DNA of 64,000 nucleotides, from positions 269,861-333,860 of the forward strand of contig CAZKBU010000002.1 of the NCBI GenBank assembly GCA_964551325.1, in the 5' to 3' direction. The stretch comes from an uncultured Bdellovibrionales bacterium. Its GTDB lineage: Bacteria; Bdellovibrionota; UBA1018; CAIPTA01. Made by a program: the position numbers and the translations under genes. Positions 1 to 64,000 of this stretch are shown in pieces (within the stretch, counting starts at the first letter, position 1; the number at the start of each line of letters is the position of its first letter). The notes under the pieces were generated by a model. That model had not been told where the DNA came from. It was given only the letters and a program-made list of their open reading frames with translations, and did not search any database.

Positions 1-245
1 TGATTGTGGCCTGGTTTTCCCGGCAAAGAGAATATCGCGCCGATGCCGGTGGCGCCCGTTATGCAGGTCGCGAGAATATGATCAAAGCGCTCCAGGCGCT
101 TCAGCGAACCACTCAACTCGTGGACGATGGCCATTCCTCTCTTGCGACCTTGAAAATCTCCGGCCGCAGAGGTGGTTTCCTTGCTTTACTTTCCTCGCAC
201 CCTCCCCTCGAGGAGCGGATACAAAGACTGGCTCTGGGGCGCTGA
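1..245 (+). CDS. htpX: M48-family protease HtpX, C-terminal fragment (5' end cut by window edge)
   Basis: ORF 6..245 continues in frame to the window start. C-terminal '...SSHPPLEERIQRLA' matches the conserved HtpX C-terminus. The stop overlaps the next start (TGAGTG). Confidence 0.6.
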   Translation, partial: IVAWFSRQREYRADAGGARYAGRENMIKALQALQRTTQLVDDGHSSLATLKISGRRGGFLALLSSHPPLEERIQRLALGR

Positions 246-1274
246 GTGGAGGAAGTTTTTGGTAACTCATTGAAGAACTGGGCTTCCGCCATCGGAGCTG
301 GAACCCTGGTGTTTCTATTAGCCTACGCGGTGAAGTGGGCGGCGGTAGCAAGACTACGATCACTCGCCTCCCGCACGACCACCCAGGTCGACGACTTGGT
401 GGTCGAAATCCTAGCCCATACGAAAATGTTTCTCCTGTTGGTTCTCGGAGTTGCAGCGGGGATCCGTTTTCTCCCGGTGCCCGTGATTTCGCCGGGAATC
501 TTTCGCGCCATCTTTGTGGTCTTGGTGGCCCTGCAGCTCGGTTTCTGGGGATCCGTAACGATTCGATTTTTCTTGGATCGCTCCACACAAAATGGTGGCG
601 ACTCGGCCCGGGCCACCACCATGGTGGCTGTGGGTTTTCTCGGCCGATTGGCTCTTTGGGCCACGCTCGCGCTCCTCGTTCTCGATAACCTAGGGGTAAA
701 TGTAACGACCCTCCTGGCCGGCCTTGGGGTGGGCGGCGTGGCCGTAGCTTTGGCAGTTCAAAACGTCTTGGGCGATTTACTAGCGTCGCTTTCCATCGTG
801 CTAGACAAGCCCTTCGTGATCGGCGACTCGATTCAAGTAGGCGACAACATCGGAGTGGTGGAACGAGTGGGCCTCAAGACCACTCGCCTGCGAAGCATCA
901 CGGGCGAACAGCTTGTTTATTCCAACGCCGAACTTCTCAAAGCCAATATCCGCAACTGGAAGCGAATGCAGGAGCGCCGGGCGCAGTTTTGGATCGGCGT
1001 CACCTATGAAACCCCCCAGCACCTCCTAAAAAAAGTCGAAGGCATCGTGAAGGATGCGGTAGGCAGTCATGGGCGTTTTGATCGCTGCCGTCTTAACCGC
1101 CTCGGACCGAGTTCTCTCGATTTCGACGTAGTCTATTTCGTTCAGAGCGGTGACTACGCCATCTACTCGGAGATTCAGGAAAAAATCTTATTTGCGATTC
1201 TGGAAAAATTTCAGTCGGAGGGGATTCAGATCGCCTACCCCACAAACCTCACCATCCAGCGGCAGGCACAATGA
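246..1274 (+). CDS. MscS-family small-conductance mechanosensitive channel
   Basis: 342 aa. N-terminal TM helices, then the MscS beta-domain signature 'VGDNIGVVERVGLKTTRLRSITGEQLVYSNAELL'. GTG start overlaps the htpX stop. Confidence 0.8.
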   Translation: MEEVFGNSLKNWASAIGAGTLVFLLAYAVKWAAVARLRSLASRTTTQVDDLVVEILAHTKMFLLLVLGVAAGIRFLPVPVISPGIFRAIFVVLVALQLGFWGSVTIRFFLDRSTQNGGDSARATTMVAVGFLGRLALWATLALLVLDNLGVNVTTLLAGLGVGGVAVALAVQNVLGDLLASLSIVLDKPFVIGDSIQVGDNIGVVERVGLKTTRLRSITGEQLVYSNAELLKANIRNWKRMQERRAQFWIGVTYETPQHLLKKVEGIVKDAVGSHGRFDRCRLNRLGPSSLDFDVVYFVQSGDYAIYSEIQEKILFAILEKFQSEGIQIAYPTNLTIQRQAQ

Positions 1275-2089
1275 AGAAGAAAGGCCTTTCCAGCGCGGTT
1301 GCTGTGGTGAAGCGATTGCGCTCACCCGGCGGCTGCCCCTGGGACCGTGAACAGACTCACCGATCCCTTCGCCCTTTTCTCCTCGAAGAATCCCACGAAC
1401 TACTTGAGATTCTCGATCAGAAGCGCCCCGCCCCCCAAAAGATGAAGGAAGAGCTGGGCGACCTACTATTACAGATTCTCCTCCACGCGCGTATCGCCGA
1501 AGAGGCCGGCGAATTCGACATTGGTGACGTAGGCGCCGCCCTCGCCGACAAACTGATTCGACGACATCCTCATGTTTTTGGATCTGCGAAGTTAAAAACG
1601 GCCAATGAAGTGATCGGGCGCTGGGAACGCCTGAAGGATAAAGAGAAAAAGGATCGTAGAGTGCTCGACGGCATTCCCAAAAAGCTTCCGGCCCTGCAAA
1701 GATCGGCGAAAGTGATCGACCGGGTCAGCCGAGTGGGATTTCAATGGGAAAACCTGGAAGGCCCTCTGGAAAAGCTACGCGAAGAAGTGGGCGAACTGGA
1801 ACGCGATCTCGCCTCCCTGGGCCCCACCAAGAAAGTTCGAAAGGGAGCGATTAAAAACAAGATTCTGAAATCTCGAATTGAGTCAGAGGTAGGCGATGTT
1901 CTGTTTTGCGTGGCAAATATTTGCCACTTTCTCGAGATAGAACCGGAGGGCGCCCTCCGAGAGATGCTCCACCGATTCGAAAAGAGATTTGAACATGTGG
2001 AAAACAGAGTTAAAAAGTCGAGACGAAATTTCCAGGACTACACTCTCGACGAACTTGATGTGTTCTGGGAAGAGGCGAAGAAAAAATGA
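1271..2089 (+). CDS. mazG: Nucleoside triphosphate pyrophosphohydrolase MazG
   Basis: 272 aa. 'RLRSPGGCPWDREQTHRSLRPFLLEESHELLEIL' and a second EExxE repeat typical of the tandem MazG domain. ATGA overlap with the upstream gene. Confidence 0.85.
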   Translation: MKKKGLSSAVAVVKRLRSPGGCPWDREQTHRSLRPFLLEESHELLEILDQKRPAPQKMKEELGDLLLQILLHARIAEEAGEFDIGDVGAALADKLIRRHPHVFGSAKLKTANEVIGRWERLKDKEKKDRRVLDGIPKKLPALQRSAKVIDRVSRVGFQWENLEGPLEKLREEVGELERDLASLGPTKKVRKGAIKNKILKSRIESEVGDVLFCVANICHFLEIEPEGALREMLHRFEKRFEHVENRVKKSRRNFQDYTLDELDVFWEEAKKK

Positions 2090-2355
2090 AAATTAAGGCA
2101 CGACACATTCTTGTTGATCATGAACACGAAGCCCTGGATCTTCTCCGGAAGATTCAGGACGGCAAACCATTTGAAGGGGTGGCCAAAGAATTTTCCAAGT
2201 GCCCCTCCGGCGCCGAAGGCGGCGACCTCGGGGAGTTCGGCAAAGGAATGATGGTTCGCCCTTTTGAAGAGGCTGCATTTGCCCTCGAAGTGGGTGCCAC
2301 ATCTAAGCCGATACGCACCCAGTTCGGCTGGCACCTCATTCAGCGCTACGCCTAG
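2086..2355 (+). CDS. Parvulin-type peptidyl-prolyl cis-trans isomerase (PpiC family, single domain)
   Basis: 89 aa. 'KARHILV...FSKCPSGAEGGDLGEF..GMMVRPFEEAAFAL.VG..S.PIRTQFGWHLIQ' is the canonical parvulin fold signature. ATGA overlap with mazG. Confidence 0.8.
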   Translation: MKIKARHILVDHEHEALDLLRKIQDGKPFEGVAKEFSKCPSGAEGGDLGEFGKGMMVRPFEEAAFALEVGATSKPIRTQFGWHLIQRYA

Positions 2356-2458
2356 TTCATCTAGCGACAACGCCCGCAAAATTCAAGTATCTTATTGATT
2401 TTATTGGTTTTTTATAAAATTGCTCGCCCCAATTTCCAATTCAATTAATTGACTATTT

Positions 2459-3814
2459 ATGTTAAGTATTAAGCCATCTATGGTTCATTCAGATTTTCTA
2501 AAACCCCGCAGAGATCCAAGTGCAGTTTCGCGCCATATGGCCAAGCTTCTAAAATCACCGGAGATCAAGAGAATGAGGAGCTACGGCGACTTGTTTTCAG
2601 AGTTTCATTTGAAATTCACCACGACCGATCAAGTGCGCGGACGCAACGTAGTGATTAACGGAACTCCAGTGATCAATTTCGGTTCCGCCAACTATCTCGG
2701 ATTGGACTCCCACCCTGCCGTGCTCAATGCCGCTAAGAATTCCCTTACGAAATGGGGGAATCATTCTGGCTGCTCTCGAATATTTTCATCACACAAAAAT
2801 CTTGTGGTTCTGGAGCAAAAGATTGCTGAAATTACCGGCGCCGAAGCCGCAATGGTATGCGTGAACACCTCGCAAACACACCAAGGCGCGATTCCAGCGC
2901 TGTTTGGCAGGAAGGACACCACCCTCTTTCTGGATCGCTATGCCCACACCAGCATGCATCAAGCGGGGCTGATCGCAACCGCAAAAGGAGCCACCTTGGT
3001 TCGCACCGACATCCGCGATCTGCGATCAGTAGAGAACCAACTCAAGCAAGACAATTCCGAGACAAAGGTAATTCTTGTAGATGGTGTCTATAGCATGCAA
3101 GGAACCGTGCCCGACCTTAGAAAACTCCAAGAAGTGTGCACACGCACAAACACCCTGCTCTATATCGACGACGCACACGGGATTGGAATCTACGGAAAAC
3201 GCGGCGGCGGCGTAGTGGAAGCCCAAGGTCTTCACTATAAAAATCTGATTCTCGCCGGAACTCTTCAGAAAGGTCTCGGAGCCTTTGGCGGCTTCATTGC
3301 CGGATGCCAATCCTTAATTGACTTTCTCCGCGCCACGAGTCGTTCCTACATTTTTTCAGGAACCATTCAACCACAGGCCGTAGAAGGAGCCCTTGCGGCT
3401 ATTGCCATCAGTGATTCCGATGAAGGCAGAACCCTTCGCGCAAGACTGAGCGAAAAGTCCCGGCACATCCGCAAAGAACTTCTTAAACTGGGCTTTCAAG
3501 TGACCGACGGCGACTCTCCCATTATTTCTGTTTTGATTGGGCCCGAATTGCGCACACTAATGGCAGGAAGAAAGCTCTTCGACGAGGGGCTTTACATCAA
3601 TTCGGTTCTCTTCCCCGCTACACCTCGGGATGAGGGGCTGCTTAGAATCTCCCTTAATGCCAATCACACGGATGAGCAGATCGCGCACCTCTTGAAATCG
3701 TTTTCTTCTCTGAAAATCTACCTCAATGAATTCTATAAGCCGTGGGGACCGAACCTGATCTATGCAAGACAGATCGTCAGGCGGCAGGCAAAAAAAATTA
3801 GACTGCTCGCCTAG
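2459..3814 (+). CDS. PLP-dependent alpha-oxoamine synthase (serine palmitoyltransferase / BioF / Kbl family); Spt-like
   Basis: 451 aa. 'NFGSANYLGL' substrate loop and 'YIDDAHGIGIYG' PLP region. The Schiff-base lysine context 'SGTLQKGLGAFGG' is diagnostic of the AONS/SPT family. A ~50-aa N-terminal extension resembles bacterial Spt. The AT-rich promoter-like region at 2356-2458 contains TTGACT. Confidence 0.75.
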   Translation: MLSIKPSMVHSDFLKPRRDPSAVSRHMAKLLKSPEIKRMRSYGDLFSEFHLKFTTTDQVRGRNVVINGTPVINFGSANYLGLDSHPAVLNAAKNSLTKWGNHSGCSRIFSSHKNLVVLEQKIAEITGAEAAMVCVNTSQTHQGAIPALFGRKDTTLFLDRYAHTSMHQAGLIATAKGATLVRTDIRDLRSVENQLKQDNSETKVILVDGVYSMQGTVPDLRKLQEVCTRTNTLLYIDDAHGIGIYGKRGGGVVEAQGLHYKNLILAGTLQKGLGAFGGFIAGCQSLIDFLRATSRSYIFSGTIQPQAVEGALAAIAISDSDEGRTLRARLSEKSRHIRKELLKLGFQVTDGDSPIISVLIGPELRTLMAGRKLFDEGLYINSVLFPATPRDEGLLRISLNANHTDEQIAHLLKSFSSLKIYLNEFYKPWGPNLIYARQIVRRQAKKIRLLA

Positions 3815-3820
3815 GTAAAC

Positions 3821-4918
3821 ATGAAACTTTCCTGCACTGAGACGTCTCCTCATGAAACACGCCGGGCGTATCTCGATCTTTGGAAAGTACACAAAAAAGG
3901 ATTCGACTCGTTTTCCTTTCCCGATGTTTTTTTCGAAAAACTGATCACCGGTGATTTCGTATTCCTGCGCAATCACTTCACGCTTAAAACTCTTTGCCTT
4001 ACGCGATCGGAAAAGCCAATTCTCATGGCAACAATTTTCCTGCCGAAAAGACCCGGAGCTTCGCTTGCCAACCTACGCGCTTCGATCGGAGCGTTTGCTT
4101 ACGCTCCCGAAATCCAAGAAGAAGAATCCAGGTATTTTTGGAACTGGGTACAGAATCGATATGCCGAACTAGATCCCATTGGCCCCATGAATGGCCACTA
4201 CTATCTTGGCTTCAGCCTTCCTCCCGATAACGCCGACGGCAAAAAAATCGGTTTTCAAACAGCCGCTCCTCATAGAAATCAGCGTCGTGTTTTTGGTCAC
4301 TTCGAAAGCGTGCCTCCGCTTAGAACTTTCCATTCATTTGAAACACCGCTGAACCAGGCGTTGGTCGAGAAAATCGAGTCAAAGATCGAAACTCCGCCAC
4401 CGGGCATCCGCATTCGACCGTTTCGAGCAACCACCGCCCGCCGGGATCTTGCTGTAATGAATGACCTGGTGAACAAATGTTTTACTGAACATTTTGGCTT
4501 TGTACCTCTCACAGAAGAGGAGAATTGGGACATTTCCCGCTGGTCGATCCCGCTCTTTCGACGCGGCCATTTCCTGTTTATTGAGGACTCCGGAAAGCCG
4601 ATTGGTTTTTGTTTCGGAACCCTAGACTTCAATCAAGTAATGCGAAATGGGAGCGACTTAGGGAACTTAGGAAGAATGCTTCTGCCCGGAACCATTCCCA
4701 GAGCCAGAATGATTCACAAAGGTGTTCTGCCGGAGTACCAGGGCCAAGGCCTTGTGAATCAGGCTCGCCACCGCATTCTTCTCTCTTTCGCCAAGTCCGG
4801 AGTAAAAACAGTTGAAAACTCCTACGTTGACGAAGGCAACGTAAAATCATTGAGTAATGTGCGCTCTACGGGTGCTATCCCCTTGCACAATTTCCATCTG
4901 CACCACCTCGCCAGGTGA
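3821..4918 (+). CDS. Hypothetical protein with C-terminal GNAT-like acyl-CoA N-acyltransferase fold; candidate N-acyltransferase (ceramide-synthase-like?)
   Basis: 365 aa, starting 7 bp after the Spt-like gene so in the same operon. The C-terminal 'KGVLPEYQGQGLVNQARHRILLSFAKSGVKTVENSYVDEGN' resembles the GNAT acyl-CoA-binding motif A/B region. The N-terminal ~230 aa have no motif I recognise. Confidence 0.4.
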   Translation: MKLSCTETSPHETRRAYLDLWKVHKKGFDSFSFPDVFFEKLITGDFVFLRNHFTLKTLCLTRSEKPILMATIFLPKRPGASLANLRASIGAFAYAPEIQEEESRYFWNWVQNRYAELDPIGPMNGHYYLGFSLPPDNADGKKIGFQTAAPHRNQRRVFGHFESVPPLRTFHSFETPLNQALVEKIESKIETPPPGIRIRPFRATTARRDLAVMNDLVNKCFTEHFGFVPLTEEENWDISRWSIPLFRRGHFLFIEDSGKPIGFCFGTLDFNQVMRNGSDLGNLGRMLLPGTIPRARMIHKGVLPEYQGQGLVNQARHRILLSFAKSGVKTVENSYVDEGNVKSLSNVRSTGAIPLHNFHLHHLAR

Positions 4919-5063
4919 CGAGGCCGCACCAGCCCCAGGCATTTTCATGTATCTTCCTGTGCCGTGGGGTGTTATGTTGCCTCCCTTAACTGCTTCTTTT
5001 GAGACCTAGGGCATTGGGCCCAAGAATCCTCCTGAGCGGCTCCCAGCCTTTAGAGGAGGATTT

Positions 5064-5351
5064 ATGGGAAAGAAAATCTACGTCGGCAATCTGAGCTACA
5101 ACACCAACGACAACAGTCTGCAAGAGGCCTTCTCGGCTTACGGCACCGTGGAATCTGCAAAAGTGATCACGGATCGCGACACCGGCCGCAGCAAGGGCTT
5201 TGGTTTCGTGGAAATGTCTTCTGATGCGGAAGCCAGTGCTGCAATCAGCAAGCTCAACGGTCAAGACATCGACGGCCGTGCCGTAAATGTGAGCGAAGCC
5301 AAGCCTATGGCGCCCCGAGAAAATCGCGGATTCAGCCGCAACCGATACTGA
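5064..5351 (+). CDS. RRM-domain RNA-binding protein (glycine/arginine-rich C-terminus)
   Basis: 95 aa. RNP2 'IYVGNL' and RNP1 'KGFGFVEM' motifs. GGAGGA RBS 7 nt upstream. 145-nt 5' leader. Confidence 0.85.
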   Translation: MGKKIYVGNLSYNTNDNSLQEAFSAYGTVESAKVITDRDTGRSKGFGFVEMSSDAEASAAISKLNGQDIDGRAVNVSEAKPMAPRENRGFSRNRY

Positions 5352-5360
5352 GCGTAGCGG

Positions 5361-5606
5361 TTGTCACGAGACGATTTGCTTCAGGTGGAAGGTCGCGTGA
5401 CCATAGCCACCGGTGGAGGCGACTACCATATCCAGTTGGATGGTGGTCCCTCCGTTACCGCTCGGATCGGCGGCAAGATGAAAAAGTTCAAGATCCGCAT
5501 TTTGGTGGGTGATCGGGTAACCGTCGCCCTTTCCCCCTACGACCTTACTCACGGACTCATCGTCCATCGTCATAAGCCTGGCTACATTCCTGGAGGTTCA
5601 TCATGA
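5361..5606 (+). CDS. infA: Translation initiation factor IF-1
   Basis: 81 aa. S1-like fold 'VEGRVT...GGKMKKFKIRILVGDRVTVALSPYDLTHGLIV' aligns with E. coli InfA ([31 protein letters not shown]). Confidence 0.85.
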   Translation: MSRDDLLQVEGRVTIATGGGDYHIQLDGGPSVTARIGGKMKKFKIRILVGDRVTVALSPYDLTHGLIVHRHKPGYIPGGSS

Positions 5607-5785
5607 AAGAAGCCCCTCGTCCGGTTCGCGGCCAGCTACGTTGCAACTCCTGCCGCACCCTTTGCGCCCCGAAACAGGGCGACTGGTTCGTGAGCAAAGG
5701 CTCGAAGGATCAGCAAATTTTTCTCTGCAAAAAGTGCGAGCAGGAAAAGAAGGATGAATTCGAACGGGCGATTCCCATTCGGTAG
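5603..5785 (+). CDS. Small zinc-ribbon protein (CxxC...CxxC), translationally coupled to infA
   Basis: 60 aa. 'CNSCRTLCAP...FLCKKCEQEKK' has two Cys pairs. ATGA overlap with the infA stop. Confidence 0.45.
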   Translation: MKEAPRPVRGQLRCNSCRTLCAPKQGDWFVSKGSKDQQIFLCKKCEQEKKDEFERAIPIR

Positions 5786-5790
5786 TCCGA

Positions 5791-6495
5791 TCAGGCGCGC
5801 CCCGACTTCCAGCCCAGACAAAACTCGCGGATTAAGGCCCGATACTTGGTGGAGTTCAGAAGGTTCATGGGCATGAACTCCAAACCAAATTGCATTCTGC
5901 GAACTAGAACTCCGGCCTGCTCGTCAATTTCTTCCGTCACATGAGCCACCCTTGCGGATAGGTAGTTCAGACGCTCCCCAAAGTTCGTGAGAAGGTCGAA
6001 TTCCATTTTTTGACCGAACACCAGCTCCTGAAGCTCGTCGCCCACATGCTCCAGCAAAAGCCCGCCCAGCGTGAAATTTCGCACGCCCAGAAGAAACTCC
6101 TGCCCTCGAAAGTAGACAACCGCCACCGATGGAACCGGCAAATGATCAGCCTGAGCCGGTAAACGGGGCAATCCTCTTCGCCATGGCGACGGGAGGCCAT
6201 GAAACTCCACGTCCTTACGTATCAGATCCGCAATCCAGGGATCCAAGCGGGTGAACCGAAGATTGAAAACTGTTCCGTCTTTGCCCGACTCCCTCACGAT
6301 CCGGGCCCTGAGCGGGTGTCCACGATACTCCACGTCCACTTCTTGCCCCATCCAAGCCAAAGCCAAGGCGGAACCATCCACACCACGAAGCACGTTTTTT
6401 GCGCCAGCTACCGAAACTAGAGCGTCGACCTCCAGAGCTTCATGCCCCAATTGGACGCGCAAACGGGAACTGGTGAAAATCCTTTTCTCCAGCAT
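5791..6495 (-). CDS. Hypothetical protein, possible PilZ-domain (c-di-GMP-binding) protein
   Basis: The ORF-track entry 5791..6558 begins at a TTG. The first ATG (MLEKRIF...) is at 6495. 'RIFTSSRLRV' and 'DGSALALAW' loosely match the PilZ RxxxR / DxSxxG motifs. Weak call. Confidence 0.3.
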   Translation of the reverse strand: MLEKRIFTSSRLRVQLGHEALEVDALVSVAGAKNVLRGVDGSALALAWMGQEVDVEYRGHPLRARIVRESGKDGTVFNLRFTRLDPWIADLIRKDVEFHGLPSPWRRGLPRLPAQADHLPVPSVAVVYFRGQEFLLGVRNFTLGGLLLEHVGDELQELVFGQKMEFDLLTNFGERLNYLSARVAHVTEEIDEQAGVLVRRMQFGLEFMPMNLLNSTKYRALIREFCLGWKSGRA

Positions 6496-6544
6496 ATGTT
6501 TAATTTTAACCCGCCCCCCTCTCCCGCGCCAACACGGTCCTAAT

Positions 6545-6561
6545 CCCTTGGATTTCAAGGG
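6545..6561. promoter_or_regulatory. Perfect inverted repeat CCCTTG-gattt-CAAGGG in the divergent promoter region between the PilZ-like gene and ddl
   Basis: Read directly: cccttggatttcaaggg, 20 bp upstream of the ddl start codon. Confidence 0.3.
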
Positions 6562-6581
6562 CTTTCTGGTAACCTTTCTCT

Positions 6582-7709
6582 ATGGGAAAGAAGCGCGTCA
6601 TCGTTTTGTATGGGGGTAAGAGCGGCGAACATGAGGTTTCGCTCCAATCGGCCGCATCCGTTATCCGCAACCTCGATAAAAACAAGTTTGATGTAGTTCC
6701 GGTTGGTATCGATAAAGACGGTCGCTGGCACTATCACGACCTCTCTTTGATCGAGAGCCAGAAGGGCAAAGAACTACCCATCTTCAAAAATCAGCCCGAA
6801 GTCACCCTCGTAAACCGCAATGAAGCGGCCCTTGTTCCCATAGGAAATGGAGCTCCAACTCTCCCCCCCCAGGTCGATGTTGTTTTCCCCGTTATGCACG
6901 GCCCCCTCTGCGAAGACGGCACGATTCAAGGCATGATGGAAATCGCCGACGTAGCCTATGTGGGCTCAGGCGTCCTCGGATCCGCGATCGGCATGGACAA
7001 GGATTTGGCCAAACGTTTGGCTCAATTAGCGGGCTGCCCGATTGCCCCCTATGTTTCTCTCAAAAAATCCGACTGGGAGTCGAATCGAGAAGCCATAGTT
7101 GCACGAGCAAGGGGGGCATTCCCTCTCCCCGTGTTTGTGAAACCGGCCAACATGGGCTCCAGTGTGGGGGTACACAAGATTAAGGATTGGAAAGATCTCC
7201 CGCAGGCGCTCCAAGACGCCTTTCAGTACGACGAAAAAGTTTTAGTGGAGAAGGGAATCGATGCCCGCGAAATCGAAGTCGCGGTACTGGAATCCAGCCG
7301 TTCGGGTGAAACTCATCTCACCGGCGTTCCGGGGGAAGTGCGGCCCACTGGATCCCACGATTTCTACTCCTACGAATCAAAGTACCTCGACGAAAACGGC
7401 GCCGAGCTTATTCTCCCCGCCAAACTCACCGACCCTCAGGCCGAAGAATGCCGCGCGCTAGCGGTAAAGATTTTCGATGCGCTGGAACTTTCCGGCATGG
7501 CTCGTGTCGACTTCCTCATGGACAAGCGCACGGGAACTTTTTACTTCAATGAAGTGAATACCATCCCCGGTTTCACTTCGATCAGCATGTACCCAAAGAT
7601 GATGGAAGCCTCGGGAATACCCTACGGCGAACTTCTCACTCGCCTCGTGGATCTCGCCTTGCGACGACACGAGAGACGGAAAGCTCTTCGGCGCGACTTT
7701 AAGAGCTAA
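6582..7709 (+). CDS. ddl: D-alanine--D-alanine ligase
   Basis: 375 aa. 'RVIVLYGGKSGEHEVSLQSA' N-terminus, ATP-grasp core 'REIEVAVLE', C-terminal 'EVNTIPGFTSISMYPKMMEASG'. Confidence 0.9.
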   Translation: MGKKRVIVLYGGKSGEHEVSLQSAASVIRNLDKNKFDVVPVGIDKDGRWHYHDLSLIESQKGKELPIFKNQPEVTLVNRNEAALVPIGNGAPTLPPQVDVVFPVMHGPLCEDGTIQGMMEIADVAYVGSGVLGSAIGMDKDLAKRLAQLAGCPIAPYVSLKKSDWESNREAIVARARGAFPLPVFVKPANMGSSVGVHKIKDWKDLPQALQDAFQYDEKVLVEKGIDAREIEVAVLESSRSGETHLTGVPGEVRPTGSHDFYSYESKYLDENGAELILPAKLTDPQAEECRALAVKIFDALELSGMARVDFLMDKRTGTFYFNEVNTIPGFTSISMYPKMMEASGIPYGELLTRLVDLALRRHERRKALRRDFKS

Positions 7710-8784
7710 GCCGACGAAGAATCGCCCGACGAGCCGGTATTTCGATCCATCGATACACCAGCACCGACACTCCCAGGATCAGTCCCATCACAACAATCGT
7801 AAACAAGATGGGGTCCACCGTGTTCTTACTACGAATCGCGGAGGCCCAGTCGCGCAGTGGAACGTGAAGAATGTAGAGCGCATAGCTCGCTTCTCCGAGA
7901 AGCTCGAGCCAAGGAGGCGCCCGCCCCGGAAGAAAGGCGAGGACCAAAATGAGGGCGGCGAAAAAGGGAGCCAGGAGGATTCCATTAAGCCAAAGGTAGG
8001 GCAGTTCAGGCGCTGCGGCGATTCCCCAGAAAACACCGCCCAGCCCAATGCTACCAATCAGCCAGCTCAATCGCGGGTTTTCCCAGGCCCGAAAAAGCCG
8101 CGCCAGAAAAATACCCATCACAAACTCAGGCAAGTGCGCAATCGGATGGGTTTGCACGAAATCCGACCACCACCCCAGGCTGTCGGGCTTATTTTGATTC
8201 AGTCCGTTCCACATCATGGCCGCAGGTTCCACCCAAAACGTGGCTCCTTGAATTAGCCAACCGATGCCCAAAGAAAAAGCTAGCCCGATGAGAGCCCCTC
8301 GAAGGGAACTTCCCACGCGAAGTCGTAAAAAAAACGGAAAGAGCAGGTAGAAAAACATTTCCGCATGAATCGACCATGCCGGATAGTTCACAATGCCGGC
8401 ATCGGGAAACCAGGATCCCAAAAAACCGAGATGCACGGCGAGGTATCCCCAAATCTTCGCCCCCTCACCCGTTCGGGCGAGTGCCATCCAGGCGGGAACG
8501 GCCCCTAAAGCGAGCCCGATCCAAAATGCCGGCACGATGCGGGCAAAACGTTTCACCAGAAACTCTCCCCAGCCCACGGACAGCTGGCGAGAATAGGTGT
8601 GCTCCAAAACAAAACCAGACAGCACAAAGAAAAAGGGAACGAAAATATATCCCGTTCTCACAAGGTGCAAAAACAACTCCGGCACATCTTGATCAAAAGA
8701 AGGGTTCCAACGGGGAATCAAGTGGAAGCAAAACACTCCGAAGGCGGCAAAGAATCGAGCGGCCGTGAGATAGGAAAGCTTCAT
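7699..8784 (-). CDS. Acyltransferase family 3 (OafA/YrhL-like membrane O-acyltransferase)
   Basis: 361 aa, polytopic. N-terminal 'FFAAFGVFCFHL', 10+ hydrophobic segments and a conserved His-rich first TM typical of Acyl_transf_3. Confidence 0.7.
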   Translation of the reverse strand: MKLSYLTAARFFAAFGVFCFHLIPRWNPSFDQDVPELFLHLVRTGYIFVPFFFVLSGFVLEHTYSRQLSVGWGEFLVKRFARIVPAFWIGLALGAVPAWMALARTGEGAKIWGYLAVHLGFLGSWFPDAGIVNYPAWSIHAEMFFYLLFPFFLRLRVGSSLRGALIGLAFSLGIGWLIQGATFWVEPAAMMWNGLNQNKPDSLGWWSDFVQTHPIAHLPEFVMGIFLARLFRAWENPRLSWLIGSIGLGGVFWGIAAAPELPYLWLNGILLAPFFAALILVLAFLPGRAPPWLELLGEASYALYILHVPLRDWASAIRSKNTVDPILFTIVVMGLILGVSVLVYRWIEIPARRAILRRLSS

Positions 8785-8811
8785 CTAACCTAAAGGATAG
8801 ATTCCAGAGGC

Positions 8812-10320
8812 CTAACGAGGAAGCGCCTTTTTCAGAATCTTCCCGCTTTCTCCTTTAGGAAGCTCCTTTAGCTGTTCCCAGTGCTTGGGAATCTTATAGC
8901 GAGCCAAGCGACCATCGCAGTAGCGCAAAAGCTCTTCTGGCGTGATGGGGCCTTGGTCCAGGGAAGAATAGAATGCCTTGCCCACTTCACCCCATTTGGA
9001 ATCCGCTACGCCAACCACGGCTACTTCGTGAATTCGAGGATAAGCCCGAAGGACCTGCTCAATCTCCGCCGGATACACGTTCTCAGCACCGGAAATGAAC
9101 ATGTCCTTCTTTCTTCCTACAACGTAAAAATAGCCTTCATTATCGCGCTTCACGAGGTCACCCGTGTGGAACCACCCGTCGCGAATCGAATCACGAGTGG
9201 CCGCTTCGTTTTTCCAGTAGCCGGGCGTACAAGCGGGCCCTCGCAAGCAAAGCTCGCCTACCTGACCGGAACCGAAAAGCTCGAGTCCATCGTTGTCGAC
9301 GATCTTCACGTCGATATAGAAGTTAGGGAATCCAATAGAACCGATCTTCCGAATCGCGTCTTCTTCATTCAAAGAAAATACATTGGGCCCGAATTCAGTG
9401 AGTCCATAGCCCTGCCGCACAGGAACACCCTTTTCTCCCCATACACGGATCAGTTCCACGGGCATTGGCTCTCCGCCCACAATCGCATAACGAACCGATG
9501 GAAGCTCCACTTCATGGAAAGCCGGTGTTCTCACCATCATGTCCATCATCGTGGGAACACCAAAAAGAACCGTGACCTTCTCCGAAGCCGCCAGACGCAT
9601 CACTCGATCCGCGTCAAATTTTTTCAGCATCAATACTCTAGCGCCGTGATGAAGGAACGGCGTCGTCAACACGTTCCATCCGGACGTATGAAACATCGGA
9701 TGAAAGATAATGGTCGCGTCCCGGGGAGTGATATTGAGGCGCAATCCGGTGTTGACTGAATTCCAGAACAGCATCTGATTCGTAATCAGAGCCCCCTTCG
9801 GCGCTCCCGTGGTGCCCGATGTATAGAGCACCATCACCGGAGACTCAAAGTCGCCGACCACAGGCAGATCGCCGCTCATCACTGAATCCGTGAAGAGAAC
9901 CGCCGCTAAAGAGTTCGGGCCTTCGAACGGAAGCGTTTGCTCTGGCTTGTGATTCAACTCTCTAACGATCCCTTCGTAAGGTTGCTGATAGAACAGAACC
10001 TTGGATTCACTGTCGGAGAGCACATGCTCCACTTCCCTGGGAGAGAGACGATAATTGATGGGAACCAGCATCGCCCCAAGTCTCTGAAGAGCGAAAAACA
10101 AAAACACCATTTCCGGCTCGTTCATAGCCAAGGTGGCCACGCGATCGCCGCGCCCAACCTTAAACCGATTTCGCAGCTCTATGGCCAGGTGACTCGATCG
10201 CTCAAAAAGCTCTAGATAGGTAAAAGCACGGCCGGAGTCGAGACACTGGAGCGCGACGTTTTTTGGCGAATACATCGCCCAACGTTTCAACCAATCCAGT
10301 TCGATCGCGGATTCTTTCAT
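8812..10320 (-). CDS. AMP-dependent synthetase/ligase (long-chain fatty acid--CoA / acyl-ACP ligase family)
   Basis: 502 aa. AMP-binding motif 'LYTSGTTGAPKGA' and downstream 'GYGLTE' and 'WFHTGDL' motifs. Confidence 0.85.
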   Translation of the reverse strand: MKESAIELDWLKRWAMYSPKNVALQCLDSGRAFTYLELFERSSHLAIELRNRFKVGRGDRVATLAMNEPEMVFLFFALQRLGAMLVPINYRLSPREVEHVLSDSESKVLFYQQPYEGIVRELNHKPEQTLPFEGPNSLAAVLFTDSVMSGDLPVVGDFESPVMVLYTSGTTGAPKGALITNQMLFWNSVNTGLRLNITPRDATIIFHPMFHTSGWNVLTTPFLHHGARVLMLKKFDADRVMRLAASEKVTVLFGVPTMMDMMVRTPAFHEVELPSVRYAIVGGEPMPVELIRVWGEKGVPVRQGYGLTEFGPNVFSLNEEDAIRKIGSIGFPNFYIDVKIVDNDGLELFGSGQVGELCLRGPACTPGYWKNEAATRDSIRDGWFHTGDLVKRDNEGYFYVVGRKKDMFISGAENVYPAEIEQVLRAYPRIHEVAVVGVADSKWGEVGKAFYSSLDQGPITPEELLRYCDGRLARYKIPKHWEQLKELPKGESGKILKKALPR

Positions 10321-10327
10321 AAATTCG

Positions 10328-11338
10328 CTAGGTGTCGTAGGCCCACTCGAGGGCTACGGAAGCCATAGCTACTCCGCCGCCAGAACCCACGAGTACGAGT
10401 AGATCACCCTTTTTCAGTGCTTTTTTACTTACGGCGTCGGCCAGAGCCATCGGGATACAAGCGGATCCGGTATACCCGTATCGATCCATGATGTTCCAGC
10501 TCTTCTCACGGGGGAGATCCATGTTGTCCATAGTGGCCTCTATCGTGCCGATATTGATCTGGGTGAGAAAGAACTGACTTACGTCTTCCTTCTTCCGGTT
10601 GGCACGATCCAAAAGAGCATTGATCAGTCGCGGCCAACCCTCGGAGTTGGTTTCGAGCGGAATCTTCTTCGCAAAGCGAAGCTGATGATCCTTCCGATCA
10701 ATCACCTCGTGGGTAATAGGCATGAAGGTGCCCCCCGCATAAATGCCCATGTAGTCGTGATACTGCCCTTCGGTATGAAGCTTGGAGGCGAGAATTCCTC
10801 CCTTTTCTCCTGGAGCCGCCCGCTTCAAGACCACTGCTCCCGCACCGTCGGCAAAGAGGCTCGTGATCTTGTAGTCGTCCCAGTTTAGATGCTTGCTCAT
10901 CCCGTAAGCGCCCACCACCACCACCGTGCGATAGCGTTCATCGGCCTGCATGTACTTTGAGCCCATATCGAGCGCCGTAACAAATCCGGCGCACGCGGTG
11001 TTCACGTCGAAACAGCCTGCGTTCTTGAACCCCATCCTGTGCTGCACCACCGATGCGGTGGACGGCGAGATATAGTCGGGAGTGTCGGTGGCCACGATTA
11101 AAAGATCCACATCGTCGGCGGTAACTTTCCCGTTCTTCAGCGCCTCTTCAACAGCAGGAACGATCAAATCACTCGTGATCTGAGTGGGGGCCATAAAGTG
11201 ACGCTGGCGAATATTCCGCTTTTCGACCAAAAACTGTTCTATGGACGGATTCTTATAAAGTTCGGCGAAGTAAGAGTTGGGAACTACCCGCTCTGGGACA
11301 TACATTCCGGTTCCTGCAATAATAACTCTATGCGTCAT
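10328..11338 (-). CDS. 3-oxoacyl-ACP synthase III (KAS III / FabH-like)
   Basis: Trimmed to 'MTHRVIIAGTGMYVP', which has a perfect AGGAGG RBS (the ORF-track start is 11407). Thiolase-fold motifs 'GCFDVNTACAGF' (active-site Cys) and 'GSGGGVAMASVALEW' C-terminus. Confidence 0.8.
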   Translation of the reverse strand: MTHRVIIAGTGMYVPERVVPNSYFAELYKNPSIEQFLVEKRNIRQRHFMAPTQITSDLIVPAVEEALKNGKVTADDVDLLIVATDTPDYISPSTASVVQHRMGFKNAGCFDVNTACAGFVTALDMGSKYMQADERYRTVVVVGAYGMSKHLNWDDYKITSLFADGAGAVVLKRAAPGEKGGILASKLHTEGQYHDYMGIYAGGTFMPITHEVIDRKDHQLRFAKKIPLETNSEGWPRLINALLDRANRKKEDVSQFFLTQINIGTIEATMDNMDLPREKSWNIMDRYGYTGSACIPMALADAVSKKALKKGDLLVLVGSGGGVAMASVALEWAYDT

Positions 11339-11405
11339 AACCCCTCCTAAAGGAATCCGAACGGTTCCTTGACCATCATCGAAAGCCACGGGTATACCAC
11401 CCCGC

Positions 11406-12152
11406 ATGAATATTCAATACACGTTCACCGGCAAGACAGCGATCATAACGGGCGGCGCCCAAGGCATCGGATTTGAAATCGCAAAACAGTTCCTTACGGC
11501 AGGGGCCAAAGTCGCCATCTGGGACTGGTCGGATGAGGCGCTGAGCCAAGCTCGGCAAGAGCTCTCCACCTTTGGCGACCGACTCACCACCACAAAGGTG
11601 GACGTCAGCAACATGGCCTCCTGTGTTGATGCCGCTAACCATCTTCCTGGAAGCGTGGATGTTCTTGTGAATAATGCGGGCATCACCCGCGACAAGAGTT
11701 TTAAAAAAATGACGGCCGACGAATGGCAGTCCGTAATCGACGTGAACCTTACCGGACTTTTCAACGTTACGAAGAGTCTCTTTGAAAAGTTCAATCCTCA
11801 AAGCACGGGAAAACGCATCATAAATATCTCGAGCGTCGTAGGACTCTACGGCAATTTTGGCCAAACCAATTATGCTGCAGCAAAGGCCGGCGTTATCGGC
11901 ATGACGAAAACTTGGGCACGTGAAATGGCTCGTTCGGGTTTCACCGTGAATGCCGTGGCACCTGGGTTCATCGAAACCAAGATGACCGCAGCGATGCCCG
12001 CCGAAGTGCTCAAGAGCATGGCCGAGAAGGTGCCTGCCCAGCGTCTTGGGAAAACCCAAGACATCGCCAATGCTGTTTTGTTCCTCGCTTCCGACTCCGC
12101 TTCCTACGTGAACGGAACAGTGATCAGCGTCGACGGTGGTCTCGTTCTCTGA
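11406..12152 (+). CDS. 3-oxoacyl-ACP reductase-like short-chain dehydrogenase (FabG family)
   Basis: 248 aa. 'TGGAQGIGFEIAK' Rossmann motif, 'NNAGITRD', catalytic 'YAAAKAG' (YxxxK). Confidence 0.8.
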   Translation: MNIQYTFTGKTAIITGGAQGIGFEIAKQFLTAGAKVAIWDWSDEALSQARQELSTFGDRLTTTKVDVSNMASCVDAANHLPGSVDVLVNNAGITRDKSFKKMTADEWQSVIDVNLTGLFNVTKSLFEKFNPQSTGKRIINISSVVGLYGNFGQTNYAAAKAGVIGMTKTWAREMARSGFTVNAVAPGFIETKMTAAMPAEVLKSMAEKVPAQRLGKTQDIANAVLFLASDSASYVNGTVISVDGGLVL

Positions 12153-12182
12153 TCCCAAACTGAATGAACCGAGGGGGTTCTC

Positions 12183-13175
12183 ATGCGCGTGATGTTCCAA
12201 GTGTTACTTGCAGGCCTACTCACCGCTCTGTTTGCTCAGGCAGCGGAGAGCAAAGGCGAGTTTGTAACCGTTGGACGCGGACAACAGGTTTGGGTGGAGT
12301 GGACGGAGCCTAAGCAAGGAAAGCCGGTACTTGTTCTCCTCAACGGCCTCACCTACTCCACTAAGAACTGGAACGATCTCAGTCGAGCTCTTGAGCCATC
12401 CGGATTTGGCATTCTTCGATACGACATGAAGGGCATGGGCAAGACAATGCTGAACGGCCCATTGCCGGTGAACTACTCCGTCACCTGGCAAGATCAGGTG
12501 AAAGTTCTCAAAAGTCTTTTAGGTAAGCTGAAATTGAAAAGGGTGCACCTTGTTGGCCTCAGCTACGGGGGTGGAATTGCCGCTGGCTTCTCCAATGCGT
12601 ATCCGGAAATGGTCGCCTCCACCATTCTGCTCGCCCCTTTCACGGAACCACTTCCCTCTATGGACTCCTGGATCCGCCAGCAAGTGGCCCTCACCCGGAT
12701 TGCCCAGCCTTGGAATCCTTCCACCGACGATGAACTCTACGATTTCTTTCTGAAGAACTTCATCTATTCCACCTACCCGGCAGCCGAACCGAACGTGCTC
12801 GAAAACCCCTGGAAGCTGGAAGCCATCTTTCGCATGGTGCAAGGTATTCGGAAGCTCGACGCGAAGAAGGAAACAGAGAACCTGAAACCTCGATCTGTCT
12901 ACCTCGTGGTAGCCAAAGAGGATCAGTATATTCCTCGTGGCGTAATGGACGCCTACTGGGAAGCAGTTCCGAGCCGGGCTCGCGCATCGCGCGTGATCGC
13001 CTCTTGGACGGAGCACAAGATTCCCGAAGCCGTACCACAATTTACGGCCGGCCTCATTCGTCTCTTAGTGGAGGGCGATCCAGCCCTGAGAAAAGGTGAC
13101 ACTTTCGACGCCTCCACGTTTCGAGGCGAAATCTGGAATGAGCGAGCCAAATTCAAAGTGCCAGGAGTGCGATAG
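12183..13175 (+). CDS. Secreted alpha/beta-fold hydrolase
   Basis: 330 aa. Signal peptide 'MRVMFQVLLAGLLTALFAQA'. Nucleophile elbow 'GLSYGG' (GxSxG). Confidence 0.7.
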   Translation: MRVMFQVLLAGLLTALFAQAAESKGEFVTVGRGQQVWVEWTEPKQGKPVLVLLNGLTYSTKNWNDLSRALEPSGFGILRYDMKGMGKTMLNGPLPVNYSVTWQDQVKVLKSLLGKLKLKRVHLVGLSYGGGIAAGFSNAYPEMVASTILLAPFTEPLPSMDSWIRQQVALTRIAQPWNPSTDDELYDFFLKNFIYSTYPAAEPNVLENPWKLEAIFRMVQGIRKLDAKKETENLKPRSVYLVVAKEDQYIPRGVMDAYWEAVPSRARASRVIASWTEHKIPEAVPQFTAGLIRLLVEGDPALRKGDTFDASTFRGEIWNERAKFKVPGVR

Positions 13176-13945
13176 TGATTAAGCTCAACATTCGGATTGT
13201 TCCCCAGCTCCTCCCCTTCCCCACCGTATTTCTCCCGGGAAACCTGGCGGCAAATCTTTGGTGGGAACCAGCTGTGTCGGAGTGGCAGAAGCGTGGCGGC
13301 GGAAAGCATCCGGCGATTTTAATCGAATGGCGTGGACTCGGCGGTAGCCAAGACGGAATGGATCGTCCATTTAATGTAGAGTCACTCGCCGAGGACGTAG
13401 TGGAGAACATTTGTGCCTTAGCTTTGGGTCCAGTGAACCTAGTGGGACACTCTACGGGCGGGATCATCGGTGCTGCCGCAATGGCGAATGCGCCAGAAGT
13501 TTTTCACCGTGCCATTCTCCTCGACTCCGTGGCAGCCACAGGGATTCAATTTGGTCCCGAAATGTATGCCGCTTTCGAAGCGATGAGCAAAGATGAAAAC
13601 CTATGTGCAACGGTCATTCTGTCGACGATGCACGAAGCGAATTTAAGTAACGAACTTCGGACCGGAATTGCGAAAGCCGCCTTCCATGTGCACCCGAAAA
13701 TCTGGCGCGCCGTTCCCGACATGCTGAACTCCCTGGATCTCAGGTCGGAACTCCGAGGCGTGAAGGCGCCCACACTCGTTCTTCATGGCGAACATGATGT
13801 GCTTCTTCCGATGGAAGGGTCCGAGGAACTTGCCAGAATTATTCCTGGAGCGCGTTTTTATAAAATTCCGGGCCGCGGGCATTGCACCAATGTGGAGGCG
13901 CCCGGCCTCTTCGTAGACTTGGCAAACCACCATCTCTTTGGATAA
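13175..13945 (+). CDS. Alpha/beta-fold hydrolase
   Basis: 256 aa. Nucleophile elbow 'GHSTGG', C-terminal 'HGEHD...PGRGHC' acid/His region. Start overlaps the previous stop. Confidence 0.7.
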   Translation: MIKLNIRIVPQLLPFPTVFLPGNLAANLWWEPAVSEWQKRGGGKHPAILIEWRGLGGSQDGMDRPFNVESLAEDVVENICALALGPVNLVGHSTGGIIGAAAMANAPEVFHRAILLDSVAATGIQFGPEMYAAFEAMSKDENLCATVILSTMHEANLSNELRTGIAKAAFHVHPKIWRAVPDMLNSLDLRSELRGVKAPTLVLHGEHDVLLPMEGSEELARIIPGARFYKIPGRGHCTNVEAPGLFVDLANHHLFG

Positions 13946-13957
13946 CGCACCGCTAGA

Positions 13958-13985
13958 AGTTCCATTTCGGAACTGTTTCGTTTTT
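13958..13985 (+). terminator. Candidate Rho-independent terminator after the hydrolase operon
   Basis: AGTTCC-atttc-GGAACT hairpin followed by gtttcgttttt. Short stem, moderate call. Confidence 0.4.
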
Positions 13986-14156
13986 AGATGAGGCTGCGGA
14001 TCCATTTTGGAACCAGCTTGCCCGCAGAGTTAATGGGTAGAGCCACTAGCCGACCTTAAACGAAAAAACCGTTTAATTTAATAATTTCATATAATTAGAA
14101 TTAAATCCTCGATGATCTGCGGCCCACAGTATCGAGATCAAATCCTCTGCTAAAAG

Positions 14157-14171
14157 TTGGCACATCGATTG
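14157..14171 (+). promoter_or_regulatory. Orphan sigma-54 (-24/-12) promoter-like element TGGCACatcgaTTGCg
   Basis: Exact GG-N10-GC spacing with full TGGCAC and TTGC cores, inside a 380-bp AT-rich intergenic region. It points toward the 3' end of the convergent anti-sigma gene. Confidence 0.35.
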
Positions 14172-14324
14172 CGATAGATATGAGCAACAGGTTGAGCCAA
14201 AAGTTCGACCCGTGAAAAGGCTGCTCTTTACGGACAATACTTTCATTCCTTGCCACCTAAGGAATATTCCCCTCCATAGAAAAGTTTGGTCCGAAAAGAG
14301 TGGCCTTTTGACGTTTCGGCGGGC

Positions 14325-14684
14325 TTACCAGCGGGTAGCCAATGCCCACAAAACACCGCCCAATATAGCGGTGACCAGAAAAACAGCTCCCATCATCACC
14401 CAAAATTCCCCACTGCGGAGAAACTTCCCAGGATCAAACTTCTCGCGAAGCCTCCCCTGCAGGAACTGCCGAGCCAGCGCCGTTAGCTCCGCAGCATACT
14501 CCACGGGCGGAGGGATATCAGGGATCCACCGATCCACCCGAGCCATGTCGTTTCGATAGGCAGCCGCACGAAGGCGCATTTCTTCGCTGGAAGCCAAAAG
14601 CGCCGCTATCTGGCCGTTCAGCTCGCCACTCTCAGAGGCGCCTTCCAAAAAATCCTGTAGCTCCACTCGCGAAGGAAGTCTCAA
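14325..14684 (-). CDS. Putative anti-sigma factor (single C-terminal TM helix)
   Basis: 119 aa. 4-bp overlap with the upstream sigma-like gene. C-terminal TM 'FWVMMGAVFLVTAILGGVLWALA'. No conserved catalytic motif. Confidence 0.4.
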   Translation of the reverse strand: MRLPSRVELQDFLEGASESGELNGQIAALLASSEEMRLRAAAYRNDMARVDRWIPDIPPPVEYAAELTALARQFLQGRLREKFDPGKFLRSGEFWVMMGAVFLVTAILGGVLWALATRW

Positions 14685-15124
14685 AACTCCTCCACTTCCG
14701 CCGGCGCACGCCCCAACAATTGTGTGCGCCCCTCCAGCAAGATGTCTCGCACCTGGCTCTCGCTCACGCCTAAAACGAATCCAATCGACGAAGCGGAAAA
14801 GCGTCTCTTATGTCTCAAAAAAAGTGCGGCTCTCAACTCCGGGCGGAGCTGAAAAAAAATACCCTCTCCAACAGGAATGCTCTGATCTCGATGGCGCCAT
14901 TCTTCCCAGAGCGCGCGGTGAAATTTTGCCCGGCTCTCCGAGTGTCGCGGAAAACCGTCGTCCCAGTTGAACCATCCTTGCTCCCATCCCTCCAAGAGGG
15001 CATGCGAAACAGATGCTCCCGAGGCATCTCCGAGCACGGCACTAAAACCAAAAAGGTCTTCAGCGGCGTCAGCCAAAGCTTCCGCTGTTTTTTGCAGTTC
15101 ACGACTGAGAAATGGATCCGCCAT
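14681..15124 (-). CDS. Sigma-70 region-4 HTH protein (atypical/truncated ECF-like sigma factor)
   Basis: 147 aa. 'LRPELRAALFLRHKRRFSASSIGFVLGVSESQVRDIL' is a clear sigma-70 region 4.2 HTH. No canonical region 2 is evident. Confidence 0.5.
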   Translation of the reverse strand: MADPFLSRELQKTAEALADAAEDLFGFSAVLGDASGASVSHALLEGWEQGWFNWDDGFPRHSESRAKFHRALWEEWRHRDQSIPVGEGIFFQLRPELRAALFLRHKRRFSASSIGFVLGVSESQVRDILLEGRTQLLGRAPAEVEEF

Positions 15125-16037
15125 CGATTTCCCAGTCTTCCAAAGATCTCAGAAATGGGGAAGGCATAGGGCACCAAAGACGCCCCCCATCCTTCCAAGA
15201 AACAGACTCCGCATGCAAAAGATGGTGGGGATAATCAGGGGAAACACCGGTAGCCCCCCCATAGGTTTGATCGCCCACTAGAGGATGCCCCATGGCCGCA
15301 GAGGTCACCCGCACCACATGACGAGCGCCATCTCTCGTTTTGATCCGGACCAAAGTGGCCTTCGCCGTAGAAACCAAGACTTCGAACGACAGCGCTACCG
15401 TTTCCGTGTAATTAGTTTGCACGACTTTTTTCTTCCCGCCGGCACCATCGGCCAAATGAAAGATCACCTCGCCCCGAGGCGGGTGAAACTCTCCCGTCAC
15501 CAGCGCCAGATAAGTTTTTTCCATTTCACGTGCTTGGATCAATTCTCGGAAAGAAGCTCGGATCGGACGATTCAGAGCCACCAAAACTCCCCCGCTCGTG
15601 GAAAAGTCGAGTCGCTGCAAGAGCCCTCCCTCCAAGAGCGGAGGGTCCGCGAGTCGACAAAACTCAGCCGGGTCCATCACATTTCTAGTTGCTAACTCAC
15701 GAGACACACGAGAGGCCAGCGACTCAAACTCCCAGGGAAATTGTCCTACCGAATGCACTCCCGCCGGCTTTTCCACGAACCACCAGCCTTCGCCCTCGGC
15801 CAAAACCCGCACTCCGGCGGAAGCAGGCAATAACCCGTGCACTGGACCGGGGAAGTCCACTTTAATAACGGTACCAGGTCCAACTTCGTCGCCCGGGCTC
15901 AGACGACGCTCGGAGCGAATTCGTCCCTCCTGAAACAGCCAATCCCAACTGGATCGACTCAACCACTCGGAAATACCCTCGTTTCGGAGTATCCGATCAC
16001 AACGGCCCGACACTTTTACGTTCACTTCAACGAGCAT
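15099..16037 (-). CDS. RluA-family pseudouridine synthase
   Basis: Trimmed to 'MLVEVNV...' (the ORF-track start is 16190). S4-like N-terminus and catalytic 'LLQRLDFSTSGGVLVALN' (HRLD-x-x-TSG motif) with the conserved Asp. Confidence 0.7.
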   Translation of the reverse strand: MLVEVNVKVSGRCDRILRNEGISEWLSRSSWDWLFQEGRIRSERRLSPGDEVGPGTVIKVDFPGPVHGLLPASAGVRVLAEGEGWWFVEKPAGVHSVGQFPWEFESLASRVSRELATRNVMDPAEFCRLADPPLLEGGLLQRLDFSTSGGVLVALNRPIRASFRELIQAREMEKTYLALVTGEFHPPRGEVIFHLADGAGGKKKVVQTNYTETVALSFEVLVSTAKATLVRIKTRDGARHVVRVTSAAMGHPLVGDQTYGGATGVSPDYPHHLLHAESVSWKDGGRLWCPMPSPFLRSLEDWEIDGGSISQS

Positions 16038-16089
16038 TGTTTTACAAAGCCTCATACGGGGTCGTATAATTTTATACAGGGAAGTTCGC

Positions 16090-16506
16090 ATGGAGGCGAG
16101 CATGGAAAACGTCAATACAGTCAAAAGCGGCCAGCAAAATGAGGCCGATCGCTTAGCCCAGGAACACAGCAAGCGAGTGCGCGATCTCAAAAAAAAGCAG
16201 CAGGAAGAATTCGACTACCTGCAGAGTGAACACGAGCGAAAGATGAAATCGATGGAATCGGCCTACCGGGTGGAACTCTCCTCCCGTGAAGCCGATTTCG
16301 ACCGCAGCCTCGCAGAAGTTCAAGAAAATCACACCGTACGCCTCGATAACACCACAAAAGCCAGCGAAGCACAGCTCGCCCAGGCGCGAGAGGCGTATGC
16401 TCGTCAATTCGACGAACTCCGACTCTCGAACGAGAAAAAAGTAAACAAACTACGCGAGGACCTCACCGAACAGGTGCAGAATCTCGAAAGCAAAGGGAAG
16501 GCCTAA
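16090..16506 (+). CDS. Hypothetical coiled-coil protein
   Basis: 138 aa, highly charged heptad-rich sequence (EEFDYLQSEHERKMKSME...). No motif I recognise. Confidence 0.4.
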   Translation: MEASMENVNTVKSGQQNEADRLAQEHSKRVRDLKKKQQEEFDYLQSEHERKMKSMESAYRVELSSREADFDRSLAEVQENHTVRLDNTTKASEAQLAQAREAYARQFDELRLSNEKKVNKLREDLTEQVQNLESKGKA

Positions 16507-16752
16507 ATGAGCAAGGAAAACGGAATTCCGTTCGACGGATTTGGAAACGTAATTGAAATGCTTCGTGTTGCCGATGCGAGCTTTCGCGATCGAATTCTCC
16601 GGGGTATTGCGGCCAGAGATCCGGCGCTGGCTAAGCGTCTCGTGAACGCTCTAAAGCTGGAGATGCAGCGGTCCGCTCCAGCGTCGGCGGATAGCCGCGT
16701 GGTGTTGGAGCGATCCCAAAGGGCCCACGCCACCAAGAACTACGGCCTCTAG
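16507..16752 (+). CDS. Hypothetical small helical protein
   Basis: 81 aa. Start is adjacent to the previous stop (TAA ATG). 'EMLRVADASFRDRILRGIAARDPALAKRL' shows weak resemblance to FliG/MgtE-N-type helical repeats. Not assertable. Confidence 0.35.
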   Translation: MSKENGIPFDGFGNVIEMLRVADASFRDRILRGIAARDPALAKRLVNALKLEMQRSAPASADSRVVLERSQRAHATKNYGL

Positions 16753-16758
16753 TCGTAA

Positions 16759-17364
16759 ATGGAACTCGCCCAAGCGTTCCTTCTCTGCTTCATTCCTCTT
16801 TTTGTTGCCATCGATGTGCTCAGCATCGTTCCCATTTTTATCGGCCTCACGGAGCCAGTGAGTGAAGGCGATCGACGGCGCCTCGTTACAAGCGCCACCT
16901 TCACGGCTCTCGCCATCTCCCTACTCTTCCTGCTTGCCGGTCAGATGATCTTCCGATTTCTCGGGATCACGGAGAACGACTTCCGCATTGGGGGCGGGAT
17001 CGTGCTCCTCGTGCTCTCCATCACCGACCTACTCTTCGGATCGCACTACAATCGAGATCGCGGCCCCGACGGAAACTCCGTAACAACACTTGGAGTGGTG
17101 CCCTTAGGAATCCCGCTGATCATGGGCCCCACGGCGCTTACCACCGTGCTGATTCTTGTAGAGTCCCACGGTATGTGGCTCACCTCCGCATCCCTGATCA
17201 CGAATCTCGGGATCGTATGGGTCACTTTTCGTCACGCCAGAAAAATAGTGGCGCTCATCGGACCGGGTGGCGCCGCCGCGCTTTCGAAGATTTCTTCCCT
17301 GTTCCTTGCAGCGATAGCGGTGATGATGATCCGTATTGGTATTACCGGGATTCTGAACTCATAA
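16759..17364 (+). CDS. MarC-family (UPF0056) integral membrane protein
   Basis: 201 aa, 6 TM segments. N-terminus 'FLLCFIPLFVAIDVLSIVPIFIGL' is typical of the MarC family. Confidence 0.7.
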   Translation: MELAQAFLLCFIPLFVAIDVLSIVPIFIGLTEPVSEGDRRRLVTSATFTALAISLLFLLAGQMIFRFLGITENDFRIGGGIVLLVLSITDLLFGSHYNRDRGPDGNSVTTLGVVPLGIPLIMGPTALTTVLILVESHGMWLTSASLITNLGIVWVTFRHARKIVALIGPGGAAALSKISSLFLAAIAVMMIRIGITGILNS

Positions 17365-17365
17365 A

Positions 17366-18277
17366 TCAGCCAGCAAGAACTAGTCCGAACCTCAGACCGC
17401 GCACTGAGGCGGTAAGTTCCTGAAGTCCTGCGGCGCGAAGCACTTCCCGGAGAATGACAGCTCCGCCTAGAATCACATCGGCCCGCCCCTGATCCATTCC
17501 CCCGATACCGATGCGCTCCGCCCCTGTCATGGGCAGAAATCGTTCGATTAGGTCGTCGACGGCCGCGGCCGATAGTCGTGCGCCATGAACACGATCAAGA
17601 TCAAAGCGAGGCAAACCCAATGCCGAAGATGCCAGATAAGTGGCAGTTCCGGCCACACCGATCATCTGCCTTTTCCCGGCCTCTTCCAAAAGAGAACGCT
17701 TGGAGGCAAGTTCATCGACCACATACTCACGAAGTTCATCAAGTTCCACGCGAGTGGCAGGATCATGCTTCAGAAAACGCTCCGTCATTCTCACGCACCC
17801 AAGGTCGAAGGAATAACGAAAAAGCGCGCCACTCGGCTGCTGCCCCACGATCTCAGTGCTACCACCACCGATATCGAGAACTGCGTAGGCACACGGATCG
17901 TTCCCGCCCTCGGGAATACCTCCCAAAAAGCTGAAGAGAGCCTCTTGCTCGCCGGAAATCACCTCCACAGGAATTCCCCAACGCTGCCGAATCTCCGTAA
18001 AGAAATCTCCGCTGTTGCGGGCATCCCTCGAACCAGAGGTGGCCGCAGCCTTCACCTTCACGCCAGGGTATTGCTTCAAAATCTCTGCGTAATCAGCAAA
18101 GCATCGACGCGCTCGTTCCATTGCGTCCGGATGAAATGCGCGATTTTGGTCCACTCCCTGGCCAAGCCTAACAACTCGCACATGATCTTCCAGCACCCGG
18201 GCTACACGTCCATCCTTCACCTCAGCAACAAGGAGAAGGATGGTGTTGGTGCCGATGTCGATACCCGCTCGTATCAT
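17366..18277 (-). CDS. Ppx/GppA-family phosphatase (exopolyphosphatase / pppGpp phosphohydrolase)
   Basis: 303 aa. 'AGIDIGTNTILLLVAEV' phosphate-1 motif and 'AVLDIGGGSTEI' phosphate-2 motif of the ASKHA fold. Confidence 0.8.
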   Translation of the reverse strand: MIRAGIDIGTNTILLLVAEVKDGRVARVLEDHVRVVRLGQGVDQNRAFHPDAMERARRCFADYAEILKQYPGVKVKAAATSGSRDARNSGDFFTEIRQRWGIPVEVISGEQEALFSFLGGIPEGGNDPCAYAVLDIGGGSTEIVGQQPSGALFRYSFDLGCVRMTERFLKHDPATRVELDELREYVVDELASKRSLLEEAGKRQMIGVAGTATYLASSALGLPRFDLDRVHGARLSAAAVDDLIERFLPMTGAERIGIGGMDQGRADVILGGAVILREVLRAAGLQELTASVRGLRFGLVLAG

Positions 18278-20565
18278 TAGAAAAGCTTCATCTTCTTCTT
18301 CAGCGCATCGCCGATGTTTTTCACAGGATCACCGCCTTGACCGCCGCCCTCATTTTGACCACCCAGAATCTTTCCGAGCCCTTTCTGGAGAGCGTCCTTA
18401 GCGGCGGCCTTTCCTGCCGTTGATGCAAGCTTACTAACGGTGTAGCCATAGTCGGTCTTGGGTGACGTCAAAAGCCCAGTTACACGAAGCTGCAAGGAAG
18501 CTTTTCCCGCTCCTTGGCTGATTTCCTTCGGCAAAACACCTTGGGGATCCCAAAGGTCAAAGTAACTTTCTTGTTCAAGGCTTGTGCCGTCAATTTTACT
18601 TTTCCCCTTAACGTCGAAGCCCTTCCCTTTAGCGGTGAGCTCCACGGGCTCCGCTTGAATAATGCCGCCGGAGAACTTTAAGTCTGCACGGAAATTTTTG
18701 AATCCCTCATCCACATCCGGAACTTTTGCGTTCTTAAGAAACGGAACCTTTTCCAAGATGCCCTTCACAGAGTCTTTGAAGTCGGCGGTGCGAAGCGTTC
18801 CATCTTGGGCGTTCAACTTCAGAGTTCCATTCAGAGCCTTCACGCGGGAAGGCTCCGGGTAGGCAACTCCAGAAAGATTCCAGTCTCCGTTGAACTTTCC
18901 TTCCACAGTGTTTTGGTACTTGGGGAAATAAGCCACCAGCGCTTGTTTCGCCTGCACCCCACTCACCTTTCCTGTAGTTTTGAAGTCGAGCCCCTGGGAG
19001 GCCAGGGAAAAGGCCCCATTCATGGCCACGCTTCCACCAAAGCTACGAAAGGTTCCACTCTTCAGCTGGAAAACCATTCCTGGCATGAGCGCCGCATCTA
19101 CATCGATCGCCTCCAAAACGGCGCCCTTCGCGGTGAGTTTACCCAGCTTCACAGAAGCGGTTCCACTCATGGCCTTCAATACTGGATTTGCAGACATCGC
19201 AGCCATCGGATTTACCAGCACTGGCTTTGGGGCAGCGTGAGCCTCAGATATCAACTGAAGACCTGCTGTCTTCGATTCTGCCATCACCTGGTCGAGATTA
19301 AAGCTCTTCCCATTTGCTACGAGCTGAAACTTCGGCGCCTGAAAATTCATGATATTTCCCGTTATTTGCAAATCAGAATCAGGAGCAGACACTGACCCGC
19401 GCACGATTTGAAATGAATTCTCGGTGAACGAGGATTTAATCTGCAATTTCATCGGGGCCTTCAAAAACTCCTTCATGAAGACTTCACCATCTTCCACGGA
19501 AAGATCCCCCTTCACTGAAGACTTCTGGCCCTGCACCTCAACCGTGGCAATCAACTTCGCCAGCCCCTTTAAACCGTAGGCCTTCGCCAGAGGGAGGAAA
19601 TCTTCCACACCGCCGAGTTTCAGGCCATCGCTCTCCAGCTCCACTCGAGCCTTGAGTTCGGGAGCAAGAGCGACTGTTCCCTTTGCGTGAACTTTGATGT
19701 CCGCAAACGTAAGATCCGCCCTTTTTAGGAGCATGGCCTTATCGTCGCCATCAAATTCGGACCGAAATAGAAAGGCCATGTCCTTAGTCTTTCGGAAAAG
19801 ATCCTTCCCGTAAGCCACTTCCAACTTCGAAGCATCCAAAAGAATCTGCCCCTTAGCGCTCCTTAAAGCGCCACCTGAAACCACAGGTGCAATCTCAGCA
19901 TTGCCGGAAACAATTCCGTCAAACTTCATATCCTTGGCGGAGCCTTTCACTGGAGCCTCAAATTGAATATCCATCGTGCGGGCAAAACTAAGATTGCGGG
20001 CCTTGAGCTCCAATCCGTCCAAACGGTAATCGGCTTTAGTAATAAAATCTTGGTAGCTCACCTTTCCATTCTGAACCGAAAGCCCCAACGAGGCCCCTAC
20101 CAGAAATGCGGGAATCTGGGTCGTGGATGCTGGGCTGCGCTCGCCGCTGCTTGTCGCAGTAGGAGCCGCAGCAGACGACGCTGCAACCGGCACGAGCTCC
20201 ATGACGTTCAGTTTTCCGCTCGAATTTTTTTCAACGCTAACCACGGGATTGGAAAACACAGCCACCACTTCCGGACGGAAGGTGAGGATGGAGAGAAAAG
20301 GGATCTCCAGACGAAACTCCTTAGAGTCCACCAAAGGTTTTTGAAATCCGTTTACTGAAACTTTTACGCCGTCGGCTCCGACCTTCACAGCCCCCCACAA
20401 ACTGAGGGAAAGCTTTCCGATTTCCGCTTTACCGTTAATCTTCTGATTTACCGCCGCCAAAATGTCGGGGCGATACTTGTCGATGTCCACAAAAAAGGGG
20501 GCCGACATCACAAGCACCACAAACGCCAGAAAGAACCCACCGATTAGAAGCAGAACCTTTTTCAC
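18277..20565 (-). CDS. AsmA-family outer-membrane assembly protein
   Basis: 762 aa. N-terminal anchor 'MKKVLLLIGGFFLAFVVLVMSAPFFVDIDKYRPDILAAV' and a long beta-rich repeat body typical of AsmA/TamB-like proteins. Confidence 0.7.
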   Translation of the reverse strand: MKKVLLLIGGFFLAFVVLVMSAPFFVDIDKYRPDILAAVNQKINGKAEIGKLSLSLWGAVKVGADGVKVSVNGFQKPLVDSKEFRLEIPFLSILTFRPEVVAVFSNPVVSVEKNSSGKLNVMELVPVAASSAAAPTATSSGERSPASTTQIPAFLVGASLGLSVQNGKVSYQDFITKADYRLDGLELKARNLSFARTMDIQFEAPVKGSAKDMKFDGIVSGNAEIAPVVSGGALRSAKGQILLDASKLEVAYGKDLFRKTKDMAFLFRSEFDGDDKAMLLKRADLTFADIKVHAKGTVALAPELKARVELESDGLKLGGVEDFLPLAKAYGLKGLAKLIATVEVQGQKSSVKGDLSVEDGEVFMKEFLKAPMKLQIKSSFTENSFQIVRGSVSAPDSDLQITGNIMNFQAPKFQLVANGKSFNLDQVMAESKTAGLQLISEAHAAPKPVLVNPMAAMSANPVLKAMSGTASVKLGKLTAKGAVLEAIDVDAALMPGMVFQLKSGTFRSFGGSVAMNGAFSLASQGLDFKTTGKVSGVQAKQALVAYFPKYQNTVEGKFNGDWNLSGVAYPEPSRVKALNGTLKLNAQDGTLRTADFKDSVKGILEKVPFLKNAKVPDVDEGFKNFRADLKFSGGIIQAEPVELTAKGKGFDVKGKSKIDGTSLEQESYFDLWDPQGVLPKEISQGAGKASLQLRVTGLLTSPKTDYGYTVSKLASTAGKAAAKDALQKGLGKILGGQNEGGGQGGDPVKNIGDALKKKMKLF

Positions 20566-22034
20566 TGTTTTTCTCCTTTAAGGAAGGCCAAAACGATCTC
20601 GTTCACCATTCCAGGGTTTGCCTTTCCCTGGGTTTCTTTCATCACTTGCCCTACGAAGAACCCGAAAAGTTTCTCTTTTCCGGCACGGTATTCCTCCACG
20701 TTTTTGGGACTGGAGGCCATCACCTTTCTTACGGCATTTTCAATGAGGTCAGGGGATGAAATCTGAATCAGCCCCTTTTCCTTCACGATGTCGGACGGAG
20801 ACTTTCCTGAGGTACTCATATCCTCAAATACTGTCTTGGCGATTTTAGAGCTGATTTCCCCTGACTTGATCAGTTTAACCAGACTTCCGATATGCTCAGC
20901 TGGAAACGGACAATCCTCGATTTCTTTGTCCTGATCCTTCAGAACCCGCAGCACTTCGGTCATGAGCCAGTTTGACACCAGCTTGGCCTCACCGCCGGAA
21001 ACGGCCACTGCCTTCTCGTAATATTCCGCCAAAGCCTTCTGGGAGGTAATCACCTTAGCGTCATATTCAGGGATCTCAAATTCCTTCACAAAGCGAGTGG
21101 CCTTGGCGTCGGGCAACTCCGGCAACTTGCCGCGAATATCCTCAATCCAGCTCGATGCGAGCACCAACGGTGGAAGATCCGGCTCCGGAAAGTAACGATA
21201 GTCGTGAGCTTCTTCCTTGGACCTCATACTCACGGTTACGTTTCGGGCAGAATCGTAGAGTCGGGTTTCCTGAACAACCTTTCCACCGCTTTGCACGAGC
21301 GCCACCTGCCGATTGATCTCATACTCGATGGCCTTTTCAAGAAAACGGAAAGAGTTCACGTTCTTGATTTCCGCGCGAGTACCGAACTGAGTACTTCCCT
21401 GGAGTCGCACGGAAACGTTGGCGTCGCAGCGAAGATTTCCTTCCTGCATGTTTCCGTCACAGACACCGATATATTGAAGAATGGCTCGCAATTTCTTCAG
21501 ATACGCACTCGCTTCGGCAGGGCTTCGGAAATCAGGCTCCGAAACGATCTCAATCAGAGGGGTTCCGGCCCGATTGAGATCCACAAGAGAAAATCCAGCC
21601 ATGTGCTGACTTTTCCCTGCGTCCTCTTCGATATGGATTCGAGTGATGCCTACTACTTTCGATTCGCGCTCACCTGGAAAGTTTTCAAACTCGATTTCCA
21701 TCCGTCCTTTTTCACAGATCGGCTTGTCGAACTGGGAAATCTGATACCCCTTCGGAAGATCTGGATAGAAGTAATTCTTTCGCGAAAACACGCTCAGGGG
21801 ATTTACCCTGCACTCCGTGGCCAACCCTGCCTTGATAGCAAACTCCACGGCCTTCCGATTCAACACGGGCAATGCGCCCGGCTGAGCGGTAGTTACCGGG
21901 TCGATGTTTCTATTCGGTGGGCGATGGAAGTCGTTCGGAGAAACTGCAAAGAGCTTCGACTCCGTGGCCAACTGTGCGTGAACTTCGAGTCCAATTACGA
22001 CCTCGTAGCCGTTGTAAATGGGAACTCTCATCAT
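20562..22034 (-). CDS. gatB: Asp-tRNA(Asn)/Glu-tRNA(Gln) amidotransferase subunit B
   Basis: Trimmed to the ATGATGA overlap with the gatA stop (the ORF-track N-terminal 88 aa are Gly/Arg-rich read-through). 'GLEVHAQL', 'YQISQFDKPI' and the C-terminal YqeY-like tail. Confidence 0.9.
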   Translation of the reverse strand: MMRVPIYNGYEVVIGLEVHAQLATESKLFAVSPNDFHRPPNRNIDPVTTAQPGALPVLNRKAVEFAIKAGLATECRVNPLSVFSRKNYFYPDLPKGYQISQFDKPICEKGRMEIEFENFPGERESKVVGITRIHIEEDAGKSQHMAGFSLVDLNRAGTPLIEIVSEPDFRSPAEASAYLKKLRAILQYIGVCDGNMQEGNLRCDANVSVRLQGSTQFGTRAEIKNVNSFRFLEKAIEYEINRQVALVQSGGKVVQETRLYDSARNVTVSMRSKEEAHDYRYFPEPDLPPLVLASSWIEDIRGKLPELPDAKATRFVKEFEIPEYDAKVITSQKALAEYYEKAVAVSGGEAKLVSNWLMTEVLRVLKDQDKEIEDCPFPAEHIGSLVKLIKSGEISSKIAKTVFEDMSTSGKSPSDIVKEKGLIQISSPDLIENAVRKVMASSPKNVEEYRAGKEKLFGFFVGQVMKETQGKANPGMVNEIVLAFLKGEKQ

Positions 22035-23509
22035 GCCCCCCCTCTTTCGTCGTGGAGAAACTCTAGAGCCGCCACCGCCTCCAGCAAACGCTGTTCGGAA
22101 AATGCGGGGCCGATCAGTTGGAGTCCGATCGGAAGACCGCCCTTGCCCACGCCCCAGGGCATGCTCACGGCGGGAATTCCGGCCAGATTGACCGGAACAG
22201 TGAAAATGTCGTTGAGGTACATCGTAAGCGGATCCGATACTTTGGCCCCGCGCTGAAAACTCACCGTCGGGGTTGTGGGACCCGCTATCACGTCGCAACT
22301 CTTAAATGCCTCGTTGAAATCCCGCTGAACCAGCGCTCTCACCTGACAGGCTTGCTTGTAATATGCGTCATAGTAACCGCTCGAAAGAGCGAAAGTACCG
22401 AGCAGAATCCGTCGCTTGACCTCGGCCCCAAACAGTTCACCTCGGGTGTGCTCATACATTTCTTCCAAGGTGGTTTCATTGCCCTTCGGCATCACCCGAG
22501 GACCAAACCGCACACCATCATAGCGGGCAAGATTGGCGCTTGCTTCGCTCACGGCTACCACATAATAGACGGCGAGCGCGTACTTCGCATGAGGCAAACT
22601 CACGGGAACAATCTTCGCACCAGCCTTCTTCATGGCCTCAATAGAACCCTCAATCTCCGCTCGAACCTCAGGCTCCATGCCGTCTACAAAAAACTCTTTC
22701 GGCACGCCAACACGAAGGCCTTCCATGAATTCTTTCCGCCTTCCGCTCTCGGAACGAATTCTCTCCACGGCCAAACCGTATTTCGGGACATCCGCACGAA
22801 AGGAAGTGGAGTCGTTCTCGTCGAAACCGGAAATCACTTCCAATAGATCCGCGCAATCCTGAGCATCAAGCGCAAGAGGACCGATCTGATCCAGGCTGGA
22901 GGCGAAGGCCACCAAACCGTATCGGCTCACACGGCCGTAAGTAGGTTTCAAGCCCACAACTCCGCAAAAACTCGCAGGTTGTCGCACAGATCCACCCGTA
23001 TCGCTTCCCAGCGCAGTAACAGCAAGTTGCCCAGCCACTGCCGCCGCGCTACCGCCCGAACTGCCGCCAGGCACTCGTGAGTGATCTTGAGGTAGTTTTA
23101 CCGGACCAAATGCGGAGTTCTCATTGGAAGAGCCCATGGCAAACTCGTCCATATTGAGTTTGCCAAGAAACACCGCTCCCGCCTTTTCCAACTTCTTCAC
23201 AACCGTGGAGGAATAAGGCGGCACATAGTTCGACAAAATCTTCGATCCGCAAGTCGTCCGCACACCTGCTGTAACCAGATTGTCTTTGAGACCATGAGGA
23301 ATGCCAGAGACGCGGCTCCTTGAGCCGTGCCGATCGTGCAATTCCGCCGAAGCTAACGCCTCTTTCTCCATGGAGAGAAGAAAAGAATTCGTTTGATCCT
23401 TTTTGATTCGATCCAAGTACTCGGTGGCAAGGCCCACAGCAGAGACCTTTTTGGCCTCCAACATGGCTCGAAGTTCCCATCCCTTTTTGAACTGGTGGCG
23501 CGGAAACAT
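22031..23509 (-). CDS. gatA: Glutamyl-tRNA(Gln) amidotransferase subunit A
   Basis: 492 aa. Amidase signature 'GGSSGGSAAAVA' and the Ser-cisSer-Lys triad context. Confidence 0.9.
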   Translation of the reverse strand: MFPRHQFKKGWELRAMLEAKKVSAVGLATEYLDRIKKDQTNSFLLSMEKEALASAELHDRHGSRSRVSGIPHGLKDNLVTAGVRTTCGSKILSNYVPPYSSTVVKKLEKAGAVFLGKLNMDEFAMGSSNENSAFGPVKLPQDHSRVPGGSSGGSAAAVAGQLAVTALGSDTGGSVRQPASFCGVVGLKPTYGRVSRYGLVAFASSLDQIGPLALDAQDCADLLEVISGFDENDSTSFRADVPKYGLAVERIRSESGRRKEFMEGLRVGVPKEFFVDGMEPEVRAEIEGSIEAMKKAGAKIVPVSLPHAKYALAVYYVVAVSEASANLARYDGVRFGPRVMPKGNETTLEEMYEHTRGELFGAEVKRRILLGTFALSSGYYDAYYKQACQVRALVQRDFNEAFKSCDVIAGPTTPTVSFQRGAKVSDPLTMYLNDIFTVPVNLAGIPAVSMPWGVGKGGLPIGLQLIGPAFSEQRLLEAVAALEFLHDERGGA

Positions 23510-23510
23510 C

Positions 23511-23813
23511 TCAGGCCTCCCCTATCACTTGCGGAACTTTGAATTGCTCGTAAAGCGTTTGATCAGAGCAGGCCAAAAACTTCTTCACTTCATCTTCCGA
23601 AATTGGATGCGCCACATCTTCACGGTAGTGGGTAGGCAGGGGCACGCCATGAATCATCGGCTCTACTCCGGAGGTATTCACCTCTTTTAGCTGCGCCACA
23701 TAATCGAGCACTGCCGATAGATCCTTGGTGTATTTGGTGACTTCGTCTTCAGAAATTTTGAGACGAGCCAACTTTGCGATTTTTCTAGTGACGTCGGAAT
23801 TGATCACACTCAT
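23511..23813 (-). CDS. gatC: Glutamyl-tRNA(Gln) amidotransferase subunit C
   Basis: 100 aa. 'VTRKIAKLARLKISEDEVTKYTKDLSAVLDYVAQL'. Ends 2 nt before the gatA start. Confidence 0.85.
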   Translation of the reverse strand: MSVINSDVTRKIAKLARLKISEDEVTKYTKDLSAVLDYVAQLKEVNTSGVEPMIHGVPLPTHYREDVAHPISEDEVKKFLACSDQTLYEQFKVPQVIGEA

Positions 23814-23890
23814 AGAGCCTCACTGGGAAGAGAAAAGAATAGCGGTTTAGACTCAATCTGAAAACGGTTTCGTGCCCTTGACGAAAGAAC

Positions 23891-26191
23891 CTAGAGGAGC
23901 TCGAGCTCCACATGCTTCAGTGAGAACTTCTTCACCTGGCGCCCGGAAAACTCGATCGTGACCTTTCGATCCGTTTCCGCCCCCTCCAGCAATCGCACCG
24001 TGCCTACGCCGTAATTGGCATGCTTAACGCGCTGCCCCACTTTAATGGCTCCACCGCCTCCAACCTGCGGCACCGCCTTCACCTGCCAGGACGGCGCGGC
24101 AGACTCGGAATAATCGTAGGTTCTTTGAACCGTTGGTTCGGTGTAGCGGGAGCTTCGACTCCAGGCATCAGCCATGGAGATCTCCCCACGCATTACCTCT
24201 GTCTCCAGGAACTCCTTCGGGATCTCAGCGAGGAACCTACTCGGGGCAGCCACCTGAACCTGTCCGTAAATTCTCCGCACCTGAGCACTCGTGAGGGTAA
24301 GACTTTGCTTGGCCCTAGTGATGCCCACATAACAAAGCCTACGTTCTTCCTCGATTTCGAGCGGGTCCCACTCAGACTCCACCACGCTTTGCCGCGACGG
24401 GAAAATCCCCTCTTCACACCCGATCAGGTAAACCACAGGGAATTCGAGCCCCTTCGACGAATGAAGAGTCATTAGAGAAACCGCTCCGGTTTCCTCCTGC
24501 TGATCCAGCAAAGACGCCTCAAGGGTGACTTGCCCCAAAAACGCACTCAATAACTCATGCCCTGGCGCCAAACCACGGCTCTTCGCCTCTTCCTCAAAAA
24601 ATTTGATTACTGTATCAAATTCCTGAAGGTTATCGATCCGCGCCTTCGACTCCTCTGAATTTTCCGCCTTCAGTTCTTCCACATATCCGGAGGCATCTAA
24701 AAAACGGTGAAAAATGTCACTTACCCATTCGCGAGTGGCCGTATCCCGAAGACCTTCCACAAGTTGAAAAAATGGTACCAACTTCTTAACTACGGACGGC
24801 CCAACCGATCCCTCTCGGCATGCCAGACCGATGGCCTGCCAGAGTGAAATTTTTCTCTCCCGAGCCAACTCCTCCAGTTTTTCAATGGTCGTGTTCCCTA
24901 TTCCGCGCGCTGGCACGTTGATAATGCGTGCGAGGCTCACGGAATCGTCGGGATTCACAAGTACCCGCAGGTAGGCCAAGGAGTCCTTAATTTCTTTCCG
25001 TTCATAGAAACCCACGCCGCCCACAATCCGGTAGGGTACCTTCAGTCTCCGCAAAGCTTCTTCCAGCGCACGGCTCTGGGCATGGCTTCGATAAAACACG
25101 GCCACATCCGTAGGGGCCAACCCTTTAGAGAGATGCTTTTGAATCCCCTTCGTTACATATTCGGCTTCAGCTCTCTCCTCGGGCATACTCACCCATCGAA
25201 TCTTCTCTCCCTCCCCATTGGAGGTCCAAAGAGTCTTATCGTAGCGCGACTCGTTGTTCCGAATAACGGCGCTAGCAGCGGATATGATTGTTTTAGTGGA
25301 GCGGTAGTTTTGCTCAAGTTTTACGATTCTCGCTTCCGGGTAATCGCGCTGAAAGTCGAGGATATTGCGGATGTCGGCACCTCTCCATTTGTAAATGCTC
25401 TGATCCTCGTCGCCTACAACGCAGAGATTCCGGTACTTGGCGCTCAAAAGACGGACCAAAAGGTATTGGGCACGATTCGTGTCTTGATACTCATCTACCA
25501 TCAGGTAGCGAAATCGATCCTGGTATCGCTCAAGCACATCCTTGCGCTCCTGAAACAATTGCACCACCCTCACGATCAAATCGCCAAAATCAAAGGCGCA
25601 ACTCTCTCGCAGCATCTCTTGATAACGTCGGTAGACACGAGGAAGCATTTCACCGAACGGGCCGGCAAACTCACCCTTCACTAAATCATCTGGTCCAACT
25701 GCCTGACATTTTGCAGCATTGATTGCGCCCTGAAATCTTTTGGCACTGAAACTCTTGGGATCGATATTCAGCTCGTCAAGAATCTTCTTGAGTAACGAGA
25801 GCTGATCACCGTCATCGTAGATTACAAACGGACGGGCCAGCCCAAGAAGGTCCGCTTCCTGTCGAAGAACCTTCACGCAAAAGGAGTGAAAGGTGCTCAC
25901 TTCCGGCGTGTGCTGTGAAAACCCCATCCAAGGCTGAGCCCAATGACCGGACTGAATCCGCAGCTGCGAAAGCAGGGAGCTCACACGGTGTTTCATTTCA
26001 CCGGCCGCTTTATTGGTGAATGTCACCGCGAGAATCTGACTCGCCGGAACACCTTCCTGCATCAGGTGCGCAATCCGGGAGATCAACATTTTGGTTTTTC
26101 CCGATCCGGCTCCCGCAAGCACGATCACCGGTCCCTGCGTGGCCACAGCCGCCTCGCGCTGCCTTTCATTTAGATCGGAAAGAAGATCCAT
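23891..26191 (-). CDS. pcrA: ATP-dependent DNA helicase, UvrD/PcrA/Rep family
   Basis: 766 aa. 'LAGAGSGKTKMLISR' Walker A, 'VDEYQDTN' helicase motif II, C-terminal Tudor-like 'GQRVKHANYGVGTV'. Confidence 0.9.
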   Translation of the reverse strand: MDLLSDLNERQREAAVATQGPVIVLAGAGSGKTKMLISRIAHLMQEGVPASQILAVTFTNKAAGEMKHRVSSLLSQLRIQSGHWAQPWMGFSQHTPEVSTFHSFCVKVLRQEADLLGLARPFVIYDDGDQLSLLKKILDELNIDPKSFSAKRFQGAINAAKCQAVGPDDLVKGEFAGPFGEMLPRVYRRYQEMLRESCAFDFGDLIVRVVQLFQERKDVLERYQDRFRYLMVDEYQDTNRAQYLLVRLLSAKYRNLCVVGDEDQSIYKWRGADIRNILDFQRDYPEARIVKLEQNYRSTKTIISAASAVIRNNESRYDKTLWTSNGEGEKIRWVSMPEERAEAEYVTKGIQKHLSKGLAPTDVAVFYRSHAQSRALEEALRRLKVPYRIVGGVGFYERKEIKDSLAYLRVLVNPDDSVSLARIINVPARGIGNTTIEKLEELARERKISLWQAIGLACREGSVGPSVVKKLVPFFQLVEGLRDTATREWVSDIFHRFLDASGYVEELKAENSEESKARIDNLQEFDTVIKFFEEEAKSRGLAPGHELLSAFLGQVTLEASLLDQQEETGAVSLMTLHSSKGLEFPVVYLIGCEEGIFPSRQSVVESEWDPLEIEEERRLCYVGITRAKQSLTLTSAQVRRIYGQVQVAAPSRFLAEIPKEFLETEVMRGEISMADAWSRSSRYTEPTVQRTYDYSESAAPSWQVKAVPQVGGGGAIKVGQRVKHANYGVGTVRLLEGAETDRKVTIEFSGRQVKKFSLKHVELELL

Positions 26192-26201
26192 CGCCGGAAA
26201 A

Positions 26202-27983
26202 TTACCTGCGGAACGCCTTCTTCACAACCTCTTTGTTGTAGAGATTTTCAAGATCCGAGCGAAGCAAAATACCTTGATAAAATCCTCGGTCGTCGATTAC
26301 GGGCACGACCTCTTCATCACTCATCTTTGTTAAGGCAGTTTCTAGACTCATGTCCGAATTTACGGCACCTGTCGCAGGGCGCATCAGCTCTTCCACCCCT
26401 ACCAAGCTATGCACTTGCGAATCATCACCCAGGCGCCGCCAGGTATCGAGCCCGAAGAAATCGCCCAACGCCACCATACCGAGAAGTTTTCCCTCTTGAT
26501 CTACCACCGGAAGCTTCAGATAGCGCGAATCCATCAACGTTTTGTAGGCATCACCCAAAGAGGAACTCTTGGGCACTGGATGAACGTGAGTGTGCATCGC
26601 ATCCCTCACGTTGATCGCAGAAAGAGTGTTGAAACACATGCCATTTCGGAAACGGATCCCGTGACGATAAAGACCCATCGTGGGCATACGATCCTTCACC
26701 AACACTCCCGCCAACCAATGTGCTGAGAAGTTGGCCGCCAAACTAAGCAGCAAAAATCCCGCATTTCCGTTCACCGCTCCATCGCTCCATCCGAAAACCA
26801 AAGCGGTGGCCGCAACCGGCGTGCCCATGGCCGAGGAAAATACAGCTCCCACGAAAAAAAGAACGAATGTGGCGCCCCCGAGACCTAACCAAGGATCCAC
26901 AAACCCATGGAGCAACGCACCTGCGAGTCCCGCCGTTACCAAAACGGGAAAAATAATGCCCATCGTGCCAAGCGCCCCGTAAGATACTGATCCGATTACC
27001 AAGCGAAGAACCAACGCTAAAGCCACAAAGCGGAGGGCCATCCCACCTTCTAAGGTTTGCTCTAAAAGAGTGATCCCCCCCTGTTCCAGAAGAAGCGGAA
27101 TTTTTAAAAACACCACGCCCGTAAGTAAGGCCCAAAAACCTAAGCGAAGCGCCACAGCCATGGGCGACAAGTCAGTGGACCTTCGAGTGCTGAATAGATT
27201 GTGGAACTCAGCGTCTGTTCGGCGATGACACCAAACCAAGAGATTTGCCAACACAGCGGCCAAGGGAACAACAACCAAAAATGCAGCAACACCACGGATT
27301 GGATCCACATCCGAAACTTCACCAGCAAAGAGAAGCGACAGTCCGTAGTCGGGACCAGTGATCATCCCCAGCACTCCGCCAGGTTGAGAAAGCGATGCAC
27401 TCACACTGGCTGATACGAAGGCCGTAACCGCATAAATTCCCACCGGGAATGAACGACTCCCCCAACCGTAGAGAAGCTCCACAACAAGAAGAAAAGCCGC
27501 CAGCGGTTGTCCGAGGAGTGCCGCTATCGCCGCAGCTGCTCCGGCTGCCGTGAGGGTTCGGATCTGATTAGCGGAAAGACGGGCTCTGGATCCAACCCAA
27601 GATGCGAGCGACGAGAAAAACTCCACTCCGAAAGCCTCTAACCCAACTATGCCGCCACCGAAAATCATCGCTAGTGCCGCCAGACCATGGGCAAACGAGT
27701 ATCGGAGCTTTCGCCGCCCGTCCTGAAAGTGGAGATCCGAAAAGAAATAGGTAAAGCCATCGGCTGAACGATAGGCGCGAAATAGAGCGATCACCCCAAA
27801 TGCAACCCCCGCACCGATCCAAGGAAGCACGAGTGCCCATGCGGTAGCCCCTAGGCGCCAGGATCCTTCCAGCGCATGCTCACGAAGGAATCCGGAGAAC
27901 TGCTGCAAAAAATAAAACATGAGCGGCGTGATGGTCCCCGCCAGCGCACCAACCAATGCAGCAAGCACCCAAATCCGCATCAC
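26202..27983 (-). CDS. ClC-family chloride channel/transporter with tandem C-terminal CBS domains
   Basis: 593 aa. 'GAEGP'-like selectivity region variants ('GGGIVGLEA', 'GIFAPSL'-type). C-terminal CBS pair ('LKLPVVDQEGKLLGMV', 'VPVIDDRGFYQGIL'). Confidence 0.8.
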   Translation of the reverse strand: MMRIWVLAALVGALAGTITPLMFYFLQQFSGFLREHALEGSWRLGATAWALVLPWIGAGVAFGVIALFRAYRSADGFTYFFSDLHFQDGRRKLRYSFAHGLAALAMIFGGGIVGLEAFGVEFFSSLASWVGSRARLSANQIRTLTAAGAAAAIAALLGQPLAAFLLVVELLYGWGSRSFPVGIYAVTAFVSASVSASLSQPGGVLGMITGPDYGLSLLFAGEVSDVDPIRGVAAFLVVVPLAAVLANLLVWCHRRTDAEFHNLFSTRRSTDLSPMAVALRLGFWALLTGVVFLKIPLLLEQGGITLLEQTLEGGMALRFVALALVLRLVIGSVSYGALGTMGIIFPVLVTAGLAGALLHGFVDPWLGLGGATFVLFFVGAVFSSAMGTPVAATALVFGWSDGAVNGNAGFLLLSLAANFSAHWLAGVLVKDRMPTMGLYRHGIRFRNGMCFNTLSAINVRDAMHTHVHPVPKSSSLGDAYKTLMDSRYLKLPVVDQEGKLLGMVALGDFFGLDTWRRLGDDSQVHSLVGVEELMRPATGAVNSDMSLETALTKMSDEEVVPVIDDRGFYQGILLRSDLENLYNKEVVKKAFRR

Positions 27984-29875
27984 TCCACCGTAACACTTTT
28001 GGCAAGATTTCTCGGCTGATCCACTTCAGTGCCGCGCGCTACAGCTACGTAGTAGGAAAAAAGCTGGAGCGGCACCACAGACACGATGGCGAGAAGTTCC
28101 TCAACGTCGGTATGAGTCACCTCCACAAAATCATGGCAGATCTCTCGGAAGTGAGAGTCGCCCTTTGCGCCAAGTCCCAAGAGAGTGCCGCGGCGAGCCT
28201 TTACCTCTTCGATATTGCTAACGCTCTTTTGGTGAACCATCCCCTTGCCCTCTGGCGCGATGGCAAGCACCAGAATGTCGGGTTCTACCATGGCAATCGG
28301 TCCATGCTTCAGCTCTCCCGACGGATACCCTTCGGCGTGAACGTAGGCGATTTCCTTCAGCTTAAGAGCGCCCTCCAGAGCGATCGGATGTTGAAGTCCC
28401 CGCCCAAGGTAGAGAAACCCTTTTTTATCTTTATATTTTTTAGCAAGCGCCTCAAGTTCCGGTGCGTGGTCGAGTGTTTTTTGCATCACATGGGGAAGAT
28501 GCAAAAGCGCCTCCACCCACTCTCGCTCCCCGCGCTCGCTGATCGCGCCTGTTCTACGAGCCAAAGCCCCAGCCAAAACGGCGAAGAGCGCCATTTGGGT
28601 TGTAAACGCCTTCGTGCTGGCCACACCGATTTCAATTCCGGCGTTCGTGTAAAGCACTCCGTCGCACTCCCGAGGAATCGAGGAGTCGCGAACATTACAG
28701 ATCGCAAACACCTTCATCCCTCTCTCTTTCATAAGCTTTACTGCTGCGAGAGTATCAGCGGTTTCGCCGCTCTGACTCACCACAAGTCCCACGTCGGTCG
28801 GCCGCAGCACCGGGTCCCGATAACGAAACTCACTAGCCAGCTCACATTGCGCAGGGATTCGCGCAATTTTCTCCATTAGAATTTGCCCGTACAATCCGGC
28901 ATGACGGGCAGTTCCGCACGCTACGATGTGCACCTGAGTGGACTTCGCGAAAACATCCACCAGTTCCGCTTCCGTAAATTTTCGTCTCTCCTCGTTCACC
29001 TTCTTCGATACCGCCAGTGCATCGAGCGTGAAGCGCCCGTTCGGCTTGTCCAAAAAAGCGCTGAGGGTATCAAGAAGAGCCCGCGGCTGCTCAAAGATCT
29101 CTTTCAGCATGTAGTGAGCATAGCCCTGCTTATCGATCGCATCGAGCTGCCAATCGATGGTCCTCGTTCGCAAGGGAATCTCCTTCCCATCGAGCCCCAA
29201 GACTCTCACTCGCTCGGCCGTGATTTCTGCCATCTCGTTATCATCGAGATAACAAACCTCGCGTGTGCTATCGAGTATCGCCGGCACATCACTGGCCACG
29301 AAATTTTCGTCTTTTCCGATCCCGAGCACCAAAGGTGACCCGTTACGAACCACTACTAAACGCCCAGGCTCGCGCTCGTCCATCACCACAAATGCGGATG
29401 CACCCTGAATTTCCTGAAAACTCTTTCTCACCGACTCCACCAGTGACTCACCACGCGCACGCCGACGACTGATCATGTGACTGAAGAGTTCCGTATCGGT
29501 TTGCGATAGAAACTTCACGCCCTCGCTTGCCAGAGCTTTCCGAATTTCCTGGTGGTTTTCGATGATTCCGTTGTGAACAATCGTCACATACCCCACTTTA
29601 TGGGGGTGGGCGTTCACCTCGTTTGCTTCCCCGTGGGTAGCCCAGCGTGTGTGCCCGATAGCCTGCCCTGACGGAAAATCAATCGCGTCCCAAAATTTTC
29701 GGAGTTCTTTCAGCTTCCCTGGCGCCTTAATGATCCGGGTCTCCGGCTTACCGCCACGAGCGTCGATCACCGCAATTCCCGCCGAGTCGTAGCCGCGATA
29801 TTCTAGCCGCGCCAAACCGGAGTAAATCAGGTCCTGCGCCTTTCTAGGCCCCACGTAACCCACGATTCCACACAT
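27980..29875 (-). CDS. glmS: Glutamine--fructose-6-phosphate aminotransferase
   Basis: 631 aa. N-terminal 'MCGIVGYVG' (catalytic Cys2), two SIS domains, C-terminal '...KSVTVE'. Confidence 0.9.
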   Translation of the reverse strand: MCGIVGYVGPRKAQDLIYSGLARLEYRGYDSAGIAVIDARGGKPETRIIKAPGKLKELRKFWDAIDFPSGQAIGHTRWATHGEANEVNAHPHKVGYVTIVHNGIIENHQEIRKALASEGVKFLSQTDTELFSHMISRRRARGESLVESVRKSFQEIQGASAFVVMDEREPGRLVVVRNGSPLVLGIGKDENFVASDVPAILDSTREVCYLDDNEMAEITAERVRVLGLDGKEIPLRTRTIDWQLDAIDKQGYAHYMLKEIFEQPRALLDTLSAFLDKPNGRFTLDALAVSKKVNEERRKFTEAELVDVFAKSTQVHIVACGTARHAGLYGQILMEKIARIPAQCELASEFRYRDPVLRPTDVGLVVSQSGETADTLAAVKLMKERGMKVFAICNVRDSSIPRECDGVLYTNAGIEIGVASTKAFTTQMALFAVLAGALARRTGAISERGEREWVEALLHLPHVMQKTLDHAPELEALAKKYKDKKGFLYLGRGLQHPIALEGALKLKEIAYVHAEGYPSGELKHGPIAMVEPDILVLAIAPEGKGMVHQKSVSNIEEVKARRGTLLGLGAKGDSHFREICHDFVEVTHTDVEELLAIVSVVPLQLFSYYVAVARGTEVDQPRNLAKSVTVE

Positions 29876-29878
29876 AAC

Positions 29879-31303
29879 TCAGTCCTTCTTTTTCAACTTA
29901 GCCCGGGAGCGAATTCGATCCGCATAGCCGTCTTTATTTTCTTGTTTTTGGCGAGCGATCGCCAAAGATCCGGCGGGGACGTTTCTAGTAACAGTGGTGC
30001 CAGCCGCCACATAAGCGCCATCGCCGAGCTCCACCGGAGCAACCACCTGCACATCGCTACCCACAAACACATTCTTACCCACTACCGTGCGGTGCTTGTT
30101 TTCCCCGTCATAGTTACAGGTAATGAATCCGCACCCCAAATTCGATCCCTCCCCCACATCGGCATCCCCAATGTAGGCAAGGTGGCTAGCCTTAGCATCA
30201 CGACCGATACGACTCTTCTTCACTTCCACAAAATTTCCAAGCTTCGCGCCATCGCCGATATCGGTACCCGGACGTATGCGAGCGAAGGGCCCCACCTGTG
30301 CCCCCTCTCCCACCACGCACTCTTCCAGAACGGAATAGGAGTGTACCTGCGCCCCTGCCTTCACATGGGAACTTCTAAGAACTGAGCCCGTGGAAATTCG
30401 CGCCCCGGATTCCACCTGCGTTCTCCCCTGAAGACGAACATTTGCCTCGAGAACGGCACCTGATGCGCAGTGCGCATCTACATCCACCCAAACCGAATTC
30501 GGATCCTCCACGGCGACGCCGTTCAGCATCCAAGATCTCACGATCCTTTGTCGGATCGCCTGCTGCGCTTCGGCGAGCTGCTTCATGTCGTTCACGCCAA
30601 GCAACTCCTCCGAATCTACCGAAAACGCCAGCACCTTCTTCCGCGCTTTCGAAGCCAACCCCACCACATCGGTGAAATACAGTTCTTGCGTTTTTTTCGA
30701 AGGCCTCAGCTTGGGAAGAAGCTGGTCGAGAACCTTTCGATTCACCAGATAAAGTCCCCCGTTTACTCGTCGGACCTTCTTCTCCTTATCCGTCGCTTCC
30801 TTTTCTTCCACGATCCTGGCAACGCGCGAACCTTTGCCAAGGACGCGGCCGTAGCCGTAGGGGCACTCCAGATCCATAACTCCAAGGGTAATATCGGCCC
30901 TGTTTTTGAGATGAAAGGCCAGCATCTCCTGAATCGTTTCCGCGCGGAGCAAAGGCCCATCGCCATTTACGATCATCACAAGGGCATCGTCGGGGCTCAG
31001 GGCCTCTGAGGCCACCTTCATCGCATGTCCGGTGCCCAGCTGCTCCTTTTGCCAAACCTCCTGAAAAGACTCACCATGAGCCCTCAATGCTGCCAGCACC
31101 TGATCCCGCCCAAACCCCAAAACATGGTATATCCGGCTGGCGCCGGCCTTCCTGCACGCCCGGGCCACATGGATAAGAAGAGGCAGGCCAGCCGCCTGGT
31201 GAAGCACCTTAGGGAGGGCGCTTTTCATCCGGGTTCCCTTGCCAGCGGCAAGGATGATCGCGCTAAAGGGAGGTTTCGATTGCATGGAAAAAACGTATTC
31301 CAT
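29879..31303 (-). CDS. glmU: Bifunctional UDP-N-acetylglucosamine pyrophosphorylase / glucosamine-1-phosphate N-acetyltransferase
   Basis: 474 aa. 'ILAAGKGTRMKS' nucleotidyltransferase motif and a C-terminal left-handed beta-helix of hexapeptide repeats. Confidence 0.9.
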   Translation of the reverse strand: MEYVFSMQSKPPFSAIILAAGKGTRMKSALPKVLHQAAGLPLLIHVARACRKAGASRIYHVLGFGRDQVLAALRAHGESFQEVWQKEQLGTGHAMKVASEALSPDDALVMIVNGDGPLLRAETIQEMLAFHLKNRADITLGVMDLECPYGYGRVLGKGSRVARIVEEKEATDKEKKVRRVNGGLYLVNRKVLDQLLPKLRPSKKTQELYFTDVVGLASKARKKVLAFSVDSEELLGVNDMKQLAEAQQAIRQRIVRSWMLNGVAVEDPNSVWVDVDAHCASGAVLEANVRLQGRTQVESGARISTGSVLRSSHVKAGAQVHSYSVLEECVVGEGAQVGPFARIRPGTDIGDGAKLGNFVEVKKSRIGRDAKASHLAYIGDADVGEGSNLGCGFITCNYDGENKHRTVVGKNVFVGSDVQVVAPVELGDGAYVAAGTTVTRNVPAGSLAIARQKQENKDGYADRIRSRAKLKKKD

Positions 31304-31389
31304 TCCGAGGGCTTAAGCAAACCCCCTTCCCTTTTCCCCGGGCCTTGTGGTAGGTAGCAAAGCTATTCATTTTGGAAAGGATTTTGTTC

Positions 31390-31755
31390 ATGCCCAGCTA
31401 CGAACTCACCATTATCGCCAAGCCCCACACGGGCGAAGACCAGATCAACGCTCTTAAGAGCAAGGTCGAAAGCGTGGTGCAGGCCCACAGCGGTCAAGTG
31501 GCCAACTATGAAGATTGGGGCACTCGCCGCATGGCCCACGACATTCAGAAAGAGAACCGTGGTCGCTACGTTTACTTCGGGTTCACCGGAAACAATGAAA
31601 CCGTGGCCGAACTCGAGCGTAACCTTCGAATTAACGAGAACGTGGTTCGATACCTCTCGATTCTTGTGAACAAGGAAGAGGACCTGGAAACCCTTCGTCA
31701 GCCCTCGCCTATGAAGCGCGTAAAGAAGCCGTCTGAGGAAGGCCTTCTCAACTGA
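31390..31755 (+). CDS. rpsF: 30S ribosomal protein S6
   Basis: Trimmed to 'MPSYELTIIAKP' (AGGA RBS upstream). 'YEDWGTRRMAH...GRYVYF' S6 signature. Acidic C-terminal tail. Confidence 0.85.
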   Translation: MPSYELTIIAKPHTGEDQINALKSKVESVVQAHSGQVANYEDWGTRRMAHDIQKENRGRYVYFGFTGNNETVAELERNLRINENVVRYLSILVNKEEDLETLRQPSPMKRVKKPSEEGLLN

Positions 31756-31757
31756 GA

Positions 31758-32723
31758 ATGGATCTTTCTGACGCTCCAGCTAAGCCCAGGAACGAACACG
31801 TTTCCTGGGCTTTTGCTTTGGCGCTGGCCCTTTTAGCCCCGGTTCTTTTCCTAAGCCTTCTATTTGCCGTTTTTGCGCCCGTGCCTCTCCTTTACCTCCA
31901 TCGCGGCACCGGAGACCCCCAAAAAGGGCGTTGGTTTGCCTGGCTTGCGGTTCCGTTTGGGGCTTTTCTTTGTTTTCTCTCCCGAGGGTGGCCTCTTGGC
32001 TTGGCGTTTCTTGTTTTGGCTGGAATTCCAGCTCTGGTTCTTGGGGAATCCCTCCGGAAACAATGGCGCGTCGAAATTTGTGTCGCCTTGGCTGTGGGAG
32101 TGATTTTGGCCTTCCTAGGAGCCGGCGCCCTGGTTTGGGGGCAGAGTTTCGGCGTTAACCCCCTCTCTGAAGCCCGAACCGCCCTGCACGACCTGATTGC
32201 CGAAGTGGCCAAGAGCCTTCTGGATGGAAGCCAGAAACTATCCGCCACCTCTGAGGAAGAAATCCGCAAACTCGCTTCCCAGCCCGATGTGTTCCTTAGA
32301 GAGGTTCCGGGCCTACTGCTCTCCTCCCTGCTTCTCTCCTGTTCGCTCCCCGTAGTGGCCCTAATTCGCTGGAATCCAAAGGGCTTTGTAAAGCGGAGCG
32401 GCATTCCACGCGACTTTCTACGGCGGTGGAAAACCCCGGAGTGGCTGGTTTGGCCCGCTCTTGCGGCGGTGGCTCTCCTCATCTGGGAGGTACCAATTGC
32501 CACCGATGTGGCCCAGAACCTCTTGAAACCCATCATCTTGATTTACTTTTTTCAGGGAATGAGTATTCTAGCGTTCTTTCTGGATTCGATTCGCTGGAGA
32601 GGGACCATACGGGCCTTGGTCTACGGGATGATGATCCTGTTTTTGACCCCGATGCTGGTGAGTTTTGGCTTTTTCGATCTCTGGTTTGATTTTCGAAAGA
32701 GATTCAGAAGTTTAGAGGAGTAA
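31758..32723 (+). CDS. Polytopic membrane protein, YybS-like (DUF2232-type) candidate
   Basis: 321 aa, ~8 TM segments. It sits between rpsF and rplI, as yybS sits upstream of rplI in Bacillus. No catalytic motif. Assignment is by topology and synteny only. Confidence 0.35.
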   Translation: MDLSDAPAKPRNEHVSWAFALALALLAPVLFLSLLFAVFAPVPLLYLHRGTGDPQKGRWFAWLAVPFGAFLCFLSRGWPLGLAFLVLAGIPALVLGESLRKQWRVEICVALAVGVILAFLGAGALVWGQSFGVNPLSEARTALHDLIAEVAKSLLDGSQKLSATSEEEIRKLASQPDVFLREVPGLLLSSLLLSCSLPVVALIRWNPKGFVKRSGIPRDFLRRWKTPEWLVWPALAAVALLIWEVPIATDVAQNLLKPIILIYFFQGMSILAFFLDSIRWRGTIRALVYGMMILFLTPMLVSFGFFDLWFDFRKRFRSLEE

Positions 32724-32725
32724 GT

Positions 32726-33175
32726 ATGAACGTAATTCTTAAGGAACGGGTAGTTGGACTCGGTTCGATTGGTGAACTCAAGAAGGTAAGCGCCGGCTTC
32801 GCCCGGAACTTTCTTCTCCCCCGCGGGTTGGCTGCCATTGCCAATGCTAAGGAAGTGGCCCAAGTGGAGCACCAAAAGCGCGCCCTAAAGAAGAAAATGG
32901 CGCAGCTTAAAGCCGACATGGATGCCCTTCAAAAACAAATCGAGAACGCTCCGATCGTGATCCGCCGCAAGGCAGGCGATAGTGGCAAGCTTTTCGGCTC
33001 CATTACCCATCAAGACATTGCTGATGCCTTGAAGGAAAAGGGCGTTGCAGTAGACAAGCGCTCGATTGAAGTAGAGGGCACCATCAAGAAGCTGGGCACC
33101 TTTAAAGTACCGGTTCGCCTTATGGAAGGCGTAGTGGCCGAAGTAAACCTGTCGGTAGTTGCCGACGTAGAGTAA
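32726..33175 (+). CDS. rplI: 50S ribosomal protein L9
   Basis: 149 aa. 'MNVILKERVVGLGSIGELKKVSAGFARNFLLPRGLA' N-domain. Confidence 0.9.
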   Translation: MNVILKERVVGLGSIGELKKVSAGFARNFLLPRGLAAIANAKEVAQVEHQKRALKKKMAQLKADMDALQKQIENAPIVIRRKAGDSGKLFGSITHQDIADALKEKGVAVDKRSIEVEGTIKKLGTFKVPVRLMEGVVAEVNLSVVADVE

Positions 33176-33188
33176 GTCACCCTCAAAC

Positions 33189-33230
33189 GGCCTGGGATCG
33201 CCACCGGCGATTCTGGGCCTTTTCTTTTTA
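33189..33230 (+). terminator. Rho-independent terminator after rplI
   Basis: 14-bp stem GGCCTGGGATCGCC / GGCGATTCTGGGCC (three G-U pairs), loop ACCG, then TTTTCTTTTT. Confidence 0.55.
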
Positions 33231-33286
33231 CAGCGGCGCCGCGCCTTTCTTCGATCGCCAGAACCAAGTAACTATCTCCCGGAGGG

Positions 33287-34720
33287 GTGGATATGCAGGA
33301 GTTTGAAAGAAGACCATCGGGTGCGTCTTTTTCGCCAGATCTCGCGGTCTCGGGAAGAATGCCGCCCCACAACCAGGAAGCGGAAATGGGAGTTCTTGGC
33401 GGACTTCTCCTGGAGAACTCCTCCCTCCTACAAATCGGAGAAATGAACCTCCGCGCCGAAGACTTCTACTCCGAGGCTCACCAGCATATTTTCCGAGCAA
33501 TCTGGGAACTCCTCCAGGTTAAGGCGCAACCGGCCGACATTATCACCGTGTCTCATTTCCTTCAGAACCAGGGACTCCTAGAAAAGGCCGGCGGACGACA
33601 ATACATCGCCGACCTCGCCGACTTCGACTACTCCACTTCTAATATCGCCCACTACGCCCAAATTGTTCGCGACAAGAGTCAGCAGCGCCAAATTATCCGT
33701 GTGTGCCAGGAGCAAAGCCAAAAGGCCTACTCCGGCATCGAAGATCATTCGTCGTTCACGGAGGAAACCGAGAAAAAGGTTCTTTCAGCCACCTCCAATG
33801 ACAACCGCTCCGATTTCGACGCTCTCAAGGATGTTCTCGTAAGGAACTTCACACAACTCCAAGAACAGGCAATGAAAGACGGACAGCTCACGGGAGTGCC
33901 TTCTGGATTCCGCGATCTGGATAAGGAAACCAGCGGATTTCATGGCGGTCAGCTTATTATCGTGGCCGCCCGTCCCGGTATGGGGAAAACCTCGTTCATG
34001 TTGAATCTGGCTCTTCACGCAGCCGAAAAGAACAACGGAGTGGCTGTGTTTTCTCTCGAAATGGCCCGAGAGGAGCTCTCAATGCGCCTCCTTGCCATGG
34101 AGTCCAGAGTCGACTCGAGTCGGCTCAAAAACGCCCGCAAGCTACAAGACGACGACTGGAAAAAACTGACTCGTGCCGCAGGAAAACTCTCGGAGATGCC
34201 GGTTTTCATCGACGATACCGCTGCCTTGAATCTCCTAGAAATCAAGAGCCGATGCCGGCGCCTACAAACTCGTCACGGCCTGGGACTCGTCATTGTAGAC
34301 TACCTTCAGCTGATGCGGGGTTTAGGAAACAAGGGTGCCGGATCTTCCAGCGAACGCCAGCTGGAAATTGCTGAAATTTCCCGCGGGCTCAAGGCTCTCG
34401 CCAAAGAAATGAATGTGCCCGTGATCGCCGCCTCTCAGCTCAACCGGGGAGTGGAAAGCCGTCAAGACAAGCGCCCGATGCTTTCGGACCTTCGCGAATC
34501 CGGCGCCATCGAACAAGACGCCGACATGGTGCTCTTTATTCACCGAGAAGAGATGTATCAGAAGGACTCTCCCGACCATAAGGGCGAAGCAGAATTAATC
34601 ATCGGCAAGCACCGCGCTGGTAGTGTTGGATCCGTAAAACTCACCTGGCTCGGTCAATACACGACCTTCAAAGATTGGTCGGGCGTGGAAGTTCCGGACA
34701 TGGGCGCGTCGCCGTTTTAA
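33287..34720 (+). CDS. dnaB: Replicative DNA helicase
   Basis: 477 aa. 'PHNQEAEMGVLGGLLLEN' N-terminal motif, Walker A 'ARPGMGKTSF', 'SQLNRGVESRQDKRPMLSDLRESGAIEQDAD'. No intein. Confidence 0.9.
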   Translation: MDMQEFERRPSGASFSPDLAVSGRMPPHNQEAEMGVLGGLLLENSSLLQIGEMNLRAEDFYSEAHQHIFRAIWELLQVKAQPADIITVSHFLQNQGLLEKAGGRQYIADLADFDYSTSNIAHYAQIVRDKSQQRQIIRVCQEQSQKAYSGIEDHSSFTEETEKKVLSATSNDNRSDFDALKDVLVRNFTQLQEQAMKDGQLTGVPSGFRDLDKETSGFHGGQLIIVAARPGMGKTSFMLNLALHAAEKNNGVAVFSLEMAREELSMRLLAMESRVDSSRLKNARKLQDDDWKKLTRAAGKLSEMPVFIDDTAALNLLEIKSRCRRLQTRHGLGLVIVDYLQLMRGLGNKGAGSSSERQLEIAEISRGLKALAKEMNVPVIAASQLNRGVESRQDKRPMLSDLRESGAIEQDADMVLFIHREEMYQKDSPDHKGEAELIIGKHRAGSVGSVKLTWLGQYTTFKDWSGVEVPDMGASPF

Positions 34721-34732
34721 CGGCACCACGAG

Positions 34733-35191
34733 TTAGGTCTCCGCACTATAAGGATCGAAATTATCCTCTAGTTTATTAGTCCAGTGCCCGGGAGTGCAGT
34801 AGCCCGGAGCGCACACCACCTCAAGCTTGATTCGGTCTGGATCCTCGAAAAACACCGAGTAATACGATTCATCGCCCGTTGGAACGCCCCCGTAGAGACA
34901 AGGAATTCCGAGTGGCCCCAATACCCCACTCACAAAGCGATCTACCTCAGTCTTTGATTCCACGCTAAATGCCAGATGGTTCAGACCCACTCTTTTTCGA
35001 TGATAGCCGTCTTTTAGGAAATTCGGATCCGCGGGGCCCAGAACTAACTTTAAAAAACCATCCGAGTAGGTGGTGTGACCGGTCTGGCAAACAAGTCGCT
35101 TCCACCCTAGTGGAATTAAAATTTTGTCATAGAAGCGAACACTTGCCCGATAATCAGAAACGTAAATCTCGATATGGCTGATTGAACTCAT
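34733..35191 (-). CDS. VOC-family (glyoxalase/bleomycin-resistance/dioxygenase fold) protein
   Basis: 152 aa. 'ISHIEIYVSDYRASVRFYDKILIPLGW' beta-alpha-beta-beta-beta module and a second half-site 'HLAF'. Confidence 0.7.
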   Translation of the reverse strand: MSSISHIEIYVSDYRASVRFYDKILIPLGWKRLVCQTGHTTYSDGFLKLVLGPADPNFLKDGYHRKRVGLNHLAFSVESKTEVDRFVSGVLGPLGIPCLYGGVPTGDESYYSVFFEDPDRIKLEVVCAPGYCTPGHWTNKLEDNFDPYSAET

Positions 35192-35371
35192 TTCATACCC
35201 TCTCTCGCGTTATGAGCCCGAGCCAAAATGTGCGCCAGCGCGGCCGCACAAGTGAAGGCGATCAAGGCCTAGCAGAGCTAGGTTGCGGGAGCCTGAACGC
35301 GGAGAACAAAGCTGGCGCACGGTTGGGCCGGGCGCAGTAGAGAGGAGGTATGAAATGAGTTCTAAACTCAT

Positions 35372-35674
35372 CTACTCATCTTCGTCGCTGGGGCTTCCCT
35401 CGAGTTCGGAAAGCCGGCTCTCCAGCTCATCGATCCGCTCCTCAAGTCGTTCAATGTCGGCCTTCGTCACAAATCCAAAAGAGTGCATCATCTCTTTCAG
35501 TTGGGGACGGAGCTGTTCCAAGCGGAAATTTTTCGCCGCCTCCGAGGCCATGCCCAAAATCAGGGTGGCATTCGCCAAACCCTCAGTTTTCAATGTCTCT
35601 AGGAGGTGAAGTGGTTCTTTCACCTGATCCATCACCCGATTAACCCGCGACGCCTTTGGTTTCTTCTTCGCCAT
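35372..35674 (-). CDS. Small charged helical protein, phasin / PHA-granule-associated-like (weak)
   Basis: 100 aa. 'KADIERLEERIDELESRLSELE' coiled coil and acidic tail. Resemblance to the phasin family is loose. Confidence 0.25.
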   Translation of the reverse strand: MAKKKPKASRVNRVMDQVKEPLHLLETLKTEGLANATLILGMASEAAKNFRLEQLRPQLKEMMHSFGFVTKADIERLEERIDELESRLSELEGSPSDEDE

Positions 35675-35676
35675 TG

Positions 35677-36786
35677 CTATCTCCGTTTCTTGCAGCTCTC
35701 TTTGTATCTATTAACACCATCGGCCACTGCACGGGCGAGACTTTCGAGAAAAAATCGCTGCTGCAATAATTGCCGGTCCCGTGAGTTCGTTACATAACCA
35801 AGCTCCACGAGCGCAGCAGGCATCGATGCTCGATTTAAAACGAAGAACGGAGCCTGCCGCACACCGCGATTCTTCCATTTCGCACGAATCACCCCGGAAG
35901 CGTGTAGGCGCTTGGCAGTGGTCTCTACCTGCTCTTGGATGTAACTGGCAAGATAGGCGCTGTCTTGAAGGTAGGCCACTTGCTGAATGTCCCAAAGTAT
36001 CTCTTGCACCGCACTCCCCTGCTTTTTGGCTTCCTCAGGGATAGCGTTCTCGATCAGAGCTAGTTTTCTTGCGGCCGCATCCGTGGCGTCTGCGCTGAGA
36101 ATATAAGTTTCCGTCCCCTCCACCTCAGAGTCTGGAGCGGAATTCACATGCAAGCTGAGAAAAAGATCGGCTTTCCAGTCTAGGGCCAGGCGCGAACGCA
36201 CATCTAAGGGCAGAAACACATCCTTGGTTCGAGTAAGGCTCACGAGAAAGCCTCGCCGCCTCAACTCCTCGGCCAAAATGGAAGCGAAGCGAAGCACCAC
36301 ATCTTTTTCCTTTACTCCCTCGCGCTTCGCACCGTGATCGTCTCCACCGTGGCCAGGATCCAGCATCACCCGATGCACGGGTCGCTGCAGCATGCACACG
36401 CCGCCATCGATTTCTCCCACCACTTTTTCGAGCGAAGACTCCAGCGCATCAACCTCTTTCTGACTAAAGAGGTGCCGCCCCAACTGCCGAATCGCTCCCG
36501 CGCTGAGCAGTAGCCTGTCTTGGCGGCGCGTGAGCGGCTCCGGGATCGCCAAAAAAACTCCATTGGCGATCAGATAGGGGGCACCTTCCAACATCATGGC
36601 CGTGCGCTTCGACACTTTGTGTTCCAGGAGGAGCTTTCCCTCATCGCGCTGATGCCAGGATTTCAATGGGAATGCGTCCGCCAAAGCGGTCACATCGATC
36701 CAGGGACTTCCCTGCACAAGCTTCCAGGGCAAATCACTTCCCCACGCCTGGGAAACGAAGAGGAGGAAGAAACAAAGTATGCGCAT
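35677..36786 (-). CDS. N-acetylmuramoyl-L-alanine amidase (Amidase_3, AmiC-like) with N-terminal AMIN-like region
   Basis: Trimmed to 'MRILCFFLLFVSQAWG' signal peptide (the ORF-track start is 37083). Catalytic region 'VMLDPGHGGDDHGA...FLSLHVNSAP...' carries the zinc ligands of Amidase_3. Confidence 0.8.
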   Translation of the reverse strand: MRILCFFLLFVSQAWGSDLPWKLVQGSPWIDVTALADAFPLKSWHQRDEGKLLLEHKVSKRTAMMLEGAPYLIANGVFLAIPEPLTRRQDRLLLSAGAIRQLGRHLFSQKEVDALESSLEKVVGEIDGGVCMLQRPVHRVMLDPGHGGDDHGAKREGVKEKDVVLRFASILAEELRRRGFLVSLTRTKDVFLPLDVRSRLALDWKADLFLSLHVNSAPDSEVEGTETYILSADATDAAARKLALIENAIPEEAKKQGSAVQEILWDIQQVAYLQDSAYLASYIQEQVETTAKRLHASGVIRAKWKNRGVRQAPFFVLNRASMPAALVELGYVTNSRDRQLLQQRFFLESLARAVADGVNRYKESCKKRR

Positions 36787-36849
36787 GATCTGAATTCTAC
36801 CCTGCGATTTGACAAGCGCGAACCCCCAACCGTAGAACTCCACCGACTC

Positions 36850-37506
36850 ATGAAATATGAACTCCGAAAAACCGGCGACGGCAGCCTTACCGTGTACCAC
36901 CCTGGCGTTGGGGAGTCGTTCAAGTCGGGACACGCGGCACGCACGGAGGCAGAATGGGTGTTTCTGCGCCCGGCTGTATTGGAGCATCCCCATTTGCATC
37001 AGGAGAGTCCGTTTCGGGTCCTGGAACTGGGATTCGGCCTCGGAACCAACTTCCAGTTCTTGGTCGACTGGCACAAACTCCATGCCTTCCGATCACTCGA
37101 GTTCACCTCCATAGATCGAGATCTCACGGGCGCCGCATACCTTGCCGGTCAAGGCGGTGCGGCAACCGAGACTGTAGCTCTTCTGGAAGGTCGAACATGG
37201 AAATGCGAAGGCCTAATTGCCCGGTTGCTGGAAAGCACCTTTGAGACAGAGTTAGCGAAGTTTCCAGATCATCACTTCCACGCAGTGTTTTTTGACCCAT
37301 TTTCCCCGAAGGCCGAGCCCGAATCCTGGGCGCTCCCGATCTTTCAGGAGGTGGCTAGAGTTGTGAAGCCTGGAGCCCGATTGGCCACGTATTCGGTAAG
37401 CAGAACGGCCAAAGACGGTCTCTCTCAGTCTGGCTTCCAATGGACGAAAACCTCGCTTCCCGAGGCCCTCCATAAACGCAACGGAATGCTTGCTATTCGA
37501 CTCTAG
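36850..37506 (+). CDS. MnmC-like tRNA (mnm5s2U34) methyltransferase domain protein (DUF752/MnmC N-terminal domain only)
   Basis: Trimmed to 'MKYELRKTGDGSLTVYHP' (the ORF-track start is 36520, antisense to the amidase). 'LELGFGLGTNF' SAM-binding loop and 'FFDPFSPKAEPESW' match the MnmC MTase-domain motifs 'ETGFGTGLNF' / 'DGFAPAKNPxxW'. Confidence 0.55.
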   Translation: MKYELRKTGDGSLTVYHPGVGESFKSGHAARTEAEWVFLRPAVLEHPHLHQESPFRVLELGFGLGTNFQFLVDWHKLHAFRSLEFTSIDRDLTGAAYLAGQGGAATETVALLEGRTWKCEGLIARLLESTFETELAKFPDHHFHAVFFDPFSPKAEPESWALPIFQEVARVVKPGARLATYSVSRTAKDGLSQSGFQWTKTSLPEALHKRNGMLAIRL

Positions 37507-37524
37507 GCTCCCCTAAAAAGAGAC

Positions 37525-38514
37525 ATGGACGACTCTCGGAAAATTCGAACCTTTGCCAGCGTGCTGTCCCTGGTGATGGGACTCCTTATCATGGGACTGA
37601 AGTTTCAAACCTGGCGCCTCACGGGCTCGACCGCCATTCTGTCGGATGCGCTGGAGAGTGTAGTCAATGTTGTGGCAGCGATTTTTGCGGTAATGGCCGT
37701 GCAAGCGGCGCACGCTCCGCCCGACACCAATCATCCCTACGGCCATGGAAAAATCGAGTTCGTTACGGCGGTTTTTGAGGGCGGACTCATCACCTTCGCT
37801 GCTCTAGTGATTGCTTGGGAGGCCATTCGAAATTTAATGGCAGGCCCCCAGGTACCCGATCTCTCGCAGGGTCTTTGGCTGATTATTTTTGCGGGCGGAC
37901 TTAACGGAATTCTCGGAGTGATTCTTATCGTTGCAGGAAAGCGCACGGAGTCCATTGCCCTCACAGCCGACGGCAAGCATGTGCTATCCGATTTTGTCAC
38001 CAGCCTCGGAGTGATCCTTGGTCTTGGAATCGTAAAGTGGACCGGCCTCGCGTGGCTCGATCCAGTAATCGCACTGTTGATGGCCGGCGTTCTAGGTCTC
38101 ACAGGAGTTCCGCTTGTAAAGAAGGCAGTGGACGGCCTGATCGATGCCGCCGATAATAAACTTCTCGAAAAACTCCGCATGGCTTTAGAGGCAAACCGCT
38201 CCAAGGAAATGATTCGCTTCCATCATGTGCGCGCCATGCGCAACGGACGAAGAATTCATGTCGATGGGCACGTAGTGATTCCGGAATTTTGGAAGCTACG
38301 GGAGGCCCACGACCAGGTCCATGCCTTCGAAACTGTAATCGTGGACAAAACCTTTCTGGAAGGTGAGATCGAATTCCATCTAGACCCATGCCGGCGCGTC
38401 TATTGCAAAGCCTGTGAGGTGCAGGAATGCCCCATTCGAGTTCATCCGTTTGAGTCACGCCCCCCTCTTACCCTGGAGGAGCTTGTGAGTCCGGTCGACA
38501 TTACTGATCAATAA
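37525..38514 (+). CDS. Cation diffusion facilitator (CDF) family divalent-cation efflux transporter
   Basis: 329 aa, 6 TM. 'SDALESVVNVV' (TM2 metal site) and 'HxxxD'-type TM5 site 'VLSDFVTSLG'. C-terminal cytoplasmic domain. Confidence 0.8.
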   Translation: MDDSRKIRTFASVLSLVMGLLIMGLKFQTWRLTGSTAILSDALESVVNVVAAIFAVMAVQAAHAPPDTNHPYGHGKIEFVTAVFEGGLITFAALVIAWEAIRNLMAGPQVPDLSQGLWLIIFAGGLNGILGVILIVAGKRTESIALTADGKHVLSDFVTSLGVILGLGIVKWTGLAWLDPVIALLMAGVLGLTGVPLVKKAVDGLIDAADNKLLEKLRMALEANRSKEMIRFHHVRAMRNGRRIHVDGHVVIPEFWKLREAHDQVHAFETVIVDKTFLEGEIEFHLDPCRRVYCKACEVQECPIRVHPFESRPPLTLEELVSPVDITDQ

Positions 38515-38519
38515 CCCCC

Positions 38520-39002
38520 ATGCACTACGAAATCCTCATCGACAAGCTCGAGAACCCTCGCAAATGCACGATTCATCCATTGCGAGATCGAGGCGACTTT
38601 ACCCTACGCTATTTTCGAGGAAATCGACCCATCGCGCCTTTTGTGTCGGAGGTTCTTCTACATGTGGACGGCATTTGTTTGTCGGAGCGGAAAGGAAAGA
38701 AACCTACGTCACTGGCTTTGATTGATTCCACATGGAAAAAAGTGGGCCCTACCTTAAATCGGGTGGAGCGACCACTTCCGGAACTCGTGAAGATTCCCGC
38801 TGGCTTCGTCACGGCTTATCCGCGCCGCAACAAGGAAGGAAAAGACCCACTGGAAGGGCTAGCTACTGTAGAGGCCCTCTTTATTGCGGCTGCATTCCTG
38901 GGAAACTGGGACGAAACTCTGCTAGAACACTATCACTTTGGTAAGGATTTCTTGGCCCACAACGATTTGGCCTGGAAAAAGTATGGGATTCGACCACATT
39001 AA
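38520..39002 (+). CDS. Short DTW-domain protein (candidate tRNA/rRNA aminocarboxypropyltransferase, TapT/Tsr3-like)
   Basis: 160 aa. 'LALIDSTWKKV' matches the DTW motif (E. coli TapT 'LDGTWPEA'). Downstream 'LATVEALFIAAAFLG' parallels TapT 'CTAEVAIALLDMAG'. Confidence 0.45.
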   Translation: MHYEILIDKLENPRKCTIHPLRDRGDFTLRYFRGNRPIAPFVSEVLLHVDGICLSERKGKKPTSLALIDSTWKKVGPTLNRVERPLPELVKIPAGFVTAYPRRNKEGKDPLEGLATVEALFIAAAFLGNWDETLLEHYHFGKDFLAHNDLAWKKYGIRPH

Positions 39003-39759
39003 AACAGCGCTTATCACGGGAGCCTCCAGCGGAATCGGAGAAGCTTGCGCGCGCCTTTTCGCGGAACGCTCCCACGGCCCTCTTACCCTCGTGATCACAG
39101 GACGACGTGCGGATCGCCTGGAATCGTTGTCTCGAGAGCTGACCCGAAACGAGATAAACGTCGTCCCCCTATCCCTCGACGTCCGAAATCGTCATGAGGT
39201 GGAGGAGCTTGCAAAAAACCCCCTTCTCTCGCGGCTGGACCTTTTGGTGAATAATGCAGGCCTAGCTGCGGGACAGGACCCCATCCAGAGCGGCGACCCG
39301 AACGACTGGGAGCAAATGATCGACACGAATGTGAAGGGGCTTCTCTGGGTTACCCGCGCGCTTTTGCCCCGTCTTTTGGCCCGCGGCACCGGTCATGTCG
39401 TGAACATTGGATCGATTGCTGGTCGATCCGTTTACCCCAACGGAGGCGTATACTGCGCCACCAAGCACGCCGTTCGAGCATTGAATGAAGCCATCCGGCT
39501 CGACACCGTGGGCAGCGGCGTTCGAGTGAGCAGCGTGGATCCCGGTATGGTTGACACGGAGTTTTCATTAGTGCGTTTTAAGGGCGACGCAAAGCGAGCT
39601 AGAAACGTTTATGAGGGCGTTCGCCCCCTCACGGGCCGCGACGTGGCCGAAGCTGTTCTGTGGTGCGTGAACCGTCCCGATCACGTGAATGTACAGGAAA
39701 TCCTTCTGATGCCCACCGATCAAGCCGGACCAAGGGACGTTTATCGGAGGGCGCCGTGA
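38983..39759 (+). CDS. Short-chain dehydrogenase/reductase (SDR) family oxidoreductase
   Basis: Trimmed to 'MGFDHIKTALITGASSGIGEA'. 'NNAGLAAG' and catalytic 'YCATKHAV' (YxxxK). Confidence 0.8.
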   Translation: MGFDHIKTALITGASSGIGEACARLFAERSHGPLTLVITGRRADRLESLSRELTRNEINVVPLSLDVRNRHEVEELAKNPLLSRLDLLVNNAGLAAGQDPIQSGDPNDWEQMIDTNVKGLLWVTRALLPRLLARGTGHVVNIGSIAGRSVYPNGGVYCATKHAVRALNEAIRLDTVGSGVRVSSVDPGMVDTEFSLVRFKGDAKRARNVYEGVRPLTGRDVAEAVLWCVNRPDHVNVQEILLMPTDQAGPRDVYRRAP

Positions 39760-41375
39760 ATCCGCAGGACTTACGCGAGATCGAGCGTCGCCGCACTTTC
39801 GCTATCATTTCTCACCCCGACGCAGGGAAAACCACACTCACGGAAAAGCTTCTCCTCTACGGTGGTGCGATTCATGAGGCGGGAGAAGTAAAAGCCAAGA
39901 AGGAGCGCAGATCGGCGCGGTCAGACTGGATGAAGCTCGAACAGGAGCGAGGAATCTCTGTGAGCTCGTCGGTGATGCAATTCGACTACCGGGGAATGAA
40001 GATCAACCTCCTCGACACGCCGGGTCACGCCGACTTCTCCGAAGACACCTACCGCACTCTCGCCGCCGTGGACTCGGCGGTGATGGTGCTCGACAACGCC
40101 AAAGGCGTGGAAACTCAAACCGTAAAACTCTTCGAAGTGTGCCGCATGCGTCGCACACCGATCCTCACTTTTATCAACAAACTCGATCGCGAAGGCCGCT
40201 CTCCCTTTGAGCTGATGGATGAGGTCGAAAAGACGCTTAATATTCAGTGCAATCCCGTTACCTGGCCCATCGGCATGGGAAAGGGGTTTCGAGGCATCTA
40301 CCACCGTGTTCTTAAACGTGTGGTTCTTTTCAAAGACGAGGGATTCGCCACCGACGAGGCGGAGGAAAGAGAGTTCGCCTCCCCCTCGGATCCAGCGCTG
40401 AGAGATTTGATTGGCCCCGAGCTGCACGACCAACTCGTGGAGGACCTTGAATTGGTGGAAGGCACTTTGGGCCCTCTTGATGTGAACGCTTTTCGCAGAG
40501 CCGACGTAACTCCTGTAATGTTCGGATCGGCACGCACCAACTTCGGTGTTCGCCACTTCTTGGAACTCTTCGTGGAGATTGCCCCAGGCCCCGGCGATCA
40601 GCCGGCGTTCGACGGCCCCGTGCACCCCAGTGATCCGTTTTTCTCCGCCTTCGTGTTCAAAATTCAAGCGAACATGGACAAAAACCATCGAGACCGAATT
40701 GCATTTCTTCGCATTTGCTCCGGTCGCTTCGAAAGAAACATGTACGCGAAGCATTCCCGCCTTGGCCGAGAAGTGCGCCTCGCCCACTCCCAACAGTTTT
40801 TGGCCAGAGATCGCAGCACCGTGGACATAGCTTTCGCCGGCGACATCCTTGGACTTCACGACACTGGGAACTTCAAAATCGGCGACACCATTTTCACGGG
40901 CGGCCGAAAGATCGAGTTCGCCGGAATACCCCAGTTTACTCCCGAACATTTCGCCAAAGTGGACTTGAAAGATCCCATGAAGCGAAAGCAGTTCAATAAG
41001 GGTCTATTAGAACTCTGCGACGAAGGTACGGTGCAGTATTTCGTTGACCCAAGAGTAGGAGACCAGGATCCACTACTGGCCGCGGTGGGCATGCTTCAGT
41101 TTGAGGTTCTATTGTTTCGTATGCAGGACGAGTATGGAGTAGACGTGAAACTCCGTACCCAACCCTATAAGCATGCCCGCTGGGTTCGCTATAAGGATGG
41201 CCGCAGCCAAGCACCTGATCCTTATTCCGTTAAGGGCACAGCCACATTTGTGCAGGATCGCCTAGGCAATTTGGTCGGGCTTTATACCAGCGATTTCCAT
41301 CTCGACTGGGCTGTTCATAACAACCCCGATGTGGTGTTTCTGAAGAGCATGCAGTCTCGCGACACCCCGCATTAG
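39756..41375 (+). CDS. prfC: Peptide chain release factor 3
   Basis: Trimmed to a GTG start overlapping the SDR stop (GTGA). 'RRRTFAIISHPDAGKTTLTEKLLLYGGAI' G1 box, 'DTPGHADF' G3, 'NKLDR' G4. Confidence 0.9.
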   Translation: MNPQDLREIERRRTFAIISHPDAGKTTLTEKLLLYGGAIHEAGEVKAKKERRSARSDWMKLEQERGISVSSSVMQFDYRGMKINLLDTPGHADFSEDTYRTLAAVDSAVMVLDNAKGVETQTVKLFEVCRMRRTPILTFINKLDREGRSPFELMDEVEKTLNIQCNPVTWPIGMGKGFRGIYHRVLKRVVLFKDEGFATDEAEEREFASPSDPALRDLIGPELHDQLVEDLELVEGTLGPLDVNAFRRADVTPVMFGSARTNFGVRHFLELFVEIAPGPGDQPAFDGPVHPSDPFFSAFVFKIQANMDKNHRDRIAFLRICSGRFERNMYAKHSRLGREVRLAHSQQFLARDRSTVDIAFAGDILGLHDTGNFKIGDTIFTGGRKIEFAGIPQFTPEHFAKVDLKDPMKRKQFNKGLLELCDEGTVQYFVDPRVGDQDPLLAAVGMLQFEVLLFRMQDEYGVDVKLRTQPYKHARWVRYKDGRSQAPDPYSVKGTATFVQDRLGNLVGLYTSDFHLDWAVHNNPDVVFLKSMQSRDTPH

Positions 41376-41460
41376 GCTAATCATTTCCTAATTTATTTCC
41401 GCTGTTTCTTTTCGTTCCGGTTTTGTTAGAAAAGTGCGAACTCTTCCACAGGAGATATCC

Positions 41461-42324
41461 ATGAAATTTCTTCCACTGATCCTAGCCCTGATTTTAAACG
41501 CCACGGCCTTCGCCAAAGATGAAGTGATCATCGGCTTCACTCCTTCGGAAAATGCCGACGTAGTGGAGACTAACAGCAAAGCGTTCTCCGCTTACTACAA
41601 AGAGAAGACCGGCAAATCGGTAAAGACCTTCATCGCCACCGACTACGCTGCCCTGATCGAAGCACTGCGATCCAGCCGAGTGGATTTTGCATTCCTCCCC
41701 CCCTTCTCGTTTGTGAAAGCCGAAAAATTCGCAGACGCGAAAGTCTTGATGAAAAGCGTTCGTAAAGGTCGCGACGTTTTCTACAGCGCCATCATCACGA
41801 GAAACGATAAAGGAATTAAATCTCTCGAGGACCTCAAGGGTAAAAATATCGCTTGGGTGGATCCTTCCAGCACTTCCGGTCACGTGTTTCCGAAGGCGGG
41901 CTTAATCACGAAGAAAAAGCTCGACCCCGATAAGTTTTTCGGAAAACAGATCTACGCCGGCGGCCATGATGCTGCCGTGCTCGCCGTTCTGAACGGTTCG
42001 GTAGACGCAGCCGCCACCTATGTGAACGACAAAGCCGGCACCGACGGATCCTGGACGCCACTCGATAAAGAAAAGAAAATCCAGGTGGTGTTCGTCACAG
42101 ACGCCATTCCTGCCGACACCATGGCAACATCCAACAAGTTTGCTGCAGCAAACAAGGAGCTCGTGGATCTAACCGTGAAACTTTTGGGTGATATGGGTAA
42201 AGACGAGAAGGGACGAAAGATTCTTACCGATCTCTATCGAGTCGACGGAATGAAGCCCGCCACCTCTAAAGACTACGACATCGTGCGCGCCGCCGCTAAA
42301 GTGGTCGGCATCGACATCAACTGA
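41461..42324 (+). CDS. phnD: Phosphonate/phosphite ABC transporter periplasmic binding protein
   Basis: Trimmed to 'MKFLPLILALILNATAFA' signal peptide. PhnD-family body ('DYAALIEALRSSRVDFAFL', 'STSGHVFP'). Confidence 0.8.
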   Translation: MKFLPLILALILNATAFAKDEVIIGFTPSENADVVETNSKAFSAYYKEKTGKSVKTFIATDYAALIEALRSSRVDFAFLPPFSFVKAEKFADAKVLMKSVRKGRDVFYSAIITRNDKGIKSLEDLKGKNIAWVDPSSTSGHVFPKAGLITKKKLDPDKFFGKQIYAGGHDAAVLAVLNGSVDAAATYVNDKAGTDGSWTPLDKEKKIQVVFVTDAIPADTMATSNKFAAANKELVDLTVKLLGDMGKDEKGRKILTDLYRVDGMKPATSKDYDIVRAAAKVVGIDIN

Positions 42325-42338
42325 TCGGACGCTGACTC

Positions 42339-43103
42339 ATGTCGATTATCGCGCGAGATCTTTCCAGAAGCTTCGACGGGGGTAAAACCTACGCCCTTAA
42401 AGATGTGAATCTGGAAATTCAACAGGGAGAGTTCATTGCCATCATCGGCCTGTCCGGTGCCGGCAAGAGCACGTTCCTTCGCGCGATCAACGGCACCAAT
42501 AACCCCGTGGAAGGTTCCCTGGAGGTCTTGGGCCACAAAGTCGAGACACTTCAGGGACGCGATCTCGTGAATCTTCGGAAGCAAGTCGGCTTCATCTTCC
42601 AACAGTTCAATTTGGTCAAAAGCCTTTCTGTACTTCAAAATGTTTTGGTCGGGCGCGTAGCCTACGCTCCTCTTTGGCGCACCCTTACGGGCCTCTACAG
42701 TGACGACGACAAGGCCATTGCCAAAAGTGCCTTAGATGCGGTCGGGCTCGACGGGCGCTACCACGAACGAGCCCGCAACTTGTCGGGCGGCCAACAGCAG
42801 CGCGTCGCTATCGCAAGAGCGCTTGTGCAAGAGCCCAAAATCATTCTTGCCGACGAACCGATGGCATCCCTTGATCCCAAGCTTTCTGAAGTCGTGATTG
42901 AGATGCTCTCCCGCATCAACGAAGAACGTCGAATTACCGTACTGGTTAATATTCATGTTCTCGAGCTCGCTAAGAAATATGCAAAGCGGATGATCGCCTT
43001 CCGAAAAGGGAAAGTGGTCTTTGACGGCCCGCCCTCCGACCTTACTGACGAACGGATTGAGGAGATCTATCAGGTCGACAAAAAAATGTTCGATCAGATG
43101 TGA
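42339..43103 (+). CDS. phnC: Phosphonate ABC transporter ATP-binding protein
   Basis: 254 aa. Walker A 'GLSGAGKST', signature 'LSGGQQQRVAIAR', Walker B 'ILADEP'. Confidence 0.85.
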   Translation: MSIIARDLSRSFDGGKTYALKDVNLEIQQGEFIAIIGLSGAGKSTFLRAINGTNNPVEGSLEVLGHKVETLQGRDLVNLRKQVGFIFQQFNLVKSLSVLQNVLVGRVAYAPLWRTLTGLYSDDDKAIAKSALDAVGLDGRYHERARNLSGGQQQRVAIARALVQEPKIILADEPMASLDPKLSEVVIEMLSRINEERRITVLVNIHVLELAKKYAKRMIAFRKGKVVFDGPPSDLTDERIEEIYQVDKKMFDQM

Positions 43104-43924
43104 GTTTTGACGCCATGACCACTACTAAGCTCAAGCCAGTTTCTCTTCCTCCTCCGAAGCCTTTCACTTGGCGCACCGCGGTTTGGTACTGCGTGTTGGC
43201 GTTTATTTTTGCCCTCACCTGGTGGTGCGCTACGGCAGTTGAGTTTTCCATGTCGAAACTGATCGAAGGCGGGCCCTACATGGCCGACTTCCTCAAAAGG
43301 ATGTGGCCACCGGATCTGACGATTATTGACCGAGTGTTTACGGACACACTCCTCACCATTCAACTAGCCTGGGTTTCCACTGTAATCGCCGTTTTCCTCT
43401 CCCTTCCTGTCGGTTTTCTGGCTGCGTCCAATATCTTTGAAAATAAAGCGATCCGCGCCGTAACGATTTTCTTTCTGAATGCCGACCGCGCGATCGACTC
43501 TTTGATTCTTGCTCTATTCTTTGTGAGCGCCGTAGGTCTAGGACCATTTCCCGGAACTCTCGCATTGGCCATCCATTCCATAGGTATGCTCGGCAAGCTT
43601 TTTGCCGACGCAATTGAGGCCATCGATCGAGGACCGCTGGAAGCGCTCGAAAGCGCCGGCGCCAATAAGCTTGAAGTGATTCGCTGGGCCGTGTGGCCTC
43701 AGGTAGCACCTCACTTTATCAGCTTTTTCTTGTTCCGATTTGAGCTCAATGTTCGCGTTGCCGTTGTGCTCGGCCTCGTGGGCGCTGGCGGAATTGGATT
43801 CCTTCTCACGAGCTATATGCGCCTATTCCAGTACCAAAAGGTAGCCACCGTGGTGCTCGTGATTCTGGCGCTTGTGATGGTGGTCGACTACTTCTCCTCT
43901 AAGCTCCGTAGATCTGTTCTCTGA
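43100..43924 (+). CDS. phnE: Phosphonate ABC transporter permease
   Basis: 274 aa, 6 TM. EAA-like loop 'EAIDRGPLEALESAGANKLEVIRW'. ATGA overlap with phnC. Confidence 0.8.
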   Translation: MSFDAMTTTKLKPVSLPPPKPFTWRTAVWYCVLAFIFALTWWCATAVEFSMSKLIEGGPYMADFLKRMWPPDLTIIDRVFTDTLLTIQLAWVSTVIAVFLSLPVGFLAASNIFENKAIRAVTIFFLNADRAIDSLILALFFVSAVGLGPFPGTLALAIHSIGMLGKLFADAIEAIDRGPLEALESAGANKLEVIRWAVWPQVAPHFISFFLFRFELNVRVAVVLGLVGAGGIGFLLTSYMRLFQYQKVATVVLVILALVMVVDYFSSKLRRSVL

Positions 43925-43953
43925 GCCAGTTAGCGAGGCATCGATAATTTTCA

Positions 43954-43984
43954 ATTGGGGGCCTTAACGGCCCCAATTTTTTTC
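43954..43984 (+). terminator. Rho-independent terminator after phnE
   Basis: ATTGGGGGCC-ttaac-GGCCCCAAT perfect 9-bp stem followed by TTTTTTTCTT. Confidence 0.6.
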
Positions 43985-44062
43985 TTGACTCACTTTTTGT
44001 TGAACTAAACCCAATCTTTCTTTAAAAATTCCCTAAACAAACTCAGGAGACCGCAATCACCC

Positions 44063-44365
44063 ATGCAAGAGCTGTTCAAAGTGATGGGAAAATTTCTTCA
44101 ATCCAAGCGCCTCGAGATGAATCTCAGCCAAGGCGAAGTGGCCGACAAGCTGGGCTATTCATCCCCGCAGTTTATTTCTAATATCGAACGCGGACTCTGC
44201 GCCCCCCCTCTCAAGAAACTGAAGCAGCTAATCAGCCTCTACGATCTAAATGGTGAAGAAGTCGTTGTAATGATCCTGGGCGAACATGAGCGCCATCTCC
44301 GTCGCACTCTTGGTCTTCGCAAGGTCGGCATTCGCCCGCCAAAGCGCCGTAAGCTGGACTCCTAA
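44063..44365 (+). CDS. XRE-family helix-turn-helix transcriptional regulator
   Basis: 100 aa. 'LQSKRLEMNLSQGEVADKLGYSSPQFISNIERG' is a canonical Cro/C1-type HTH. Confidence 0.7.
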   Translation: MQELFKVMGKFLQSKRLEMNLSQGEVADKLGYSSPQFISNIERGLCAPPLKKLKQLISLYDLNGEEVVVMILGEHERHLRRTLGLRKVGIRPPKRRKLDS

Positions 44366-44380
44366 ATCGAGTCCTTACCC

Positions 44381-45250
44381 TTGGAAATCCACTATTGGAA
44401 CCGTAGTCGAGGACGGGAAGAACTCGAGAAAGTATACGGCGACGACTGGATTCGCCTCTTCTACGAAACAAGCGCGGGATTAAGTCTCACCGACAAGATT
44501 CTTGTAAGGCCTGTTCTTTCCCGCCTCTACGGCGCCATTCAGAGTTCGTCCGTATCGAGGAGTAAGATCGCCCCGTTTATCCGTGCCTTCGACATTGACA
44601 TGTCGCTCTACGAAGACCCGGGGTTCACGTGCTTCAACGACTTCTTTATTCGGAAATTCCGTCCAGGTGTGCGCCCCATCGTTGGGGTCCCCAAACAAAT
44701 GGCCGCACCGGCTGAGGCCCGGTATTTCGGATGGGAAAGCCCGCCTTCGGAATTTCCCGTAAAAGGCCTGAATCTCAGTGCCGAGGCCATCCTTGGAAGA
44801 TCCTGCCCAGAGTTTCAGGGCGGCCCCGTGCTCCTCGCCAGACTCTGCCCGGTTGACTACCACCGCTTTCACTTCCCCGATCACGGTGAGGTACTGGACC
44901 ATTGGCGGGTCGAGGGAATGCTGCATTCCGTGAATCCCACGGCACTGCGAGCCCGTCCCGCGGTGTTTGCGATTAACGAACGTCAGGTAACCCTCCTACA
45001 GACCGAAGCTTTCGGTCGTCTAGCGTATGTAGAGGTAGGAGCCTTGTGCGTGGGGAAAATCGTGCAAACGCATAAGGGCAAGCATTTTCGCCGAGGCGAA
45101 GAAAAAGGGTACTTCTTGTTTGGAGGATCCACCGTGATCCTCTTCGGCGAACCCGGGAAGTGGAAGCCATCACAAGACATCCTCCGGAACACCGGCAATA
45201 GACTGGAAACCTTAGTGGAACTAGGGACCCAGGTAGCGGAAGCGCTGTAA
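44381..45250 (+). CDS. psd: Phosphatidylserine decarboxylase proenzyme
   Basis: 289 aa. Self-cleavage motif 'FLFGGSTVILF' (G-S-T) near the C-terminus and 'DYHRFH' conserved His region. Confidence 0.8.
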   Translation: MEIHYWNRSRGREELEKVYGDDWIRLFYETSAGLSLTDKILVRPVLSRLYGAIQSSSVSRSKIAPFIRAFDIDMSLYEDPGFTCFNDFFIRKFRPGVRPIVGVPKQMAAPAEARYFGWESPPSEFPVKGLNLSAEAILGRSCPEFQGGPVLLARLCPVDYHRFHFPDHGEVLDHWRVEGMLHSVNPTALRARPAVFAINERQVTLLQTEAFGRLAYVEVGALCVGKIVQTHKGKHFRRGEEKGYFLFGGSTVILFGEPGKWKPSQDILRNTGNRLETLVELGTQVAEAL

Positions 45251-45280
45251 AAGGCGGCGGCGATTCGCTAGAATCGGCCC

Positions 45281-46822
45281 ATGCGCTTCTATCTCACGAC
45301 CCCGATTTACTACGTCAACGACACGCCCCACATCGGGCACGCCTACACCACCGTGGTGGCGGATGTGATCGCCCGGTATCATCGGCTTTTCGGACACGAG
45401 ACACTGTTCCTCACGGGCGTGGACGAACACGGCCAAAAGGTGCAGCAGGCCGCGGAAAAGAGGGGGCTCGCTCCACAGGCGCACTGCGACGAAATGCAGA
45501 AAAATTTTCGCGCCATCTGGAAAGAGCTCAATATCGAGCACGATATTTTTTTCCGAACCACGGATGAATTTCACAAGCTGGCGGTGCAAAAGTGCCTGCA
45601 AGATCTTTGGGACAAGGGAGAAATTTACGCCCAAGATTATGAGGGCTGGTATTCGGTCAGCGAAGAATGCTTTTTTACGGAAAAGGATCTCGTAAACGGA
45701 AAAACACCACAGGGAAGTGACGTAGTTAGAATCACGGAGAAGAACTACTTCTTCCGAATGAGCAAGTATCAGGATCGACTCATTCAGCACATAGAGGCAA
45801 ATCCAGGATTTATTCAGCCCGATTTCAGAAAAAATGAAGTATTGGGGTTTCTAAAAAAGCCCCTGCAGGACCTGTGCATTTCCCGTCCGAAGAGCCGAAT
45901 GGCGTGGGGTATCGAGTTGCCGTTCGACAAAGATTTCGTCTGTTACGTTTGGTTCGACGCTCTTTTGAATTACGCGACCGGCGTTGGCTATCAACAGCCG
46001 GAGCGTGAAGCGGAGTTTCGTAAGTGGTGGAAGGAGTGCCCTCCCGTGCACCTTCTCGGAAAAGACATTCTCACTACTCACGCCGTATATTGGCCTACTA
46101 TGCTTATGGCCTTAGGCATCCCCCTTCCCCGCACGATCTTCGCCCACGGCTGGTGGCTCACAGAGAGCGGTGAAAAAATGAGCAAGTCGAAGGGCGTGGT
46201 CGTCCGTCCACTCGACATCAAAAATGTGGTGGGAGTGGACCCTCTTCGCTACTTTTTGATTCGTGAACTCCACTTGGGCAACGACACCGCCTTTTCTCCG
46301 GAAATCGTGATCAGTCGGGTGAATGCGGATCTTGCCAATACGCTGGGCAACCTGTTTTCGCGGTCATCAAACATCGTGGAGAAGAGTTTTGAAGGACGTG
46401 TTCCTGCCGTGAAATCGCCCTCACCGGCTTCCGAGGAGCTTCTAAAGAAGGTGGAGTGCCTGCATCCCCGGGTAAAGACTTTTGTGGAAGCGATGCAGCC
46501 GAGCCGAGCCGCGGAGGCTGTGATGGAGGTCCTGAACGACGCCAACAAGTACATGGGCGATCAGGCTCCATGGAAGCAGATCAAAGAAGATCGTGATGCG
46601 GCCGCCGACACTCTGTATACGGTTTTGGAAGTCGTTCGGGTCGCCGCAGTACTGCTTTGGCCCGTGATGCCGGGTAAGATGAGCGAGTTGCTGGAACGCC
46701 TCGGCGCCAATCCTAAACCGGCTTTTTCCGACGCCACCAAACGGCGCGGACTTGCGCCCGGCACCCCCATGGTTAAGGGCGACCCACTCTTTCCGAGATC
46801 GGAACTGCCGAAGGAATCTTGA
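45281..46822 (+). CDS. metG: Methionine--tRNA ligase
   Basis: 513 aa. 'PIYYVNDTPHIGHAYTTVVADV' (HIGH motif) and 'KMSKSKGVV' (KMSKS). Confidence 0.9.
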   Translation: MRFYLTTPIYYVNDTPHIGHAYTTVVADVIARYHRLFGHETLFLTGVDEHGQKVQQAAEKRGLAPQAHCDEMQKNFRAIWKELNIEHDIFFRTTDEFHKLAVQKCLQDLWDKGEIYAQDYEGWYSVSEECFFTEKDLVNGKTPQGSDVVRITEKNYFFRMSKYQDRLIQHIEANPGFIQPDFRKNEVLGFLKKPLQDLCISRPKSRMAWGIELPFDKDFVCYVWFDALLNYATGVGYQQPEREAEFRKWWKECPPVHLLGKDILTTHAVYWPTMLMALGIPLPRTIFAHGWWLTESGEKMSKSKGVVVRPLDIKNVVGVDPLRYFLIRELHLGNDTAFSPEIVISRVNADLANTLGNLFSRSSNIVEKSFEGRVPAVKSPSPASEELLKKVECLHPRVKTFVEAMQPSRAAEAVMEVLNDANKYMGDQAPWKQIKEDRDAAADTLYTVLEVVRVAAVLLWPVMPGKMSELLERLGANPKPAFSDATKRRGLAPGTPMVKGDPLFPRSELPKES

Positions 46823-46911
46823 AATTCCCAGTAATGATTTTCACAAACTCAACGTGAACGCCACTGGACTAACAGAGCGAGAGAGCTCTGTTTACTGATG
46901 GCCCTGCCCGC

Positions 46912-48852
46912 TCAGTGAAGCAGGGCGCCGATTCTGTAAGCCAAAAAAGCACCCACATAGGCCAACGCAAACATGTAGGCCCACATTAGAAGCGGGATCT
47001 TCCAAGAATTGGTTTCTCGAATGGCTACACCTATCGTGCTCACGCATTGAAGGGAGAAAGCGAAAAACACCAGCAACGAAAGACAGGTACCCAGATGGTA
47101 AAGAGGCGTGCCGTCAGGTTTCTTTGCGGAAAGAAGGGTAGAAGAAAGGCTCTCGGTGTTCTCTTCGGTCGCGCCCAGAGCGAAGATCGTTCCAAGGGTC
47201 GACACAAAAACTTCTCGGGCAGCCTGGGCTGAAATCACCCCGATCGTAAGCTTCCAATCATAACCGATCGGCGCGAACACGGGCTCGAGCGCGTGCCCGA
47301 TTCGCCCACCGAAGCTGTGCTCAAGAAGAGCGGCCGCTTTTTCATTTTCCAAACGAAGTCTGTCGACATCGGAAATCGACGACTCAATGCGGGAGTCGAA
47401 TTCAGCTGCAAGCTCCTTATGCTGGGGGAATGAGAGCACAAACCACAGCAACATCGACATCCCGGCGATTACCGTACCGGCTTTCTTCAAAAAAACCGCA
47501 ACCCGCATCCACACAAAACGCAGGAGCGAAATCCAGTCAGGAGTCCGATAATGAGGAAGATGAATGATCTCCACGGTAGGGCGGGAACTTTCTAATCCCA
47601 AGCGATGCATCAGCAGCGCCACACCAAGAGCCGCCACCACACCGAGCATATACATTCCGAACATCACAAGGCCCTGAAGACTGAGCCCGGCAACCCGTGT
47701 GGAAGGGATAAAAGTACCGATCAGCAGCGTATAGACCGGCAACCGTGCGGAACAGGTCATTAAGGGCGCGATCATGATGGTGATCAATCGGGTGCGGTGA
47801 TTCTCGATCGTTCGCGTCGCCATGATTCCCGGAACCGCGCACGCCACGGAGCTCAGAAGCGGAATAAAAACTTTTCCGTCGAGCCCCCAAGGCTTCATCA
47901 GACGATCCACGAGGAACGCGATCCTGGGAAGGTAGCCGCTGTATTCGAGAAGCCCGATCAAAAAGAACAAAATCGCGATCGGAGGCAAAAACACCACCAC
48001 TGATCCCACGCCGGCGAGAATCCCATCGGCGATCAGCGACGCTCCCAGCTCCCAGGTGAAATGATTTTTTACAAAATCACCGAGCCCACCCAACCAAGTC
48101 TCCAAAAGATCCGACACTGGCGCCGCCCACGTAAACACACTCTGAAACACTACGAACATCACAGCAAAGAAGAAAATCGGCGAAAGAAATGGGTGCAAGA
48201 CCCAACGATCGATCTGTTGGTCACGAAGGAGGAGAGCGTTGGCGTTTCCGGGTGGGTTCACGCCGGAAACTCTTAGCCCTTCGCGCCGAGCATTTTGAAA
48301 GAGCTGTTCCACGTCGTGGTTCGAGAGACCTTGTATCGGTTCAGGTTGTGCTGCAGCCGCCCTCACGCGGGATAAATGTTTTTTCAGAGACTCCACGCCC
48401 TCGCCGGTGCGGGCCGACACCCCAAAAAATGGGATCCCCGCTAACTCTGTCATGCCCGCCAAATTGAGAATCCTTTTGTTGGCAGCCACTTCGTCGATCA
48501 TGTTCACGGCAACGGTGAGAGAAAATCCCTTCTCCCTCAGCATCATGGGAAGAGTGAGCTCCTGCTCCAAGTTGTTGCCATCGACAACCACCACAACATG
48601 ACCGCGGCCTCGCGATTCTTCTAAATGTCGAAGAGCCACCTGCTCGTCGAGGGTATTGGGTTTAAATGAATAAAGGCCCGGCAGGTCCGTGAAGTCGAGA
48701 GTGACTCCATCTTCTGTTACGATCTCGGCAGTCTTCTTCTCGACCGTAACGCCAGCGTAGTTTCCCACCTTCTGGTTGGCTCCGGCGATGCGATTGAATA
48801 GGGTGCTTTTTCCGGAATTAGGGCGCCCTGCCAAGATAATCTCAAAGCTCAC
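46912..48852 (-). CDS. feoB: Ferrous iron transport protein B
   Basis: 646 aa. N-terminal G-domain 'LAGRPNSGKSTLFN', 'DLPGLYS', then a polytopic membrane domain with FeoB gate motifs. Confidence 0.9.
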   Translation of the reverse strand: MSFEIILAGRPNSGKSTLFNRIAGANQKVGNYAGVTVEKKTAEIVTEDGVTLDFTDLPGLYSFKPNTLDEQVALRHLEESRGRGHVVVVVDGNNLEQELTLPMMLREKGFSLTVAVNMIDEVAANKRILNLAGMTELAGIPFFGVSARTGEGVESLKKHLSRVRAAAAQPEPIQGLSNHDVEQLFQNARREGLRVSGVNPPGNANALLLRDQQIDRWVLHPFLSPIFFFAVMFVVFQSVFTWAAPVSDLLETWLGGLGDFVKNHFTWELGASLIADGILAGVGSVVVFLPPIAILFFLIGLLEYSGYLPRIAFLVDRLMKPWGLDGKVFIPLLSSVACAVPGIMATRTIENHRTRLITIMIAPLMTCSARLPVYTLLIGTFIPSTRVAGLSLQGLVMFGMYMLGVVAALGVALLMHRLGLESSRPTVEIIHLPHYRTPDWISLLRFVWMRVAVFLKKAGTVIAGMSMLLWFVLSFPQHKELAAEFDSRIESSISDVDRLRLENEKAAALLEHSFGGRIGHALEPVFAPIGYDWKLTIGVISAQAAREVFVSTLGTIFALGATEENTESLSSTLLSAKKPDGTPLYHLGTCLSLLVFFAFSLQCVSTIGVAIRETNSWKIPLLMWAYMFALAYVGAFLAYRIGALLH

Positions 48853-49085
48853 GAGACCACCTCCACCGCCACTTGATCGGTCACTTCCCTTCGAAGAGTA
48901 AAAACCTGGGTGCCAATGCGAAGGCTCACCGGATCACCGAGTGGCGCCACCTGGAGCTTCTCTAGCTCGTCTCCCTCACCAAGACCCATTTGCACGAGCA
49001 CCAGACGGTGGTCGGGGGAAAGCGCGGAGAGCGACTGTATGCGCAGGCGCTGACGAAATGGAGCAGAGGAAAGGGTCATCTTCAC
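48849..49085 (-). CDS. feoA: Ferrous iron transport protein A (FeoA, SH3-like)
   Basis: 78 aa. 'SLSALSPDHRLVLVQMGLGEGDELEKLQVAPLGDPVSLRIG' is a FeoA fold. 4-bp overlap with feoB. Confidence 0.7.
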   Translation of the reverse strand: MKMTLSSAPFRQRLRIQSLSALSPDHRLVLVQMGLGEGDELEKLQVAPLGDPVSLRIGTQVFTLRREVTDQVAVEVVS

Positions 49086-49121
49086 AGTCGCCAGGTAACT
49101 CTAATTGAGAATGATTGTCAA

Positions 49122-49631
49122 CTAGCGTTTCCTTGGCTTCTTGGAGTGAGACTTCTTGCCCTCTCGCCGAAAATCCCAAGGAGGCGTGGGCTCCTTGTCG
49201 GCCCAAAGCCCCAGTTTTGCCGCTCTCGCCCGTTCCTCGGCTTGCAGATAGGGAACCCTGTCGCCCTCCGGTAGATCTTTGGCAAAAAACCGATAGTGCC
49301 AAGCCATACCCGCCTCGAGAACGGCAAGGTTCACGTCTTTCCCTGCTTTTACTATTTTCCCTAGGATACGCCCATAACGGTCCCGTTTAGAGAACTCTAC
49401 TTTAACCTGCTGCCCAAAAACTTGGTCCGATAGGAACTGCTTGGCTTTGGCACCAAAAGCCTGCTTTTTTTCGGGTGCATCGATCCCTTGGAGACGAATC
49501 TTTTCTTCCCGTTTTTCCGCCGTAAGAATCTTCACCGTATCGCCGTCGCTCACCCCTACCACCTTACCTTCCAGAACATCAGCTACGGCGGGGCTCGACA
49601 GAATCAAGGCAATCAGAAGAAATTTCATCAT
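49122..49631 (-). CDS. Secreted thermonuclease (staphylococcal-nuclease-like, SNase fold)
   Basis: 169 aa. Signal peptide 'MMKFLLIALILSSPAVA'. 'VVGVSDGDTVKIL...IRLQGIDAPE' Ca-binding/catalytic motif, 'NLAVLEAGMAW'. Confidence 0.75.
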   Translation of the reverse strand: MMKFLLIALILSSPAVADVLEGKVVGVSDGDTVKILTAEKREEKIRLQGIDAPEKKQAFGAKAKQFLSDQVFGQQVKVEFSKRDRYGRILGKIVKAGKDVNLAVLEAGMAWHYRFFAKDLPEGDRVPYLQAEERARAAKLGLWADKEPTPPWDFRREGKKSHSKKPRKR

Positions 49632-49659
49632 GACCGAATCCTAGCGTATCCTCGAAGGT

Positions 49660-50649
49660 ATGAAAACAATCCAAACCTCTCTTACCGATCTCCTCGGAAT
49701 CCAATATCCCATCATTGCGGGCCCCATGTTCTTAGTGAGTGACGAGGAACTGGTGGCCTCAGTTAGTAATGCGGGCGGCCTCGGAGCCATGCCCTCCCTG
49801 AATTGGCGCAGCAACGATCAATTTCGTGACGCATTAAAGCGGGTACGCGAGCGCACGCAAAAACCTTTCGGCGTGAACATTATCGTGAATAAAGCCAACC
49901 CGCGGGTGACTTCCGACCTCACCGCCTGCGCAGAGGCCAAGGTACCGCTCGTGATCACATCCCTGGGAAGCCCGAAAGATGTGATTCGCGAAATGCATGC
50001 GGCGGGTGGAAAGGTTTTCTGTGACGTCACAACCCTAGAGTACGCCAAAAAAGTCCAAGACCTTGGAGCCGACGGGGTGATCGCCGTGAGCCAGGGCGCG
50101 GGCGGCCACGCCGGTCCGATTTCACCCTTGGTACTGGTCCCCTATCTCCGCAAACATCTTTCCATTCCGGTGATCCAGGCCGGCGGCGTTGCTACGGGCC
50201 GCCAAATGGCAGCATCCCTTCTTTTGGGAGCCTCAGGCGTCCAGATCGGCACTCGTTTTATCGCTACCCGTGAAGCCAAGGTCGACGAGAAGTATAAGCA
50301 GGCAATTCTGAACTCCGAACCGGAAGATATTGTGTTGACGCTAAAAATTTCTGGAACCCCAGCAGCGGTGATCAACACCCCATATATTCAGAAACAGGGG
50401 CTCGATCTGAATCCCTTAGAAAAATGGCTACTTAAGAATGAGCACACAAAGAAGACCATGAAGCTCGTTCGCAGCGTCTTGGGCGCAAAAGCACTTGAAA
50501 AAGCAGCCTCCACAACCACTTGGAAGGAAGTTTGGAGTGCAGGTCAGGGTGTGGGCCTGATCGAAGACATTGCTCCAGCCAGCGAGGTAATTGAAAGATT
50601 AGTGCAGGAATTTGAAGCAGCGAAAGCCGATTTCTGCCGAAGCGTCTGA
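49660..50649 (+). CDS. Nitronate monooxygenase / FabK-like FMN-dependent oxidoreductase (NMO family)
   Basis: 329 aa. 'IIAGPMFLVSDEELVASVSNAGGLG' TIM-barrel FMN motif and 'GADGVIAVSQGAGGHAG'. Confidence 0.8.
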   Translation: MKTIQTSLTDLLGIQYPIIAGPMFLVSDEELVASVSNAGGLGAMPSLNWRSNDQFRDALKRVRERTQKPFGVNIIVNKANPRVTSDLTACAEAKVPLVITSLGSPKDVIREMHAAGGKVFCDVTTLEYAKKVQDLGADGVIAVSQGAGGHAGPISPLVLVPYLRKHLSIPVIQAGGVATGRQMAASLLLGASGVQIGTRFIATREAKVDEKYKQAILNSEPEDIVLTLKISGTPAAVINTPYIQKQGLDLNPLEKWLLKNEHTKKTMKLVRSVLGAKALEKAASTTTWKEVWSAGQGVGLIEDIAPASEVIERLVQEFEAAKADFCRSV

Positions 50650-50662
50650 CAAACTTAGCCGG

Positions 50663-51493
50663 TCAACGTCGAAGATTTCTGTCCATCAGGGCATCCAGCC
50701 AACGATCCGGCAGCCATCCCACAATGCGCATTTGAAGCGCCAACCCACGCGCCCCCACCACATACCGAGTGCGCGGAACGCGCGCCGTGAGAGCCGCAAG
50801 AATCACACGAGCCACCCGGTCAACGGGGGCGGCACCTCGGGAGGTGCGCTCCACATCGAGTTCCACCGCTTCCAGATCTTTCCCGTAAACTTCCTCTAAG
50901 TCTTTCGACAGCTTTGGCTTCGCTTGCACACTCTTTTCCCAAATCGGAGTAATGGTGGGGCCAGGTTCCACCACCACCACTTGGCACCCGAATTGCCCGA
51001 TTTCACGGCGTAGAGCATCTGACAATGCTTCCACCGCAAATTTTGAAGCACTGTAGGGGCCAAGGTATGGGGTGGTTGCGAGCCCACTCACGGAGCTCAC
51101 GTTTAGTACCCTGCCTTTTGTGCGCCTTACCCAAGGAAGCATTGCTTGAGTGACTCGAACAAGGCCGAAAAGATTCACCTCAAATTGTTCTTTCCACTTG
51201 CCGAGATCAACACCTTCGACGGGCCCGCCCACGGCGATACCCGCATTATTCACAAGATGGACGACATCAGCCGCTTCCAATCGATGGCGAATCGACGCGA
51301 CGGCCGTTCTCACGCTTTCGTCACTGGTTACATCCAAGACAACCGGCTCCACACCTCTCACGTCTGCCCAGGCAACCGCATCAGAAACCTTACGAACCCC
51401 AGCCAAAACATGGAACCCACTAGAAGCAAGCAACCGTGCTGCGGCCATCCCAATCCCGCTTGAAGCACCCGTTACAAGAACAATATTTTTCAT
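50663..51493 (-). CDS. SDR-family oxidoreductase
   Basis: 276 aa. 'VLVTGASSGIGMAAAR', 'NNAGIAV', catalytic 'YSASKFAV'. Confidence 0.8.
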   Translation of the reverse strand: MKNIVLVTGASSGIGMAAARLLASSGFHVLAGVRKVSDAVAWADVRGVEPVVLDVTSDESVRTAVASIRHRLEAADVVHLVNNAGIAVGGPVEGVDLGKWKEQFEVNLFGLVRVTQAMLPWVRRTKGRVLNVSSVSGLATTPYLGPYSASKFAVEALSDALRREIGQFGCQVVVVEPGPTITPIWEKSVQAKPKLSKDLEEVYGKDLEAVELDVERTSRGAAPVDRVARVILAALTARVPRTRYVVGARGLALQMRIVGWLPDRWLDALMDRNLRR

Positions 51494-51497
51494 TGGC

Positions 51498-52274
51498 TCA
51501 GATCTCCACCGCCTCGCCCGGGGCCGGCGACCACACTTTTACTCCTGGGAGACCATTTCGCAAATCCAATAGATTGATCTGGGGAAGCTCAAACTGCTCA
51601 CGCCACGGCCGATGAGCCTCAAAAGCAAGTAACTGCTTTGCGCCGCTTGCCAACACCAGTCTTGGCAAGTCGTGAGCGTCCTCCGGCTCCACGGCCGCAA
51701 GAAGAACATCGACCGTTTCTTTTCCCATAGCGGCCTGAAGACAGGCACCTGTAGTGCGCCGATGCAATCCCTCACCGAAGTAAACGACCCGACCCGGCCC
51801 GGATACTCGATAACCCAACATGGGCGCATGACGCGGCCCCGACAACCCATGAGCACCAATCTTTGCCAAACGTACCGGATGGCGAAGCAATCGTCCCAGG
51901 TAAGTTCTTTTTTCTCTCCAACTGGCAGGCAACAAGGACATGTGCTCCCAACCAAATACATTCACACTCCAATCGTGCAAGGTCAGGCTGGACCCCGAGT
52001 TCACGGGAATGAACGAATCGGCAGGATTACTCGATCGAGCTTTCAAATATTTGCAAACCGAAGTGGAACCCAAAACCGAAATTCCGTGCTTACGACAGCT
52101 CTGAAGATGCGACGCGATGCCCTCTACATGCTCCGGATGCCCATGAGTGATAAAAACTACCTTTTTCTGGTCGCTAAGAGTTGAGCCGGGAGCGGGGTCA
52201 AAATACAGAGGAATACACCCTGGAGCCGCCAGCACACATCCCGACCATCCTTGATACGTCACTCTCAGGTTCAT
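51498..52274 (-). CDS. MBL-fold metallo-hydrolase
   Basis: 258 aa. 'VVFITHGHPEHVEG' is an HxHxEH variant of the HxHxDH zinc motif. Confidence 0.7.
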   Translation of the reverse strand: MNLRVTYQGWSGCVLAAPGCIPLYFDPAPGSTLSDQKKVVFITHGHPEHVEGIASHLQSCRKHGISVLGSTSVCKYLKARSSNPADSFIPVNSGSSLTLHDWSVNVFGWEHMSLLPASWREKRTYLGRLLRHPVRLAKIGAHGLSGPRHAPMLGYRVSGPGRVVYFGEGLHRRTTGACLQAAMGKETVDVLLAAVEPEDAHDLPRLVLASGAKQLLAFEAHRPWREQFELPQINLLDLRNGLPGVKVWSPAPGEAVEI

Positions 52275-52276
52275 TC

Positions 52277-53713
52277 TTAACCTGCCAATCCGCCGCCATG
52301 ACTGAGCACTTGCGGGGTCACTTCACATGGAATGTCGAGATGAGCCCTCTGATAGGCCCGGAAATTTTTCCAAACTCCCCACAACACCTTAAAAATGTGT
52401 GGCCGAAAGAGCATGCCGGGGCGGTGGAAAAGAAGGTGCTTGATCACCCGGAACACTGAGCGCCCGCTAAACTCCATCTGCAGGCGATAAAGATCCCGCG
52501 GCGGAAGCTTGGTGGGCAAAACAAAATGCTGCAGGTCAAAAAGCGCCGGATCATGAGTAAGAAGATCCTTCCTGATTTGCCGATAGAGAGGTGTCCCAGG
52601 AAACGGAGTTAAAGGGGTGTATTCGGTAAGTAGAATCGATGGCCGCTGACGCACATACCGGTCGATCTTTTCAAAATCTTCCCGCGTAAATGAAGGCTCC
52701 ACCAGAAATCCAGCGCTGAGATAGAACCCTAGCTCCTCGGCGATTCTTATCGCCTCTTCATTTACAGTCGCACTTGTACCCTTTCCTGCCCGCTTGAGCG
52801 CCGCTTCATCAATGGCCTCCAATCCCGACATCACCAGGAAAAGGCCGGCTTTTGCCCAAAGCGCATACACGTCCCTGTGATTCACAATCGAATCCGTACG
52901 TGCATAGACGAAGTAACGCTTCTTCACCCCACCATCGATCAGCATCTGCGCGAGCGTTCTCATCCGATCCGCGTCTATGAACGAATGATCGTCGCAAAAG
53001 ACAACAAAATCTTCTTTCAAGGATCGAATTTCCTCATACATCAGCTCGGGGGAGCGAGGAATAAAGCGCCCTTTGGAATACACCCTCACGGAACAAAAAG
53101 TGCAGTGAGAGGTGCATCCGAACGAAGTACGCACCGCCGCCACGGACGGCTCAAAAAGGTAATAGTAACGACCCCGATATCGGGCCGTAAGACTCCGATC
53201 TGGAATCGGATAGGCGTTCATGTCGTGAGGCAGCGGTCGCGGCGTAGTGAAACTCACGGTTCCGTTGGATTGAGGAATGGCCAGACCTTGGATCGCCAGG
53301 TAGTCAGAGTCCCCTCTCGCGCGGGCGTCGCAGATCTCACGGAAGGTCTCCACTCCCTCTCCAATTACAATTAAGTTCACTGCAGGATCGGAAAAATCCT
53401 CTGGCCTCATGGTCGCATGATGCCCACCCACGACCGTAAAGCACTCTGGATAACGCCGCCTCACAGTCCGTAACGCATCGAGAGCCGTGGATCGGTGCAC
53501 AATCTCCGAGGTAACCCCAACGATATCAGGCATAAACTCTTGAAGAGCTTCCTCCAGATCGTTCGGCTCCACCTCCATATCAACCAGGCGCACCTCATGC
53601 AGCCCCTTCACGCTTGCGCCAATCATCTCAAGACCGAGCGGTTCGAGCTTGGCAATGTGCCTAAGCCCGATCGTTTTGGAGTCGCAGGCTGGATTGATTA
53701 AAAGAATGCGCAT
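52277..53713 (-). CDS. B12-binding-domain radical SAM protein
   Basis: 478 aa. N-terminal cobalamin-binding Rossmann ('MRILLINPACD...LGLEMIGASV'), radical SAM cluster motif 'CTSHCTFC' (Cx3Cx2C). Stop/start spacing of 2-4 bp to the downstream MBL and SDR genes. Confidence 0.85.
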   Translation of the reverse strand: MRILLINPACDSKTIGLRHIAKLEPLGLEMIGASVKGLHEVRLVDMEVEPNDLEEALQEFMPDIVGVTSEIVHRSTALDALRTVRRRYPECFTVVGGHHATMRPEDFSDPAVNLIVIGEGVETFREICDARARGDSDYLAIQGLAIPQSNGTVSFTTPRPLPHDMNAYPIPDRSLTARYRGRYYYLFEPSVAAVRTSFGCTSHCTFCSVRVYSKGRFIPRSPELMYEEIRSLKEDFVVFCDDHSFIDADRMRTLAQMLIDGGVKKRYFVYARTDSIVNHRDVYALWAKAGLFLVMSGLEAIDEAALKRAGKGTSATVNEEAIRIAEELGFYLSAGFLVEPSFTREDFEKIDRYVRQRPSILLTEYTPLTPFPGTPLYRQIRKDLLTHDPALFDLQHFVLPTKLPPRDLYRLQMEFSGRSVFRVIKHLLFHRPGMLFRPHIFKVLWGVWKNFRAYQRAHLDIPCEVTPQVLSHGGGLAG

Positions 53714-53850
53714 CGAGCCCCCCGGAAAGCCCCAACGAAATAAAATGATCCGGGTAAGATGAGGGGGAAGCGCCCTTAGGGGATATGATCTGAATCATAG
53801 GGAAGGTGGCGCCACTCCGCCCTCACAAATCTAAACGCGTGGTGCCGACC

Positions 53851-53889
53851 AAAAAACAAAACCGGCGCCAGGATCTCTCCTCGCGCCGG
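53851..53889 (-). terminator. Candidate Rho-independent terminator for the SWIB gene
   Basis: CCGGCGC / GCGCCGG 7-bp stem with a 14-nt loop. On the transcribed (minus) strand it is followed by TTTTGTTTTTT. Confidence 0.45.
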
Positions 53890-53913
53890 AATTTCAATTT
53901 CTCAAAGAAGAAA

Positions 53914-54240
53914 TTACGAGAGGTGCTTAGCCACCAGTTTCGTCATTTCGAACATGTTCACGGTAGCCTTACCACCGAACACAGCCTTCAGCTTAGCATC
54001 GGCGTGAATGTTACGACGTTGCTTAGGGTCCTGGAGCTTGTTCTTCTTGATGTACGCCCAGAGCTTCTTGGTCACTTCCGTACGAGGAAGCGGCTTGGCG
54101 CCTACTACAGCAGCGAGGCTGGCGCTCGGGGTGAGAGCCTTCATGAAAGCAGCATTCGGCTTGCGCTTCGTCTTAGCCTTCTTGGTAGCCTTCTTAGTGG
54201 TTTTAGCTTTCTTAGCAGTTTTCTTGGTCTTCTTTGCCAT
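53914..54240 (-). CDS. SWIB/MDM2-domain protein with N-terminal lysine-rich histone-H1-like tail
   Basis: 108 aa. N-terminal 'AKKTKKTAKKAKTTKKATKKAKTKRK' followed by 'MKALTPSASLAAVVGAKPLPRTEVTKKLWAYIKKNKLQDPKQRRNIHADAKLKAVFGGKATVNMFEMTKLVAKHL', which matches the SWIB/MDM2 fold consensus. Confidence 0.75.
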   Translation of the reverse strand: MAKKTKKTAKKAKTTKKATKKAKTKRKPNAAFMKALTPSASLAAVVGAKPLPRTEVTKKLWAYIKKNKLQDPKQRRNIHADAKLKAVFGGKATVNMFEMTKLVAKHLS

Positions 54241-54285
54241 TAGTTTGGGTCTCCTTATGAGTTTGAGTGTTACAGCTTTTCAGCC

Positions 54286-54402
54286 GTTTTCAATAGGAAA
54301 AATCAAAATTTCACAGGAGAAATGACGTTTTTCCGAAAATTCGCACGTTTTTCATAGGGGAAAACGCAAATTCTCCTATGAAAAACACCATTCACCACTC
54401 GA
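54286..54402. repeat. Repeat-dense regulatory region upstream of the SWIB gene (imperfect 13-nt inverted repeat plus reiterated (T)ATAGGRAAAA motifs)
   Basis: AGGAGAAATGACG (54315-54327) is inverted relative to CGCAAATTCTCCT (54365-54377). Direct repeats 'CGTTTTTC' x2. 'caatagGAAAAAtc', 'catagGGGAAAAcg' and 'ctatGAAAAAca' recur three times. Confidence 0.4.
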
Positions 54403-56739
54403 TCAAAGACCAGAAACAGCCTTCTGCCATAGGGAGTTGATCCATGAAGATCCGCCACCAGAGCCTTCTCCCGGCCGCTTGAGATCCAAATTTGCTAGGC
54501 GATCCAATCGTCGGAACTCCTCATACACACAAACCCGCTCGCGGAAAGGCTTTCCCTTCAGGCGCTCCTCCAAAACTTGAAAGGAGAGCGAAAGTCCAGC
54601 CTCTGGAGACACCACCTTTGATCCACGACAGATCCCAACATCCACCTCGCTCGGCCACTCCTGCCCCGTGATCAACGCTAGAATGCACAGTTTTCCGAGG
54701 CTCTCCCGATTCGGCGCCTGTGGACCACCCTCTGCTGGCTCTCCCGACTCGTCGGCTGCCTTCTTAAGCCCCTGGAGCACCGTCCCCAGCGCGGGCGCTG
54801 AGAACCGACGGAACTGAAGCAGCGTCGCCTGAGAAATCGTCTGGGCCTGGGATAAATCCTGCCTCACGTCGAGCGGAGTGAGGTGTGCTCGCTCCAAAAG
54901 AAGTTGGAGATCTGATCCCGCCAAGCGATAGAGGTCGTCGATCTCCCGAGGCCCCTCCCCTCGCAGGTATCGGGTAGTGATATCGGTGGTAACGAGCCCA
55001 GTCAGGACCGACGGCAAGTAAACGTTGTTATTCTCCAAGCGAAAAGCCTCAAAGGTCTTGGAGACCACCCGAGCAGCCGGGGACTCCCTATAGCACTTAT
55101 GAGGCTCATCCTTGCCTCCGGCGTTTGGCGGACAAGGCACTTCTTCCGGCTGATCAGATACAGCCTTTGGGTGAATGAGGTCGCCATAAACTCCGGTCAC
55201 ACGACTTCGAACCTGGTCCACGAGAATTCGATCCCTCTCTCCGTCTGCCCCGGGCCCAAAGGCGTAGTTCGTGAGGAACTCAAACAAGCGTTCCATCGCC
55301 CGGGAAGGCGATCGTTTATCCACGCCGGAGCGGGTGAAATCCCGAACCAACGACGACAAGTCCACATTCACCTTCTCGTTGAATTCCCGCACAACAGCCA
55401 GGTAGCGCCTCGCCCATAGAGCATTGAAGTTCTCCACAAAACCCTGGAGATCCGCTCCTGAAGATATCGATACTGCCGACACCAGGCGATCCGGGTCTCC
55501 GTTAAAATCGCCCGGAGGGGTCTTCTCGGGCCCCGCAACGACCTTCACGAAGTCCATCACGGACTCAAATCCGGAAAATGCCCCGCCGCTGGCCTGCCAG
55601 CCGGTTCCATGATTGTAGTAAAACACCCGAAACAGGTCGCGAAGGAATCGGCGAACCAGGTCAGCCTGGTCGTTCACATTTCTCACCCGATCTACATCAC
55701 TCCGGGTGCTCGCCATTAAACCGTCAGCCGCCCGTCTTTGGTTTTGGCTCTGGGTGAGCTTACTGAACTGCTTGTTGATTCTCTCGGCTTGCTCGGAGTC
55801 CACGGGAGCCCCGCCCCCGTTCACCACACGATCGAGCCAACCGTAGAGCACAGGCAGGTGCCGATCCATCAGCTCCACTCCGTAGAAGAACGGCAAAACC
55901 TCCCCCTTCGGTTCGCGAATAGCCACGTCCACAAGGGTGCGCGCATCCTTGGCCCTGCAATAGTCGCGACTCATTGCCTCCAATCCACAGGTGAATGCCG
56001 CCCCCAGCCGAGCACGCTTGGATTCAATAATCTCCTTGGTGAGGGGAATCTGGGACGTCATCTCCACGCCGAGTCGAAGCAGGTCCGACACCACGGAAGC
56101 GCCCAGGCCCACGGCTGGCGAGGCAAAGCTCCCGGCCAGCTCCGCAATGCCTGCCGCAACCTGAACGGCCACTTGCGGGTTGTCCTTATAACAATCCGTA
56201 AGCTGGTGAGAGGCCGATAAGAGGTCTCGAAGGTGCTGGCTTACTCCGCTCATCCCCCAGGAGAAATTGCTCTTATAACTCGCCTGACGGAGGTAGGAAG
56301 CGTCAGCTCTCGCCAACGACAGCTCGTAACGAGTCCCCGCATAATACGACAAGAGCGCATCCTTAACGCTCGGATCGATACCCGGCTGTCCAATCGCGAG
56401 CAGTAGATCATTTCCTGCCTCGTCGAATCGACGCTCCTTACGGCGCGCGCTGTCGGCCTCTAGTGCTCTAAGCTCGGCGCGCAGGCGCAAAGAAGCGCCC
56501 TGGGCATTCATTAATGCGGGTGAAGTGGAGCAACTCTTCTTCTCCTTCAAGGATTCCAGAAGCTGCGTAAGGCTCTCCGATCGCTCCAAGGCGGCCCGAG
56601 TCCAAGGACCAAGACTACACCCCTGGGAGTAGGCAGCGATCATCTGATCTACTACCGGTACGGCTTCCTGCTCTGGCGCATTGCAAGAAAAGAGAGAAAA
56701 AGGGGTGATTACCAAAAGAAGAAATCGTGTCAGTTTCAT
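54403..56739 (-). CDS. Large lipoprotein of unknown function
   Basis: 778 aa. Lipobox 'FSLFSC'. No recognisable catalytic motif. Last gene of the minus-strand secreted-protein run. Confidence 0.5.
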   Translation of the reverse strand: MKLTRFLLLVITPFSLFSCNAPEQEAVPVVDQMIAAYSQGCSLGPWTRAALERSESLTQLLESLKEKKSCSTSPALMNAQGASLRLRAELRALEADSARRKERRFDEAGNDLLLAIGQPGIDPSVKDALLSYYAGTRYELSLARADASYLRQASYKSNFSWGMSGVSQHLRDLLSASHQLTDCYKDNPQVAVQVAAGIAELAGSFASPAVGLGASVVSDLLRLGVEMTSQIPLTKEIIESKRARLGAAFTCGLEAMSRDYCRAKDARTLVDVAIREPKGEVLPFFYGVELMDRHLPVLYGWLDRVVNGGGAPVDSEQAERINKQFSKLTQSQNQRRAADGLMASTRSDVDRVRNVNDQADLVRRFLRDLFRVFYYNHGTGWQASGGAFSGFESVMDFVKVVAGPEKTPPGDFNGDPDRLVSAVSISSGADLQGFVENFNALWARRYLAVVREFNEKVNVDLSSLVRDFTRSGVDKRSPSRAMERLFEFLTNYAFGPGADGERDRILVDQVRSRVTGVYGDLIHPKAVSDQPEEVPCPPNAGGKDEPHKCYRESPAARVVSKTFEAFRLENNNVYLPSVLTGLVTTDITTRYLRGEGPREIDDLYRLAGSDLQLLLERAHLTPLDVRQDLSQAQTISQATLLQFRRFSAPALGTVLQGLKKAADESGEPAEGGPQAPNRESLGKLCILALITGQEWPSEVDVGICRGSKVVSPEAGLSLSFQVLEERLKGKPFRERVCVYEEFRRLDRLANLDLKRPGEGSGGGSSWINSLWQKAVSGL

Positions 56740-56808
56740 AGGAGACTGAGCCTAATGAACGCCCAGAATGGGAGCAAACAGTTTCAGCCAAATTTCGAGA
56801 ATAACAAC

Positions 56809-57420
56809 TCAGTGCCGGATACGGAAAGCCCCTTGCACCTGCACTCGACGCGGCCCCATGTCGAGCCGCTTAACAACACGCAGCTCCCACTCGGTGTCGA
56901 GCTCCACCACGAACAAGCGAGCGTCGTCGTAGAACCGAAGCATCTCTGCCAGTGACTGATCCGAAAACGAAAGGCCATCCTGCTTGTTCACAAGAGGGGT
57001 GGTTCCGTCGAAACTAAACTGGTAATTGCGCTGAACGGAACTCTCTCCGCGAGCGTCTTTTCTCCAACTAACTGGCCCCGACACTTCAATGCCCCATATG
57101 TCTCTTGGCCCTAGGTTCGTGCACGGAAATCGACCATTCACATAATGAAAGTTCGCAGTGCGCCGACGATCCTGGATCGTCACCAAAAATTCCTCAGAAG
57201 TTACCTGATAGGCACCATCCTTAAGCTCGGCGAGGCCCCCTGGTAGCAACTTCCCGGGATCGGTCCGGAACTGGAGGGGATCATACCCCGCGGGGCACTC
57301 CTTCACGGTCCGCTGCGCTTTGCCCTGATTCCCGGCCTTTTCACTCGCGAACGGATCAATTTTATCCTGCCCCGTGCCGCAGCCCACAAGAACCATTGTT
57401 AAAAAAATCCAAGTCCGCAT
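56809..57420 (-). CDS. Lipoprotein of unknown function
   Basis: 203 aa. Lipobox 'LVGCG'. Confidence 0.5.
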   Translation of the reverse strand: MRTWIFLTMVLVGCGTGQDKIDPFASEKAGNQGKAQRTVKECPAGYDPLQFRTDPGKLLPGGLAELKDGAYQVTSEEFLVTIQDRRRTANFHYVNGRFPCTNLGPRDIWGIEVSGPVSWRKDARGESSVQRNYQFSFDGTTPLVNKQDGLSFSDQSLAEMLRFYDDARLFVVELDTEWELRVVKRLDMGPRRVQVQGAFRIRH

Positions 57421-57430
57421 TGCTGCCTCC

Positions 57431-58582
57431 TCAGTAGGCCAGGCGCTTCAACTGAAAGAGCTCCACCTCAACATCTTGGGGCAGATTCGTTCCAGCGCTC
57501 CCGGTGAACCCATCCAGCGTAATCCGCTCCAAGGCAACATAGCAATCCCGGGCGATCTTCGTTTTCTTGAATTCCTGAATGCAGGTCCGGAGATACATAT
57601 CGTCGAACCGGAAGAAGAGGTTGTGATTAATACGGTTGTAGATCAGGCCAAGAAGATACAGTGCTTCGCCCTTTGCGGGAGATACTCCTGGAGTTTCAAG
57701 AAGTTTGTGTAGATACACCGAGGCGCGGAGACGGCGAATATGGAATCGCCGCTCAAAGTCCCCCATAAGTTCCATATCGTCACTCTTCAACAGTTTCTTA
57801 GCTGCCACGAGAAGCTCGGAGTCACTGGCGCCTGCGGCCATCGGCTTTTCCTTTTGCCAGGTCTTAAGGTCCTTCACCCAGGCGAGCAGGTCTTGTTGCA
57901 TGAACTGAGGAATCTCCTTAGCCCCGGAAATTTTTTCGAAAAACGCGGCGGCACCGGTAGGGTTCGGCTCCACGCGAGTATGGAGCACAGCTAAGTTCAA
58001 AAGAACTCTTCGAAGCCCCGATGCCCCGATCTTATTGCCGGGAAACCCTTGAGCAAGCGCTTCAAACGTCTTCTTCGCTTTCGAGAACTGCCGGGTGGCA
58101 AAGTAGAATTCCGCTTGCTCCATTTCCGAAGCCCCAGACACCTGGGAGTCGAGAAACAGCTCCGTGCTGCTTGAGCCCCTGCTGTGGCAGCTGATGCACA
58201 TCTGGAGCGAGCTTTGCAGCATATAGCGAGCAAAGTGTTTGTTGTTTTCCCGGAAAAATTCACTGGCCTGGCCCACATGGCCTTCGATCATCTGAAGGTT
58301 GGCACGCAGGGCGAGATCGTCCTGGAAAAGCTTTTTGTCTTTCTTCATTCCCGCGAGGTGGGCTGAAAGATTGCCGAGGGTGGCGGTAATTTTCCCTTCG
58401 TTGCTTTTGTCGAAAAATTGCGACTCGCTCACCAGATATTGTTCCAGTGCCCTCACGTCCTCCAAAAGGAGTCGCATCCCGGGTTTAGGATCGGGTTCTG
58501 CGCCAGCGATCAGAGAAATCAAAAGGGAAAAGATTACGGTGCCACGAATCATCGACGAAACCCTCCAAGCGGTTCCGTTCAA
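57431..58582 (-). CDS. Secreted helical protein with a single CxxCH motif (possible mono-heme c-type cytochrome-like / TPR-like protein)
   Basis: 383 aa. N-terminal signal-like 'MIRGTVIFSLLISLIAGA'. 'LQMCISCHSRG' contains the CxxCH heme c attachment motif. Confidence 0.4.
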   Translation of the reverse strand: MNGTAWRVSSMIRGTVIFSLLISLIAGAEPDPKPGMRLLLEDVRALEQYLVSESQFFDKSNEGKITATLGNLSAHLAGMKKDKKLFQDDLALRANLQMIEGHVGQASEFFRENNKHFARYMLQSSLQMCISCHSRGSSSTELFLDSQVSGASEMEQAEFYFATRQFSKAKKTFEALAQGFPGNKIGASGLRRVLLNLAVLHTRVEPNPTGAAAFFEKISGAKEIPQFMQQDLLAWVKDLKTWQKEKPMAAGASDSELLVAAKKLLKSDDMELMGDFERRFHIRRLRASVYLHKLLETPGVSPAKGEALYLLGLIYNRINHNLFFRFDDMYLRTCIQEFKKTKIARDCYVALERITLDGFTGSAGTNLPQDVEVELFQLKRLAY

Positions 58583-59091
58583 TTATTGGGTATTTTCTTC
58601 CAAACGTAAATGAGGGGATCGTCGCCCAGGCTCAAATGAATCTGAAGATCGCCCTCCTGGGACAAGGAAAACTCTGTCGACGAGGTGCGGCCAGCCTGCA
58701 TGTCGGGGTCGGCTCTGCAGTCGCGATGATTCTTTGGGTTCACCCAGGTGATCTTATCCACAATACGATTACCCTCGATCCGAAACTCACCCTTACGCTC
58801 ACAGAGGTCGTTTTCCCCTTCGTGCCACCACCAGAGACGGCTCTGCCCATCAGCGGTGAAGGAGTAGTGAAGTCGCAGGGTGGCTTCCGGAGGTTCCGGC
58901 ATCACGATCCCGCGAAAAACTTTCTTATAGAAAAACCAATGCCCCTCCACATTCGGGCTCACGCCTGGATCGGGAACATCCGCAAACTGGGGGCGCTGAG
59001 CCCCCATCAGAAAAATCGCTAACCCTGCCAGAAAAAGTGGCCGAAGCCGGTCAAATGCCGCCACCCACCAACCTCCAGCCACGCTCGGCAA
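58579..59091 (-). CDS. Hypothetical secreted protein
   Basis: 170 aa. Hydrophobic N-terminus. 4-bp overlap with the downstream gene and 41-bp overlap with the upstream protease ORF. Confidence 0.4.
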   Translation of the reverse strand: MPSVAGGWWVAAFDRLRPLFLAGLAIFLMGAQRPQFADVPDPGVSPNVEGHWFFYKKVFRGIVMPEPPEATLRLHYSFTADGQSRLWWWHEGENDLCERKGEFRIEGNRIVDKITWVNPKNHRDCRADPDMQAGRTSSTEFSLSQEGDLQIHLSLGDDPLIYVWKKIPNN

Positions 59092-60505
59092 GAATTCGCT
59101 GAACTTCTAGACCTTCCTCTGCCGTGCAGATCCCACTCATGGCACTGATCACGGCAGGAGCAAAGTCGTCGAACCGAGCTCCAGAGCCCAGCCGCACCAG
59201 CGTGCGGAAGGCGATTTTGTGAGCCTTTTCCGCGCCGATTTTTTCTCTCATGTCCCAAAAAGTAGCTCCGATGATCGTGCCATTCTTGTAAACACCCTTC
59301 GAGAAATCCTGGTAGGCCTTAAGCTCGTTCTTCAGCGTGCGGCGGAACGGAGCCTTCAGATAACTCACCTCTCCCATGTAGGGGTTGTTGAGAATAAATG
59401 CGGTAAAAAGATCGGCGAACCCCTCGTTGAAGGAGCCACCCTCTCCTTCCGACGGAAGGCCAGCATACACGTCGATCACTGCGTGAATAGTTTCGTGAAC
59501 CACGATCGACGGATCCTTGAGCATATCTCGATAGACCTGACCGTCCCCGGTGCCCAAGTAGATCTGCGCGTTATGGTAGAAGGCGTTGTTGCTTACGCCG
59601 TTCTCACCAATATGCGTCTTCACCTGAATGGGGCGATTGAGCTCAACACCGAGCTGGTTCTTCATCCAGCGCAAAGCGTTGTCCATGAAATAGTAAACCT
59701 GAACCATCTCAAACTGCGGCTGAGTGGGCTCGAAGTTAAAGATCAAATCCCGCGACCACACGTTCAGATTCAGCCCGCTCGTGATGGCGAGTTTGGCGCT
59801 ACTCAGGCTGCCATCGCCTACAAGGCCATACAGCGTCTGCTCTGAGAGATCGCTCGCCTTAGGTCCGCGAGGAAACACCCGTGCCCGACCATCGGCACCG
59901 TTCACACCGGTCAACCCCTGTTCGGTAACACGGCCTTTCGCGTCCACTTTTGCAAAATGAATGTTCTGTTCAAAGCGATCCAGATACTCCACCCGCCAAT
60001 AGGGATAGAACCCCCTGCTTCTCTCCCATCCAATCTCCACCCGTGGCGGAAAAATATAACTGGCACTGGCCATCGAACTCACTTGCTCTTGAGCCTTGCG
60101 AAGACCAAACGCACCGTTAGCATCCATCGCGGTAACTTCGGCGAGGAGATGGTCCGGAACATACTTCATCACTCCGCCGGTGCTGTAAACTGCCTGCCCG
60201 GAGGGGGAAAACACGGTTTGAATCCAAGTGGAATCGACTCGGGCAGGGCCCACATATTGAGCCGATCGCCCAACCACTTCTCCGGCACCGCGAAGAACCA
60301 TGTCCTTCATGGAGAGAAGACCAATGTTCACCTGATTGTCGGGGGTGTCGCCCTTCTGGCCCATCACCTTGACGGGCACATTCCTCGCACCATCGAAAGC
60401 CCGCCACGCCTTCGGCATCCAGCGGAACCGCTGAACTTCAGGAGCGCTTTCTCCCGCCGTAACAATTCCAGGAGCCAGTAAGATAAATGCCAAAAAAGTC
60501 TTCAT
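59051..60505 (-). CDS. Secreted zinc metalloprotease, thermolysin-like (M4-type HExxH...NExxxD)
   Basis: 484 aa. Signal peptide 'MKTFLAFILLAPGIVTA'. 'VVHETIHAV' (HExxH), with the third zinc ligand ~20 aa downstream in 'GGSFNEGFADLF' (compare thermolysin 'GGINEAISDIFG'). Confidence 0.6.
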   Translation of the reverse strand: MKTFLAFILLAPGIVTAGESAPEVQRFRWMPKAWRAFDGARNVPVKVMGQKGDTPDNQVNIGLLSMKDMVLRGAGEVVGRSAQYVGPARVDSTWIQTVFSPSGQAVYSTGGVMKYVPDHLLAEVTAMDANGAFGLRKAQEQVSSMASASYIFPPRVEIGWERSRGFYPYWRVEYLDRFEQNIHFAKVDAKGRVTEQGLTGVNGADGRARVFPRGPKASDLSEQTLYGLVGDGSLSSAKLAITSGLNLNVWSRDLIFNFEPTQPQFEMVQVYYFMDNALRWMKNQLGVELNRPIQVKTHIGENGVSNNAFYHNAQIYLGTGDGQVYRDMLKDPSIVVHETIHAVIDVYAGLPSEGEGGSFNEGFADLFTAFILNNPYMGEVSYLKAPFRRTLKNELKAYQDFSKGVYKNGTIIGATFWDMREKIGAEKAHKIAFRTLVRLGSGARFDDFAPAVISAMSGICTAEEGLEVQRILAERGWRLVGGGI

Positions 60506-60633
60506 GGAGTTTCCCCGCCATCTAACTAAATCGAGCCTTGTTTATATCCTATCCTTCCATGGCAGGAACAGAAAGGGCCCCCCTCCTGCAAGGGAGAGGA
60601 GCCCTGGGAGTTTTACCCGTTTTCGGTGGGACT

Positions 60634-61047
60634 TTATTCCTCAACCGAGAGGGACTTTTCCCAGTAGGTGCCATCGCCGCTCATGAAGCGGATCGCGTGA
60701 TCGCCAGCGGCCAGTTTGCCGAGCTGCACTTCCTTGGAGAAGGGCACCAGCACCATCAGGCACATGCCTTCGCTCACCGTTGCAATCGCACGCACTTCGT
60801 GGAGAGCAGGACCCACATGGTTCACGGCAGTGCTCTTAAACCGGTAGCAGCTGTTCGGAAAGAGTCCGTTCACCACCACGAAAGCGTCAGAGTTCGTGTC
60901 GAATCCGCTCGGTACATAAGCATCGTTAATGCTCACTACTGTTTCGCGCGTCTTCGGTTGGCCTTGATCATCGGAAGCAAACGCCACCGAACCGAACGAT
61001 GCCACCACTGCTGCAAACACCACTACATTCTTCATCATTTTGTTCAT
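60634..61047 (-). CDS. Small secreted protein of unknown function, first gene downstream of the sigma-54 promoter
   Basis: 137 aa. Signal peptide 'MNKMMKNVVVFAAVVASFGSVAFA'. GGGGG RBS. Confidence 0.5.
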   Translation of the reverse strand: MNKMMKNVVVFAAVVASFGSVAFASDDQGQPKTRETVVSINDAYVPSGFDTNSDAFVVVNGLFPNSCYRFKSTAVNHVGPALHEVRAIATVSEGMCLMVLVPFSKEVQLGKLAAGDHAIRFMSGDGTYWEKSLSVEE

Positions 61048-61106
61048 ATAGAACCCCCTAGTTCCTTTCCTTGAGTTCGGAAGTTTCTGCTTCCGCCAAC
61101 CACTTG

Positions 61107-61122
61107 AGCAACCAACGTGCCA
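61107..61122 (-). promoter_or_regulatory. Sigma-54 (RpoN) promoter: TGGCACgttggTTGCt with perfect -24 GG / -12 GC spacing
   Basis: Plus-strand agcaaccaacgtgcca is the reverse complement TGGCACGTTGGTTGCT. It lies 60 bp upstream of the 60634..61047 gene start. An NtrC-family sigma-54 activator is encoded 1.5 kb away. Confidence 0.6.
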
Positions 61123-61256
61123 ATCTCCAACTGAAATCTACTTGCACCTCACGACAAAACCCCAATATCGACGGGACATCTTGTCCAACGCTCGGGGCCA
61201 ATGGGCCCTTTTGCATCGCATCCTCATCAAAATAGTTTTCCCACGAGAAAAATAAC

Positions 61257-61282
61257 GGGCCCCGGGCATTAGCCCGAGGCCC
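61257..61282. promoter_or_regulatory. 11-bp inverted repeat GGGCCCCGGGC-atta-GCCCGAGGCCC (one mismatch), candidate enhancer (UAS) about 140-170 bp upstream of the sigma-54 promoter
   Basis: Read directly. The distance is appropriate for a bacterial enhancer-binding-protein site. Confidence 0.35.
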
Positions 61283-61474
61283 GAGCAGACGGGGTTCCAC
61301 TACTCTGAAATCCACACACATACCGGAGGCCGTCGCGCCCTCCCTGAGGCTGTTTGCATTGCCTGTGCCAGCCTGAGGAGTGAAAACTCAGCCTCGCTAG
61401 AGTTTTTGAGCAGAAAAATAGTCCCCCACTCTCCCAACTTGTCTCGTAACGGTGGTTAGCCTAGAGTCGCCGCC

Positions 61475-62587
61475 ATGGATGAGAGAATTGTAAACATGAT
61501 TGAAAAGCGGATTTTTTTCCGCTGCGTGGAGTACTCCACGGAAGGAATCATGATCACCGACGCCAGCAGCCGTCTCCTCTGGGTGAATAAAGCCTGGCAG
61601 CGAATGTATGGCTACAGCATCGACGAAGTGCTCGGAAAAACCCCCCGAATGCTTCACTCCAAGCATCAAAATGACGCATTCTATCAGACCATGTGGATCG
61701 ACATTCAATCGCCCTCCAAAGGGTTCTGGAGAGGGGAAATTGTAAACAGGTCGAAAGACGGCCGAGAAGTTCCCGTCCTACTGACGATCAATCCCTACAA
61801 AAGCCCGGAAGGAGAAATTGAGGGCTACATGGGAATCGCTGTGGATATGACCGAGAAAAAGCAAATGGAAGCTCAAATTCTCCAGGCCGACCGCCTGGCC
61901 TCTATCGGTCTCTTGGCCTCCGGTCTCGCACATGAAGTAGGAACCCCTCTTGGAGTGATCCGAGGACGAGCGGAATACCTGCAACAGCTGGCAAAAGACA
62001 ATGACAAGGTCGCCAAGGGTTTGGATGTGATCATCTCTCAGATCGATCGCATCTCTAAACTCATCTACTCCCTGCTCAATCTGGCGAGATCGGAGAAGAG
62101 TGAGCAGGCGCGCCCCGTGAACATCCTCAGGGCCTGCACCGATGTTAAAAATCTTCTCGATCAAAAGTTTCAACGCTCTGGCGTTGAGCTACGAGTAGAC
62201 GTTCCCGATCACGCCACGGTTCAGGCCGAGACCGACAAGCTGACCCAAGTGATCCTGAATCTTGCGATCAACGCGCTTCACGCAGTCACAAAACGCCTCG
62301 GGAAAACCCCCGAGCCGAAGGGCCTTGTTCACATCCATGCCTTTGAGCACGAGAAGGAGTGGGAGCTCCTTGTGGAAGACAACGGCACTGGAATCAGCAG
62401 AGACCACCTGAAGCTTCTGTTTAAACCCTTTTTCACCACCAAAGATCCTGGCGAGGGCACTGGACTTGGCCTTGCCATCACAGAACAAATCATCCAGTCG
62501 TGGGGCGGCACGGTTCAAGTGGAGTCAGTGGAAGGCACCGGATCCCGCTTTAAGCTAAAGATCCCGAAGGGCTCCCTTAAACTCTAA
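61475..62587 (+). CDS. PAS-domain sensor histidine kinase (NtrB/AtoS-like, cytoplasmic)
   Basis: 370 aa. N-terminal PAS, H-box 'LAHEVGTPLGVIRGRAEYL', N-box 'LNLAINALHA', G-boxes 'DNGTGI' and 'GTGLGLAI'. Confidence 0.85.
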   Translation: MDERIVNMIEKRIFFRCVEYSTEGIMITDASSRLLWVNKAWQRMYGYSIDEVLGKTPRMLHSKHQNDAFYQTMWIDIQSPSKGFWRGEIVNRSKDGREVPVLLTINPYKSPEGEIEGYMGIAVDMTEKKQMEAQILQADRLASIGLLASGLAHEVGTPLGVIRGRAEYLQQLAKDNDKVAKGLDVIISQIDRISKLIYSLLNLARSEKSEQARPVNILRACTDVKNLLDQKFQRSGVELRVDVPDHATVQAETDKLTQVILNLAINALHAVTKRLGKTPEPKGLVHIHAFEHEKEWELLVEDNGTGISRDHLKLLFKPFFTTKDPGEGTGLGLAITEQIIQSWGGTVQVESVEGTGSRFKLKIPKGSLKL

Positions 62588-64000
62588 GACCTTCGGGAAT
62601 ATCAGCCATTGAGGGCGGAATATCCATCATGCCGTGCTCATCATCCGCCACCCAGCCATACTCCCGTTCTTTGCGATAGAGAGTGCGGCGATTGATCCCG
62701 AGCACCTGCGCGGCTTTTTCCTTCCGACCACCCGAGCGATCAAGAACGAGCCGAATGTAACGTTCTTCGAGTTGCGCCAAGGTTGGGAAATCATTCGTGG
62801 CCGATTTGAAGAACTGATCCGGGGAGCCCACTTCCGCGTCAGGAATATCCATCTCGTCGATCCATTCGCTCTGGGCCAATACAACGGTGCGCTCCACGAG
62901 GTTTTCCAGCTCGCGCACGTTGCCTTCCCAGCGCAGCTTCATGAGTTTTGCCATCGCCGGCTTAGTGAAGCCGCGAACCCGAGACCCATTGGCGGCCGAA
63001 TATTTGGCCATGAAGTGCTCGGCAAGAAGCGGAATATCTTCCACCCGGTCCCGAAGGGCAGGAATGGCGATCGGGATCACGCTCAAGCGATAGAAGAGGT
63101 CTTCCCTGAAACGACCTTCGCGGATCGCGGCTTTCAAATCTTTGTGAGTTGCGGCGATGATGCGAACGTCCACATCGATCAAATTGTTGTCGCCCACGGG
63201 GCGAACCTTCCGCTCCTGCAATACGCGAAGAAGCTTAGCCTGAAGCTGGGGACTCATGTCTCCGATTTCGTCGAGAAACAGGGTGCCGCCGGAAGCCTCT
63301 TCGAAGAGACCACGCTTACGCTGAATCGCGCCCGTGAAAGATCCCTTGGCGTGACCAAAGAGTTCGCTCTCCAGAAGGGTTTCGGGAATTGCCGTACAGT
63401 TAATGGCGACAAATGGCTTTGAAGCGCGCGGCCCCGAGTAGTGAACCGCCTTGGCGATCACTTCCTTTCCGGTACCGCTTTCACCGGTGATGAGCACGTT
63501 GGCCGTGCTTTGAGCCACGCGGTTCACAAGATCGAAAATGGCCCGCATCGAAGCGCTTTTCCCGATGATGTTGCCCATCTTAAAGCCCTGTTTCACTTCG
63601 TTACGAAGAAGGGCGTTCTCGCGGGAAAGGCGGCGACGCTCGAGGGCGCGCTCCACGGTGACGCTGATCTCAGCCAGTTTGAAGGGTTTCACGAGGTAGT
63701 GATAGGCGCCGTTCTTCATCGCCTCGATCGCCGTGTCGATAGAGCCAAACGCGGTGATCAGAACCATCGGAACGTCGGGATTCTCTTTCCGCATCTGGCG
63801 GAGAAATTCCATACCGTCCATTTGCGCCATCTTGAGGTCGGTGATGATCAAATCAACATCGGGACCACCGAGCCCATGTGCCTGCTTCTTAAACTCATCC
63901 AGCGCCATCAACGCCAACGGGAAGACCGTCGTGCGATAACCTTCGCTCGTGAGAAAGTCCTGAAGAAGGGCGCGCATCTCGCCATCGTCGTCTACGATCC
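62577..64000 (-). CDS. Sigma-54-dependent response regulator (NtrC family), 5' end beyond window
   Basis: The reading frame continues upstream of the listed Met (in-frame '...IVDDDGEMRALL' is a receiver-domain motif), so the N-terminus is cut by the window edge. AAA+ 'GESGTGKE', the sigma-54 contact motif 'GSFTGA' (GAFTGA), C-terminal Fis-type HTH 'INRRTLYRK'. Confidence 0.9.
   Translation of the reverse strand, partial: IVDDDGEMRALLQDFLTSEGYRTTVFPLALMALDEFKKQAHGLGGPDVDLIITDLKMAQMDGMEFLRQMRKENPDVPMVLITAFGSIDTAIEAMKNGAYHYLVKPFKLAEISVTVERALERRRLSRENALLRNEVKQGFKMGNIIGKSASMRAIFDLVNRVAQSTANVLITGESGTGKEVIAKAVHYSGPRASKPFVAINCTAIPETLLESELFGHAKGSFTGAIQRKRGLFEEASGGTLFLDEIGDMSPQLQAKLLRVLQERKVRPVGDNNLIDVDVRIIAATHKDLKAAIREGRFREDLFYRLSVIPIAIPALRDRVEDIPLLAEHFMAKYSAANGSRVRGFTKPAMAKLMKLRWEGNVRELENLVERTVVLAQSEWIDEMDIPDAEVGSPDQFFKSATNDFPTLAQLEERYIRLVLDRSGGRKEKAAQVLGINRRTLYRKEREYGWVADDEHGMMDIPPSMADIPEGLRV

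Follow-up and report, generated by a model that had tools for sequence, protein, structure and literature searches.

A divergent alpha-oxoamine synthase and its tandem-GNAT partner in Bdellovibrionota: a probable N-acylated amino-ketone lipid module

Two adjacent genes of uncultivated Bdellovibrionota probably build, judging from sequence comparison, an N-acylated amino-ketone lipid backbone. They lie near the start of the window, i.e., the whole stretch of 64 kb of DNA that was analyzed, and encode an alpha-oxoamine synthase (AOS) and a partner that, by profile comparison and shared motifs, is a divergent member of the YghO/bCerS family of tandem-GNAT N-acyltransferases. Such a backbone is made probable by the distant kinship of the two proteins to the enzymes that catalyze the opening two steps of ceramide formation in bacteria; given the divergence of both enzymes, the product may differ from ordinary ceramide. 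An earlier note on this DNA had proposed an Spt-like AOS combined with an N-acyltransferase of the bacterial ceramide synthase kind, and this core idea was supported by the YghO-family homology of the partner and by the pairing of the two genes in 14 of 14 Bdellovibrionota loci. Both open reading frames are located where it had placed them. The locus is composed as follows.

2356..2458, no strand assigned: AT-rich intergenic spacer 5' of the operon, 31% GC, presumed regulatory region
2459-3814, + strand: AOS open reading frame, 451 aa
3821-4918, + strand: open reading frame of the putative tandem-GNAT N-acyltransferase (partner), 365 aa, divergent YghO/bCerS family member by profile

The TAG stop codon of the AOS gene (3812-3814) is separated from the ATG of the partner gene (3821) by 6 nt. 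Conservation of the pair in relatives, which had been put forward as a check, was evident throughout: the AOS gene is located directly upstream of the partner gene in all 14 Bdellovibrionota loci, with partner identity falling to 27-31%. Seven of the junctions were read, six of which have either a gap of 0-6 nt or an overlap of 11-14 nt, the seventh having a 67-nt gap. The pair is the sole conserved element across these loci; its genomic surroundings vary, and no other gene recurs throughout. This lineage-specific version of the pair is known only from uncultivated predatory Bdellovibrionota, it has the lowest GC content within the window, and neither protein possesses a signal peptide or a transmembrane segment. 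Genomes carrying the pair include GCA_043720615.1 and GCA_020635075.1. Rfam and tRNA scans of the 64-kb window gave no matches.

Some neighbors were considered separately. A pst operon occurs near the pair in two loci (in two distant genomes the pair adjoins a pst-pho operon), and a WcaF-like hexapeptide transferase gene is found near it in three. Neither was retained as part of the module, as recurrence in two and three loci is too rare, and the CysK encoded beside the pair in a single locus (L006) was rejected as a pathway member, being a normal cysteine synthase present there alone. Genes for an acyl-AMP ligase, a KAS III, and an SDR protein are indeed present at 8812-12152, as the earlier note had pointed out in describing ligase, KAS III, and FabG-like "feeders" 4-8 kb away; the feeder role did not hold, since other genomes with the pair have none of these genes in its vicinity. 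The same applies in part to the proposed AT-rich dedicated promoter with TTGACT at approximately position 2446. The spacer is AT rich, but TTGACT is located at 2449-2454, only 4 nt ahead of the AOS start codon, which is too close for a -35 box of the AOS gene. A promoter and terminator scan detected no sigma-70 consensus site in the spacer and nothing relevant within 2356-2458 or beyond 4918.

The first protein is an AOS of PLP fold-type I, as had been recognized before. It matches Pfam Aminotran_1_2 with an E value of 1.5e-43 as well as all BioF, Kbl, Spt, and ALAS models of NCBIfam, the latter all below cut-off. The set of PLP-binding and catalytic residues is complete, i.e., His163, Ser212, Asp237, His240, Thr268, Lys271, and Arg396, which align to His138, Ser185, Asp210, His213, Thr241, Lys244, and the conserved Arg of Spt from S. 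multivorum. The structure model (pLDDT 90.1) was used for a Foldseek search of the PDB and reached target-normalized TM-scores of approximately 0.9 to BioF, Kbl, Spt, and ALAS structures; as all AOS subfamilies score alike, they are not separable by this measure. Three features of the protein deserve description.

2459..2632, + strand: N-terminal extension plus N-terminal helices, aa 1-58, with the conserved motif SPL..L.N..LK.PE..R.K....LL..FHLKNT.T
3269..3271, + strand: codon of the Schiff-base Lys271, preceded by the clade-specific Gln270
3749..3808, + strand: extra C-terminal basic helix, aa 431-450 (...YARQIVRRQAKKIRLLA), from the structure model

The N-terminal extension claimed previously is real and conserved: 58 residues precede the AOS core, compared to 28-38 in Spt, BioF, and Kbl of E. 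coli. The residue before the catalytic Lys is Gln270 in the Bdellovibrionota clade, whereas it is Ser in Spt and Gly in BioF and Kbl. The C-terminal basic helix, which was absent from the earlier note, may serve in binding to the membrane or to the partner protein.

The assignment as an Spt, by contrast, was not supported. No NCBIfam equivalog cut-off was reached, the top match being bioF (TIGR00858) with 287 bits versus a cut-off of 426; the Spt equivalogs gave 258 bits versus 640 (Spt-CFB), 248 versus 500 (BetaP), and 198 versus 670 (AlphaP), and the CqsA-type model gave 175 versus 428. In a neighbor-joining tree lacking ALAS and CqsA, the Bdellovibrionota AOSs form a clade of their own (99.5% bootstrap) that is united with a sister group at 100% bootstrap, separate from the Spt clade. 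A split separating BioF, Kbl, and ThAOS from the Spts, the Bdellovibrionota clade, and its sister group received only 69% support. None of the sister-group AOSs matched an NCBIfam model at the strict threshold of E below 1e-90. The examination by HMM search and phylogeny thus placed the protein in the AOS family, but not in Spt, nor was BioF or Kbl membership reached, with E. coli BioF distant in the tree.

The active site points in the same direction. Asn or Tyr at position 52 of S. multivorum Spt (position 53 of SulA) is a feature of Spts, and position 281 of SulA is Lys, with Ala in Spt (PMC9304779). The window AOS has Ala77 at the former position, within the clade consensus SANYLG, and Gly301, within FSGT, at the latter. 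Taking the S. multivorum enzyme as reference (PMC9304779 and PMC10196870 for the Asn52 and pre-Lys Ser positions), the substitutions conserved in the clade are Asn52 to Ala77, Gly80 to Cys105, Ser243 to Gln270, and Ala274 to Gly301. From these comparisons, the protein appears to be neither a canonical Spt nor a BioF, Kbl, or SulA, but a member of a separate clade with active-site substitutions.

The partner was only partly understood in the earlier note, which had described a GNAT-like tail behind approximately 230 unassigned residues. According to the predicted structure, both halves of the protein adopt the GNAT fold, so that the N-terminal part is a degenerate GNAT domain rather than a separate module. 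The GNAT-like tail was confirmed by structure, not by HMM: Pfam Acetyltransf_1 matches the C-terminal half only, with 19.3 bits (E value of 1.4e-3) and therefore below the cut-off of 20.7, although several relatives exceed the Pfam GNAT gathering score. The parts are listed below.

3821..4390, + strand: degenerate N-terminal GNAT-like domain, aa 1-190, predicted from structure, with no Pfam match; it carries the motif GPMNGH at 4181-4198
4391..4915, + strand: C-terminal GNAT domain, aa 191-365, presumed catalytic, subthreshold for Acetyltransf_1, with motifs common to YghO-type proteins
4496-4522, + strand: motif GFVPLTEEE of the C-terminal GNAT domain, common to YghO-type proteins
4739-4756, + strand: QGQGLV, acyl-CoA pyrophosphate-loop motif, common to YghO-type proteins
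4814-4840, + strand: motif ENSYVDEGN of the C-terminal GNAT domain, common to YghO-type proteins

Homology to the YghO-type proteins extends over the entire length. Alignment with hhalign of a profile of 40 Bdellovibrionota-type sequences (A4) to a profile of E. coli YghO plus Spt-adjacent tandem GNATs (A5) gave a probability of 100% and an E value of 2.4e-41 over 361 columns, end to end. Both families share GP, GFVP[LMF]T..E, D.N, R296, PEY[QR]G.G, and E.S[YW][IV].[ED].N. Comparisons with single YghO-type sequences are weak, with 14-18% identity and 13-49 bits; YghO-type proteins are nonetheless the nearest relatives of the partner outside its own subfamily in a search of 1.84 billion representative proteins. 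Divergence is much greater in the N-terminal, acceptor-side domain, which has lost the YghO-type WVPPL and gained GPMNGH, than in the C-terminal one. YghO itself is 32% identical (E value of 2e-69) to a tandem GNAT of Melioribacter whose gene is located beside genes for an Spt-like AOS and an NAD-epimerase-family protein. In E. coli O103, the gene order is yghO, acyl-AMP ligase, epimerase, ACP, and spt, with yghO on the strand opposite to spt; E. coli K-12 retains yghO but has no spt, and BL21 carries the complete cluster. E. coli yghO has been matched to CC_1154 of Caulobacter, a gene on which dihydroceramide formation depends (PMC9386255), and bCerS acts directly after Spt (PMC9393093, PMC11087976); via E. 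coli YghO and PMC9386255, the profile homology connects the partner to bCerS. In all 14 loci the partner is associated with an AOS, which there is not a canonical Spt. NCBIfam holds no model matching the partner or the YghO-type proteins, and the annotation of YghO in E. coli K-12 is still that of a putative DNA-binding regulator. The suggestion of an ornithine- or glycine-lipid acyltransferase was discarded, as the partner does not match those families in Pfam or NCBIfam. A 784-aa relative (P0147), considered as an Spt-bCerS fusion, turned out to consist of two YghO-type copies in tandem.

The arrangement resembles the Spt-bCerS-CerR system of Caulobacter (CCNA_01220/01212/01222) and the spt/yghO cluster of E. 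coli, in which a PLP-dependent AOS is likewise combined with a soluble tandem GNAT of approximately 370 aa acting next. Spt and bCerS are cytoplasmic (PMC11087976), in keeping with the lack of signal peptides and transmembrane segments in the pair. Differences concern both the enzymes and their surroundings. Unlike in the bacterial ceramide pathway, the AOS does not branch within the Spt clade and reaches the cut-off of none of the Spt models, and CerR, AcpR, AasR, and LptFG paralogues were not found near the pair. Specifically, neither homologues of E. coli CerR and the L023 epimerase (E < 1e-3) nor homologues of AcpR and AasR turned up in the 64-kb window or in the 10 kb around the pair at the 14 loci, none of which encodes a dedicated ACP or acyl-ACP synthetase over that distance. 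The pair forms a tight operon on one strand, whereas CCNA_01212 and CCNA_01220 are approximately eight locus tags apart (PMC9393093) and E. coli yghO and spt are on opposite strands. Closer in organization are the pairs of Spt-like AOS and YghO-type genes in Ignavibacteriota, Bacteroidota, and Gemmatimonadota (loci L021-L026 and L030), which show the same order and adjacency, with the AOS gene immediately 5' of the tandem-GNAT gene. Their AOSs, however, score 476-533 bits on Spt-CFB and group with S. multivorum Spt at 92.5% bootstrap, and their GNATs, unlike the window partner, pass the Acetyltransf_1 threshold. Neighbors were checked in two of these loci: L023 has an epimerase-family gene directly beside the pair, and L026 has a PAP2_3 gene.

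More distant likenesses exist as well. The cysteate acyltransferases SulA and CapB of sulfonolipid (capnine) synthesis are AOS-family condensing enzymes that also give a sphingoid-like base, but Lys281 of SulA is replaced by Gly301, and pairwise similarity amounts to 102-104 bits compared to 194 bits for Spt. The autoinducer synthases CqsA and LqsA, which form alpha-hydroxyketones, share the AOS fold and the occurrence as stand-alone accessory modules; they differ in having no GNAT partner, and CqsA is the weakest match among the AOS types both pairwise (96 bits) and on its NCBIfam model. In MshD, the N-terminal GNAT domain is inactive or degenerate and the C-terminal one catalytic. This two-domain architecture, seen in MshD (1ozp) and MAB_4324 (7q3a), is also that predicted for the partner, whereas at 15% identity there is no detectable sequence relationship, and the substrates of those enzymes are different.

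We consider it reasonably likely that the pair is a lineage-specific, co-diverged variant of Spt and bCerS, the enzymes with which the bacterial ceramide pathway begins, and that it makes an N-acyl alpha-amino-ketone backbone. The substrates, chain lengths, and lipid product that we infer for it are as follows. The two genes would be expressed as a translationally coupled operon. In the first step, the AOS would condense an amino acid, with serine as the default guess, with a long-chain acyl thioester under loss of CO2, giving a long-chain alpha-amino ketone similar to 3-ketosphinganine. In the second step, the C-terminal GNAT domain of the partner would transfer a second acyl chain from acyl-CoA to the free amine, with the degenerate N-terminal domain helping to shape the acceptor site. 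The resulting N-acyl-3-keto base would be a backbone of the "oxidized ceramide" type, in which N-acylation may also stabilize an amino ketone that would be reactive without it; if the keto group is reduced at all, this would be due to an enzyme encoded elsewhere.

A less probable alternative keeps this chemistry and changes the head group: with glycine, alanine, threonine, or a beta-substituted alanine as substrate and an unreduced ketone, the product would be an undescribed N-acyl amino-ketone lipid and not a ceramide. The position of the AOS outside the Spt clade would fit, as would the substitutions around the substrate side chain (Ala77, Cys105, Gln270, and Gly301), the preferential divergence of the acceptor-side domain of the partner, and the failure to find a CerR homologue near the pair in the 14 loci. 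Moreover, B. stolpii has been shown to possess a canonical SPT (PMC9386255, PMC6148460). UniRef contains only one member of the AOS clade, which suggests that the characterized B. stolpii enzyme stands outside this clade, and Bdellovibrionota possessing the pair may make true sphingolipids by a different enzyme. On the other hand, serine recognition in Spt occurs largely via water and main-chain atoms (PMC10196870), so that the substitutions are no proof of a changed substrate, and Spts of the S. paucimobilis type also lack Asn at the equivalent of position 52 (PMC9304779). Speculatively, the co-evolved pair has left the serine and ceramide specificity of its Spt and bCerS ancestors and provides a new class of membrane lipid, an N-acyl alpha-amino ketone of long chain length with a head group other than serine and a ketone that CerR always leaves unreduced; such a lipid could be connected with predation or with the saving of phosphate.

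It is rather unlikely that the pair produces a small diffusible molecule, i.e., a short- or medium-chain amino ketone of the kind formed by Kbl and CqsA that is N-acylated by the GNAT to give a signal or a protected pyrazine precursor. CqsA/LqsA and Kbl, which are AOS enzymes too, do yield signal precursors, and the self-contained nature of the module in varying genomic contexts, together with a GC content that hints at accessory status, would suit this role; against it, the only detectable relatives of the partner are the lipid N-acyltransferases of the YghO/bCerS type, similarity of the AOS to CqsA is far below that to Spt, and the neighbors of the sister AOS group include KAS and ACP genes. 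Finally, it is highly improbable that the AOS is a housekeeping enzyme (BioF or Kbl) or a SulA of the capnine type, located beside an unrelated acetyltransferase: bioF is the nominal top NCBIfam match and public labels of relatives read "8-amino-7-oxononanoate synthase" or "glycine C-acetyltransferase," but the AOS remains under all cut-offs, clusters in the tree with neither BioF nor Kbl of E. coli, and lacks Lys281 of SulA (PMC9304779), bioA, bioB, and bioD were not found in the Pfam annotations and gene tables of the loci examined, nor tdh next to the pair, and a chance neighbor is hard to reconcile with the strict pairing in all 14 loci.

Under the favored reading of a co-diverged Spt-bCerS variant, the pair also bears on how sphingolipid capacity is surveyed. 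Surveys in bacteria have used known Spt, bCerS, and CerR sequences as BLAST queries under strict thresholds (E value of 1e-30; PMC11334938). Single-sequence searches at such published thresholds would miss the pair. The AOS does not belong to the Spt clade, and a profile or a structure is needed to recognize the acyltransferase. The predicted tandem-GNAT architecture offers a concrete structural assignment for the YghO family. If the product is indeed of the ceramide type, predatory bacteria of an entire phylum would have an unrecognized minimal route to such lipids, and the two genes would represent a compact cassette for N-acyl amino-ketone bases. With a different head group, the pair would stand for a new lipid class and for a natural case of two consecutive enzymes shifting their specificity together.

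Both open reading frames (ORFs) described in the earlier note, encoding a PLP-dependent α-oxoamine synthase (AOS) and a tandem-GNAT N-acyltransferase (the partner), were confirmed exactly; they are listed here together with a lipid-type gene group located farther along the window.

2459-3814, + strand, AOS ORF, 451 aa
3821-4918, + strand, partner (tandem GNAT) ORF, 365 aa
7699-13945, lipid-type gene group: Acyl_transf_3 membrane acyltransferase, acyl-AMP/CoA ligase, KAS III, SDR, and two α/β hydrolases

The two genes are separated by a gap of 6 nt (TAG gtaaac ATG) and preceded by a 103-bp spacer of 31% GC and a parvulin-type PpiC gene; no second AOS or tandem-GNAT gene is present elsewhere in the 64-kb window. 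The pair segment (2356-4918) has the lowest GC content of the 64-kb window (AOS, 0.500; GNAT, 0.489; window mean, 0.537), with GC3 values of 0.50 to 0.54 versus 0.57 to 0.65 in all neighboring genes, and may therefore be accessory or horizontally acquired. The TTGACT motif previously proposed as a promoter element is located at 2449-2454, 4 nt from the AOS start codon, and thus cannot be the -35 box of this gene; a promoter and terminator scan found no sigma-70 consensus site or terminator relevant to the pair. Directly 3′ of the pair, at 5064-5606, lies a gene for an RRM-domain RNA-binding protein, then IF-1; the RRM gene possesses a promoter-like site of its own (4999-5027) as well as a strong Shine-Dalgarno sequence, and the GNAT-RRM arrangement is repeated in three short Logan contigs. 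The ligase, KAS III, and FabG-like genes had been suggested to feed the pair. Such a role is not supported, because the Acyl_transf_3, AMP-ligase, KAS III, and SDR genes (7699-12152) have no counterparts near the pair in the loci of other genomes and because RRM, IF-1, PilZ, and Ddl genes lie in between. The lipid-type group as a whole (7699-13945) is likewise not conserved beside the pair in any other genome. Searches started from the E. coli and Melioribacter versions of the further ceramide-cluster proteins CerR, AcpR, and AasR found no homologs, either in the window or, in each of the Bdellovibrionota loci, up to 10 kb from the pair, the sole match being a generic AMP-ligase match at 8812-10320.

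The pairing itself proved to be conserved in relatives, a check that the earlier note had proposed. In all 14 distinct Bdellovibrionota loci, which were reached from both directions (partner searches and AOS searches) and include Pseudobdellovibrionaceae, Bdellovibrionales, Bdellovibrio sp., Bacteriovorax sp., Halobacteriovorax marinus, and Bdellovibrionaceae, the AOS gene is immediately followed by the tandem-GNAT gene. Six of the seven junctions read showed a gap of 0 to 6 nt or an overlap of 11 to 14 nt; the seventh (locus L008) has a gap of 67 nt. All-against-all flank comparison revealed no other neighbor of the pair recurring in more than four to five loci. Identity among relatives is 43 to 63% for the better-conserved AOS and 25 to 56% for the partner; the two have diverged together. 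The source genomes are almost only metagenome-assembled genomes (MAGs). Outside the phylum, Ignavibacteriota, Bacteroidota, and Gemmatimonadota also have an AOS gene followed by a tandem-GNAT gene; the AOSs of these pairs are clearly similar to serine palmitoyltransferase (Spt), as the Spt-CFB model gives them 476 to 533 bits, a lead of about 100 bits over all other families.

In only two of the 14 loci, the pair adjoins a pstSCAB-phoU-phoBR phosphate starvation operon (L010:875-7730, Halobacteriovorax marinus; L033:974-7573, a Bdellovibrionaceae MAG in which pdxJ for PLP synthesis is also nearby), a neighborhood that would fit a phosphate-sparing lipid. A WcaF-like hexapeptide-repeat acyltransferase/acetyltransferase, which might be an optional tailoring enzyme, is encoded <1.5 kb from the pair in three loci (L016:3818-4564, L010:11853-12509, and L009:3170-3979; one labeled Bacteriovorax sp., one Halobacteriovorax marinus, and one metagenome contig).

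The AOS matches Pfam Aminotran_1_2 (E = 1.5e-43) and every NCBIfam AOS model, reaching no curated cutoff (bits/cutoff: bioF, 287/426; Spt-CFB, 258/640; Kbl, 257/460; ALAS, 213/339; CqsA-type, 175/428). Its top solved relative is Spt of S. multivorum (194 bits), followed by Kbl (181), ThAOS (180), ALAS (164), BioF (158), SulA (about 103), and CqsA (96), a ranking that is not decisive, the scores being close together. The AlphaFold model (pLDDT, 90.1) shows a TM-score of about 0.9 to all AOS types alike. All PLP/catalytic residues are retained (His163, Ser212, Asp237, His240, Thr268, Lys271, and Arg396). Two features set the protein apart from Spt, BioF, and Kbl of E. coli: a conserved N-terminal extension of about 20 to 28 residues and an extra basic C-terminal helix (residues 431 to 450).

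A neighbor-joining tree (370 columns, 200 bootstraps) was calculated from clade members, the next-best database matches, Spt-like enzymes of other phyla, and, as references, S. multivorum Spt, E. coli Spt, BioF, and Kbl, Coxiella Kbl, and ThAOS. The window enzyme was placed in a Bdellovibrionota-specific clade (99.5% support), joined at 100% to a sister group of orphan AOSs; together, they fall neither with the Spts (CFB-type clade, 92.5%) nor with BioF/Kbl/ThAOS. The AOS family assignment stands, whereas membership in the Spts does not: in this tree, whose named references are Spt, BioF, Kbl, and ThAOS enzymes, the enzyme belongs to its own clade, and support for the split uniting clade and sister group with the Spts is 69%. 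The active-site signature of the clade comprises SANYLG (Ala where the Spt family has Asn/Tyr), GNHSGCSRIFSSH, Gln270, and FSGT. Gln270, immediately before the catalytic lysine, occupies the position of a Ser in Spts and of a Gly in BioF/Kbl, and as a consequence of FSGT the diagnostic Lys281 of SulA (PMC9304779) corresponds to Gly301. Assignments as BioF, Kbl, or SulA each failed their tests (NCBIfam cutoffs, tree, and active-site residues). The sister group (P0080-P0112), with 35 to 41% identity and no match to an NCBIfam AOS model at E < 1e-90, is another uncharacterized lipid-type AOS family; on one long contig (L034:5673-10005), its AOS occurs with KAS, ACP, and a small EamA-like gene. 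A divergent clade member lacking a GNAT partner (P0077, 44% identity; L032:10001-13706, GCA_019637855.1) is followed by a gene for a 759-aa orphan protein. The island that surrounds them holds four flagellin genes together with fliD, fliS, a Maf-like gene, and glycosyltransferase genes, which hints at a different use of this AOS, perhaps in modifying flagellin.

By homology, the partner can be linked to bacterial ceramide synthase (bCerS) via E. coli YghO, since yghO has been listed as the counterpart of Caulobacter CC_1154, an acyl-CoA N-acyltransferase required for dihydroceramide (PMC9386255); the same Caulobacter function has been named bcerS, CCNA_01212 (PMC9393093). The YghO loci are as follows.

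L036:7044-8216, E. coli K-12 yghO (b2981)
L037:8001-13598, YghO locus

The neighbors of yghO in E. coli O103 RM8385 are a fatty acyl-AMP ligase gene, an NAD-epimerase-family gene, ACP, a gene annotated spt, and lptF/G paralogs; in K-12, an IS5 element takes the place of the ligase-epimerase-ACP-spt genes. YghO is a bCerS-family tandem GNAT, contrary to its K-12 annotation as a "putative DNA-binding transcriptional regulator"; of 5426 complete E. coli genomes, 4549 carry the gene. It shares 32% identity over its full length (E = 2e-69) with a Melioribacter tandem GNAT, whose gene is directly downstream of an Spt-like AOS gene and adjoins an epimerase-family gene. In hhalign, a profile built solely from 40 Bdellovibrionota-type partners (A4) and one combining YghO with Spt-adjacent tandem GNATs (A5) gave a full-length alignment (probability, 100%; E = 2.4e-41; 361 columns), and the motifs GP, GFVP[LMF]T..E, D.N, Arg296, PEY[QR]G.G, and E.S[YW][IV].[ED].N are common to both families. 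In an exhaustive search among 1.84 billion representative proteins, the partner profile retrieved 54 at E < 1e-30 and 1172 at E < 1e-10; 158 sequences (the 150 best representatives plus homologs from the first search) were classified, 53 as Bdellovibrionota-type and 105 as more similar to YghO and its Melioribacter relative. In one representative (P0147, 784 aa), a single ORF encodes the complete YghO-type tandem-GNAT unit twice, i.e., four GNAT domains; this is a true duplication-fusion or else an artifact of gene calling.

Whereas the folds, catalytic residues, homology, and coupling of the two genes are established by the analysis, substrates and product are inferred as follows. The AOS would form a long-chain α-amino ketone, which the tandem GNAT would N-acylate straight away to an N-acyl-3-keto base; reduction of the ketone, if any, would fall to an unlinked enzyme. 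This step order would be that of Caulobacter, for which Spt followed by bCerS, both cytoplasmic, has been proposed (PMC11087976). The characterized B. stolpii SPT, which according to PMC9386255 clusters with the SPTs of Bacteroidetes, was absent among the clade members found, and UniRef holds only one clade cluster. For this reason, and because the substitutions lie around the pocket that receives the amino acid side chain in the AOS and, in the GNAT, within the domain on the acceptor side, a non-serine head group is a live, if less likely, alternative. Production of a small molecule or signal by the pair is unlikely, since the partner has no detectable relatives other than lipid N-acyltransferases and since, of all AOS types, CqsA is the farthest removed. 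Confined to this phylum, the AOS-GNAT pair is a minimal version of the Spt/bCerS step pair, with two genes that have diverged together. Single-sequence searches run at the thresholds of published surveys of bacterial sphingolipid capacity (PMC11334938) would miss it.

Follow-up and report, generated by a model that had tools for sequence, protein, structure and literature searches.

A KAS III-like gene cluster in a Bdellovibrionales bacterium as a candidate CoA-dependent salvage or catabolic module

A 64,000-nucleotide stretch of DNA from an uncultured Bdellovibrionales bacterium, referred to here as the window, carries six genes in two divergent units, and the question that they raise is whether they build an acyl product, as the original prediction had proposed, or serve another purpose. 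The layout given in that prediction was confirmed, including all six open reading frames, the AGGAGG motif, the 67-bp spacer, the start that overlaps by 1 nt and the hairpin (Table 1).

Table 1. Positions of the genes and non-coding features of the locus within the window.
Feature	Positions	Strand	Details
Acyltransferase-3 membrane protein	7699-8784	-	361 aa; Pfam Acyl_transf_3, 115.8 bits
AMP-forming acyl-CoA ligase	8812-10320	-	502 aa; Pfam AMP-binding + AMP-binding_C
KAS III-like protein	10328-11338	-	336 aa; Pfam ACP_syn_III + ACP_syn_III_C
Divergent intergenic spacer	11339-11405		67 bp; sequence reading
SDR, FabG-like classical	11406-12152	+	248 aa; Pfam adh_short
Alpha/beta hydrolase 1	12183-13175	+	330 aa; Pfam Abhydrolase_1
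Alpha/beta hydrolase 2	13175-13945	+	256 aa; Pfam Abhydrolase_1
Hairpin and T-run 3' of hydrolase 2	13958-13985	+	AGTTCCATTTCGGAACT then GTTTCGTTTTT

The mechanically called reading frame of the KAS III-like gene reaches 11407, but the ATG at 11338 was taken as its start, since homologues begin there and so does the gene in a separate call made on an identical contig; the AGGAGG lies 4 nt 5' of this codon (TTTAGGAGGGGTT-ATG). On the same strand the ligase gene begins 7 nt 3' of the KAS III-like gene, and the acyltransferase-3 gene follows 27 nt 3' of the ligase gene, with which it is probably co-transcribed in this genome. On the plus strand, the TAG stop of hydrolase 1 shares one base with the GTG start of hydrolase 2 (TAGTG), and the sole sigma-70-like match for this unit (11295-11323) falls within the KAS III-like coding region, with no enrichment of such sites in the region in a promoter scan. 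The 6-bp stem at 13958-13974, followed by a T-run, is a plausible terminator of the plus-strand unit, and hairpin/T-run sites were not enriched in the region (14 vs 10.3 ± 3.7 in shuffles). Searching the window with tblastn detected no acpP, fabD or second fabH, and acpP, fabD and any other carrier protein were found in none of the 174 loci. The earlier view that the genes are distinct from the core fab operon is correct.

We examined the KAS III-like active site using HMMER alignments to solved FabH structures, with FabH residues given in E. coli numbering. The nucleophile is kept, Cys116 (codon 10991-10993) aligning with Cys112, but Thr259 (codon 10562-10564) occupies the position of His244 and Tyr289 (codon 10472-10474) that of Asn274, while an invariant Asp85 (codon 11084-11086) corresponds to position 81. 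The Cys/Thr/Tyr substitution pattern recurred without exception in two sets of homologues (120/120 and 119/119), and the full Asp-Cys-Thr-Tyr signature was present in 173 of the 179 KAS III-like reading frames from all fetched loci. In a search for representative relatives that took in 1.8 billion proteins, the high scorers, typically above ~208 bits, were of the Cys-Thr-Tyr type and nearly all those below this were canonical Cys-His-Asn proteins, with two Cys-Thr-Tyr representatives at ~186 bits amid the canonical ones. Furthermore, the protein misses two NCBIfam cut-offs for FabH (239.1 vs 249; 205.5 vs 292.1), carries Gly and Glu in place of the basic residues R249 and K214 of FabH, which we take to be ACP-docking residues, and has a conserved Cys near the Tyr (motif YTGSAC). 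Its AF2 model has the FabH fold (pLDDT 84). Judged from its sequence, the protein is without the His/Asn pair of malonyl decarboxylation and enolate stabilisation, is predicted not to be a working FabH and cannot be a canonical one; with both residues replaced it would be unfit for fatty-acid condensation, and the FabH-like condensing enzyme of the original prediction is not supported. As the family has no characterised member, we infer all of its catalytic assignments.

The SDR carries Asp40 (codon 11523-11525) at the end of beta-2, an NAD(H)-type Asp that is shared by 67 of 73 cluster-linked orthologues and by its best solved relative (4nbu, 245 bits; E. coli FabG, 194 bits). The N-S-Y-K tetrad is retained, and the NADPH-binding Arg15 of FabG is lost from the SDR, its place being taken mostly by Gln among the orthologues. 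These residues predict an NAD(H)-type enzyme, which argues against the FabG-like ketoreductase of a synthetic pathway that had been proposed. Enzymes of this type are able to run in either direction, which counts against a firmly oxidative reading.

For the ligase, the best solved relatives are feruloyl- and fatty-acyl-CoA synthetases (8wev, 8weu), FadD13 and MenE, and neither the P-loop (T/S-G-T-T-G-x-x-K) nor the A10 Lys varies among 74 orthologues. Hydrolase 1 has a hydrophobic, signal-like N-terminal segment and a GLSYG motif; 25/25 orthologues keep both Ser127 of this motif and His278, and all of them have hydrophobic N-termini, and the protein is probably a periplasmic esterase. Its PDB matches are weak and comprise esterases, MhpC and a PHB depolymerase (8ynv). 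Hydrolase 2, the one that belongs to the conserved core, is cytoplasmic, with a GHSTG motif and a Ser93-Asp208-His236 triad that is invariant in 31/31 orthologues. It resembles 3-oxoadipate enol-lactonase (NCBIfam, 88.8 bits, below the cut-off; PDB 2xua, 1.5e-15), and its other best characterised relatives are RsbQ/KAI2-type hydrolases. Both hydrolases show weak matches to PHB depolymerases; the likeness to these enzymes and to enol-lactonase falls far below family cut-offs, which counts against a catabolic reading.

This gene set was seen again in ~170 loci fetched across many phyla, and its clustering is far beyond chance. The five genes for the KAS-like protein, ligase, SDR and both hydrolases travel together in Bdellovibrionota, Ignavibacteria, Bacteroidota, Chloroflexi, Thermotogae and Sulfolobales, although hydrolase 1 itself is specific to Bdellovibrionota, where it is missing from loci L006, L012, L017 and L024. 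Members of the KAS III-like family also occur in Sulfolobales, Thermofilaceae and Thaumarchaeota; to our knowledge, archaea have no ACP. The divergent layout is found in ~30 Bdellovibrionota loci and five others in this phylum are colinear (SDR, hydrolase 1, hydrolase 2, KAS, ligase), so that the two units belong together, as had been supposed, in a block that is conserved among relatives. In the colinear loci hydrolase 2 lies directly 5' of the KAS-like gene.

Synteny was counted in 70 non-redundant loci, each flanked on both sides by 5 kb or more. The ligase gene adjoins the KAS-like gene in 61 of these and is its conserved partner, with a CoA-transferase instead in seven; one or the other was present in 68/70. 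A hydrolase lies within 7 kb of the KAS-like gene in 62/70 loci, typically 650-930 bp 5' of it on the same strand. SDR genes occur in 59/70 loci, an SDR or MaoC hydratase in 65/70, and in 8/70 the partner is MaoC, many of these loci lacking an SDR in the vicinity. A canonical thiolase was found in only 11/70, Sulfolobales and Chloroflexota examples among them, and an importer in 48/70.

In Bdellovibrionota, window included, the block has no importer gene, a point against the catabolic reading proposed below. In other phyla the same core shares its operon with outer-membrane porins or TonB-dependent receptors, and is accompanied by SSF, MFS or ABC importers and MarR- or TetR-type regulators. 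One Ignavibacteria locus (L055) combines a MarR-like regulator, SDR, KAS, SSF symporter, ligase, lipoprotein, outer-membrane beta-barrel and two hydrolases, while a plasmid of Chondrinema, a cultured Cytophagales strain, has the core with a TonB-dependent receptor. Soil-metagenome loci encode a TonB-dependent receptor, hydrolase, KAS, ligase, second hydrolase, MaoC and MFS protein, the ~1130-aa outer-membrane protein being taken for an Acidobacteria-type receptor. Likewise, Sulfolobales, Fervidobacterium and Chloroflexota loci contain an ABC importer, CoA-transferase and hydrolase, to which a thiolase and SDR may be added, and the CoA-transferases resemble butyryl-CoA:acetate and CaiB-type enzymes. 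The importers, receptors, regulators and plasmid of these phyla point to a nutrient-utilisation locus and not to the surface-lipid or secondary-metabolite synthesis first envisaged; what stands of that interpretation is a non-fab, linked and conserved block, and its FabH, FabG, OafA-type and biosynthetic roles are not supported.

We consider the chances about even that the two hydrolases, SDR, KAS III-like protein and ligase form one unit of a widespread, uncharacterised CoA-dependent salvage or catabolic module of bacteria and archaea. Most likely, the module imports, CoA-activates and degrades a carboxylic acid rather than building lipids. The acid would be freed from an ester or lactone by hydrolase 1, beyond the cytoplasm, and by hydrolase 2 within it, or hydrolase 2 may instead be a terminal thioesterase. 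The FadD13/MenE-type ligase, or a CoA-transferase in other lineages, would then form the CoA thioester, and the SDR would interconvert 3-hydroxyacyl-CoA and 3-oxoacyl-CoA, most likely working as an oxidant of the former, with MaoC in its place or beside it in some lineages. Finally, Cys116 would take the acyl group in a non-decarboxylative step, most likely a thiolase-like cleavage of 3-oxoacyl-CoA by CoA. A precedent comes from Ltp2 and Sal, which have the thiolase fold but cleave C-C bonds beside MaoC hydratases with active sites changed to Tyr or Cys (PMC12329534). The thiolase role is weakened by the canonical thiolase also encoded in 11/70 loci, and the 3-oxo intermediate is not guaranteed, since a dehydrogenase is missing from the neighbourhood of some MaoC-type loci. 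We infer the direction of the pathway, the thiolase-like chemistry, the 3-hydroxy/3-oxo intermediate and the substrate. The best reading of the substrate is a hydroxy- or keto-acid that derives from an ester; it could be an (R)-3-hydroxyalkanoate of polyester or lipid origin, another acid of the hydroxy or keto type or, in some branches, an aromatic acid.

Within the same module, the KAS III-like protein could possibly catalyse ester-to-thioester acyl transfer or a retro-aldol reaction instead. The first, a tentative and rather unlikely alternative, would make it a CoA-dependent acyltransferase between oxygen esters and thioesters, for example in the thiolysis of CoA-activated oligo-esters (3-hydroxybutyrate dimers or oligomers) to monomer CoA esters, or in CerJ-/ChlB-type O-acylation in reverse, with SDR or MaoC then processing (R)-3-hydroxyacyl-CoA. 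CerJ, ChlB3 and DpsC have the KAS III fold and transfer acyl groups, their condensing activity having been lost, but the known acyltransferases have Cys-His-Asp or Ser-His-His, not Cys-Thr-Tyr (PMC9573744). The invariant Cys, the near-universal hydrolase partners, one of them secreted, and their weak PHB depolymerase matches agree with acyl transfer; the receptors and porins suggest oligomer-sized substrates, and the thiolase of the 11 loci leaves room for a non-thiolase role. However, polyester and phasin genes are absent nearby and the hydrolase similarities are generic.

It is more doubtful that the protein is a retro-aldolase or lyase acting on 3-hydroxyacyl-CoA, with MaoC where present, the SDR then acting on the released carbonyl. 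The Tyr for Asn, the nearby Cys of YTGSAC and the eight MaoC-partnered loci would suit this, as would Ltp2 (Tyr/Tyr) and Sal (Tyr/Cys), which perform retro-aldol cleavage beside MaoC hydratases (PMC12329534). Nevertheless, these two belong to a different, SCP-x-like and DUF35-bound clade, the window has an SDR and not MaoC, and the invariant nucleophilic-elbow Cys points to covalent acyl-enzyme chemistry. According to a 2019 study, that Cys is reportedly missing in Ltp2.

The biosynthetic model, in which KAS III primes, the ligase activates, FabG reduces and acyltransferase-3 transfers an unusual acyl chain to give an acylated surface glycan or lipid or an alkyl metabolite, is now very improbable. 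The protein family names fit it, as do the short distance from ligase to acyltransferase-3 and another AT3/HGSNAT-type gene in L002, but the missing His/Asn pair, the NAD(H)-type SDR, the lack of acpP, fabD or other carrier protein across the 174 loci, the importers, regulators and plasmid location elsewhere and the archaeal family members all argue against it. Moreover, no homologue of the acyltransferase-3 was found in any of the 70 well-flanked loci, nor by phmmer beyond the identical contig (L001), and the gene is a local passenger outside the conserved module, which leaves the OafA-type role assigned to it unsupported.

OleA has Cys-His-Asn with a Glu base, and OleD is an extended SDR of the 3-beta-HSD type. 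An Ole-like head-to-head pathway, in which two acyl-CoAs undergo non-decarboxylative condensation, the SDR reduces, a beta-lactone is closed by the AMP-ligase homologue and an alpha/beta hydrolase decarboxylates to yield olefins or beta-lactones, is scarcely credible: the four families of OleA, OleB, OleC and OleD are present and clustered, but OleA structures match residues 51-143 only (~1e-14, against 1e-45 over full length for FabH), the SDR is a classical FabG type unlike OleD, the ligase falls among CoA ligases, with FadD13 and MenE, and gives way to a CoA-transferase in 7/70 loci, intolerable for a lactone synthetase, one hydrolase is secreted and importers are linked.

In the related genome L002, an unrelated HGSNAT-type acyltransferase takes the same position 3' of the ligase gene. 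With a membrane acyltransferase placed there, in the window and in this one relative, the acyl-CoA product could be consumed and not degraded.

All six open reading frames lie where the original prediction had placed them and their Pfam families agree with its labels, while an independent gene call on a 10 kb metagenome contig of identical sequence returned the same six genes, with the KAS III-like gene (KAS) in its 336-aa form starting at position 11338. The smaller signals that had been described were also found: AGGAGG lies 4 nt 5' of the KAS ATG, the spacer between KAS and the divergent FabG-like gene (SDR) is 67 bp, the genes of the two alpha/beta hydrolases (HYD1 and HYD2) overlap by one base (TAG/GTG), the N-terminus of HYD1 is signal-like, and a hairpin with a T-run follows HYD2, although such hairpin sites are statistically unremarkable (14 observed vs 10.3 +/- 3.7 in shuffles). 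The 64-kb window contains neither fabD nor acpP, and no second fabH was found within it. Homologue names assign the organism to Bdellovibrionota. The genes, together with features from loci around KAS homologues in other genomes and metagenomes, are listed in the table.

Coordinates of the genes and features discussed, in the window and in loci around KAS homologues
Source	Feature	Coordinates	Strand	Length or remark
Window	RRM-type RNA-binding protein gene and, 10 nt on, TTG-start ORF	5064-5606		95 aa; 81 aa
Window	D-Ala-D-Ala ligase gene	6582-7709	+	
Window	Convergent overlap of D-Ala-D-Ala ligase and acyltransferase-3 3' ends	7699-7709		11 bp
Window	Acyltransferase-3 gene	7699-8784	-	
Window	AMP-forming ligase gene (LIG)	8812-10320	-	
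Window	KAS	10328-11338	-	336 aa
Window	SDR	11406-12152	+	
Window	HYD1	12183-13175	+	
Window	HYD2	13175-13945	+	
Window	Hairpin with T-run	13958		
Window	Two small ORFs beside pseudouridine synthase gene	14325-16190	-	119 aa; 147 aa
L028 (Bdellovibrio MAG)	Second, diverged Cys-Thr-Tyr KAS paralogue	6250-7317		region 2366-7317
L089 (Fervidobacterium)	Last ABC permease gene of linked importer, fused to alpha/beta-hydrolase domain	15186-16892		568 aa
L119	Glu-Cys-x-His KAS-like paralogue	3218-4276		
L170	Glu-Cys-x-His KAS-like paralogue	2099-3121		
L171	Glu-Cys-x-His KAS-like paralogue	9057-10139		
L173 (Chondrinema litorale plasmid)	SDR and KAS genes with RefSeq labels	9174-10987		NZ_CP111049.1 194431-196244

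Using HMMER alignments to solved FabH structures, we found that KAS retains the Cys of the FabH triad (C112, H244 and N274 in E. coli) but carries Thr259 in place of the His and Tyr289 in place of the Asn. Cys-Thr-Tyr was present in 120/120 of the closest homologues and in 119/119 members of a second, distant branch, and among the 179 KAS-like ORFs of all loci fetched, 173 had Asp81-Cys112-Thr244-Tyr274 (E. coli numbering; residue 81 is Thr in FabH), with three further ORFs showing Asp-Cys-Asn-Tyr. Other family-wide swaps (Phe87 to Ser/Thr, Phe304 to Ser, Ala216 to Asn and Ile250 to Thr/Ser) are predicted to widen the pocket and raise its polarity. Furthermore, R249, K214 and R151 of FabH, which we take to belong to its basic ACP-docking region, are replaced by Gly, Glu and Tyr/Phe, respectively, with the basic residues not conserved in the family, and aromatic residues occupy what are presumably the CoA adenine-stacking positions, W32 and R151 in FabH. 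In KAS III enzymes malonyl decarboxylation is driven by His244 and Asn274, which also stabilise the enolate. Their replacement by Thr and Tyr, with scores below both NCBIfam FabH cut-offs (PRK09352, 239.1 vs 249; TIGR00747, 205.5 vs 292.1), speaks against the FabH-like condensing enzyme that had been proposed, and decarboxylative condensation by this protein appears very unlikely from its sequence.

When 1.8 billion cluster representatives were searched, the top ~20 were Cys-Thr-Tyr, down to ~37% identity and typically above ~208 bits, two more of this type appeared at ~186 bits amid canonical ones, and nearly all lower-scoring representatives were canonical Cys-His-Asn, which shows the Cys-Thr-Tyr proteins as a clade that is largely discrete. 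The AlphaFold (AF2) model (pLDDT 84) is an ordinary FabH fold, and Foldseek of this model against the PDB returned no closer structural relative than the canonical FabH, BioZ and PqsD folds. KAS shares with FabH (E. coli FabH; 1hnj, 2ebd, 8vd9) and BioZ the fold (Foldseek TM 0.8-0.9, 26-30% identity), a nucleophilic Cys in an A-C-A-G elbow and a GGG oxyanion loop; it is unlike FabH in the Thr for His244, Tyr for Asn274, Asp for Thr81 and Ser for both Phe87 and Phe304, and in that its family also occurs in archaea. The best PDB match scored 158.8 bits, below the >~208 bits typical of the family, and we therefore conclude that the PDB contains no solved member. Some metagenome loci carry, within a few kb of the Asp-Cys-Thr-Tyr gene, a third KAS-like paralogue type with Glu-Cys-x-His at the signature positions, which by analogy with PqsBC might be a heteromeric partner.

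SDR has the classical fold with a conserved N-S-Y-K tetrad (N114, S143, Y156 and K160), and scores above the cut-offs of two subfamily HMMs (PRK12824, 272.4 vs 269; PRK12826.1-2, 244.8 vs 222) but below those of the FabG equivalogs (287.3 vs 296; 285.5 vs 297.75). E. coli FabG binds NADPH through Arg15 and Thr37; here Arg15 is mostly replaced by Gln, and among 73 cluster-linked orthologues strand beta-2 ends in Asp (Asp40) in 67. The best solved relative is 4nbu (245 bits), presumably an NADH-dependent FabG homologue, which shares the beta-2 Asp with SDR; with the (R)-specific 3-hydroxyacyl-thioester dehydrogenases it is among the closest known systems. Hence the FabG-like ketoreductase of synthesis that had been envisaged is not borne out: the tetrad is kept, but with the Asp gained and the FabG Arg15 lost SDR is predicted to be NAD(H)-type. 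An apparent closest relationship to the MFE-2 (3R)-hydroxyacyl-CoA dehydrogenase 2et6 was rejected, as its bit score adds up two separate domain matches (113.5 + 133.0 bits).

The features of an ANL acyl-CoA ligase are found in LIG, with the P-loop T-S/A-G-T-T-G-x-x-K and the A10 Lys invariant in 74 orthologues, both Pfam domains present, and full-length matches to FadD13, MenE and feruloyl-CoA synthetase; no specific equivalog cut-off was reached. Both hydrolases have the G-x-S-x-G elbow of serine esterases; the triad of HYD2 (S93, D208 and H236) is invariant in 31/31 sequences, and S127 and H278 of HYD1 are invariant in 25/25 orthologues. Neither hydrolase reached a specific family cut-off; the best characterised relative of HYD2 is PcaD, at 82 bits vs a cut-off of 256.

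Apart from acyltransferase-3, the genes are conserved as a block in relatives, and the same core surrounds KAS homologues in Bdellovibrionota, where four contigs carry it in differing genomic settings, and in other phyla. A scan of a genome collection with the family alignment confirmed at least 598 related loci, the best 80 of which belong to Bdellovibrionota (among them one complete B. bacteriovorus chromosome), Ignavibacteria, Bacteroidota (Saprospiraceae, Lewinella, Fulvivirga and Crocinitomicaceae), Calditrichota, Thermochlorobacter, Gemmatimonadales, Marinimicrobia, KSB1 and Balneolaceae; a metagenome scan added at least 520 related stretches, the signature being checked in fetched loci only. 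A search seeded with one of the distant Cys-Thr-Tyr representatives brought up homologues in Sulfolobales, Thermofilaceae, Thaumarchaeota, Thermotogae, Chloroflexi, Caldisericia and Spirochaetia, and the second branch of the family thus reaches archaea. The divergent layout of the window is usual in Bdellovibrionota, but five of their loci have SDR, HYD1, HYD2, KAS and LIG colinear, in that order, on a single strand; the two divergent operons of the original prediction are therefore correct as a layout but represent one unit split by an inversion and not separate units.

Partners were counted in a non-redundant set of 70 loci, each extending 5 kb or more to either side of the KAS-like gene, and genes within 7 kb were accepted. 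A CoA-activating enzyme was found in 68/70 (a ligase in 61 and a transferase in 7), an alpha/beta hydrolase in 62, an SDR in 59, MaoC in 8 and either of the latter two in 65; 48 loci had an importer, 33 a regulator and 11 a canonical thiolase. None of 174 loci, each read to no more than 10 kb on either side, contained a homologue of acpP or fabD, and the KAS-like gene never lay beside plsX, fabD or acpP. Ignavibacteria, Bacteroidota, Calditrichota and their relatives combine a MarR-like regulator, SDR, KAS, a sodium:solute symporter resembling PanF and monocarboxylate carriers, LIG, a lipoprotein, an outer-membrane beta-barrel and two hydrolases, and in the cultured Chondrinema litorale the module is on a plasmid with an additional TonB-dependent receptor. 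The Sulfolobales locus contains an esterase, a LivK-type ABC importer, KAS, a family-III CoA-transferase, a hydrolase, a regulator, a thiolase and SDR; that of Caldilinea has TetR, a hydrolase, MaoC, KAS and LIG; and a Chloroflexota plasmid carries SDR, KAS, a CoA-transferase, a thiolase-like gene with DUF35, a hydrolase and an ABC importer. In Fervidobacterium KAS is accompanied by a TetR-like regulator, an acetyl-CoA-hydrolase-family CoA-transferase and an ABC importer with a hydrolase-fused permease, a fusion that suggests coupling of ester hydrolysis to uptake. Soil-metagenome loci comprise a TonB-dependent receptor, HYD, KAS, LIG, a second HYD, MaoC and MFS, their ~1130-aa outer-membrane protein being taken for an Acidobacteria-type receptor (host taxon not determined). 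The CoA-transferases are similar to enzymes of the butyryl-CoA:acetate and CaiB types, and the substrate-binding proteins of the linked ABC importers show weak similarity to structural-genomics LivK-type proteins, some of which presumably bind aromatic acids. In the Bdellovibrio MAG the second KAS paralogue has an acetyl-CoA-hydrolase-family CoA-transferase and two alpha/beta hydrolases upstream and, downstream, a 741-aa protein for which Pfam gave nothing significant, with the regular KAS copy 3.7 kb further on.

Taken as a whole, the conserved five-gene module (HYD1, HYD2, SDR, KAS and LIG) is most likely neither FAS nor lipid-building and looks catabolic. The importers, regulators and secreted or fused esterases, the activation with CoA by either ligase or transferase, the NAD(H)-type dehydrogenase or (R)-specific hydratase, and the complete absence of carrier-protein genes indicate a CoA-dependent pathway for the utilisation or salvage of a carboxylic acid from esters or lactones, and not the synthesis of a lipid or metabolite. 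(R)-specificity is the rule among FabG-type SDRs and MaoC hydratases, and the near-universal presence of one or the other in the loci suggests a 3-hydroxyacyl-CoA intermediate. For a predator, attractive though speculative candidate substrates are polyesters of the prey or (R)-3-hydroxy fatty acids; carnitine or hydroxycinnamate as the specific substrate, attractive for some branches, was set aside as unsupported for Bdellovibrionota.

KAS itself would perform a non-decarboxylative step on a CoA ester, accepting the acyl group on its Cys, with the gained Tyr and Asp as residues that could serve as acid and base. We favour a thiolase-like cleavage of 3-oxoacyl-CoA, a specific assignment that we regard as possible and advance tentatively, because a canonical thiolase is missing from most loci, because the best characterised relative of HYD2 is PcaD, and because the layout mirrors PcaD-PcaIJ-PcaF and atoDAEB. 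With these two, the lower beta-ketoadipate pathway and the ato operon (AtoDA, AtoE, AtoB), the module shares the succession of lactone or ester hydrolase, CoA activation and C-C thiolysis, and a dedicated transporter; it is unlike them in having a KAS III-fold protein in the thiolase position and an added SDR or MaoC step.

Within the same module, KAS could instead transfer an acyl group from ester to thioester, which we consider unlikely but which has a precedent in CerJ and ChlB3; these, with ChlB6 and DpsC, have a KAS III fold and keep the acyl-enzyme nucleophile without catalysing decarboxylative Claisen condensation (PMC9573744). The CerJ/ChlB3-type triads are Cys-His-Asp or Ser-His-His, with ACP partners in polyketide clusters (PMC9573744), whereas the KAS-like proteins have Asp-Cys-Thr-Tyr, have CoA ligases or transferases and importers as neighbours, and show no specific sequence kinship to that group; neither carrier-protein nor PKS genes were found in the KAS neighbourhoods, which places KAS outside it. 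A retro-aldol cleavage would be a further use of the same module, and an improbable one. Its precedent is Ltp2 and Sal of steroid side-chain cleavage, thiolase-superfamily aldolases that have exchanged canonical catalytic residues for Tyr with or without Cys, act on CoA thioesters and share a catabolic operon with genes for a CoA ligase and a MaoC hydratase (PMC12329534). Both belong to an SCP-x-type clade that needs a DUF35 partner, whereas the KAS-like family is of KAS III type and keeps its Cys. Ltp2, by comparison, reportedly lacks a nucleophilic Cys according to a 2019 study.

The original prediction, in which an unusual acyl chain is made and transferred, now seems highly improbable as a pathway: the KAS active site, the cofactor signature of SDR and the missing carrier protein contradict it, as does the acyltransferase-3, which belongs to its Pfam family (115.8 bits) but has an orthologue alongside the other five genes in 0/70 well-flanked loci and so drops out as a pathway member. 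In its favour, the acyltransferase-3 gene starts 27 nt after LIG in the window genome and a different membrane acyltransferase takes its place in the related locus L002, and for these two reasons a lineage-specific use of the acyl-CoA may occur. An Ole-like pathway is barely credible, for although the module clusters the same four superfamilies as OleABCD, 0/4 proteins are orthologous to their Ole counterpart: OleA structures match only residues 51-143 of KAS (~1e-14) and differ in the triad, an OleA-type thiolase having Cys-His-Asn plus a trans Glu, SDR is of the classical FabG type and not of the 3-beta-HSD type of OleD, and LIG, unlike the lactone synthetase OleC, is interchangeable with CoA-transferases. 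BioZ-type pimelate synthesis was ruled out by the missing triad, and PqsD-type condensation with PqsA/PqsD/PqsE quinolone logic by the missing triad and the presence of importers.

Returning to the salvage reading, we raise the possibility, again tentatively, that the Asp-Cys-Thr-Tyr proteins are a new thiolase-superfamily class, acting in C-C cleavage or ester-to-thioester transfer, at the core of an unrecognised salvage pathway. In such a class the His/Asn pair would have been exchanged for Thr/Tyr plus Asp, catalysis on CoA esters would be non-decarboxylative, and the acids salvaged would be ester-bound 3-hydroxy or 3-oxo acids, for example from polyester or lipid debris. If true, the thiolase scaffold would have been repurposed in a third way, the CerJ-type acyltransferases and Ltp2/Sal aldolases being the other two, and the module would point to a class of substrates taken up by many uncultured heterotrophs through dedicated porins, TonB-dependent receptors and symporters. 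The proposal is testable in cultured carriers, among them Bdellovibrio bacteriovorus, Chondrinema litorale, Caldilinea aerophila and Fervidobacterium. NZ_CP168974.1 is a complete B. bacteriovorus carrier genome, and WP_284687638.1 the Asp-Cys-Thr-Tyr protein of Chondrinema.

Literature searches on Bdellovibrio fabH, KAS III enzymes with altered triads, FabH-ligase-SDR-hydrolase clusters and archaeal FabH found nothing on the family and gave only the CerJ/ChlB3 and Ltp2/Sal precedents; the family is undescribed in the papers and solved structures found, although the absence of literature matches is not proof of novelty. The source annotations seen for KAS-like genes read 'ketoacyl-ACP synthase III' or '3-oxoacyl-ACP synthase III'. 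On the Chondrinema litorale plasmid RefSeq names SDR fabG, with a fatty-acid-biosynthesis GO term, and KAS ketoacyl-ACP synthase III, which looks like an instance of widespread mis-annotation. Reconstructing metabolism from such labels gives a distorted picture of predators (Bdellovibrionota), necromass degraders (Ignavibacteria and Saprospiraceae), thermophiles and archaea.

In the rest of the window, GC skew is negative nearly throughout (1-64000), and neither a tRNA scan nor Rfam at the gathering threshold gave a match anywhere in the 64 kb. Past the acyltransferase-3 gene, whose 3' end overlaps that of the D-Ala-D-Ala ligase gene, lies the RRM-type gene, followed by the TTG-start ORF that resembles translation initiation factor IF-1. 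On the other side of the module, the two small ORFs and the pseudouridine synthase gene form a trio that is also found beside the module in L002 and L006; the L006 counterpart of the 147-aa ORF has a weak Sigma70_r4 match, and the trio looks like a conserved neighbour unrelated to the module.

Follow-up and report, generated by a model that had tools for sequence, protein, structure and literature searches.

At the locus considered here, three minus-strand ORFs are tightly packed, with spacers of 2 bp (genes 1-2) and 4 bp (genes 2-3) according to the ORF listing of the window, which denotes the whole 64 kb stretch of DNA that was analysed (Table 1). From first to last, they encode a class-B-type radical SAM protein, a metallo-β-lactamase (MBL)-fold metalloprotein and a classical short-chain dehydrogenase/reductase (SDR), and both the packed layout and the three protein types given in an earlier note on this DNA are recovered. 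Upstream of the first gene, an intrinsic-terminator-like hairpin ends the SWIB gene; its stem-loop (53889-53862, followed by UUUUGUUUUUU) has a minimum free energy of -26.8 kcal/mol (z = -3.2 vs. shuffles). Hence, the radical SAM operon forms a separate transcription unit, and the three genes are best explained as a single such unit in this Bdellovibrionales genome. A sigma-70-like promoter was not found for the window operon. On the other side, a convergent ORF (49660..50649) with an NMO/FabK-like product (NMO, 199 bits) stops 13 bp from the SDR stop. This ORF abuts the operon as previously described, but a linkage between the two is not conserved, as no NMO homologue was found in the neighbourhoods of any related locus; an assignment as FabK was rejected as well (TIGR03151, 221.8 bits vs. 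a cutoff of 453).

Table 1 Features of the three-gene locus (positions refer to the window)
Feature	Position	Strand	Basis or remark
Class-B-type radical SAM protein, 478 aa, first gene of the operon	52277..53713	-	uncharacterised family
Predicted B12-binding (Rossmann-like) domain, N-terminal, residues 23-127	53333..53647	-	PF02310, 65.9 bits, cutoff 32.1
CTSHCTFC, CxxxCxxC motif for the [4Fe-4S] cluster, residues 200-207	53093..53116	-	translation
MBL-fold metalloprotein, 258 aa, dedicated radical SAM partner	51498..52274	-	Lactamase_B_2, PF12706, 31.4 bits, cutoff 27
HGHPEH, MBL motif 2 with Glu replacing the usual Asp, residues 44-49	52128..52145	-	translation
Classical SDR, 276 aa, last gene	50663..51493	-	PF00106 adh_short, 152.8 bits
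Perfect 14-bp palindrome ATGATTCAGATCAT, candidate CRP/FNR-family site	53785..53798	-	sequence inspection
Intrinsic-terminator-like hairpin and U-run	53851..53889	-	ends the upstream SWIB gene

Among the most demanding C-H reactions in biology are those of cobalamin-domain radical SAM enzymes, and only a minority of their families has a known function. In the protein encoded here, the CxxxCxxC motif lies within a radical SAM core comprising residues 196-353 (PF04055, 55.5 bits, cutoff 29.5) and is preceded by the PF02310 domain, which is the class-B architecture; C200, C204 and C207 are invariant in the family alignments. The protein may bind cobalamin, but AprD4 possesses a domain similar to this N-terminal one and yet is not known to use the cofactor. 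A B12 riboswitch is not present in the 64 kb window. In structure comparison, the fold of the protein matches OxsB, TsrM, TokK, CysS and AprD4, with AprD4 as top match (E 4e-15, TMt 0.70) and OxsB at 7e-15, while the sequence likeness of AprD4/OxsB type is remote in the profile search (E 1e-12 to 2e-9). Among curated models, the hopanoid C-3 methylase HpnR (TIGR04367) scores best; it aligns over residues 1-410 and shares the two-domain class-B architecture, whereas the C-terminal tail of HpnR is longer. BchE, the second-best model, aligns over the full length. Nevertheless, identity with HpnR (220.4 bits vs. an equivalog cutoff of 650), BchE (TIGR02026, 145.9 bits vs. 481) and HpnJ (69 bits vs. 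578) is rejected, and the enzyme falls in none of the characterised clusters that the earlier note had given as grounds for refutation. A genuine HpnR from Kozakia is 30.7% identical to the radical SAM protein by tblastn and 27% by alignment, the overall range being 27-31%. By these scores, the family is an uncharacterised one, apparently related to HpnR and BchE at a distance, and no publication on it was found in the literature searched.

The second gene product carries the motif HxHxEH (THGHPEH in the translation), and its AF2 model (pLDDT 94.9) agrees with the MBL fold, with TM scores of 0.65-0.71 against MBL hydrolases and a probability of 1.00 with TM 0.62-0.71 against many MBL-fold structures in Foldseek. 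Both fold and metal motif, the latter in its HxHxEH variant, therefore place the protein in the MBL superfamily. Among 32 family members, H44, G45, H46 and H49 are invariant, as are D26, H111, E168, E196, E198, D199 and H221, while P47 and E48 are at least 90% conserved and H171 is conserved too. This series (Asp; HxHxEH; His; Glu; ExED; His) appears to fit a two-metal site, with MBL motifs 4 and 5 being assigned from spacing only. The closest solved relatives are UPF0173 proteins (TM_1162, Igni18; profile E 3e-5, TM 0.65-0.71), in which motif 2 and a downstream His occupy matching positions; in the profile alignment, THGHPEH falls on THGH(F/G)DH of these hydrolases, and E48 on the motif-2 Asp. 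In contrast to UPF0173, which has HxHxDH, the MBL partner has HxHxEH, contains two extra helices (residues 119-144) and belongs to a family linked solely to a radical SAM enzyme, be it as neighbouring gene or as fusion. Membership in UPF0173 is rejected (NF001911, 20.3 bits vs. a cutoff of 144), leaving a distant offshoot only. The fold relatives found by Foldseek include di-iron oxygenases as well as hydrolases, and the partner could have a non-hydrolytic role. The terms 'MBL hydrolase' and 'methylates' in the earlier note are assumptions; the nearest folds of the radical SAM protein include the non-methylating AprD4 and OxsB.

Across related loci, the conserved unit is the radical SAM protein together with its MBL partner, often in fused form. 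In the de-duplicated set of 67 loci, which covers Bdellovibrionota, Myxococcota, Planctomycetota, Pseudomonadota and Chloroflexota, the two genes adjoin or are fused in 65. The exceptions are L048, which is a truncated contig, and L021, the only case of real MBL absence. Scanning from either side gave the same picture: in the scan with the radical SAM alignment, an MBL gene follows immediately downstream in nearly all loci, and in that with the MBL alignment a radical SAM gene immediately precedes wherever the available upstream sequence sufficed. Fusions within one ORF occur in L007, L010, L055 and L067, and the fused proteins fall into at least three separate sequence groups; an AF2 model of a fused member (pTM 0.70) has a disordered linker and does not establish a fixed interdomain complex. 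An obligate, repeatedly fused metalloprotein partner was not found described for any characterised class-B enzyme in the literature searched. The MBL family is tiny, with 34 representatives at E <= 1e-30 among 1.84 billion, and the tier below consists of a different, stand-alone MBL. The radical SAM family is found in 49 of 185,579 species representatives with a scattered distribution, and sequence identities of 46-75% between phyla speak for a single shared function. The closest relative found, L107, has a radical SAM protein 75% identical to the one described here and the same gene order. With the first two genes joined this regularly and the order of all three shared by L107, the three-gene arrangement is not chance.

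The third gene behaves differently. Its product displays the classical SDR motifs TGASSGIG, NNAG, SSVSG and YSASK; an identity as KdsR was rejected (NF049977, 173.6 bits vs. a cutoff of 400), and the generic subfamily models PRK06914 and PRK06182, although higher at about 220 bits, likewise stay below their cutoffs. Orthologues of the SDR occur within the operon in L107 (55% identical), L019, L014 (38%) and L066 and are missing from most other loci. At this place in the operon, 26 of the 67 loci carry some NAD(P)-oxidoreductase gene, namely an HpnA-like protein (15), a saccharopine-dehydrogenase-like protein (5), a classical SDR (4), a Zn-dependent alcohol dehydrogenase (1) or a 3-hydroxyacyl-CoA dehydrogenase (1). 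The HpnA-like occupant is an extended SDR of HpnA/SdmB/OleD type with HpnA as best model (182 bits) and a further match to the sterol demethylase SdmB. As the pair has no adjoining oxidoreductase in the other lineages (41/67), this step may be unnecessary or depend on a gene at another place. The SDR hence fills a variable oxidoreductase slot in a lineage-specific manner and is not part of the core, so that of the three-gene operon as originally proposed the radical SAM/MBL unit stands, while the SDR does not as a core component.

An indication of when the pair is used comes from the upstream regions. Palindrome ATGATTCAGATCAT has its centre 79 bp before the ATG of the radical SAM gene; it is the sole exact ATGATN4ATCAT in the 64 kb window and agrees with the FNR consensus TTGAT-N4-ATCAA at only 8 of 10 positions. 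In the Oligoflexia locus L007, a matching variant, ATGATTAAGATCAT, is found 44 bp upstream, and many other lineages possess canonical TTGATN4ATCAA or GTGACN4GTCAC palindromes upstream of the pair, including sites with 10/10 consensus positions in L017, L026, L034, L052 and L102. Of 63 lineages, 19 have the core TGA[TC]N4[GA]TCA in the 320 bp upstream, against a chance expectation of roughly 3-5 (about 3 at the whole-locus rate, intergenic rates being about 1.5-fold higher). This enrichment is somewhat overstated as intergenic DNA is AT-richer than the background used; in addition, the loci are not phylogenetically independent. Perfect TTGATN4ATCAA was found 6 times in 681 kb of loci, 4 of these within the upstream regions of the pair; metagenome loci agree, many of them being duplicates of genome loci. 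Additionally, in 17 of 67 lineages genes for ScdA/RIC, NnrS, NorB, NsrR-like, DUF2249, NapC/NirT or UbiT/U/V-like proteins lie within 8 kb of the pair, while the 64 kb window itself contains no NO/anoxia gene. Apparently, the pair is switched on at low oxygen via a CRP/FNR-type regulator, and the comparison of neighbourhoods across homologues proposed in the earlier note thus offers a physiological handle in the form of FNR-type sites and NO/anoxia genes.

A similar setting is known from UbiU/UbiV/UbiT, the O2-independent ubiquinone hydroxylation system under FNR/Anr control. As in UbiUVT, FNR-type sites are placed upstream of the pair, which makes it likely to be an oxygen-independent substitute. 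UbiTUV-like genes even adjoin the pair in several alphaproteobacterial loci, and O2-independent hydroxylases are encoded in the operon itself: L029, L068 and L090 have a divergent U32 protein there, and L019 has a CoxMSL-type Mo hydroxylase. The UbiUVT proteins are, however, unrelated to the radical SAM/MBL pair. Moreover, Myxococcota, Planctomycetota and Chloroflexota use menaquinone and are not known to use ubiquinone, and the occurrence of the pair in these phyla argues against simply a ubiquinone gene.

Taken together, we see about an even chance that the core is a two-component, oxygen-independent C-H enzyme under CRP/FNR control that acts at low O2 or NO stress. Its own promoter and a CRP/FNR-type regulator would drive expression of the radical SAM/MBL unit, and under such control the unit would functionalise an unactivated C-H bond without O2 whenever oxygen is low or NO stress prevails. 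The radical SAM enzyme would remove a hydrogen atom and, with cobalamin, either install a methyl group as in HpnR or yield an oxygenated or rearranged carbonyl or alcohol as in BchE, OxsB and AprD4. An NAD(P) oxidoreductase, in the window the SDR, would then interconvert alcohol and carbonyl product, and the MBL partner would hydrolyse an ester, thioester or phosphoester of substrate or product. For such a division of labour, OxsB/OxsA (oxetanocin A) and AprD4/AprD3 (apramycin C3' deoxygenation) provide functional parallels in addition to being the best structural matches. In both systems, a class-B-fold radical SAM enzyme makes a carbonyl which an NAD(P)H reductase then reduces, AprD3 in the one case and an aldehyde reductase in the other, and OxsB requires the metal-dependent phosphohydrolase OxsA as partner. 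These are, however, antibiotic pathways of single genera, OxsA is an HD-domain protein and not an MBL, and aminoglycoside or nucleoside genes are absent here. No substrate-defining gene is conserved across the loci, and the context hints weakly at a cellular molecule of hydrophobic, acyl/CoA-linked, isoprenoid or quinone-like nature. Lipid or acyl hints are the HpnA/OleD/SdmB-like SDR, genes for acyl-CoA ligase, enoyl-CoA hydratase and 3-hydroxyacyl-CoA dehydrogenase in or next to the operon of L016, L019, L068 and L090, and genes for acyl-CoA dehydrogenase, CDP-alcohol phosphatidyltransferase and fatty acid desaturase at distances of up to 6 kb in L056 and L057. If the unit is an oxygenase substitute, it would join BchE/AcsF, HemN/HemF and UbiUV/UbiIHF as an aerobic/anaerobic enzyme pair and add to the few B12 radical SAM reactions that do not methylate.

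A stricter version, rather unlikely in our view, holds that the reaction is an O2-independent oxidation or hydroxylation of BchE type instead of a methylation, with the MBL protein as integral catalytic partner and the whole being a previously unrecognised, FNR/NO-controlled oxygenase replacement in lipid, quinone or aromatic-acid metabolism of many phyla. Precedent for non-methylating chemistry of this kind is given by BchE, a cobalamin radical SAM enzyme replacing the O2-dependent AcsF under anoxia via hydroxy and keto intermediates; a lactamase-fold partner, in contrast, is nowhere mentioned in that paper (bioRxiv 10.64898/2026.04.29.721654). Photosynthesis genes were not seen in the neighbourhoods examined. 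If true, this version would place the pair in a functional class of its own among cobalamin radical SAM enzymes, and it would show another way in which facultative bacteria accomplish an O2-requiring step without O2.

Alternatively, the radical SAM protein might be a lipid C-methyltransferase of HpnR type acting on a triterpenoid (hopanoid or sterol-like) or another membrane lipid, with SDR and MBL protein performing minor tailoring. Such a role is suggested by HpnR, an enzyme with a hydrophobic substrate, as best curated model (220 bits over a full-length alignment), by the resemblance of the extended SDR in many lineages to the hopanoid-associated HpnA, with a further match to SdmB, and by the fact that most characterised class-B enzymes are methylases (PMC12931638). 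The score is, however, far under the HpnR cutoff, the identity to a genuine HpnR is low, and hopanoid genes were not seen near the pair: no hpn or cyclase gene was detected among the scanned window ORFs, nor does any such neighbour cluster recur around the 49 genome loci. Conversely, the inspected Kozakia hpnR locus has no MBL gene within 4 kb, and an obligate partner with at least three separate fusions points to a role beyond decoration. Lipid methylation therefore remains doubtful; even so, a mere lipid methylase would still be a candidate source of low-oxygen methylated lipids.

Another reading, which we consider improbable, is a catabolic module for the anaerobic (denitrifying or microaerobic) attack on a recalcitrant carboxylic acid in the form of its CoA thioester, in which the radical SAM enzyme would replace an oxygenase, the dehydrogenase oxidise the new alcohol and the MBL protein act as thioesterase or hydrolase. 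MBL-fold thioesterases have an established precedent in glyoxalase II, and the scattered spread resembles horizontal transfer. The FNR boxes and denitrification neighbours would suit this reading as well, as would the gene content of several loci: acyl/aryl-CoA ligase genes within the operon (L019, L068), an enoyl-CoA hydratase (L090) or aldehyde dehydrogenase (L068) gene after it, a 3-hydroxyacyl-CoA dehydrogenase gene before it (L016) and the Mo hydroxylase of L019. In L056, moreover, an acyl-CoA dehydrogenase gene is located about 3 kb upstream. In many lineages including the window, however, the pair or the three genes stand alone among housekeeping neighbours without CoA-metabolism genes, and transporters or regulators of the kind seen in catabolic islands are not conserved.

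Very unlikely, in turn, is a redox function of the MBL partner as a di-iron metalloprotein comparable to flavodiiron proteins or CmlA/FrsH, which would either scavenge O2 or NO and thereby protect the radical SAM cluster or perform a second oxidative step. CmlA and FrsH, both di-iron MBL-fold hydroxylases, are indeed among the fold matches, the carboxylate-rich conserved ligands (E48, E168, E196, E198, D199) would suit iron, a flavin reductase gene immediately precedes the MBL gene in the Anaerolineae loci, and genes for ScdA (iron-centre repair) and NO metabolism recur as neighbours. Yet UPF0173-type and other MBL-fold hydrolases lead both the fold and the profile matches, neither a flavodoxin nor an FMN domain is attached, and an O2-dependent di-iron hydroxylase is at odds with low-oxygen regulation. 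A secondary-metabolite or RiPP cluster or an anti-phage defence system can practically be dismissed: although antibiotic and RiPP pathways often employ class-B radical SAM enzymes and a pqqA/pqqD/radical-SAM-SPASM trio adjoins the pair in one lineage (L058/L064), PADLOC returned zero matches, no precursor peptide, NRPS/PKS, transporter or immunity gene is conserved, precursor-peptide, sugar and isoprenoid genes are absent near the operon, as noted before, in Pfam/NCBIfam scans of most large ORFs of the 64 kb window, the pair is isolated amid housekeeping genes in many lineages, and the identities across phyla suggest a single conserved function.

For the proposed oxygen-independent C-H enzyme, the family thus offers several handles, namely the fused metalloprotein partner, the NAD(P)-oxidoreductase slot, and the FNR-type sites and NO/anoxia neighbours for the timing of its use. 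A culturable carrier of the pair is Kordiimonas lipolytica CGMCC 1.15304.

The operon, which opens with the radical SAM gene and continues with an MBL-fold and an SDR gene, had been described in the earlier note as three tightly packed minus-strand genes, and the ORF listing agrees exactly with this architecture, with gaps of only 2 and 4 bp between the genes. The first protein is matched in Pfam by both PF02310 B12-binding (65.9 bits) and PF04055 Radical_SAM (55.5 bits) and contains the cluster motif C200-T-S-H-C204-T-F-C207, as claimed for a class-B radical SAM enzyme. Likewise, the HxHxEH motif ascribed to the second protein is present as THGHPEH, with a Lactamase_B_2 match of 31.4 bits, slightly over the cutoff of 27, while the third is indeed a classical SDR (adh_short, 152.8 bits; TGASSGIG, NNAG and YSASK). 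Directly upstream lies a gene whose product combines a SWIB/MDM2 domain with a lysine-rich N-terminal tail and resembles the SWIB tails found in topoisomerase fusions. A strong terminator follows this gene, which makes the three operon genes a transcription unit of their own. A sigma-70 promoter scan of 50400-54400 gave no match, and Rfam found neither a B12 riboswitch nor another RNA across the window. The convergent NMO/FabK-like ORF does end 13 bp from the SDR stop codon, but the linkage is not conserved, as none of the related loci contains a homologue. A reading as defence system was dropped, PADLOC having returned no defence match for the three operon proteins or their neighbours.

Features of the operon region, of the remaining window and of related loci (L-numbers, from genome, metagenome and plasmid collections)
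Feature	Sequence	Coordinates	Strand	Remarks
Radical SAM ORF	window	53713..52277	-	478 aa; ORF listing
MBL-fold ORF	window	52274..51498	-	258 aa; ORF listing
SDR ORF	window	51493..50663	-	276 aa; ORF listing
NMO/FabK-like ORF	window	49660..50649	convergent to operon	FabK model 222 bits, cutoff 453
SWIB-domain gene	window	54240..53914	-	108 aa, directly upstream of operon
Hairpin and U-run after SWIB gene	window	53889-53851	-	dG -26.8 kcal/mol, z -3.2
Palindrome ATGATTCAGATCAT	window	53798-53785		perfect
Alpha-oxoamine synthase gene	window	2459-3814	+	BioF 287 bits, serine palmitoyltransferase 258 bits, both under cutoffs
Acyl-CoA ligase gene	window	8812-10320	-	
FabH-like KAS III gene	window	10328-11407	-	
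Phosphonate/phosphite-type ABC transporter	window	41434-43924	+	PhnD-like binding protein, ATPase, permease
FeoB ferrous-iron transporter	window	46912-48852	-	~2 kb from operon
Staphylococcal-nuclease-like secreted protein	window	49122-49631		
Four co-directional genes	window	54403-59091	-	778, 203, 383 and 170 aa; no Pfam or NCBIfam match
M4 (thermolysin-like) peptidase	window	59051-60505		after the four-gene run
Class II aldolase and MtnA-like (IF-2B family) isomerase	L005	10279-11963	+	after MBL gene; overlapping, same direction
pqqA-like, pqqD-like and radical SAM/SPASM genes	L058, also L064	4215-5723	-	pqqA-like gene 35 aa; divergent beside pair
HpnR-like radical SAM cluster	L059	6001-11701		Clostridium sp. 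CF011 plasmid pCF011-89
~310 aa protein and U32 protein	L029; L068; L090	10228-12172; 8776-10735; 8064-9963	+	after MBL gene; Emcibacter-like

The genome neighbourhood across homologues separates a conserved core from variable additions: the radical SAM and MBL genes stay together, but neither the SDR nor the FabK-like gene is conserved as part of this core. Scanning genome collections with the radical SAM alignment yielded 49 loci, and in nearly all of them a homologue of the window MBL gene lies directly downstream. Conversely, the MBL alignment, run against metagenomes, retrieved 44 loci, with a radical SAM gene immediately upstream wherever sufficient upstream sequence was available. After de-duplication of 94 loci to 67 groups, a downstream MBL gene is found in 65; of the two exceptions, L048 ends at a contig end, and only L021 truly lacks the gene. 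One Anaerolineae subgroup has a saccharopine-dehydrogenase-like gene, often together with a flavin reductase gene, inserted between the two. Moreover, L007 (Oligoflexia), L010 (Myxococcales), L055 and L067 encode both proteins fused in a single ORF. Seven fused proteins came from the first search; they represent at least three groups, the closest relatives of each being unfused. Long apparent fusions in the GC-rich loci L011, L032, L061, L064, L094 and L095 were not counted, with radical SAM and MBL matches in separate ORFs; the long ORF of L011 runs in a different frame from its radical SAM gene. The MBL-partner family itself is very small, since an exhaustive HMMER search of 1.84 billion representatives with its profile gave only 34 sequences at E <= 1e-30 (69 at E <= 1e-10), and the tier below consists of stand-alone MBL proteins in unrelated contexts. 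Family members were never found without the radical SAM gene where flanking sequence sufficed.

The radical SAM protein belongs to no characterised family, because all 21 NCBIfam models matching it score far below their cutoffs, among them HpnR (220 bits, cutoff 650), BchE (146 bits, cutoff 481), the RiPP C-methyltransferase model (80 bits, cutoff 282) and HpnJ (69 bits, cutoff 578). Placement in a characterised cluster, which the earlier note had named as evidence against its reading, was thus not found. A genuine hopanoid C-3 methylase HpnR, annotated on a plasmid from Kozakia, shares 30.7% (tblastn) or 27% (alignment) identity with the window protein, and beyond HpnR and further homologues of about 30% identity the plasmid search yielded nothing. 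Homologues with 46-75% identity group into a tight family, carried by Bdellovibrionales, Oligoflexia, Bacteriovoracaceae, Myxococcota, Planctomycetota, Alpha-, Beta- and Gammaproteobacteria as well as Anaerolineae/Chloroflexota. The carriers are MAGs with few exceptions, one of which is the cultured Kordiimonas lipolytica. Against the PDB, the family profile matches TokK, OxsB, CysS and AprD4 (E 3e-13 to 2e-9), and the fold predicted by AF2 for a fused homologue comes closest to that of AprD4 (E 4e-15, TMt 0.70), with OxsB, TsrM, CysS, TokK and MgmA next in order. An auxiliary Fe-S cluster was considered and rejected: C10, C91 and C128, invariant in the first alignment, are not conserved in Chloroflexota members, and C240, although family-wide, is a single Cys and no cluster motif. 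Uncharacterised radical SAM families are very numerous. What sets this class-B-type family apart is its obligate, repeatedly fused MBL-fold partner together with putative FNR-type regulation. No description of the pair was found in the literature searched, and it has no curated NCBIfam equivalog. Among more distant relatives, a Clostridium plasmid (L059) encodes a distinct HpnR-like radical SAM protein, 30% identical to the window protein, beside an adenylate-forming enzyme, a carrier protein, a thioesterase and hotdog-fold proteins, a context which suggests that relatives of the clade act on carrier-tethered acyl substrates.

For the MBL-fold partner, a PDB search with the single sequence gave no match, and only the family profile reached UPF0173 hydrolases (E 3e-5), aligning THGHPEH with THGH(F/G)DH. 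The AF2 model calculated with 32 homologues (pLDDT 94.9, pTM 0.91) superimposes on MBL-fold structures with TM 0.62-0.71. Hydrolase matches comprise arylsulfatase, UPF0173 proteins (TM_1162/7e3w/Igni18), UlaG-like proteins, ElaC, NAPE-PLD and YhfI, while the di-iron hydroxylases CmlA and FrsH match more weakly. Invariant throughout the family are D26, H44, G45, H46, H49, H111, E168, G169, R172, E196, P197, E198, D199, H221, W224 and R225, with E48 and H171 at least 90% conserved. To judge from this conservation, the residues fit a complete two-metal site with Glu in place of the motif-2 Asp, and the chemistry could be either hydrolysis or redox. In the AF2 model of P0026, a naturally fused radical SAM-MBL protein, built to look for a fixed arrangement of the two domains (pLDDT 87.8, pTM 0.70), a disordered 24-residue linker occupies residues 444-467. 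A connection to PQQ, suggested by the MBL fold of PqqB and by pqqA/D/E-like genes adjoining the pair, was rejected, as this trio occurs in no other lineage than L058/L064; beyond it, L058 carries three DUF2249 genes, a sigma-54 activator and ScdA.

L107, the closest relative, shares the gene order of the window and has an orthologue of its SDR (55% identity), and others are in the operons of L019 and L014 (38%) and L066; the SDR is absent in the close relatives L005, L056, L057 and L058. Overall, 26 of 67 groups have an NAD(P) oxidoreductase in the operon, namely an extended SDR in 15 (best model HpnA, at 182 bits against a cutoff of 368, with OleD and SdmB next), a saccharopine-dehydrogenase-like protein in five, a classical SDR in four, and an IolM-like Zn-ADH or a 3-hydroxyacyl-CoA dehydrogenase in one each. 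Therefore, the SDR is one occupant of a variable oxidoreductase slot, which suggests an alcohol or carbonyl intermediate.

Within the 137 bp that separate the radical SAM ATG from the SWIB terminator lies the CRP/FNR-type candidate palindrome ATGATTCAGATCAT, centred 79 bp from the ATG and the sole exact ATGATN4ATCAT in the window. In Oligoflexia L007, ATGATTAAGATCAT lies 44 bp upstream, and canonical FNR/Dnr boxes precede the operon's first gene in Kordiimonas L026 and L034 (TTGATCCAGATCAA), Burkholderiales L017 (TTGATCCACATCAA), Chloroflexota L052 (TTGATCTACATCAA) and L102 (TTGATCTAAATCAA). The Anaerolineae loci L036-L040, L043 and L047 share GTGAC-TTGA-GTCAC 100-220 bp upstream, likely a CRP/FNR-family site, with a half-site differing from the proteobacterial TTGAT. 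Perfect TTGATN4ATCAA occurs six times in 681 kb of loci, four of these within the operons' 320-bp upstream regions. Of 63 de-duplicated upstream regions, 19 carry the FNR-type core TGA[TC]N4[GA]TCA, compared to about 3 expected from a background of 0.047 per 310 bp; if the higher AT content of intergenic DNA is taken into account, the expectation rises to about 5. Additionally, the neighbourhoods are enriched in NO and low-oxygen response genes, found within 8 kb in 17/67 groups: ScdA/RIC directly after the MBL gene (L009, L056, L062, L063), NnrS, NorB, an NsrR-like Rrf2 regulator, DUF2249, NapC/NirT and UbiT/UbiU/UbiV-like trios. The only neighbour of this kind in the window is FeoB, which is also the only gene there that we would associate with anoxia. 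Oxygen-independent hydroxylases of two kinds share the operon in some loci. In L019, this is a CoxM/S/L-type molybdenum hydroxylase, with an acyl-CoA ligase and the SDR preceding the radical SAM gene. In L029, L068 and L090, it is a divergent U32 protein, preceded by an unannotated protein of ~310 aa (312 aa) that has no Pfam or NCBIfam match. The 312-aa gene (L029/L068) was dismissed as UbiV homologue for lack of BLASTP similarity; with the U32 protein, its product may form a new U32-type oxygen-independent hydroxylase pair.

Taken together, we propose that the pair is induced by NO or low O2 and performs oxygen-independent C-H functionalisation. The radical SAM protein would abstract a hydrogen atom and, with cobalamin, either transfer a methyl group, for which HpnR is the precedent, or give a hydroxylated, oxidised or rearranged carbonyl product. 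OxsB and AprD4 are precedents for the second, non-methylating route; OxsB/OxsA/aldehyde-reductase and AprD4/AprD3 are the closest working analogies, although the window operon is a member of neither system. An oxidoreductase would subsequently process the alcohol or carbonyl, and the MBL protein would cut an ester, thioester or phosphoester. A further precedent for the non-methylating route is BchE, which was shown to form hydroxy and keto intermediates in vitro (bioRxiv 10.64898/2026.04.29.721654). A hydrophobic or acyl-type substrate is faintly indicated by HpnA/OleD/SdmB-like and 17beta-HSD-like SDRs, by CoA ligase, enoyl-CoA hydratase, 3-hydroxyacyl-CoA dehydrogenase and acyl-CoA dehydrogenase neighbours, and by CDP-alcohol phosphatidyltransferase, desaturase and UbiT lipid-carrier neighbours. 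The role could be either biosynthetic tailoring or anaerobic catabolism. That the pair is a widespread oxygen-independent oxidase/hydroxylase couple in place of an oxygenase seems improbable; if true, it would be of high interest. A link to methionine/5'-deoxyadenosine salvage was discarded, the class II aldolase and MtnA-like genes being co-operonic in L005, a Bdellovibrionales MAG, only; they resemble the DHAP shunt salvaging 5'-deoxyadenosine, a radical SAM by-product, and probably serve by-product salvage there.

The remaining window is largely housekeeping (GlmS, GlmU, DnaB, RF3, MetG, Psd, FeoB); it also encodes an ABC transporter of phosphonate type and secreted proteins without assigned function. 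Its MetG falls into one 90%-identity cluster with a protein from a MAG labelled 'Bdellovibrionales bacterium'. Pfam and NCBIfam scans covering most large ORFs of the window turned up no precursor-peptide, sugar or isoprenoid genes, in line with the earlier note. The alpha-oxoamine synthase, acyl-CoA ligase and KAS III genes lie some 40 kb away from the operon and could constitute a sphingolipid or other lipid locus. Several of the four co-directional genes upstream encode signal-peptide-like N-termini and, with the M4 peptidase, may represent a secreted or predatory protein set.
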